Shown here: positions 1-20,794 of the stretch, piece by piece | Layout of the letters: every line of letters begins with the position of its first letter | Position numbering within the stretch: position 1 is the first letter of the stretch | Assembly (NCBI GenBank): GCA_049513715.1 | Contig: JBEKVV010000009.1 | Span: 1-20,794, forward strand | Reading direction: 5' to 3' | DNA: 20,794 nucleotides | Origin: Candidatus Bathyarchaeia archaeon | GTDB taxonomy: Archaea > Thermoproteota > Bathyarchaeia > 40CM-2-53-6 | The notes under the pieces: generated by a model | The model's database searches: none | What the model was told of the DNA's origin: nothing | What the model saw: only the letters and a program-made list of their open reading frames with translations | Program-made: the position numbers and the translations under genes

Positions 1-845
1 TTCTGTGTCTTCTTCTCTCCTTCCAAGACGCATGCAACGTAGAGCGATGCAGCCGCAAGCCCCATCGGATCTTTGCCCGTGACTATTCCTTTCTTCTTCG
101 CTTCATTTATGATTCGTATTGCTCTCTGTTGAGTTAGCATAGAGATTTCCACTTTCGTAGCGATCTTCGAGATGCACGTCACCGGATCCACAACAGGCAT
201 GCGCAAGTCGAGCTCTCTTACAAGCAATCTGTAGCATCTTGCGACATCCTTCTTACGAATCCTGCTTGCAGCCGAGACATCTTTCAGAGTCCTTGGAGTT
301 TCAGACATCCTGCAAGCGGCATATAACGAGGCTGCGGTTATTGCGGCTATAGCTCGTCCTCGCACGAGCGCTTTGTCCAGAGCCTTACGATAAACTATTG
401 CGGCACGTTCTTTGATCGAGGCTGGAATGTGAAGCACATCTGTCAAGCGGTCAAGTTCAGCCATAGCTTGAGCCAAATTCCGATCATCTGACGAATGGAC
501 CCTGGTCCTGATCTGCCATTTCCTTAAGCGGAGCATCTCTAACCTTGTGGCAAGTGGAAGTTGACGACCGGAAGCATCTCGATTCACATGATCAATAACA
601 GTGGAGAGGCCTTTGTCGTGAATGGAGAAGGACGTCGGGAGGCCAACTCGACCACGTTCATCTTTTTCCTCCTTGGTGAAGGCGCGCCACTCAGGTCCTT
701 GGTTCAACGCGTGCTCGCTCAGAACAAGGCCACAATCATGGCAAATCATCTCCCCTAGATCATAATCTTCAACGAGGTTTGCGCTACCGCACTCTGGACA
801 GTTCGTGACTTTCCCTATCTTTCTGGTTGTCGTACTCGCACTCAT
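1..845 (-). CDS. tfb: Transcription initiation factor IIB (TFB), 3' end outside window
   Basis: Manual translation from ATG at 845: MSASTTTRKIGKVTNCPECGSANLVEDYDLGEMICHDCGLVL..GPEWRAF..RLRKWQ..RNLAQAMAELDRL..LVRGR..AASLYAACR..GKDPMGLAAASLYVAC. Shows the Zn ribbon, B-reader and cyclin repeats. Absent from the ORF track because it has no stop in the window. Confidence 0.98.
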   Translation of the reverse strand, partial: MSASTTTRKIGKVTNCPECGSANLVEDYDLGEMICHDCGLVLSEHALNQGPEWRAFTKEEKDERGRVGLPTSFSIHDKGLSTVIDHVNRDASGRQLPLATRLEMLRLRKWQIRTRVHSSDDRNLAQAMAELDRLTDVLHIPASIKERAAIVYRKALDKALVRGRAIAAITAASLYAACRMSETPRTLKDVSAASRIRKKDVARCYRLLVRELDLRMPVVDPVTCISKIATKVEISMLTQQRAIRIINEAKKKGIVTGKDPMGLAAASLYVACVLEGEKKTQ

Positions 846-916
846 TTTTTCATCAACCCACACTATGCTTTACGCTCGAGCCATCTCTTCAGTAGAACGC
901 GCACCGTTCTGCCTCA

Positions 917-943
917 AAACCCGTCCGGGCCGACCTGAGCTAT
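917..943 (+). repeat. Partial copy of repeat family C (tRNA 3'-end-like)
   Basis: CCGTCCGGGCCGACCTGAGCTAT (921-943) matches 10259-10281 CCGACCGGGCCCACCGGAGCTAT at 20/23. Confidence 0.6.
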
Positions 944-1078
944 CCACTCTGATGTGTCAGTGATAAGAGTGTTTAGAGTGTCGAGGCGAAGAAAAAGCAG
1001 GATCAAAGTCGAGGGAGAGAACAGATGGATAACTCTCATACAGAACGCGAGTAAACGAACAGCATTAAGGCGCTAACC

Positions 1079-1669
1079 CTAGTGTGGAAGAATTTTGTCC
1101 CAGTTTTCGAGCAATTTCAGCATCAACGGCACTACAAACTCCTTTCCTATTCTAGCCACGGTGTCCAGTCTCTGCTTTAGCCTTGATGTATCAGGATTAG
1201 GTTTTGCAATCTCGTCCGCAAACTCCTTTACAGCAATCTCGGCGGCCTCCTTAGTACTCGCGTCCACATTTTGCTGCTGAATAGCTTGAACAAGTTGGTC
1301 TAGATTGATGCTAACCAACTGATTGCTATATTGCATCTGGCTCACTTGAATGACTTGGTGAGGTGTAGCTGTTCTCTCTTTGACCTCGATGTCGAGGAGG
1401 TCCATCAACTGTAGTGTTCGCAGCTTTGCTTCCTCCAATGGAAGCTGCATTCGCGCTGGGGCGTCAATTGATATGATGGTTACGCCTGAAGGCGCAACTT
1501 CTTGGATTTCTGCTATTTGAGTTTCGTTTGGGAAAAGCGATTTAGCTTGCTTCAACAGCGTATTGAACTTAATGACTAATGCATCTGATGCACCAAACAA
1601 TTTTTGTGTTGACCGACTCATCAGAAGGTCGATTTCATTGTAAAGCCTAGGTAGGGAACGTCTTAGCAC
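1079..1669 (-). CDS. Hypothetical helical protein (possible ATT start at 1699)
   Basis: 196-aa ORF with natural composition, a Q-rich linker and a C-terminal helical bundle. The frame stays open upstream; an in-frame ATT at 1699 follows a GGAGAGG SD-like motif and a TATA-like CTATAAG near 1740. Confidence 0.7.
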   Translation of the reverse strand: MLRRSLPRLYNEIDLLMSRSTQKLFGASDALVIKFNTLLKQAKSLFPNETQIAEIQEVAPSGVTIISIDAPARMQLPLEEAKLRTLQLMDLLDIEVKERTATPHQVIQVSQMQYSNQLVSINLDQLVQAIQQQNVDASTKEAAEIAVKEFADEIAKPNPDTSRLKQRLDTVARIGKEFVVPLMLKLLENWDKILPH

Positions 1670-1784
1670 CAGAACGTCTGTTGGGGTTTCTGATGAAATT
1701 CTAGTTCCTCTCCGAAGCCGTTCCTTGCCTGTCTGTTCTTATAGCTTAGCTTCGTGCTGTGGTTTCGGTCAACACAATCCGTGT

Positions 1785-1937
1785 CTAGCCCCTCAACCGA
1801 CTTTTACAGTCCTAGCCATCAACCGACATCATCAAGTGCCTGCCATCAACCGTTACTGTTACCCTCGGTTGGGTAACGTTACCTTAACGGTTGTCAAACC
1901 GATTCCTGTGAGTGTTACCTTTCGGTTGATTCCTAGG
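1785..1937. repeat. Symmetric short-repeat array (3x CAACCG facing 3x GTTACC..CGGTTG) with 14/16 inverted ends
   Basis: CTAGCCCCTCAACCGAC 1785, CTAGCCATCAACCGAC 1812, CTGCCATCAACCG 1840; GTTACCCTCGGTTG 1858, GTTACCTTAACGGTTG 1878, GTTACCTTTCGGTTG 1914; inverted repeat 1811-1826 / 1922-1937. Confidence 0.75.
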
Positions 1938-2201
1938 ATGTTTCCAGATGAAAAGGCAATTAGAAAGTTGTTCTATGGAACCACGGTGATGGTTTCTTTA
2001 GAGCTAGTATGGCATGTTTTGCATTTGCACTTGGGAGAGGTGCAACGCATTTCGTCTTTGTCTGTTGGTTTCCCACATTCCAATCACTCTGTGACCACAT
2101 CTTCGACATAAGAGGCATTGCTTGAACTGTTCGCATGCCTGTTCTCTCATCACGAGCTAGCAGAAAGGAGAAAATCATAGTGAGGGGGAAGGTTCACTGA
2201 A

Positions 2202-2300
2202 TGGTGGGGGGAGTTAGCTTTACACCCACGTTTGAACCCTCGTCGTTTGTATCCAGAGATGGGGCAGGGGATTCGAACCCCAATTTACCGGTACATATAA
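2202..2300 (-). repeat. Stacked tRNA 3'-half fragments / att-like site (family A copy 1)
   Basis: TGGTGGGGGGAGTTAGCTTTACACCCACG (degenerate reverse complement of T-arm, acceptor and CCA), TTTGAACCCTC, and GGGGATTCGAACCCC (2267-2281), which is identical to tRNA-Leu 7139-7153. Confidence 0.8.
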
Positions 2301-2325
2301 GCTCCGAAGTCCTCACAAGAAGCTA

Positions 2326-2904
2326 GTGGGTGAGGTGCTGACTGTGACTTTCGTTCCTCCGAAGAACAAGAAAAAAGACTACCAAGACAATCACGTGACA
2401 ATCAAATATCCTTTAGTCCAAGACTTAGAAATTGCTACCGAGATTTATCCTACGGAACCTATGCAGCTCACTTTTCCTGGAGAACGACTAACATGGGTTA
2501 ATCCCCGTTGGTGGAATGCACCTCAGAGGAGCAATTTGAACAACGAAGATATTTTCGTTCATCCTGAGACAGACCTCGCTAATCTTCGCCGTCACTATGA
2601 ATCAGTAGGTTGGAATACGTTTGTGATTCTCCAAGACGTGACCCATGACGGTCCCACGGCGGCGCATAGAGCGGGTTTCCCTGCGTTGTATCCACAAGAC
2701 CAGATCGAACTAGCCCGATGGGGAGACGACGTTATTCTGCGATTGCATATTGATGTATACTCTTACAACGGCAGACTAGTGAGCGCACCTCACGTTGAGC
2801 CAGACCCCGTGACCAACATGGCAGAGCATCTGGCAATGTATGAGAATCACGACGAAATTCGAGGCCCATTGGCCGTGAGCATGTTCACGAATTTTTACGT
2901 GTGA
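2326..2904 (+). CDS. Hypothetical protein
   Basis: 192-aa ORF with a TATA-like ATATAAG about 30 nt upstream; no family recognised. Confidence 0.7.
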   Translation: MGEVLTVTFVPPKNKKKDYQDNHVTIKYPLVQDLEIATEIYPTEPMQLTFPGERLTWVNPRWWNAPQRSNLNNEDIFVHPETDLANLRRHYESVGWNTFVILQDVTHDGPTAAHRAGFPALYPQDQIELARWGDDVILRLHIDVYSYNGRLVSAPHVEPDPVTNMAEHLAMYENHDEIRGPLAVSMFTNFYV

Positions 2905-3117
2905 CACTAGAGGATCTAGGATCTGATGACCTCGAACGGACGATGAACTCAGGAACTTTGTGAACTTTTGTTCTCAATCACGATGTTCTCGACTAAAAGC
3001 GCAGCAACAAGAACAATCGTCATTCCCCAGTCTATGAACCTGAAGTGCGTCCAAGATTCCAACATGCCTTGAATTGCGGTGATAAAGAGCGCTTGAATCT
3101 GTCGCGCACTCTTTAGA

Positions 3118-3396
3118 TCAACTTGAGAAGGGCCCTTTGTCATAGTCATGTGAGTCTTGGTTGGCTACGACTTCTATGAGAGTCTCTGAATTCATGATTC
3201 CTTCGAGCTTGGTGGCCTGGGAAACTGAACTGAACAGCTCCTTCACGTCCTTGCCTTCCAAGTAGGCAACGATATCGAATCTTCCGAAGACAGCGTAGGC
3301 ATCGGTGACGAATTCTAGAGCTTTGAGTTGCTCTGCTAGGCCCACGGCCTTCGGCACTCTGCCTCCACTTCTAAACAGCATTACTGCTCTCATCAT
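3118..3396 (-). CDS. Stand-alone Lrp/AsnC ligand-binding (RAM) domain protein
   Basis: VTDAYAVFGRFDIVAYLEGKD..GIMNSETLI matches the AsnC C-terminal pattern; no HTH. Confidence 0.88.
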   Translation of the reverse strand: MMRAVMLFRSGGRVPKAVGLAEQLKALEFVTDAYAVFGRFDIVAYLEGKDVKELFSSVSQATKLEGIMNSETLIEVVANQDSHDYDKGPFSS

Positions 3397-3402
3397 TCCT
3401 GA

Positions 3403-3651
3403 TCATTCCTCCGCGGCAACCAATGTCTCAGTAGTTACAACGTCGGGAAGGTCCCCTATCTCGATCCCGAGAGCGGTGAGTGCTTTCATGTCCTTCACTT
3501 CAATCCTTGCCACAACATCAGCACCGCCCATGGCCGCAAACGCAGACTTGATGCCTTCGAAGGAAGCTATTCTCTTGGCCACTTGGTAGTGTTCTCCGGG
3601 TCGAACTCTAATCAAAACACAGGCCTTCACAGTCCTCTCCCTACTGGTCAT
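3403..3651 (-). CDS. Stand-alone Lrp/AsnC ligand-binding (RAM) domain protein
   Basis: VKACVLIRVRPG..SAFAAMGGADVVARIEVKDMKAL..IGDLPDVVTTETLV; tandem with the previous gene (6-nt gap). Confidence 0.9.
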   Translation of the reverse strand: MTSRERTVKACVLIRVRPGEHYQVAKRIASFEGIKSAFAAMGGADVVARIEVKDMKALTALGIEIGDLPDVVTTETLVAAEE

Positions 3652-3867
3652 CGTTTACACCATTCCAATTCCTTTTTCCTTTATGACTTGTAAGGATTCT
3701 GTTCCCTCACGAATAGGTCTAATTTGTCTTCCTAAAATCAGAAGATGGAATCCACAATATGAATTGAATTGTGTGGGTGGTCAGGCGCCGATATTCCTAT
3801 CAGAATATTGAGGGTTCGAAAGCCACTCCACAGATGCCTACGAAGCGAAACGTGTGTATGAAATTTC

Positions 3868-3899
3868 GTGGGGCCAATGGGATTTGCACCCACGACCTC
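3868..3899 (-). repeat. Degenerate tRNA 3'-half fragment
   Basis: Reverse complement reads GAGGTC GTGGG TGCAAAT CCCAT TGGCCCC ACG = variable loop, T-arm and acceptor 3' strand; no 5' half. Confidence 0.75.
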
Positions 3900-4083
3900 T
3901 GGCCCTCAGGATCTGCCAGATCCTATTCTTCTTAGAGGCGGTTCTAGCGATTTCTTTCATACCCGCACTTAGGGCATAACCAGAAGTAATCATATTTCCT
4001 CATCGGAGTCTTGCAGGCAGGACATCTTTCCATTTGCAAATTCCGCGTAAGCTGCCAACTGCTAGCGTTTCTTTCAGATTGAT

Positions 4084-4461
4084 TTAGAGATGCTTTCTGA
4101 CCTGAGATTCAAGGTCGTCAGGGGTTACGATGTGTATGTTTGCGCGGTCACCGAGAATTTTCTTTGCTTTCTCGACGTGGGTAGGTGGTACGATGAGGAG
4201 GAAAGGGATGCCGTTGACCTTGGCGGCGGAGAGCAAATTGTCCAGCATGAGCGAGAACATTGCCGTGCGTTCCTGTTCGGCAGGTATGACCTTGTGCAGA
4301 TGTCCGACCACTACGTTCACTTCGCCTTTGTTGAGATAGCTGACGTATTTTCCGTGGCCATCCGACAGGTTCGCAACTGGAATTGTCTCAATGCCTTCGG
4401 CTGCAAGCTTCGCCAAGAGGAGCGAATCAGTTCCTTCGAAATATCCAACTACTGCCGTCAG
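4084..4461 (-). CDS. Conserved-looking hypothetical alpha/beta protein, probable CTG start
   Basis: The ORF-track frame extends 15 codons to CTG 4461 behind a GGTGA SD: (M)TAVVGYFEGTDSLLLAKLAAEGIETIPVANLSDGHGKY..VVVGHLHKVIP. Confidence 0.8.
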   Translation of the reverse strand: MTAVVGYFEGTDSLLLAKLAAEGIETIPVANLSDGHGKYVSYLNKGEVNVVVGHLHKVIPAEQERTAMFSLMLDNLLSAAKVNGIPFLLIVPPTHVEKAKKILGDRANIHIVTPDDLESQVRKHL

Positions 4462-4600
4462 TCTTCACCAAAGACTAGAAATCCTTCGGACCTCGCTAAA
4501 GGATTATCGTTCTCCGCTAGGAAAGAGAAGAAAGACCAGCCGATTCCCTGCATCTGGTCGCGGAACCTATTCGATGTGCAACGTTACGATTCAGAAGGCT

Positions 4601-4646
4601 CAGAGATGGGGCAGGGGATTTTGACCCAACTTACCGGTACCTATAA
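4601..4646 (-). repeat. Family A copy 2 (tRNA T-arm-derived repeat plus TATA)
   Basis: CAGAGATGGGGCAGGGGATT is identical to 2254-2273; both copies continue with TTACCGGTAC.TATAA. Confidence 0.9.
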
Positions 4647-4665
4647 ACTTCCTGAGTTCGGTTAC

Positions 4666-4709
4666 GACGGTTCAAATTGCGATGCTCGCACCATTAGTAC
4701 CACACACAC
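4666..4709 (+). repeat. Family B copy (tRNA 3' end plus ACAC tail), inverted relative to the other copies
   Basis: GACGGTTCAAATTGCGATGCTCGCACCATTAGTACCACACACA versus the reverse complement of 6884-6926, GACGGTTCAAATTCTGTCGCCCGCACCACTAGACCCACACACA. Confidence 0.85.
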
Positions 4710-4782
4710 TTACGGCCTATGCGACGAGGGAACGTGTTAGGGGAGGAATCTCGTTAGCAACCTCTGCTCCGGAACTAAGCAA

Positions 4783-4992
4783 CTATGCAACTAGGGGCTC
4801 AGCGATCTGCTTTCTACGTCTACGTCTCACCGAATCCACAATCGTCAAGAACTCAGCCTCGCTGAGCAGTTCAACGCCTTTGTCGCAGTATTGCCCTGTC
4901 CTTCGCTCGATCTCACGATCTATCTCCTCGCGTTCTTCGTGGGTCGTATCGATCCCCAGCTTTCGCAGCCACTCTCTGACCTTAATGCTCAT
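4783..4992 (-). CDS. Small charged hypothetical protein
   Basis: 69 aa, ATG start, helical and charged, co-oriented with its neighbours. Confidence 0.75.
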   Translation of the reverse strand: MSIKVREWLRKLGIDTTHEEREEIDREIERRTGQYCDKGVELLSEAEFLTIVDSVRRRRRKQIAEPLVA

Positions 4993-5034
4993 TTTGTTGC
5001 AGACCCCTGTAGTTTTTCTTCGAGAGATAATCGC

Positions 5035-5139
5035 CTAGTCATTTTTACAATAACCCCCGCTTGCCTTACAATACTCTTTTCCATTCAGCATGCAATGCTG
5101 ATGCTCTGAAGGATAATACGGACAACTAGGAACAGTCAT
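5035..5139 (-). CDS. Cys-rich microprotein (34 aa)
   Basis: MTVPSCPYYPSEHQHCMLNGKEYCKASGGYCKND; GGAGA SD upstream; 4 Cys and 2 His. Confidence 0.55.
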   Translation of the reverse strand: MTVPSCPYYPSEHQHCMLNGKEYCKASGGYCKND

Positions 5140-5156
5140 GTTCTCCGGAGGAGACT

Positions 5157-5378
5157 TCATGTTTTTACCACTTCGTTTTTCGACCCGCAGTAAGGGCAGA
5201 AATCTAAGTCCTTGTAGATTGTTTCGTAGGGTCCGGTGTCGGTTCTGAAAGCTATTTTCTGTGTTTTGTAGTGGATGGTTACGTTTTGTGCTCCCCACTG
5301 TTCAGCTATGCCAGTACGGCAGAAGGCTACATTTTCTATCTTCGGTCCCAACGCATACTCTTTGAATGTTGCTTTCAT
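5157..5378 (-). CDS. Small zinc-ribbon-like protein
   Basis: 73 aa with FC..FCPYCG; AAGGA upstream of the ATG. Confidence 0.7.
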   Translation of the reverse strand: MKATFKEYALGPKIENVAFCRTGIAEQWGAQNVTIHYKTQKIAFRTDTGPYETIYKDLDFCPYCGSKNEVVKT

Positions 5379-5400
5379 TTCATGGGTTCCTTCTTAGAGA

Positions 5401-5565
5401 TTAGCGTAAGGGAGAGATGGACGAGCGTTGCTCTTGCAAGTGTTCTTCTAGTTGCTTAACATACCCATCAGCCCACTTCTGGCATTGCTCTTCAATATTG
5501 TACCGGCAATGCACATCGAATACATCCAGCAGCCCTTCCACTACGGATTCTTTGAGGCTACTCAT
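5401..5565 (-). CDS. Small hypothetical protein (54 aa, below ORF-track cutoff)
   Basis: MSSLKESVVEGLLDVFDVHCRYNIEEQCQKWADGYVKQLEEHLQEQRSSISPLR; AGGTGA SD upstream. Confidence 0.6.
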   Translation of the reverse strand: MSSLKESVVEGLLDVFDVHCRYNIEEQCQKWADGYVKQLEEHLQEQRSSISPLR

Positions 5566-5621
5566 TTCGCTTTCACCTTGTAGGTTTCTCTAAGGAGATC
5601 TCAGCAGCGATTTCTAAGGAC

Positions 5622-5903
5622 TTAGTTATGTTCGATTTCCTGTAAGCGTTTTTTCCACCCTTTACTGTCAAAGAAGGTTGTACCTTGGTCGAAGTCTGAC
5701 ATTCGAAGGAAATTGCTTTCGGCTTGACGGGGAGTGCTCAGTGAAATCTTACAACCAAAAGACTGTTCGGGCGGATTGGGAGGGAGATCTGGTAAATCCA
5801 CGATTGCAAATGCGTGGTCTGTCCTCTCGTTGATTCTCAGATAAAGAAGCACATACCGGTTCTTGAGCCATCCCTGCACGGCGGTAGGATCACATTTCCC
5901 CAT
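5622..5903 (-). CDS. Hypothetical protein
   Basis: 93-aa ATG ORF in the same minus-strand string. Confidence 0.55.
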   Translation of the reverse strand: MGKCDPTAVQGWLKNRYVLLYLRINERTDHAFAIVDLPDLPPNPPEQSFGCKISLSTPRQAESNFLRMSDFDQGTTFFDSKGWKKRLQEIEHN

Positions 5904-6117
5904 CGGGCATCGTTTGAACGTCTCTTCAACTGATGGTAATAAGGGAGTTAGCGTGTAAGAAATCGCTACTGCGTCACACTCTAATGTCTACTATCGAAAC
6001 TGCTTTGGTTTCACATTTCGCTTACCCCCTGTAAGTCTGAGCAGACTACATAGTGATTGTCAAGAAAGCTTTCAAAAAACAGAGCTTAGCTCACCGTAAG
6101 GATCCATAGTTTTTTCT

Positions 6118-6140
6118 TGTGTGGTTCTAGTAGTGCGGGC
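6118..6140 (-). repeat. Family B partial copy
   Basis: TGTGTGGTTCTAGTAGTGCGGGC matches 6886-6908 at 21/23. Confidence 0.85.
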
Positions 6141-6193
6141 CAAGCATCTTAATTACATCATATGCCTCGACCAAGTATATTGGGGAAGGAAAG

Positions 6194-6556
6194 ATGTCAA
6201 TATATTGGGTAAGGAGCTATTATGGAAAACCAGGGAAAGTTACAGAGTACCTAAAATGGTTGAACTCAGACCGGGCAAAGCTATTGGCTTCTAAAATAGA
6301 GAAGGAAACTGGCATCAAGTACGTTAACACTTACACCACGATTCAAAGCTTTGGCGACTATGATGCCGAGGATTGGTGGGTGGTGCCCGACTGGGCCTCC
6401 TTAGACAAGATGCGTGACTGCAACGCTTTAGCGGAATGGACCCTCAACACTTGGGACATGATCGACCAGACAAGGCCTCAAAGGTCAAGGATGATGCGAA
6501 CGGTCAGCGAAGTCAAGGTCATAGAGAAACCAGAGAAGTGGACTGAACTACTGTAG
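6194..6556 (+). CDS. Dimeric alpha+beta barrel (NIPSNAP-like) protein
   Basis: YWVRSYYGKPGKVTEYLKW..YVNTY..EDWWVVPDWASLDK pattern; GGGGAAGG SD-like motif. Confidence 0.7.
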   Translation: MSIYWVRSYYGKPGKVTEYLKWLNSDRAKLLASKIEKETGIKYVNTYTTIQSFGDYDAEDWWVVPDWASLDKMRDCNALAEWTLNTWDMIDQTRPQRSRMMRTVSEVKVIEKPEKWTELL

Positions 6557-6851
6557 GACAGAACTAGTGCCCAATCGTCGGATCAATGAAAATGACGTTG
6601 GCCGGAGGCAAATGCACTCTTTCCACAAGGCACTCCCGAGAAGCCGACATTACCAAATGGGTGCGCAGCCAGCTACATGAAAGATGACCAGTGAGACGTA
6701 GTGCTTCTAGGTGAATGTTCTGAGCAGCCCTAGCGTGGGAACCTTACCACTAGAGTGCGTAAGCTAGCACCACCAAAACGCAGTTGCAACGATCTCGTTT
6801 CCCGAAATCCATTTCGTAGGTTATTCCGCGAGTAACATACCAGTTCCACTG

Positions 6852-6927
6852 GAATTTGAACCGTCAGTTCAGGCGTTATTTTGTGTGTGTGGGTCTAGTG
6901 GTGCGGGCGACAGAATTTGAACCGTCA
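6852..6927 (-). repeat. Family B copy with internal 15-bp duplication
   Basis: GAATTTGAACCGTCA at 6852-6866 and 6913-6927; the reverse complement includes the T-loop TTCAAAT and CGCCCGC-ACCA. Confidence 0.85.
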
Positions 6928-7126
6928 TGTTCGTTTGTGTAAGTACCTGCAAGACGTAGGATGTTTTCTGTGAACTCAGAGTCACTGAGCAATCATGATC
7001 TAGGGACGGACGAACGTGGGTCTAAACGCTCACAGGAAACGAAAACCCACGCAGAAAACTTGCTCCCAGAACTCAGCTTCATTGCGCAGAATCAGCGTGA
7101 ACTCTGCTTACTTAGGCATGTTTTGT

Positions 7127-7260
7127 TGGTGCGGGGGCGGGGATTCGAACCCCGGAACCCCTTCGGGACAGGAGCCTTTGGACGAAGCTTATCACTTCTC
7201 AGTCCTGCGCTTTCAAGGGCGCTTTCGAAGCCCACTTTGACCTGGCTGGGCGACCCCCGC
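7127..7260 (-). tRNA. trnL: tRNA-Leu(GAG) with two non-canonical introns (23/24: 7211-7234; 34/35: 7178-7199), CCA encoded
   Basis: Spliced: GCGGGGG TC GCCC AGCCAGGTCAA AGGC G CAGGA CTGAGGC TCCTG, long variable arm, CGGGG TTCGAAT CCCCG CCCCCGC ACCA. Both introns fit BHB geometry (central helices TCAA/TTGA and GGAC/GTCC). Confidence 0.95.
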
Positions 7261-7439
7261 ACAACGGGAATAAACAGATTCGTGAACGCTATTAAGGTCA
7301 ACTGCGGGGCAAGTAGGTTCGAGGTGCCAGGCCTCGGATAGTTTCACCCGTCAGAGGCTGCGGTGCGCGAGTCGCAATCGGCAACCTGATAAAGATTAGC
7401 GAACCAAGCTTCAAAAAGCCAAACATACGTTACACGGAA

Positions 7440-7742
7440 GTGTCTGTGAAGTACTTGAAATTCGCTTTCGGGAAGAAACAGAAGGTCGACGAAGTCGAGC
7501 TGGACAACCTATTTACAGACCTGCAGGGCGTTCTGCTCAAACACCCGTTAGTTCCCAAGGCGAACGTTGACGCCCTCGTCTCTGAGTGGATCAACGACCT
7601 TCTCTTCTTAGCAGGAAAAATCACAGAAGAAGAACTTCAAGAAGCCATGCAATCCTTTGAAAAGCAAGGCGTCGAAGTCACCGCGGAAGCGGACAGCGGG
7701 GACGACAAAGACGACTCCGACGACGATGACGACGACGAATAA
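7440..7742 (+). CDS. Hypothetical protein with acidic C-terminal tail
   Basis: 100 aa, helical core, ends in DSGDDKDDSDDDDDDE. Confidence 0.8.
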   Translation: MSVKYLKFAFGKKQKVDEVELDNLFTDLQGVLLKHPLVPKANVDALVSEWINDLLFLAGKITEEELQEAMQSFEKQGVEVTAEADSGDDKDDSDDDDDDE

Positions 7743-7978
7743 CAGCATCCAGTCACAGCTGGCCCGGTATTGTTTCTACATATTGTAGCGCAAGCCTTGG
7801 CAAGCGAAAAGAAACCATGCGGTGCAAGCAAAACCTAGAACATGCACCATCAACAGAGAGAGCATAAAACCCGCATCATCCTCTTTCTTAGTGCAATATA
7901 TACTGTACTTGCGAAATCTTCTTGCAAGATCCATGTGGCCTTCAGGCGTAGAGGCATAGGTTGCCGGGCCGAGCGCCA

Positions 7979-8557
7979 ATGATAATACAATACGTCTTCG
8001 AAATTTTCTACTTGACCCTCATTGCAACAATCATTGCCTTCATCCTAACATTCTACATGTTATCTGGAAAGCCACCCAAGAACAAGCAAGTCGATAATGA
8101 AAGCAAAGGCGAAAGTGTCGAACCACATGGAATGGAGAGGAGCGAGAGGAGCTGGCTCTACTTTCTCCTCGCGATTGTTTTGATCGGCAATCTCGTCACC
8201 CTGTCACCCCTAATTCCATCCGCTAGCTACGGAATGTGGACACAGTCGACTCCAGTCGAGACGATCACAATCCAAGTGGTGAACTATCACTTCATGATGC
8301 CACAGGTGCCGATCACCGTCCCCGTGGGAAAAGTCGTCGAGTTCATTCTCGTTTCTCATGATGTTACGTACGGGTTCGGGGTCTTCAGAAAAGATGGAAC
8401 TATGGTCTTCCAAATGCAAGTCGTTCCAGAACCATACAAGAATACTTTGCTATGGGTTTTTGACCAGCCCGGATTTTATGATGTGAGATCCACAGAGTAC
8501 AGTGGCCCACTAAGCCCGTTCATGTACCTTCCAGACGCGGTCCACGTGGAGGGTTGA
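7979..8557 (+). CDS. Heme-copper oxidoreductase subunit II (2 TM + cupredoxin) lacking CuA ligands
   Basis: Two TM helices, then ITVPVGKVVEFILVSHDVTYGF..QPGFYDVRSTEYSGPLSPFM. The canonical DVxH and CxExCGxxHxxM are replaced by DVTY and STEYSGPLSPFM. ATG 7979 is preferred as start. Confidence 0.9.
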   Translation: MIIQYVFEIFYLTLIATIIAFILTFYMLSGKPPKNKQVDNESKGESVEPHGMERSERSWLYFLLAIVLIGNLVTLSPLIPSASYGMWTQSTPVETITIQVVNYHFMMPQVPITVPVGKVVEFILVSHDVTYGFGVFRKDGTMVFQMQVVPEPYKNTLLWVFDQPGFYDVRSTEYSGPLSPFMYLPDAVHVEG

Positions 8558-8560
8558 GCG

Positions 8561-10183
8561 TTGAACGAAGATGAACGGAAAATTCTCACGTTAAGGTTCG
8601 TAGTTGTGTCCCTGCTTTTCTTGGGCCTCGGCGGAATAGAGGGCGTAATGATGCGTGGTAGGGTTGACAACCTTGATGTCCCCTTGCTAGGGTTGGATCC
8701 GCAGCACTTCTACGCCATGCTGACTGCGCATCCGTTCGTTTTGATCTACGGATTCGCATACATGGCCGTAATGGGCGCCTTCTACTTCCTCGTCCCGTAT
8801 GTGCTTGGCCGGGATATTTACAGCAAGAAGACTGCGGCCGCTTCATTCTGGCTCATGATTGTGGGGGTCATGATGGTTTGGACGACGTCGTTCGTTACTC
8901 ATTATGCTCCACTCTATACGCTCTACTGGCCGCTTCCCGTAGCGGTTGCGACAGCCGGATGGAATCCGGTCAGTATTCTTCCATTCGGAGTAGGCATGGT
9001 CCTCATCTTCGTGGCGGTGTTAGCGTTCTTCTTCAACATGTTCGCAACAGTCTTCCTTCCACTTCGCCCCGCCACCAGTTCCCGGCCGAAGTCGACTTTT
9101 ATCGCCGGGGAACTGCTTGTGACCGCATTCAGCTTGGACGTGCTCAGAGCCAAGATTCGCGGTGCCCCGAGCTACGTAAGTAAGGTCTTCGCGTTCCCAG
9201 TGTTCGTAGTAGCCGTTTTCAGGGGCTGCGTTGATACAACCATCAACGCACTCATCATGGGCGGGGTAGGAGTTCTACTCTCAACCTACGGAATCTCCTA
9301 CCTAATTCCATCCATTGCGCTTAGTCCAACGTTGATTGACCCGCTCGTCTACAAGAACGTGTTCTGGTGGGGGCTGGACATGATCGCTGACGGAAACGTG
9401 TTAATGTTCACAGCCGCAACATGGTACCTCATAATTCCCCTACTTTTGAATCGAAAACTCTTCGGCGAGAACGTCGTTAGATCTGTGATCCTCGCTGACC
9501 TCTTGGTTTCAATGGGAGTTTGGGGCCATCACGTGATGGCTGATACACCACAACCCCTCGGGCTTCTCGTTGAAGGCCAGATTGTAACATGGGGCGAGCT
9601 TGTTACAATGGGGTTGACAATATTCGCGGTGCTAATGACCCTGTGGCTAGCCCGTCCCGTTAAGTATACTGCGCCTTTGAAGTGGGTGCTCGTTTCCATC
9701 ATGGGCTACGGAATAGGTGGAACTGCTGGCATAATACAGGCCAATTATGCAGTGAACCGCTATTTCCACAACACGCAATGGGTCGTGGGAATCCACGCGC
9801 ACGTGCAACTGCTTCTTGGATTGGGCGCAACAATCTTCGCCGCCATCTACGCACTATTCCCTCTGCTAACTGGCAAACAACTCAACGAGCGACTCTCAAA
9901 TCTGCAACTCATCCTATGGACGGCTGGTGCTCTAGTGATGGGACTTAGCATGGGGGTAGCGGGGGTAAACGGAATGCTGAGACGCATGTTATACATCAAC
10001 GGCTTAGGCCCGTTCCAAGAATACATGAACGCCGCTCTCATCGGGGCCATTATCCTAGCCTCGGGGTACGGTGTTTTCCTATTGAATATCGTACGAGCCG
10101 TAGGCCTCAGAACACTCCTCAGCATATTCTACTCACCTCACAAACCAACTGTAGCAGCCTCAGTTGCCACCCACGCAAGCTGA
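8561..10183 (+). CDS. Heme-copper oxidoreductase subunit I, gNOR-like putative nitric oxide reductase
   Basis: About 12-13 TM helices. Low-spin heme His (LTAHP), WGHH, WVVGIHAH and GMLRR are present; helix VI reads FWWGLDMIAD instead of FWFFGHPEVY. Confidence 0.88.
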   Translation: MNEDERKILTLRFVVVSLLFLGLGGIEGVMMRGRVDNLDVPLLGLDPQHFYAMLTAHPFVLIYGFAYMAVMGAFYFLVPYVLGRDIYSKKTAAASFWLMIVGVMMVWTTSFVTHYAPLYTLYWPLPVAVATAGWNPVSILPFGVGMVLIFVAVLAFFFNMFATVFLPLRPATSSRPKSTFIAGELLVTAFSLDVLRAKIRGAPSYVSKVFAFPVFVVAVFRGCVDTTINALIMGGVGVLLSTYGISYLIPSIALSPTLIDPLVYKNVFWWGLDMIADGNVLMFTAATWYLIIPLLLNRKLFGENVVRSVILADLLVSMGVWGHHVMADTPQPLGLLVEGQIVTWGELVTMGLTIFAVLMTLWLARPVKYTAPLKWVLVSIMGYGIGGTAGIIQANYAVNRYFHNTQWVVGIHAHVQLLLGLGATIFAAIYALFPLLTGKQLNERLSNLQLILWTAGALVMGLSMGVAGVNGMLRRMLYINGLGPFQEYMNAALIGAIILASGYGVFLLNIVRAVGLRTLLSIFYSPHKPTVAASVATHAS

Positions 10184-10230
10184 AGAAGGGCCAACTCTTC
10201 TTTAGCTGAAGCTTCTAACTGCCTTCATGT

Positions 10231-10313
10231 GAGAACTAGATGGAACACAACCCCGAAACCGACCGGGCCCACCGGAGCTATTCTAGTGCCACAGGTCCGT
10301 AAGGTAAAGTATT
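10231..10313 (+). repeat. Family C copy 1 (~83 bp direct repeat)
   Basis: Aligns at roughly 80% by eye to 11646-11727; contains CGAAACCGACCGGGCCCACC (tRNA 3'-end-like) and ACAGGTCCGTAAGGTAAAGTATT. Confidence 0.9.
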
Positions 10314-10544
10314 GAGGGGTTGTGTTTTCGTTGCGTTTTGTAGGTGTGCTCTGTTAATCTGCCTTAGGAACCACATCCTCTCCACCCTTCGTGGATTACT
10401 TGCTTACGGCAAGTTACGAGCCTCCGGGTTTACCATGCGATAAACCACTGAGACTCGATACTAACTGGTTCAAACGAGAGCGCGAGAAGAGGAGGGCGCG
10501 GGACTTCTGCAACGCAGGTGACGGAATCACGTTGACAGGTAGAA

Positions 10545-10732
10545 GTGTATACACCCAACGTTTGGGTGTATACACCCGCGGATGGAAAGGTGCACCCAAA
10601 CATCAGGTGACTGTCACCTTGAAGCCCTCATGTTTCCTGCAGGGCGATAACACCCAATGATTGGGGGTTAACACCCAGTAGGGGGGTACTGCATAGGGAG
10701 CATTGCACCCAATCATCGGGTGCATTACACCT
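10545..10732. repeat. Array of ~8 palindromic GGGTG-Nx-CACCC units
   Basis: Units at 10545, 10564, 10588, 10605, 10642, 10663, 10696 and 10718; perfect 14-bp inverted repeat across 10545-10575. Confidence 0.8.
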
Positions 10733-11017
10733 TGAGGCCCTCACCTGCCCCGCGGAGGGTGTACGAAACGACCGGTATTGTTTCTACATGTTGTGGCGCA
10801 AGCCGCTGATTCTCTTTAGTTGGTGGAGGGCTTAAGGTTGAGCCCGGAGCGGGTTTCCGTAAGTACTGTTTGTTCCGGTGGCGGTCGTTGATTCTCCACC
10901 TTTCAGGGATTAGTCGTAGCGACCAATATCTTAGCGGTGGGATAACCATGTTTTTTCGACGGTCTCGGTGAGGAATTAGCAAGTTGTTTCAAGTTGTTAT
11001 GTGGGAGCGTTGGAAGG

Positions 11018-11197
11018 TTACCCGCCAGTTAATGTCCATGGCTTTAGAACGATGCAGCGCGCAGGCGTCATGCCGCGGCCTTCAATGATTATCTCAAGTG
11101 CTCTGTGACCGCCGGTGTAGGGAACTACTCGCTCTGCCACCTTCTTCCTGCAGTAACACACGATCTTTTTTCCAATGATTTCATTCGCGCCCGGCAT
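11018..11197 (-). CDS. Small basic hypothetical protein (59 aa), possibly a truncated partner of the RHH gene
   Basis: ATG 3 nt after the RHH stop: MPGANEIIGKKIVCYCRKKVAERVVPYTGGHRALEIIIEGRGMTPARCIVLKPWTLTGG. Confidence 0.45.
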   Translation of the reverse strand: MPGANEIIGKKIVCYCRKKVAERVVPYTGGHRALEIIIEGRGMTPARCIVLKPWTLTGG

Positions 11198-11200
11198 GAG

Positions 11201-11530
11201 CTACGCCTCCACTGTAAGGTCTTGCAGTTCTGCTGCTCGGCCTTCCTTTTCGAGTTTCCTGAGCGCCTCAAGAACGTCAAGAACGGAATAGCCGAGTTCT
11301 TTTGCAGCCTCATCCGGCCAGATGAGTCCTCCGCGCTCTCTCATGTACTGGTGAAGTTCCTGCTTCAACTTTCCCGAGCTTGTTTTGGCAACTGTATTGA
11401 GTTCGGATAGGCGGTGCCTCACCGCGTCCCGAACGAAATCACTTGAGTTTATGTACAGGCCAGTTCGCACAAGGCGTCTTATCTGGTCATACTCGACCGA
11501 TGAAAGCTTGGCCGCAACCTGCTTCGACAA
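11201..11530 (-). CDS. Ribbon-helix-helix (Arc/MetJ/ParD-like) plus winged-HTH protein
   Basis: QVAAKLSSVEYDQIRRLVRTGLYINSSDFVRDAVR (RHH), then IWPDEAAKELGYSVLDVLEALRKLEKEG (HTH). Confidence 0.85.
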   Translation of the reverse strand: MSKQVAAKLSSVEYDQIRRLVRTGLYINSSDFVRDAVRHRLSELNTVAKTSSGKLKQELHQYMRERGGLIWPDEAAKELGYSVLDVLEALRKLEKEGRAAELQDLTVEA

Positions 11531-11645
11531 GGCGATTACCTAATGTACACAGGTATACCGATGCAAATAAATCTCTCTTGGCAGAGCGAAACAAACCATT
11601 AGCCCAACAGCAGAACCAACTCCGCCCCAACCTCAACAACCAAAC

Positions 11646-11731
11646 GAGAACAAGACACAACGCAACCCCCAACCGACGGGACCCAGCGGACCTATTTGGT
11701 GCTACAGGTCCGTAACGGTAAAGTATTTTAG
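11646..11731 (+). promoter_or_regulatory. Family C copy 2, ending in the probable BRE/TATA of rpl3
   Basis: Palindrome CGGACCT-N12-AGGTCCG, then GGTAAAGTATTTTAG about 50 nt upstream of the rpl3 TTG. Confidence 0.6.
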
Positions 11732-11779
11732 AGCTGGGCCGGAACTGGCCGGAAGCACAGAGCTAACTTGGTGTAGTCA

Positions 11780-12790
11780 TTGGGTCACAGGAAAGTTCAT
11801 GCACCGAAACGTGGTTCTCTCTCATTCCTGCCTAGGGGACGTGCTTCACGATGGGTAGGCAGGATCCGCTACTGGCCTGACGTTGAAGGGGGGCCGACAT
11901 TGCTCGCGTTTGCTGGATTCAAAGCCGGCATGACGTACGCGATAGCCCTAGACAACCGCGAAGGCTCCTTGACGTACGGGAAGGAAATCGTCGTCTCAAT
12001 GACTGTTCTCGAAACGCCACCAATGCTAGCGTGCGCCCTAAGAGCTTACAGGAAAACCTACGAGGGCCTCCAAACCTTCAGCGAAGCTTGGATGGAGAAG
12101 CCCCCGAAAGATTTCGAACGGATCATCTCGGTTCCTGAGAAATTCAACACGGAAGAGGGCCTCAAGAAGATTGAAGGCAATTTGGACAAGATCGCTGACC
12201 TTAGGTTGCTTTTGGCCACTCAACCCCGCAACGCGAAACGCCCAAAGAAAGCTCCCGACATAGTCGAGGTGAAGATCGGCGGCGGCTCAATCAAAGACCG
12301 GTTCGAATACGGCAAGAAACTTCTCGGATCGGAAGTGAAAGCTTCCGACGTAATCAAAGAAGGACAAGCGGTCGATGCAGTGGGCATAACGAAAGGCAAA
12401 GGAATTCAAGGCCCAGTCAAGCGGTGGGGAATTCGCCGGAAAACTCACAAAGCCCGCAAGACCGTTCGCCAAGTCGGATCCATCGGCGCTTGGACACCGC
12501 ACTACGTCATGTACTCCGTCCCACGAGCAGGCCAGATGGGCTTCCACCAACGCACCGAATACAACAAACTAATCATGAAAATCGGCAACAACGGAAGCGA
12601 AATCACACCGAAGGGCGGTTTTCTACGATACGGAGTGATTAACTCAGATTACGTTGCTGTGAAAGGCAGCGTCCCCGGTACAAGGAACAGGTTGATACTA
12701 CTTCGCCACTCATCGCGAGTAATCCCTGAAGAAAAGGCTGAGGCGCCAAAGATCGAATATCTTAGCGTCATGTCAATACAAGGCGACTAG
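11780..12790 (+). CDS. rpl3: 50S ribosomal protein L3 (uL3, archaeal type)
   Basis: MGHRKVHAPKRGSLSFLPRGRA..FAGFKAGMT..TKGKGIQGPVKRWG..PRAGQMGFHQRTEYNK..KGSVPG. Confidence 0.99.
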   Translation: MGHRKVHAPKRGSLSFLPRGRASRWVGRIRYWPDVEGGPTLLAFAGFKAGMTYAIALDNREGSLTYGKEIVVSMTVLETPPMLACALRAYRKTYEGLQTFSEAWMEKPPKDFERIISVPEKFNTEEGLKKIEGNLDKIADLRLLLATQPRNAKRPKKAPDIVEVKIGGGSIKDRFEYGKKLLGSEVKASDVIKEGQAVDAVGITKGKGIQGPVKRWGIRRKTHKARKTVRQVGSIGAWTPHYVMYSVPRAGQMGFHQRTEYNKLIMKIGNNGSEITPKGGFLRYGVINSDYVAVKGSVPGTRNRLILLRHSSRVIPEEKAEAPKIEYLSVMSIQGD

Positions 12791-12981
12791 AACCAAGCGT
12801 TGAGCGCTTGCAACCCAGTGCCCCTCTCTGCCCGTGAATGTGTGCGCTCGCGTTTTTCGGGCCGTTTACAGGTAAGATAAGGGGACTATGTGCTCTTGGA
12901 GCAGTTGATTTCTGGGTTGATTTCCGTTCCAGGGCAGGTTTGGGTTTGTCCGCGGAAAAAAAGGTGATTCAGAGATCCCCC

Positions 12982-15297
12982 TTAAACGGGAGGAACCTGC
13001 CCGTCTTCCAACGTAATCACGTTCTGAATGTGCTCATCTAAGCCGCCTACGTGGCTGATGATGAAGATCTGCTTGAACTTCTTCGACAAATCCACCGCCA
13101 AGTACTCGAGGATGCTTGACCGCCGAACTTCGTCTGAGCTTCCCAGCGGCTCGTCCAGGAACACAAATTCAGGTTTCTGCCCCTTCACTTCTGGCAGAAG
13201 AGCTAACGCGAATGCAAGCCGCATGGCCAGCAGAAACTGATCTTCCGTTCCTCCGGAATACACGTCGCGGGGCTTGTACTCGCCTGCCTCAGGATCCCAG
13301 ACTTGCAGGTTGTAGTTTTCATCGAGCATGGCCGCTTTGTAGCGTGAGGACGTCAGCGCCGGTAGAATTGCGCCCATGTAGGCTTGAACGTTCGGCCTAA
13401 TCCGGTTCCTGAGCGACTCAGCGGTACCTTGCAGCCCCTCAACCGCCCGCCAAACAACTTGGAGATGACGCTCCAGTTTCTTGACGGCGCCCTCTTGCGC
13501 TTGAACCCGCGAAACAATGTCGCCATGCTCCGCGATGTAATCATCCAACTGGCGGATTCTCTGCTGGTTCTGCTGGAGTTCAGCCTGGAGGCCGGCCATC
13601 TGCCGTCCCAGAGTTTCACGGTTGGTAAGTGTTTTCGTGAACAGTACAGGGGAGAAAGTCACACCATCAGGTAGCTTCGGAAATGAAAGCGAGTTAAGCT
13701 CACCTTCAAGTTCGTGGACCAGCTTCTCAAGCGCAATCAGATCGTCGGAGGAAGGAGTCTTCTGCAATTCTCCTTGGATCGCTTGCTGCTTCGCGCGCAA
13801 CGTGTTCACTGTTTGCTTGTCTTGTGAAGAGGCATGCAGAACCATACTCGCTGCCTGTAGGCTCCCGAGGTTCAAATTCGACTCGAAGACCCCCCCCTGG
13901 GAGGGGGGTAAGCTCTCGCACAGTTGGGCCATCTCTGCCTCAGCCCCAACAAAGCTCAACTTCGCGCGGCTATGCTCATCCTCAGCTTTCTTGAGATCTC
14001 TCCGTTTCCCCTCAAGGAAGCGAAGGTCTCCAATAAGCGACTGATGTTGTACGATGGAACCTCGTGCCGACATTCTTGAAACGGCGAATCCAAGTGGAAC
14101 CATCCCCGCAAGAGCAAGGGCCATGGCAAGGAGCATGGCTCCGACCAAGAAAGCAGAAATGGCAGCTACAAAGAACACGACCGATGCAAGCGTAAAGGGC
14201 ATTATGGGTTTCTTTGCCCTCTCCACCTCCTTCCCAAAGCGTGTCTCGTTAACAAACGAGTGCTTTCGCTCAAGGTCCCTTACCTCCGAATCCAAAGTCC
14301 GCCAAGTTCGTTCTGATGCAGTCAGTTCAGCTGCGCTTGCTTTGGCTGCCTCCAGTTTCGCCTGAATTTTCCCTAGAACGGGTTCGGATTGTCCATAGTC
14401 TCGGAATTTGCTTAGGTCTTTCTCGATACCCTGAAGCTCAATCCTCAGTCGCTCCGTTCGGCGCTTTTGCTCCTCGAGGAGCTTACTCTTGCCATCGACC
14501 TGGGAGCTCAGGTTCTCTTTCTTTCGGAGAACCGAGTCGTATGCGGATAGCGTGTTGCAGAGGGCGCTCGTATCTGCATATTTCGTTTCCAAATTCTTGA
14601 TCGATTCGCTGAGACTCACGTTTTGCTCGAGCAGCTTCTTTCTTTCAGCCTCGCTCTCTCTGAACTCATTGAGTTCCTGTTTGAGGACCTTGAGCTTTTC
14701 CTCTCCAACAGGAACCCGCCCGGGTCGGTTGGGTGTACCTTCTAGGTCTCGTCGTTCTTCGGCCAAGTCCGCCATGACAACGTTGAAGCTTTCTAGGTTG
14801 AGGAAAGCGTTGATGATCTTCCTTCTATCGTCCTTGTTCAGCTCGATGAGTTTGTTGAGTTCTTTCTGCGCTACTACGGTGCTTGAAACGATTTCATGAT
14901 ATGTTATTCCACCCAGGAGTTTCACGATTTCTTCATTAACCCTCTCCTGCCCCACCGCTATGGGCTGGACAGAACCTCTCGCAGTAAGCTCGTCCAAAGT
15001 CGCCCGGGTTGGCTTGGTCTTGAACAGGCGCCTCTTAACACGGAACTTTCTGTCCGCAACCTCAAATTCTAGGCTGACCGAAGCTTCACTGGCCCCATAG
15101 CGAACTAGGTCTTCGTTTCGGGCCTTGGGCGGGCGGATTACTCTGCCGAATAGGGCGTACAGAATCGCGTCCAGCACCGAAGATTTTCCGGATTCATTGA
15201 GGCCCGCGATGAGGGTTATGCCATTGCTGAATTGGACTGGGTCGTCTAATCGCAGCTTCTTGAAGTTCATCGCGTGCAGGCTCAGGAGCCTTACCAA
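12982..15297 (-). CDS. Rad50/SbcC/YhaN-like SMC-family ATPase with central TM hairpin
   Basis: Walker A GLNESGKS, Q-loop VAQ, long coiled coils, signature YSGG, Walker B FLDEP, H-loop ISH; no CxxC hook. Confidence 0.93.
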   Translation of the reverse strand: MVRLLSLHAMNFKKLRLDDPVQFSNGITLIAGLNESGKSSVLDAILYALFGRVIRPPKARNEDLVRYGASEASVSLEFEVADRKFRVKRRLFKTKPTRATLDELTARGSVQPIAVGQERVNEEIVKLLGGITYHEIVSSTVVAQKELNKLIELNKDDRRKIINAFLNLESFNVVMADLAEERRDLEGTPNRPGRVPVGEEKLKVLKQELNEFRESEAERKKLLEQNVSLSESIKNLETKYADTSALCNTLSAYDSVLRKKENLSSQVDGKSKLLEEQKRRTERLRIELQGIEKDLSKFRDYGQSEPVLGKIQAKLEAAKASAAELTASERTWRTLDSEVRDLERKHSFVNETRFGKEVERAKKPIMPFTLASVVFFVAAISAFLVGAMLLAMALALAGMVPLGFAVSRMSARGSIVQHQSLIGDLRFLEGKRRDLKKAEDEHSRAKLSFVGAEAEMAQLCESLPPSQGGVFESNLNLGSLQAASMVLHASSQDKQTVNTLRAKQQAIQGELQKTPSSDDLIALEKLVHELEGELNSLSFPKLPDGVTFSPVLFTKTLTNRETLGRQMAGLQAELQQNQQRIRQLDDYIAEHGDIVSRVQAQEGAVKKLERHLQVVWRAVEGLQGTAESLRNRIRPNVQAYMGAILPALTSSRYKAAMLDENYNLQVWDPEAGEYKPRDVYSGGTEDQFLLAMRLAFALALLPEVKGQKPEFVFLDEPLGSSDEVRRSSILEYLAVDLSKKFKQIFIISHVGGLDEHIQNVITLEDGQVPPV

Positions 15298-16454
15298 GCA
15301 CCTGCGTCCCCCAGTTTAGCTTGGCAGAGCCTCAACGCTTCCTCGAGAATCTCCTTGTCCTCGCCGGAGGCGCTTGAGATGCTGGCGAGGAAGTGACGTC
15401 GCAGTTCCTCGAGAGGCGTTGTTCTCGGAAGAGCGGCCAGCGACTCTGGTGATTCTATCTCTAGCTCATTTTCGTCGATGAGTAGATGGAAGAATTTGCC
15501 TTCCGCGTAGAGAAGTAGCTCGCTTCTTCTGTACCCTGCTAATTGCTCGGCTGTGATCCCGCCTTTCAGCCGTAGCCTAACTATCCCGCTTGGGTTCTTT
15601 GCGTGGTCGATTGCTTCCTTCAACTGCGGCATGGGCGTCTTGCCCTCCGGAAAGAAAACATCAACTGTCTTGAAGTCGCGAGCTGTGGTCTTGATGTGCT
15701 CCTTATTGACAACGCCTTCTTTGCTCAGCTCCAGCCAAGCGAATCCTTTCTCCTCACTCTCCTCCTGAAACGAGGCCCGCTCTGTGCTGCCGGGGTAAAC
15801 TATCGTGGTGTGTTGCAGTTCCTTCGTTTGGTACGCGTGAAAATGCCCAACTCCTACAAGTTGGCAGTTCTGAGGAACTGAGGATAGCTGAATGACAGGG
15901 TCGTCCCGGGCGTACCCGACAAAACCCTCAACTGGGTAGTGGGTGAGGAGAATATTGACGTCACCATCAAACGCCGCTGCAACTGTCTTGAGCGGGTCGT
16001 TCTGAGCTGTCATCAGCGGATTTCTGCTGAGGCCCCCGATTTCCACCTTCAAACCTTCAACCAAGAATTTCCTGATGCTGAAGACGCTTGGGTTCGAGAA
16101 GAAGTGCACATACCCAGAATTTCCGTATACAGCCAGCGGCGAAGAGCCTTCCTCAGCAAGCTTTGGAGTATCATGGTCACCGCTCACAGCCAATATCTCA
16201 ACGCCGAGGTCGTGAACGGCCTTGAGGTCCTCCATCACTCTGGCGCGAATCTGGTTACCTGGCCTAATAGTATCGAACACATCACCACCAAGCAGAACAA
16301 AGTCAGGCCTGTTCCGTTTCGCGAACTCGATGGCTTCTTCAAAGCACCTTAGATGATCCCGCCGGCGCTCGAAACGTTTCGGTCCGAAGGAAAAAGCCGG
16401 TGGGTCAAGATGGTTGTCCGCTGTCAGAAGTATCTGAACACTCACAACGCCCAC
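15291..16454 (-). CDS. Mre11/SbcD-family metallophosphoesterase nuclease
   Basis: ADNHL, GDVFD, GDHD, LTH, GHFH, YPGSTER; overlaps the start of the ATPase gene (translational coupling). Confidence 0.95.
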   Translation of the reverse strand: MGVVSVQILLTADNHLDPPAFSFGPKRFERRRDHLRCFEEAIEFAKRNRPDFVLLGGDVFDTIRPGNQIRARVMEDLKAVHDLGVEILAVSGDHDTPKLAEEGSSPLAVYGNSGYVHFFSNPSVFSIRKFLVEGLKVEIGGLSRNPLMTAQNDPLKTVAAAFDGDVNILLTHYPVEGFVGYARDDPVIQLSSVPQNCQLVGVGHFHAYQTKELQHTTIVYPGSTERASFQEESEEKGFAWLELSKEGVVNKEHIKTTARDFKTVDVFFPEGKTPMPQLKEAIDHAKNPSGIVRLRLKGGITAEQLAGYRRSELLLYAEGKFFHLLIDENELEIESPESLAALPRTTPLEELRRHFLASISSASGEDKEILEEALRLCQAKLGDAGAW

Positions 16455-16536
16455 TCCTCAAGCTGGCCCATCAGTATTCGCTCCGCTCCGAGAGCGTTAA
16501 GCATTGCAGGTATGAGCGAAGCACGTAGAATGCTTT

Positions 16537-17010
16537 CTATTCAGGCGGGTAGATTCGTTTTCCAGTTTTCCTGTCGACGATTGTTATGGCCTGCGTTGGG
16601 CAGGATTGAGCTGCCATCATGAGGTTCTCGAGATCTTTGCCCCCAGCCTCATCTAATACGTCCAGTTTCGCGCTGCTCTGGAAGACCCCTTTGCCGGGGC
16701 GCTCGTCTAACCTGAACACGTCTGGTGAGACAATGACGCAGCTCCCGAAGCCGAGGCATTTGTCGGCGTCCACCTCGACCTTTACTCCACCAGCGAGCTC
16801 TTCGGTGGTTGTCTGGCGTTCAGAAGGCATCTTGACGCCTAAGCCGTCGAAGATTCTGTTTAGGGCGTTGTTGATGCTGATTTTGGCGATGGTGCCTGCT
16901 TTGGTGTAGGCGACTGTTACGTCTTCGTCGAGTTTTCTGGCGGTTGTGTCAGTATCGCTTGTTATGAGCATTTGAAGTTGGTCGGTTTTCTTGTCGTACC
17001 TCATTCTCAT
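16537..17010 (-). CDS. DUF2283-like domain fused to a monocluster ferredoxin
   Basis: N-terminus MRMRYDKKTDQLQMLI..DVTVAYTKAGTIAKISI; C-terminus VEVDADKCLGFGSCVIVSPDVF..AAQSCPTQAITI. Confidence 0.85.
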   Translation of the reverse strand: MRMRYDKKTDQLQMLITSDTDTTARKLDEDVTVAYTKAGTIAKISINNALNRIFDGLGVKMPSERQTTTEELAGGVKVEVDADKCLGFGSCVIVSPDVFRLDERPGKGVFQSSAKLDVLDEAGGKDLENLMMAAQSCPTQAITIVDRKTGKRIYPPE

Positions 17011-17160
17011 TCGAATCTGACCTGGTTAGGACGGCGTTGAATGGGTAGGTATGCCTTTCGGTGCGTCATGGGCCATTTGACCCTCGTTCATCGTTCCAGA
17101 TTCCAGGAGTCAAGCATACGCATATAGAGCCGATAAGAACTACGCGAACCAAGCGCTGCA

Positions 17161-18489
17161 GTGGGACCGACAAAGACATGGAGGAAAACATCGTTCAGTC
17201 ATGGTGCTGGTAAACGCTGGGACGTGCTTATCATCGGTGCCGGCGTCATCGGGCTCTCCGCAGCCTATCATATCAAGCAAGGCAACCCAAGCGCCTCAGT
17301 TCTCGTAATTGACGGGGGAGCGACCTCCGCGCAGGGAGACACTGCGAAGAGTGTCGCCGCAATTCGGGACATGTTCACTTCAGACCTGAACCGGCTCCTC
17401 GCGGGAAGTACGATACGTTTCTACAAACATGTTCAATCTGAGCTTGGTTTCAACCTGAACCTCGAATTGATCGGCTATCTTTGGCTGTTAACTGAGAAGG
17501 GATCTAGGAAGTTCACAGCCATGGAGGCGGGTATACGTGAACAGGGTGTTCGCTTCCGCGAATTCGAACGCGAAGAACTAGCCAAGCTCATGCCAGACCT
17601 TGTCTTGAACCCAGCGTCGGAACAGGGCAAGATTATGGGGTTGGAGAGAATTGAGCGAGCCGTTCAGGGTTTGGATTGCGGCACAGTATCGCCAGAACTA
17701 ATCGCCAAGTTCTACGAGGAGGAATCCAAGAAGCTGGGTGTTGAATTCCAGTTTCGAATGGCTGCGAAATCCCTTCATCTGGACCCCGAGGAACGGTTGG
17801 GGCTTCCTGGGGAGCCATTCGTTTGGCAGGAGAAGGTTTTCGGCGCTGTTGAAACGAACTCGCGTGCGATAAGTGCGGACACAATCGTCATAGCTGCTGG
17901 AACCGGTACTCCGGCACTGCTTGACCCGATTGGCATCGACTGCCTAGTCAAACCCAAGAAGCGGCAGGTGTTCCGGCTTCGCGGGGCAGCCTTGGAGAGG
18001 CTGCTGGGCAGTAAGGGCTTCAATGAGCAGAACACGTCGCCATTCATCATCCTGCCGAAAGGCGGCGTCTTCTTCCGCCCCGTCCGGGGTGAGCGAAGCT
18101 TCTGGGCGGGAGCCGCAGACCAATTGGGCCGAGGGTTCATGCTGGAGGAAGAACCTGCCGCTGAAGAATCGTACTACACATACAACATTGCGCCGATCCT
18201 CAGCGAGTACTTTCCATGCTTCACAAATCTTCGGCCTGTCAGCTCGTGGGCTGGCCTTTATGACGTTAACTCGTTAGATTCCACCCCAGTCATTGACCGA
18301 GTCAGCAACTGCATCGTCGCAACCGGGATGAGTGGAAGCGGAATTATGAAGGCGGACGCCGTGGGCCGCATGGTCGCTGCGATATACGAGAAGAAGGAAG
18401 AGGCGGTTCTCCACGATGGCCGCAGGATTTCCACGAAACGGCTTGGCCTCACGAATAGGATTGTGAGCAAAGAGGAACTCGTCCTATAG
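17161..18489 (+). CDS. FAD-dependent DAO-family oxidoreductase resembling crenarchaeal dye-linked L-proline dehydrogenase
   Basis: IIGAGVIG Rossmann motif, GDTAKSVAAIR, GLPGEPFVWQE insert, WAGLYD, GMSGSGIMKAD. True start may lie downstream. Confidence 0.85.
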   Translation: MGPTKTWRKTSFSHGAGKRWDVLIIGAGVIGLSAAYHIKQGNPSASVLVIDGGATSAQGDTAKSVAAIRDMFTSDLNRLLAGSTIRFYKHVQSELGFNLNLELIGYLWLLTEKGSRKFTAMEAGIREQGVRFREFEREELAKLMPDLVLNPASEQGKIMGLERIERAVQGLDCGTVSPELIAKFYEEESKKLGVEFQFRMAAKSLHLDPEERLGLPGEPFVWQEKVFGAVETNSRAISADTIVIAAGTGTPALLDPIGIDCLVKPKKRQVFRLRGAALERLLGSKGFNEQNTSPFIILPKGGVFFRPVRGERSFWAGAADQLGRGFMLEEEPAAEESYYTYNIAPILSEYFPCFTNLRPVSSWAGLYDVNSLDSTPVIDRVSNCIVATGMSGSGIMKADAVGRMVAAIYEKKEEAVLHDGRRISTKRLGLTNRIVSKEELVL

Positions 18490-18611
18490 CACGTCGGGCT
18501 TGTGAACGTCGATGCCGAGAAAACTAACTGAGAATCGTCTAGTCTCAACCACATCTCTGAAATGAAGAATTCCAGCAATCGTTTATACACCCTCGAAGTT
18601 CACCCTGAACG

Positions 18612-19475
18612 GTGGCAGATACGACTGGCATGTGGACTAGTCTTCTTCTTCGAATCGCGAAACATTGGATAGCAGGAGAAAACCTAGAAGACGCCTTGGC
18701 GCGGGCACAGGAATCGTCCCGCCAAAAAGTGTTTGGAATAATCAACCTGCTTGGGGAAGACACTACTTCCCGAGAGGAAACTGAAGCAGCCACTGCCGAA
18801 TATCTTGAAATCCTGCAACAACTTCACGCACGAAAGATTCCCAGCTGCATATCCATCAAGCCTACCCAGTTAGGCCTCTCAATCGACCAGGACATGTACA
18901 AACGCAATTTAGAAGCAATTCTGAACAAGGCGAAGTCGCTGGGCAACTATGTTTGGGTTGACATGGAACAACATCAGTACACTAGCGCGACGGTGGACTC
19001 ATACCTTGAATTCCGGAAACGATTTGACAACATCGGCGTGGCGATCCAAGCCTACTTGAGAAGAAGTGAAGAAGACGTCACCAGAATTCTCGATTCAAAA
19101 GGCATGATAAGACTCTGCAAAGGCGCGTACAACGAAAGCCCCACAATCGTCTACAAAGACCGCCGCCGAATCAATGAGAACTATTCAAAACTGATGGGCA
19201 CCATGTTTGAGCGCGGCAGAGGCTTTGCAGTGGCAACCCACGACGAGAAACTGATTCGAGAAGCGATTGGGCTCAGTAACCTGCACCACGCAGACTTTGA
19301 GTTCGAAATGCTGATGGGAATAAGGGACCGGAAGAAGCAGGAGCTTGTGGCCCAAGGCTATCGAGTCAGTGAATACATCCCTCATGGAAAGAGCTGGTGG
19401 TCTTACTCGAAAAGAAGAATCACGGAGCACAAGAGCAACATTCTCCTTCTCGCACGTTCCCTCATCAGCAGCTGA
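18612..19475 (+). CDS. Monofunctional TIM-barrel proline dehydrogenase (PutB/ProDH family)
   Basis: WIAGE, NLLGE, SIKPTQLG, VWVDME, QAYLRR, RLCKGAY, ATHD, FEMLMGIR, YIPHG..YSKRR. Start may be ATG 18630. Confidence 0.95.
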   Translation: MADTTGMWTSLLLRIAKHWIAGENLEDALARAQESSRQKVFGIINLLGEDTTSREETEAATAEYLEILQQLHARKIPSCISIKPTQLGLSIDQDMYKRNLEAILNKAKSLGNYVWVDMEQHQYTSATVDSYLEFRKRFDNIGVAIQAYLRRSEEDVTRILDSKGMIRLCKGAYNESPTIVYKDRRRINENYSKLMGTMFERGRGFAVATHDEKLIREAIGLSNLHHADFEFEMLMGIRDRKKQELVAQGYRVSEYIPHGKSWWSYSKRRITEHKSNILLLARSLISS

Positions 19476-19551
19476 CACAGAAGGTCCTGATCCGGAGCCG
19501 GAAGCCGGGAAATACACTTTAAGACTGACAGGCCTTCCGCTAATTGCGGAT

Positions 19552-19666
19552 GCCTCGGTGGCTCAGCCTGGTAGATTCCCGCCGTGCGGGCACTGGAGAG
19601 CGGCCGCCTCGTAACCGCTTCCAAGAAAGCGGCAGGTCGCGGGTCCAAACCCCGCCCGAGGCTCCA
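19552..19666 (+). tRNA. trnT: tRNA-Thr(CGT) with a D-loop intron (~19574-19597) and a canonical 37/38 intron (19614-19627), CCA encoded
   Basis: Spliced: GCCTCGG TG GCTC AGCCTGGTA GAGC G GCCGC CTCGTAA GCGGC AGGTC GCGGG TCCAAAC CCCGC CCGAGGC T CCA; TATA-like TTTAAG at ~19518. Confidence 0.92.
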
Positions 19667-19949
19667 ACAAAAACCTAGCTTGGCAAAAAAGTGGGTAACT
19701 CTGATTTCTAGCGTCGCTTAATTCGATGTCGATTTAAGCGCTTAAACCGATAACGCCTTGCTTCAGAGCTGGTTAACCGCACCAGTCTTTCCACTCGCAA
19801 AGAATCAGCGAATGAGAAGTTCAGAACCCTACGCATGTTCGAGTGAAATTGACTCTCCGACAGTTATGATGAACAAAACCGCTGGGCGACGAGAAGCTCC
19901 CAACTCAGGAAGCACTTTGATAAATAATAGCGGGAGGGACCCATCAGAG

Positions 19950-20794
19950 CTAGGGTTTCAGTGTTGCCGGTGCTGTCATCAGGATCCACATCGCCTGCCC
20001 AGGCTGTATCTGCGTAGAACCGGACCCTTCAATCCAAGTTCCACTTGAGTTCTGGTAAATCCAGACGTTATTCTGGTCGTAGCTTCCAGAAATGCTCATC
20101 AAGTATTGGCCGACCGTCTCGTTCTGTACGGTAGGCTGAGGTTTGAACCCTACTAGATTCCAGCCGAATACCAACGAATATGTGGGCGGCACCGTGGCGG
20201 GCGCTATGACTGTCCCATTCAAGGGCAAAACTGCTGGAGCATTCATGTAGAGCCAGTAACCCATTCCATCTTGCATGGTCTTCAGCGTACCCGACCCTGG
20301 AGGTTTAAAGAAGGCCCAGCTTTTTGTCGGCGCTGAATAGGACCAAACAACGTTGACGCTTCCTAGAATGGGCTTGAGAACTGACGTAATCTTGGAGTCG
20401 CCCGGGACCACAGGCAATGAAAAGAGATTCCAGCCTACAGACAAGCTAAGCCGAATGGTACTCGAGCTCGTGAAGGTGGCACGCAAGACAACATTCCCGC
20501 TGGGCATTGTGAAAACGCAAGGATCAGTTGAACAGGACACGTTCTCAGCAGTTGACCAAGCCGAAAACCACCATCCAGAGGAGGGTGTGGCTGAAACGGT
20601 GACTGATGAACCAACTGCCTCAGAACAACCACTTGGACAATTGGGACTAACAGAACCCGAACCAGATGCAACATTCGTAGTCAACGTCTGAGTCTGTCCC
20701 ACATAGACAGTCTGGCCGCTAATTACTACAGAGACAGCAGCCGGAACCGTCTGTGTCGTGAAAGCTGTCCAAGAAGCGGCTATCCAACTATTGC
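19950..20794 (-). CDS. C-terminal part of a large secreted/surface protein
   Basis: Frame is open to the window edge; S/T/G-rich. Contains a divergent InlB-B-repeat-like domain (VTVSATPSSGWWFSAWS) and two GWNL repeats (GWNLFSLP, GWNLVGF). Confidence 0.88.
   Translation of the reverse strand, partial: NSWIAASWTAFTTQTVPAAVSVVISGQTVYVGQTQTLTTNVASGSGSVSPNCPSGCSEAVGSSVTVSATPSSGWWFSAWSTAENVSCSTDPCVFTMPSGNVVLRATFTSSSTIRLSLSVGWNLFSLPVVPGDSKITSVLKPILGSVNVVWSYSAPTKSWAFFKPPGSGTLKTMQDGMGYWLYMNAPAVLPLNGTVIAPATVPPTYSLVFGWNLVGFKPQPTVQNETVGQYLMSISGSYDQNNVWIYQNSSGTWIEGSGSTQIQPGQAMWILMTAPATLKP

Follow-up and report, generated by a model that had tools for sequence, protein, structure and literature searches.

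Repeats derived from tRNA tails at the joints of accessory-gene blocks in a peat archaeon, and a candidate integrase that would act on them in trans

Accretion islands, archaeal integrases and integrons

The closest known systems to the locus described here are tRNA-anchored accretion islands. Among them are the tycheposons of Prochlorococcus, units that bring an integrase of their own, often along with replication genes, and whose sites are partial tRNAs (bioRxiv 10.1101/2020.12.28.424599). According to that account their islands grow beside specific tRNA genes, with tyrosine integrases and partial tRNAs as attachment sites, receive insertions beside a tRNA segment inside the island and carry ecological cargo, all of which applies to the present locus. 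CIMEs derive from autonomous elements by decay and have attL and attR, and the accretion of CIMEs, IMEs and ICEs, as outlined in PMC5704250, is likewise similar in its integrase-less units that retain att sites, its tandem arrays at tRNA ends and an attR that takes new elements. Classical (non-suicidal) archaeal integrases and the cryptic integrated elements of Thaumarchaeota, as presented in PMC8371274 and PMC6563490, resemble our locus in that the XerA-like integrase is intact and lies next to a tRNA 3' end, and in the reuse of one site to give arrays. Integrons, archaeal integrons and CALINs, in the description of PMC9668308, have in common with it co-oriented site arrays, accessory cargo, an enzyme able to work in trans and dozens of related sites per genome.

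The DNA analysed, hereafter the window, is a stretch of 20,794 nucleotides from a Candidatus Bathyarchaeia archaeon found in peat. This genome has dozens of tRNA-tail repeats at the joints of swappable accessory blocks, which are likely inserted and excised by an integrase whose gene lies at another place in the genome. In the reading that we favour, to which we give a probability of about 0.6, positions 2201-7126 form an accessory island with recombination-site repeats, and the blocks bounded by family A repeats are integrase-free cassettes that would be inserted and removed in trans by an integrase termed IntA. The novel element is a constant tail borne by the cassettes. Set against the published tycheposons, the sites here have a mostly constant non-tRNA tail, a single integrase gene stands against sites numbering in the dozens, and integrases of one family occupy both Leu and Ser tRNAs; unlike a tycheposon proper, the window's units have no integrase ORF (none of at least 60 aa in the window) and no replication gene (Pfam scan, among the island ORFs scanned). 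In contrast to the CIMEs of PMC5704250, the A1 units defined below have a dedicated common tail, and there are dozens of them, and the descriptions of the classical archaeal integrases in PMC8371274 and PMC6563490 mention no repeated non-tRNA cassette site. The literature searched, largely outside subscription journals and made up of main texts, contained no description of these repeats.

The original prediction had called the array integron-like. The co-oriented array of sites with accessory genes stands, but the island system is not an integron, as the tests for IntI and attC failed. IntA scores 42.5 bits on TIGR02249 against a cut-off of 265, an R-box-like motif occurs in 5 of 110 A cores, and the A and B copies in the window show no folding advantage over shuffled sequences (z -0.85 to +1.54). 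Compared with the integrons of PMC9668308, there is thus no IntI-level match and there are no attC boxes or hairpin, the sites being derived from T-arms; the cassettes range from under 1 kb to many kb, some intervals between A sites reaching 19-24 kb, are often multi-gene and have weakly oriented genes (after A sites, 27 in the same and 18 in the opposite orientation). The long intervals and the weak gene orientation speak against the cassette reading.

The island behind tRNA-Leu

The repeat-bearing stretch at 2201-7126 is a 4.9-kb accessory-gene island behind a tRNA-Leu gene, and its repeats are likely sites of recombination. Its anchor, parsed by hand, is an intron-containing tRNA-Leu(GAG) on the minus strand at 7127..7260. 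Default ARAGORN misses this gene and the intron mode detects a tRNA there but calls it Trp; the GAG anticodon and long variable arm are the grounds for reading it as Leu. Relaxed ARAGORN output, 893 mostly spurious calls, was discarded. The orthologous tRNA-Leu end is visible in 13 of 15 loci from relatives, and tblastn with the window's 13 ORFs to the left of this tRNA found no match in any of the 15 (1.9-60 kb). A variable island beside a tRNA 3' end, a feature of accretion islands of the tycheposon or CIME type, is therefore present here. The variation behind this tRNA among relatives, together with the gain and loss of blocks at A sites, bears out the earlier view that this is not one prophage remnant. 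GC content is 47.8% in the island and 52.4% at 7300-20794, where profile models found no repeat copies; the sites cluster apart from the housekeeping half of the window rather than being equally dense in conserved regions. The only Rfam match in 1500-12000 is at chance level (E 2.4), so no known ncRNA family is recognised there.

Profile models for families A to E, built from the window's own fragments, found 48 copies of A, 71 of B, 22 of C (including real tRNA genes), 5 of D and 19 of E (the left arm of B) in the genome and none in a shuffled genome, far above chance, and every T-arm/acceptor fragment listed by the original prediction is present. Family A consists of a palindromic element arm joined to a T-arm, and the 47 copies scored fall into 36 A1 (arm plus constant non-tRNA tail), 9 A2 (arm plus tRNA end) and 2 others. 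Partial tRNA ends at internal joints, as in accretion islands, are seen for C, D and the A2 copies, and the proposal that the repeats are plain duplications of tRNA 3' ends fails for most A copies. A solo host target with the A1 tail was also considered and set aside; the tail gave five scattered partial matches. In the following, C1, C2 and C5 denote contigs of the source genome, G-numbers genomes of relatives, and L188 and L189 metagenome contigs.

About 100 bp behind the tRNA, a motif scan finds an inverted copy of the D arm (7013..7027, plus strand), likely the left end of a D-type element covering 7126-2201; in G014 a comparable post-tRNA stretch is followed by A1 and D. The profile models then place a B site at 6883..6926 (minus), with a T-loop mimic, a tRNA-Gly-like acceptor end and a CACAC arm that also follows tRNA-Gly ends in the source genome and several relatives, and in tandem with it a partial B of left arm and T-loop mimic (family E; 6851..6882, minus). 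ARAGORN's label of tRNA-Val for B was dropped, since the anticodon loops read Gly. A module on the plus strand (6140..6566) holding a 120-aa hypothetical ORF (6194-6556) recurs in other genomes with similar edges and at C1:815221-815646 (91%). It adjoins a B half-site of acceptor end and arm (6118..6139, minus), and in 7 of 9 other copies its left edge adjoins a B-type piece (by eye; one weak). A 93-aa hypothetical ORF at 5622..5903 (minus) has homologues in G014, G016, G019 and G012, where each lies at a distance of a few kb from the anchor gene and with that gene between it and the tRNA. Within and around this ORF lies a duplicated block, 5635-6018, which is 98.7% identical to C5:205670-206053 and has double depth in assembled runs; its edges lie at no site, an observation that, like the placing of the homologues, runs against the IntA cassette reading.

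Small hypothetical ORFs on the minus strand fill 4783..5565 (5401-5565; 5157-5378 or 5035-5298; 4783-4992); G073 has a homologue of the last with a B site behind it in the corresponding position, and the DNA beyond is unrelated. The B site here (4666..4709, plus; profile models) is opposite in orientation to that at 6883-6926. An A1 site with palindromic arm, T-arm and constant non-tRNA tail (4601..4646, minus) would be the start of the next cassette, with a 110-aa hypothetical cargo gene at 4084..4416 (minus). Next is the C fragment (3865..3905, minus), the 3' part of a tRNA-Pro-like gene, with Pro identity judged from the acceptor; it matches the tRNA at C2:373490-373530 in 37 of 41 positions and is likely an att remnant from another element. 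Beyond it are two genes with an Lrp/AsnC ligand-binding domain (3118..3651, minus; Pfam PF01037, E 8.7e-6 and 1.7e-12), a 66-aa ORF (2949-3149, minus) and a 192-aa hypothetical gene (2326..2904, plus).

The left part of the window ends the island with two further profile-model sites, an A1 site with a tRNA-like loop (2254..2300, minus) and a D site of D arm and tRNA-Leu-like acceptor end (2201..2241, minus), the latter likely the island's right end (attR). All five D copies in the genome closely follow an A site, and for two of them the DNA beyond has its match behind the tRNA at C1:124746. Separate fragments had been proposed at 2202 and 2231; both exist, as two parts of this one D site. Similarly, 2267-2281 does share 15 nt with the resident T-arm (7139-7153), but this identity has no diagnostic value: the 15-mer recurs in four further T-arm/acceptor sequences of this genome, and in the 2254 copy it runs on into the constant non-tRNA A tail.

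IntA and the spread of the A sites

It had been noted that no integrase is visible, and none is in the window; a genome-wide search gives at least nine tyrosine-recombinase-like ORFs. Divergent recombinases lie at C2:114871, C1:409576, C1:637796, C2:26825, C1:383624 and C1:518407. IntA, an intact 319-aa XerA-like ORF behind a tRNA at C5:218585-219544, is likely the cognate enzyme of the A sites, and its position on another contig agrees with the predicted action in trans. A tyrosine integrase tied to a tRNA-adjacent attachment site, as in accretion islands, is thus present, though outside the window. Its best profile match is archaeal XerA NF040815 (181.7, cut-off 220), and it retains R159, H262-x-x-R265 and Y297 (numbering omits the first Met). 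A 182-aa ORF directly precedes the gene, and a contig scan with IntA as query gave one locus. The signature given for pNOB8-type integrases in PMC8371274 is R...YxxR...Y, and that assignment was rejected as IntA has HxxR in place of YxxR; an SSV-type (suicidal) element was rejected because the gene is intact and not split by an att site. Also set aside were a casposon, with no PF01867 (Cas1-family casposase) matches in the genome, and a sedentary conserved integrase beside pyrG, of which one in 40 relatives has a close homologue (70%, stops within), the remaining matches being mostly 22-43% or short pieces.

All 6 IntA-family loci that show the tRNA have a mirror arm behind it, against 0 of 16 loci of other integrases, and G003:C2 has a whole IntA element, running from tRNA-Ser to an A site with a Ser end 28.7 kb away. 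The A sites themselves show four variable positions between near-invariant blocks, an arrangement that would suit binding sites to either side of a crossover. Adjacent A sites point the same way in 32 of 34 cases, 13 copies form an array in C5:160039-215878, and all copies occupy 17 of 147 bins (40.8 expected; minimum 33 in 10,000 draws). Few midpoints lie within ORFs of at least 100 aa (A 6/46, B 8/52; random positions 80%, local positions 68%). Of 22 other genomes of the genus, 19 have the A pattern, as do 26 of 58 of the family (reversed-pattern control 0). Close full-length IntA homologues occur in only 4 of the 22, plus one partial, a point against the IntA cassette reading.

From these layouts a series of events can be proposed. 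An element whose attachment site reads arm, T-arm, tRNA end and mirror arm would integrate at a Leu or Ser tRNA, which would account for the observed layout, in which the mirror arm follows the tRNA and an A2 site closes the other end. Presumed circular cassettes would bear the arm joined to the constant tail (A1), with the crossover placed left of the tail; since A1 cassettes cannot rebuild a tRNA, they would insert at A2 or at another A1 to give A1-cargo-A2, a product observed in one filled/empty pair. Repeated insertion would yield the co-oriented arrays observed within tRNA-bounded islands. Sites of other systems would share the island: B, derived from tRNA-Gly and found in both orientations; D, likely at the outer ends; and C, as a single remnant. 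Several site families, probably with different enzymes, are nested in it. No enzyme linked to B or D was found, nor, in the loci fetched, an integrase behind tRNA-Gly as a B enzyme.

A rival account is passive accretion, in which the sites are scars of many tandem tRNA-targeting elements that decayed in the manner of CIMEs or tycheposons, and the blocks are leftovers with no dedicated cassette class. The process is known from bacteria and Thaumarchaeota, by the descriptions in bioRxiv 10.1101/2020.12.28.424599, PMC6563490 and PMC5704250; different integrases stand directly behind the same tRNA-Leu in G008, G002 and G019, C and D resemble ordinary att remnants, and the abundance of recombinase-like ORFs fits it. 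Tandem full elements should nevertheless leave junctions of tRNA end and mirror arm, and the complete arm-core-mirror-arm junction is seen at 0 of 47 A sites here and 1 of 72 in relatives. The account also sits poorly with one constant non-tRNA tail followed mostly by unrelated DNA, and with a single IntA gene against 48 sites. We consider it unlikely, though it is the stronger of the two rivals.

More tentatively, and at somewhat less than even odds, IntA in the cassette reading may be part of an IntI/attC-independent integron analogue: a mobile tRNA-targeting XerA-like integrase would seed a landing site behind tRNAs for Leu and Ser, integrase-free cassettes from a pool common to the lineage, marked by a tail unable to rebuild a tRNA, would be inserted, excised and exchanged between genomes, and a second, tRNA-Gly-derived family would feed the same islands. 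If the cassette reading is correct, it would explain the gain and reshuffling of accessory genes in an abundant uncultured peat archaeon and the frequent assembly breaks in these islands, give a defined enzyme-site pair testable in E. coli, and mean that ordinary tRNA attachment sites can evolve into cassette arrays, so that integron-like behaviour would have a second origin. With its 319 aa, and with ~47-bp sites that have a tolerant central loop, the integrase could also become a tool.

Gain and loss of blocks at the sites

Shuffling of blocks had been predicted, and ongoing events are not seen in assembled contigs. Junctions were searched in four runs on the window and four on the C5 array, seven distinct in all, whose assembled contigs drop rare variants, and no excision or circle joints attributable to this organism were found. 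Candidate joints had short sides (22-44 nt), some, present at single-copy depth, match junctions of repeats found at other places in this genome, and others varied in depth between runs, resembling a co-occurring relative; for these reasons excision was scored for none of them. Contamination of the MAG stands at 8.79%, and the ends of its contigs overlap with 85-99% identity; strain variation may therefore account for some of the pairs within the genome.

Comparison of relatives bears out in part the claim that gene blocks are gained or lost at the sites. Ends of shared blocks fall at A in 12 of 77 cases (2.06 expected, maximum 6 in 300 draws) and at A or B in 18 (3.2 expected, maximum 8), but 59 lie at no site, a majority that favours passive accretion. 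An enrichment figure from island intervals was discarded because those intervals had been drawn around repeats. Among 119 A sites, flanks of at least 80 nt are shared on the left in 7 pairs, on the right in 9 and on both sides in none, and the left arm tracks the left flank no better than baseline (0.71 vs 0.70; 8 pairs, indels uncorrected). The only clean filled/empty pair found is that of G018, with A1, 1,040 bp and A2, and G021, where a single A2 carries both flanks (93.5% identity over 93 nt and 95.9% over 1,470 nt).

Deletion between direct repeats could also yield this pair, and the A sites might be short dispersed selfish or structural units whose breakpoints arise by host homologous recombination between imperfect direct repeats, with no site-specific enzyme. 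Several genomes with A sites in which IntA was not found fit this explanation (searches of the near-complete G014, G016 and G018 gave no close full-length homologue), as does B, which lacks a linked enzyme and occurs in both orientations. It is nonetheless improbable given that the A arm mirrors the arm behind the tRNA in every IntA locus with the tRNA in view, that the near-invariant blocks would suit binding sites at a crossover, and that the repeats are imperfect and only ~47 bp long.

Layouts beyond this pair accord with cassettes bounded by A sites. G006:C30 has a tRNA, two A1-type sites and A2, with no integrase matches in 15 kb. The independent contig L188 has the 4601-4646 site and the DNA from there across the 4084-4416 gene in common with the island, with different sequence upstream, and in L189 an A site comes after the homologue of that gene.

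Repeat families and the soundness of the stretch

All of the tRNA fragments claimed in the window are present, and they sort into four repeat families, A to D, with a fifth profile, E, for the left arm of B. Profile searches of the whole genome gave 48 matches for A, 71 for B, 22 for C (the B and C counts including genuine tRNA genes), 5 for D and 19 for E, and the same search of a shuffled genome copy gave none. Their intergenic placement holds genome-wide, as among copies scoring at least 25 only 6/46 A, 8/52 B, 2/15 C and 1/5 D midpoints lie within ORFs of at least 100 aa, whereas random positions do so in 80% of cases and positions nearby in 68%. The fragments are unevenly spread, with no repeat site found in window 7300-20794 (oxidase, L3, Rad50/Mre11) and A sites occupying 17 of 147 20-kb bins where 40.8 are expected. 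The original prediction had also noted that 2267-2281 is identical to the T-arm of the resident tRNA-Leu (7260-7127, minus strand); this 15-mer is common to four other T-arm sequences, so that it does not link the copy at 2254 with that tRNA.

The genome holding the window comprises 2.79 Mb in 11 contigs, of which the window is the entire contig C9, with completeness of 99.4% and contamination of 8.79%. The window is archaeal by its genes (L3_arch above cut-off, TFIIB present) and is found in peat and wetland metagenome runs. Its stretch 900-5694 is reproduced without difference by a single assembled contig in two of four runs and by two overlapping contigs in the other two, and is therefore not an assembly artefact. 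Membership of Bathyarchaeia is likely, on indirect grounds: source names of integrase homologues include Bathyarchaeota/Bathyarchaeia and also Thermoproteota, Nitrososphaerales or Acidoferrum, and the look-alike cluster of one cargo protein is mostly Bathyarchaeota. In this genome many contigs break off no more than a few kb from an A site, and their ends overlap mutually with 85-99% identity.

A sites, their likely integrase and the blocks between them

An A site begins with an arm of ~19 bp whose centre is palindromic (TACCGGTA); a T-stem, a 7-nt loop in which four positions vary, and a right part make up the rest. The 47 copies scoring at least 20 differ in this right part: 9 have a Leu- or Ser-tRNA end (A2), 36, both window copies among them, have a constant non-tRNA tail with ATCTCTG as its last letters (A1), and 2 have something else. 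Along its outermost 11 bp the arm (e.g. window 2282-2300) may resemble a Xer/dif binding box. A mirror image of the arm lies 3' of two tRNA genes of this genome (C5:220117 and C3:421988). Behind the first come IntA (C5:218585-219544), an intact XerA-like recombinase of 319 aa, and 13 co-oriented A sites across 56 kb, the array ending in A2. In relatives, the mirror arm follows the tRNA at all six IntA-family loci where a tRNA can be seen (one is from a Hadesarchaea record; a seventh locus, cut short, is excluded) and at none of the 16 loci of other integrases where a tRNA can be seen, so that IntA is likely to be the enzyme acting on A sites. The genome also has divergent tyrosine-recombinase-like ORFs barely detected by Pfam (C2:114871, C1:409576, C1:637796, C2:26825, C1:383624, C1:518407, C3:166142).

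We favour, with a probability of roughly 0.6, a reading in which integration of an IntA element would seed an A2 site behind a Leu or Ser tRNA, where integrase-free A1 cassettes, with tails unable to restore a tRNA, would then be inserted by IntA supplied in trans; the site layouts are observed, and from them we infer the circles, the catalysis and the direction of growth. Full arm-core-mirror-arm junctions, expected if whole elements insert in tandem, number 0/47 in the genome and 1/72 in relatives. In one relative (G006:C30) a tRNA is accompanied by two sites of A1 type and an A2, and 15 kb of sequence gave no integrase match; another (G003:C2) has a whole IntA element. Against the trans-insertion reading, a search for IntA in three near-complete genomes bearing A sites came back negative. 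Passive accretion, with the repeats as leftovers of decayed elements, is a less likely rival, and homologous recombination between dispersed repeats we consider very improbable.

The predicted gain and loss of gene blocks at the sites is borne out in part. Shared blocks (at least 200 bp, at least 85% identity) number 44 and, once ends lying at sequence edges are set aside, have 77 ends. Chance would place 2.06 of these at A and 3.2 at A or B, and the observed counts are 12 and 18, these ends being mutually dependent and BLAST alignments running on into shared repeats; the other 59 lie at no site, which speaks against trans insertion, as do the edges of the 5635-6018 duplicate, which are not at repeat sites. 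One relative (G018) holds A1, 1,040 bp and A2 at a place where another (G021) shows just one A2 between the same two flanks. Metagenome contig L188 matches the window from the A site at 4601-4646 through gene 4084-4416, with unrelated sequence upstream, and on contig L189 an A site follows the homologue of that gene; the more distant homologues in the same scan mostly lack a nearby site. Of 119 A sites from the source genome and from stretches of relatives picked for holding sites, 7 pairs agree over 80 nt or more on the left side, 9 pairs on the right and none on both. The excised circles or junctions that had been sought were not seen in assembled metagenome contigs, a further point against trans insertion. 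The A site at C6:4966 (C6:4217-5100) combines the left flank of C5:175014 with the right flank of C5:182604, the junction expected from a circle of this 7.6-kb block.

The A pattern occurs in 19/22 other genomes of the genus, 26/58 of the family and 33/105 of the order (the last including the source genome), with 1-10 copies in most against 37 in the source genome; a control pattern gave no matches. The proposal of an integron-like serial capture platform is supported in part, by the layout, the breaks of blocks at A and the likely trans integrase. The likeness to integrons (PMC9668308) is one of array layout, and the A system fails both the IntI and the attC test; an integron analogue built independently in archaea is a tentative idea. 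The system belongs among tRNA-anchored accretion islands, the class of tycheposons (10.1101/2020.12.28.424599), CIMEs (PMC5704250) and thaumarchaeal tandem elements (PMC6563490), and the IntA system was likewise compared with archaeal tRNA-targeting integrases (PMC8371274). A literature search found no published account of the A-E repeats, which supplements could still list.

The tRNA-Leu island and its B, C and D sites

Relatives do not keep the same gene order here. Of 15 loci from relatives, 13 show the orthologous tRNA end. The 13 ORFs that the window has left of the tRNA are without homologues at all 15 loci (several short), and at three of the loci a full integrase gene stands right behind the tRNA; the tRNA-Leu is therefore an integration hotspot. 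About 1.2-2.6 kb behind it in one relative (L023, G017:C4) is a 493-aa frame with motifs presumably like those of family B DNA polymerase.

D sites end in a Leu-like acceptor and are closely preceded by an A site in 5/5 copies. With an inverted D arm at 7013-7027 (motif scan) and a relative (G014) showing a similar post-tRNA stretch and then different cargo, A1 and D, these ends suggest that 7126-2201 is probably one D-bounded island. In B a T-loop mimic is joined to an acceptor like that of tRNA-Gly and to a CACAC arm, the last also found 3' of tRNA-Gly ends in the source genome and several relatives; no B integrase was found behind tRNA-Gly in the loci fetched. B occurs in both orientations, with 15/20 neighbours alike, and the window's two full copies point inward around 4710-6880. 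Other genomes also carry the module at 6140-6566, with a B-type piece at its start in 7/9 other copies inspected by eye. The C fragment agrees at 37/41 positions with the 3' portion of a gene resembling tRNA-Pro.

Neighbouring features

Three near-identical TFIIB genes lie at window 3-845 (minus), C1:828759 and C5:204489, the latter two encoding proteins 93% and 89% identical to that of the first; the window and C5 copies adjoin repeat-rich islands, and these genes may be cargo or else strain duplicates. Direct repeats of 33 nt (94%; window 7764-7796 and 10772-10804) bracket cytochrome/quinol oxidase subunit II-like and I genes. Window 10497-10771, with hairpin-like repeats, is 89% identical to C2:430019-430290, and the low-complexity repeats at 1858-1893 match C2:146938-146973 at 83%, on the border of an exact duplication of 2.7 kb. 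Methyltransferase-like and restriction-like genes (by eye, from translations) at L003 1171-7070 (C1:527170-533069) adjoin an integrase directly downstream of pyrG.

Follow-up and report, generated by a model that had tools for sequence, protein, structure and literature searches.

In the window, the whole 20,794-nt stretch of DNA analysed here, two open reading frames on the minus strand, overlapping by 7 nt, encode an Mre11 nuclease and a Rad50-like ATPase. The features of the pair are as follows.

15291..16454, minus strand: Mre11 nuclease, 387 aa, with its motifs; matches Pfam Metallophos and NCBIfam Mre11_Sulfo (E 1e-26, under the cut-off)
12982..15297, minus strand: Rad50-like ABC ATPase, 771 aa; the TTG start overlaps the mre11 stop; no CxxC
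14788..15297, minus strand: N-terminal head half, about residues 1–170 (approximate boundary); Walker A GLNESGKS at 32, Q-loop Q144
14077..14208, minus strand: apex hairpin, residues 364–407; uncharged, by hydropathy a predicted membrane segment at the place of the zinc hook
12985..13410, minus strand: C-terminal head half, about residues 630–771 (approximate boundary); SGG signature in YSGGTEDQ (680)

The metal motifs of Mre11 are intact (D13-N-H15, GDVFD 57–61, GDHD 92–95, H172 and GHFH 203–206), and motif III, GDHD, is shared with four hook-type partners. The C-terminal half of the Rad50 head also carries Walker B FVFLDE (711–716), the D-loop SSD (720) and the H-loop H749, and Walker A, Q-loop, signature, Walker B, D-loop and H-loop are all kept, invariant or nearly so, among 52 relatives. 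A first-pass annotation of this DNA had pointed to a GxNESGKS motif and to the absence of CxxC; both observations are correct, with GLNESGKS at 32, YSGGTEDQ at 680, and only two cysteines (247 and 460) in the whole 771-aa protein. Rad50 matches Pfam AAA_23/SMC_N and NCBIfam Rad50 (E 4e-35), the latter far under the cut-off at 121 of 700 bits. Among PDB sequences, archaeal Rad50 heads match best (E 3e-29), and the ESM Atlas returned AAA_23/AAA_27 clusters only.

The apex hairpin and the zinc hook

The uncharged run of Rad50 spans 44 residues, compared with a maximum of 37 in shuffles, and the top 38-residue Kyte–Doolittle mean, 2.27, is matched by none of 5000 shuffles (maximum 2.10). Specifically, two hydrophobic helices (368–386 and 388–406) are connected by a turn at Gly386, with basic flanks on each side; the peptide quoted in the first-pass annotation (about 14085–14205) comprises residues 365–406 (nt 14205–14080), and its description as two uncharged helices with basic flanks is confirmed. 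The helices score 2.2–2.3, which falls among the values for COX1 helices encoded in the window (1.3–2.7) and above five soluble proteins of the window (peak 0.5–1.5), a comparison in which a spanning hairpin, a re-entrant hairpin and a buried bundle look alike.

The same features recur among 52 aligned relatives, in which the hairpin cores (37–47 aa, mean hydropathy 2.14) hold five charged residues in total and K/R exceed D/E in both flanks (2.9 versus 0.6 and 1.8 versus 0.2). Residue identity in the hairpin is conserved to the same extent as in the coils (modal residue 0.41 versus 0.42–0.45), compared with 0.71–0.79 in the heads. The hairpin is present in 119 of 120 listed homologues (37–100% identity), the lone exception being a 428-aa protein with a frame change inside the hairpin; together with the shuffles, this rules out chance or artefact as its source.

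Among 382 collected relatives, 349 are whole proteins; the hairpin without the hook occurs in 292 of these, the hook without the hairpin in 46, neither of them in 11, and the two together in none. Between Walker A and Walker B, the hairpin lies at a median offset of +34 residues in 15 close relatives and the hook at +48 in 30 hook proteins; in long bacterial members the hairpin can lie as far as 187 residues from the midpoint. The hairpin occupies the hook position and is a family trait, and the window gene is one ordinary member of a hookless hairpin Rad50 family, whose clade spans archaea and Chloroflexota. The proposed replacement of the hook by a membrane hairpin is thereby upheld as to position and as to the exclusion of the hook family-wide, and the segment resembles a membrane segment in sequence; on that basis, the apex hairpin is predicted, and is likely, to sit in the cell membrane.

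Copy number, neighbourhood and the nurA-herA operon

The Mre11 and Rad50 of the window are the sole ones found in the genome, which is 99.4% complete. When the genome was searched with a profile built on 29 Mre11s of the hook and YhaO types, the window gene scored 159 bits and the next match 39 bits; in the search for a second Rad50, head profiles found just SMC (1190 aa), an SMC-like frame of 649 aa that has no CxxC, and ABC proteins; and Rad50_zn_hook had no match. Neither Ku nor a separate canonical herA-mre11-rad50-nurA locus, the possibility of which had been raised by the first-pass annotation, was found in the genome. A single, adjacent Mre11 is present in 27 of 30 carrier genomes. Among five closed genomes, four have a single Mre11 and all five have the four-gene operon, while a second Mre11 locus is present in two relatives' genomes (G332 and G197).

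Of 23 genomes in the genus to which the window belongs, three carry the hairpin pair, in one case with the frame split, and an Mre11 match is absent in 12 of the 22 other members, in a family search that gives false negatives (G016 and G065 were missed); the pair is therefore dispensable in this genus. In genus g2, each of the 11 genomes has the hairpin system. Searching plasmids with P0204 as query gave no match. Carriers include a cultured organism, Thermofilum adornatum 1505, whose Rad50 is P0143 according to its record.

The pair is flanked by rpl3 (convergent) and a DUF2283-ferredoxin gene, with metabolic genes around, and rpl3 stays beside the pair in two relatives' genomes (G001 and G017). 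No HD-domain (yhaM-type) neighbour and no defence gene was found near the locus, and PADLOC gave no match for Mre11 or for the upstream neighbour gene. A promoter scan with a bacterial-type model gave chance-level matches. The absence of herA/nurA, noted in the first-pass annotation, holds at this locus but not as a trait of the system: at 22 of 44 assessable relatives' loci, nurA-herA lies upstream of the hairpin-type mre11-rad50, placing the hairpin protein in the rad50 slot of nurA-herA-mre11-rad50. In the window's family, searches of 16 carriers found the operon herA in none. Two candidates in the genome were rejected as operon orthologues, a nurA-herA pair on C2 (distant in type, with a methylase and a DpnI-like nuclease next to it) and a HerA-like gene on C1 (among pilin and KaiC-like genes).

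A single clade for the hairpin and hook Rad50s of the nurA-herA operon is rejected (AU p 6e-6; 324 head columns and 32 of the 75 tree rows, picked to span the groups), which rules out that the hook Rad50 of this operon was converted in place into the hairpin form. In a careful HerA tree, from which three distant HerAs with long branches were left out, hook-operon HerAs nest twice among hairpin-operon HerAs (AU p 0.008); the NurA tree is compatible with one hook group (support 58). According to the HerA trees, exchange of hook and hairpin modules within the operon took place at least two times.

Proposed function and alternatives

We propose that the pair is a housekeeping Mre11-Rad50 complex for DNA-end processing, likely hung from the membrane (probability roughly 0.6); among the functions suggested by the first-pass annotation, anchoring of repair at the membrane is the best match. 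The complex would be built from two Rad50 and two Mre11 subunits, like other MR complexes. The basic flanks and tight turn suggest that both ends of the hairpin are cytoplasmic, so that the heads would hang below the membrane, by up to an estimated 25–30 nm (arms of about 190 residues, 0.15 nm each). The two Rad50 tips would be joined by packing of the hairpins or by confinement in the bilayer, providing the apex link that the hook provides elsewhere. Broken DNA ends would be caught and trimmed at the membrane, and would be handed to HerA-NurA in those lineages that retain the two, and to another resection route in this lineage, which is without the operon herA.

Alternatively, a membrane-anchored complex could act chiefly on DNA crossing the membrane (uptake, transfer or viral entry) and not on chromosome breaks. 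Consistent with action on incoming DNA, loss of SbcE in B. subtilis cuts transformation 20-fold and SbcE collects at the poles of competent cells (PMC2811018), the patchy spread in the genus and the module swaps look like those of mobile systems, and the head matches defence SMC-like models generally, such as LmuB (E 1.5e-25). However, neither ComEC nor DprA was found in the 99.4% complete genome, the neighbours include no defence gene and the retained rpl3 is among them, Mre11 is without a PADLOC match, and the locus is the sole Mre11 locus, within the four-gene operon, in four closed genomes and is kept throughout genus g2. We consider this alternative improbable, and the first-pass suggestion of a role in defence or uptake is not borne out. 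An SMC-based defence system (Lamassu-like) was also rejected, with only general head matches and partner and upstream neighbour both unmatched in PADLOC.

It is less probable still that the hairpin is a soluble dimerisation module, with two hairpins buried in a cytoplasmic four-helix bundle that acts as a metal-free hook. Such a module would suit the view, set out in part of a study in yeast, that the hook's fundamental job is dimerisation and that other soluble modules substitute for it, the hook being replaceable by SMC hinges while a hook mutant fails (PMC6969161). Furthermore, a few small or fixed residues recur in the hairpin (P367 83%, A379 73%, L394 76% and G398 69%), and SbcE was imaged as foci on nucleoids, shuttling between the poles, in a paper that never terms it a membrane protein (PMC2811018). 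Nevertheless, about 40 residues are hydrophobic all round, with a hydrophobic moment of 0.30–0.44 versus about 1.0–1.1 in the coils, which a lipid-facing segment fits better. The free exchange of hydrophobic residues and the basic flanks on both sides likewise fit such a segment over a specific interface, and the SbcE central domain was completely insoluble on production in E. coli (PMC2811018).

Relation to SbcE/SbcF and other known systems

B. subtilis SbcE, which is hookless and has a hydrophobic central domain (PMC2811018), is the nearest published case to the hookless hairpin Rad50, and L145, a syntenic Lactobacillales orthologue of SbcE, has a similar hairpin at its midpoint. In the head tree, in which L145 (by synteny) and L146 (by record name) stand in for SbcE itself, the window protein lies inside an 11-row clade (98/97), seven YhaN-like rows form a clade (100/99) on a long stem, and the two together split from the hook proteins at 98/95. 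Walker A has NE in 29 of 29 hairpin-clade proteins, 11 of 15 YhaN-like proteins and none of 30 hook proteins, while Walker B has DE in all 29 hairpin-clade proteins versus DD in 13 of 15 YhaN-like ones. Head identity is 17–27% to YhaN-like proteins, no higher than the 20–29% to hook proteins. In a quick Mre11 tree, which left out L156 as its first motif is missing, the Mre11 partners (15 rows) group in a clade of their own (99), separate from seven YhaO-like rows. The link to the YhaN branch drawn by the first-pass annotation thus stands at the deep level, but membership of that branch does not; to judge from the head tree, the ATPase belongs to a sister clade of YhaN/SbcE.

The shared lack of CxxC, the hydrophobic centre, Walker A NE and the common side of the 98/95 branch would fit an archaeal SbcE/SbcF (YhaN/YhaO), an accessory back-up beside a canonical Mre11-Rad50, but this already weakened reading is the least probable, given the separate clades of both proteins, the head identities, Walker B, the Pfam scores (AAA_23 61 bits versus AAA_27 26 bits, with the AAA_27 match also weak in some short YhaN-like proteins) and a genome without a canonical pair. 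Like the window pair, SbcE/SbcF has an Mre11-like gene upstream (PMC2811018); the window Rad50 differs in its canonical Walker B and SGG signature, and its pair is the sole MR and has no yhaM neighbour, whereas SbcE coexists with SbcC. SbcE is not described as membrane-bound, while the window hairpin is a predicted membrane segment, and a literature search reaching few subscription papers found no description of a membrane-anchored Rad50/SbcC.

Beyond the housekeeping, membrane-hung complex favoured above, a wider picture is tentative, with slightly less than an even chance of being right. An MR lineage would close its ring in the lipid bilayer, with the membrane as hook substitute, and many TACK and some Asgard archaea would repair double-strand breaks at the membrane; the hairpin form would be the older one in one nurA-herA operon lineage, swapped for hook modules at least two times, and SbcE/YhaN would be a fast-evolving offshoot. 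The role of the Rad50 hook is debated, and a widespread, single-copy hookless Rad50 that swaps with hook Rad50 in one operon offers a natural test of whether the hook is merely a tether. The zinc hook has long been called universal, and a 2020 review states in one passage that the Rad50 hook region is "absolutely conserved" (PMC7752040); in nature, it can probably be replaced. Should the hairpin lie in the membrane, the processing of breaks in carrier archaea would be linked to the cell surface, the attraction of SbcE to the DNA-uptake pole would be simply explained, and the finding would bear on the placement of prokaryotic chromosomes and repair within the cell.

Compared with the archaeal MR of the nurA-herA-mre11-rad50 operon (Pyrococcus, Methanocaldococcus, Sulfolobus), the window pair shares the split ABC head with all motifs, the long coiled coil and mre11 directly upstream, and its relatives occupy the same operon slot; it differs in the hydrophobic hairpin at the apex in place of the CxxC hook, in the separate Rad50 clade and in the operon herA, not found in the window lineage. 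E. coli SbcCD likewise couples a nuclease gene to an SMC-like ATPase gene, but SbcC has a CxxC hook at its midpoint and no hydrophobic segment, with a head identity of 21–27%. The ASRP/coalescin/Sph and arcadin-4 proteins are also archaeal SMC-like proteins outside canonical Rad50; unlike the window Rad50, ASRPs mostly retain the zinc hook, according to part of their description (PMC9389158), and arcadin-4-like proteins in the genomes examined have CxxC and lie beside crenactin with no adjacent Mre11. Against the ASRP/coalescin/Sph and arcadin-4 models, the window Rad50 reaches 67 bits (of 300) and 55 bits (of 860), respectively.

A hydrophobic hairpin in place of the zinc hook

The window, which is the complete 20.8-kb contig C9, belongs to a 2.79-Mb archaeal genome that is 99.4% complete with 8.8% contamination. 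It carries a gene pair flanked by rpl3 and a ferredoxin gene:

16454-15291, minus strand: Mre11 nuclease, coupled to the Rad50-like gene; all five metal motifs present
15297-12982, minus strand: Rad50-like ATPase, coupled to the Mre11 gene; head motifs all intact (Walker A 32, Q144, SGG in 680-687, Walker B 711-716, D-loop 720, H749)

The G+C of the pair (0.51-0.55) is similar to that of the remainder of the window, and among named homologues, those nearest to the ATPase are labelled Bathyarchaeia. Immediately upstream of mre11 and co-oriented with it, 16537-17010 encodes a DUF2283 fused to a single-cluster ferredoxin, a position kept in genome G017. At 7961-10183, a small membrane protein without a Pfam match, which we take to be CuA-like, precedes haem-copper oxidase subunit I.

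The ATPase contains two cysteines and no CxxC, and residues 364-407 include no charged residue, a segment whose hydropathy and uncharged-run length were matched by 0 of 5000 shuffles. The segment has a turn at Gly386 and is flanked by basic residues at both ends, and each of its helices has a hydropathy score like that of the COX1 helices of the window. By established membrane-protein rules, such a pattern denotes two helices in a hairpin whose ends both face the cytoplasm, and we predict that the apex segment is a membrane hairpin of this kind. Relative to the midpoint between Walker A and Walker B, the centre of the hairpin is offset by +34 residues in 15 close relatives (range 18-49), near the position of the zinc hook (+48; 30 hook proteins, quartiles 30-53). 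The first-pass annotation of a Rad50 with a hydrophobic hairpin in place of CxxC is thus confirmed by the sequence.

The hairpin is at the midpoint in 119 of 120 homologues among the matches listed (120 of 279 found). Searched against 1.84 billion representatives, a profile had 1374 matches at E 1e-30; CxxC is absent from all 141 new proteins among the best 150, and the hairpin is found in most of the whole ones. A second profile extended past a score gap to hook-bearing proteins. Among 382 proteins, a set biased toward relatives of the query, the 349 whole ones comprise 292 with hairpin only, 46 with hook only, 11 with neither and 0 with both. Among the named carriers are Bathyarchaeia, Caldarchaeum, Thermofilaceae, Brockarchaeota, Thorarchaeota, Methanophagales and Chloroflexota. 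When the phylum was sampled evenly, 27 of 401 genomes gave a match at E 1e-40, and 8 of the 9 loci retrieved from these genomes show the hairpin. The hookless, hairpin-tipped Rad50 architecture is real.

Rad50s with neither CxxC nor hairpin (a 760-aa protein of genome G332; L169 of G016; and the 11 of 349 whole proteins) indicate that further apex types exist. In a genome of the same genus, the hairpin Rad50 is split after the hairpin into two overlapping frames (G001:C32, L047:2137-4601), by frameshift or assembly error; protein P0043 changes frame inside the hairpin.

Copy number and operon context

Family searches and local profiles built from other types found no second Mre11 or Rad50 in the genome of the window, and no separate canonical herA-mre11-rad50-nurA locus, for which a check had been proposed. 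The Mre11 search of 30 genomes in the class that carry the hairpin gene gave one Mre11, adjoining that gene, in 27, two in one and none in two, one of the latter being a known miss. All five closed genomes have nurA-herA-mre11-rad50 with the hairpin, and four have no other Mre11; the other Rad50-like frame in those four carries a CxxC; two of these frames were checked, and both score best with arcadin-4 and lie beside crenactin. The exception is G332, whose second herA-mre11-rad50 (L201:4491-9384) encodes the 760-aa protein. The sole-copy status in closed genomes is new here.

Fifty-nine loci came from named genomes, 15 of them too short or partial; the 44 with enough upstream DNA divide into 22 four-gene operons and 22 with mre11-rad50 alone. 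The earlier remark that herA and nurA are not neighbours therefore holds for the window locus, but not as a trait of the system. In the family of the window, none of 16 carriers yielded the operon herA, nor did either of two from family f6, whereas it is present in 11 of 12 carriers from four other families; the bare pair here is therefore likely a secondary state. That operon herA is missing from this lineage is likewise new.

Against a role as the main repair pair, the hairpin gene is confined to 3 of the 23 genomes in the genus, and others carry hook types or gave no match. The genus varies unusually in its complement of Mre11 and Rad50: 12 of 22 genomes (G001-G022), several >90% complete, gave no match in an Mre11 search with known misses, and G002 has three different hook-type pairs.

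Elsewhere in the genome of the window (G000), the region at about 427,900-434,600 of C2 (L039:3868-10556) has a distant nurA-herA pair without mre11 or rad50; an MT-A70-type methylase and a DpnI-like methyl-directed nuclease are encoded a few genes away, and this may be a defence island. On contig C1, we read the translations of a cluster at about 216,400-227,400 (L175:2381-13442) as a HerA-like ATPase with several pilin-like proteins, a KaiC-like ATPase, two proteins rich in cysteine and a prepilin-peptidase-like protein; at about 597,500-600,300 (L040:5521-8257), a 641-aa SMC-like ATPase with no CxxC and no hydrophobic segment is followed by two genes without Pfam match.

A possible apex link through the bilayer

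The Rad50 hook is described as a standing link in the dimer, for which SMC hinges can substitute, and a hook mutant fails (PMC6969161, accessible part); the usual archaeal hand-over runs from Mre11-Rad50 to HerA-NurA (PMC7752040, accessible part). In the window pair, the hairpin would join the apices through the bilayer, and the Rad50 heads and Mre11 nuclease would hang into the cytoplasm; we give this account as a whole a probability of roughly 0.6. Action on incoming DNA, in defence or uptake, had been suggested at first, and SbcE (Bacillus subtilis YhaN) has a role in competence, but no uptake or defence genes supporting it were found in this genome, and we consider it unlikely. Across aligned relatives, the hairpin segment keeps its hydrophobicity, excludes charge and loses identity at the same pace as the coils; the hairpin probably resides in the membrane, and a soluble bundle is improbable.

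Descent, module exchange and relation to SbcE

In a 75-row quick tree of ATPase head columns, every hookless row, hairpin or YhaN-like, falls on one side of a branch with support 99. In a careful tree of 32 of these rows, the hookless branch has support 98/95, the query groups with archaeal and Chloroflexota relatives (98/97), and the YhaN-like rows form a separate clade on a long stem (100/99). The proposed link to YhaN is thus retained as a shared hookless side, but not as membership. The hairpin clade appears to be the sister of the YhaN-like clade, a placement new here and less sure than the support numbers suggest because of the long YhaN branches. Walker A NE is common to the window ATPase and YhaN-like proteins, whereas Walker B is canonical in the window ATPase; a plain SbcE member is very improbable.

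The partner Mre11s group in a clade of their own. One group of archaeal hairpin Rad50s and hook Rad50s of the same operon was rejected (p 6e-6). A HerA tree built from 18 hairpin and 5 hook operons places the hook operons at two separate points among the hairpin operons (100/99, 98/94); a single hook group was rejected (p 0.008, in a test chosen after the quick tree was seen). Hook operons are nested in the NurA tree too, which does not force two events. The simplest reading of these trees, also new here, is that whole mre11-rad50 modules, hook or hairpin, have been exchanged behind the same herA-nurA, and the two types are therefore likely to share one function; which way the exchange went hinges on a weak root.

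B. subtilis SbcE has no CxxC, has a hydrophobic, insoluble central domain and acts in break repair and transformation; in the accessible text, 'membrane' occurs twice, in methods only (PMC2811018). A Latilactobacillus locus with the order yhaO-yhaN-yhaM has a hairpin like that of the window ATPase, as do six further YhaN-like loci (one weakly) of 10 including this one. The window architecture therefore has a published cousin, SbcE, whose membrane link was not drawn. Our literature searches found no description of a membrane-anchored Rad50/SbcC; the word 'membrane' is absent from the accessible texts of PMC9389158 and 10.1101/2021.05.15.444277, and those of PMC10221552 and PMC4205851 mention SbcE just in passing. 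The hairpin is missing in the three proteobacterial loci among the 10. On proteobacterial plasmids, YhaN-like proteins with Mre11-like partners (L146, L152 and L153) have neither hook nor hairpin; they came from a search that matched 183 plasmid records.
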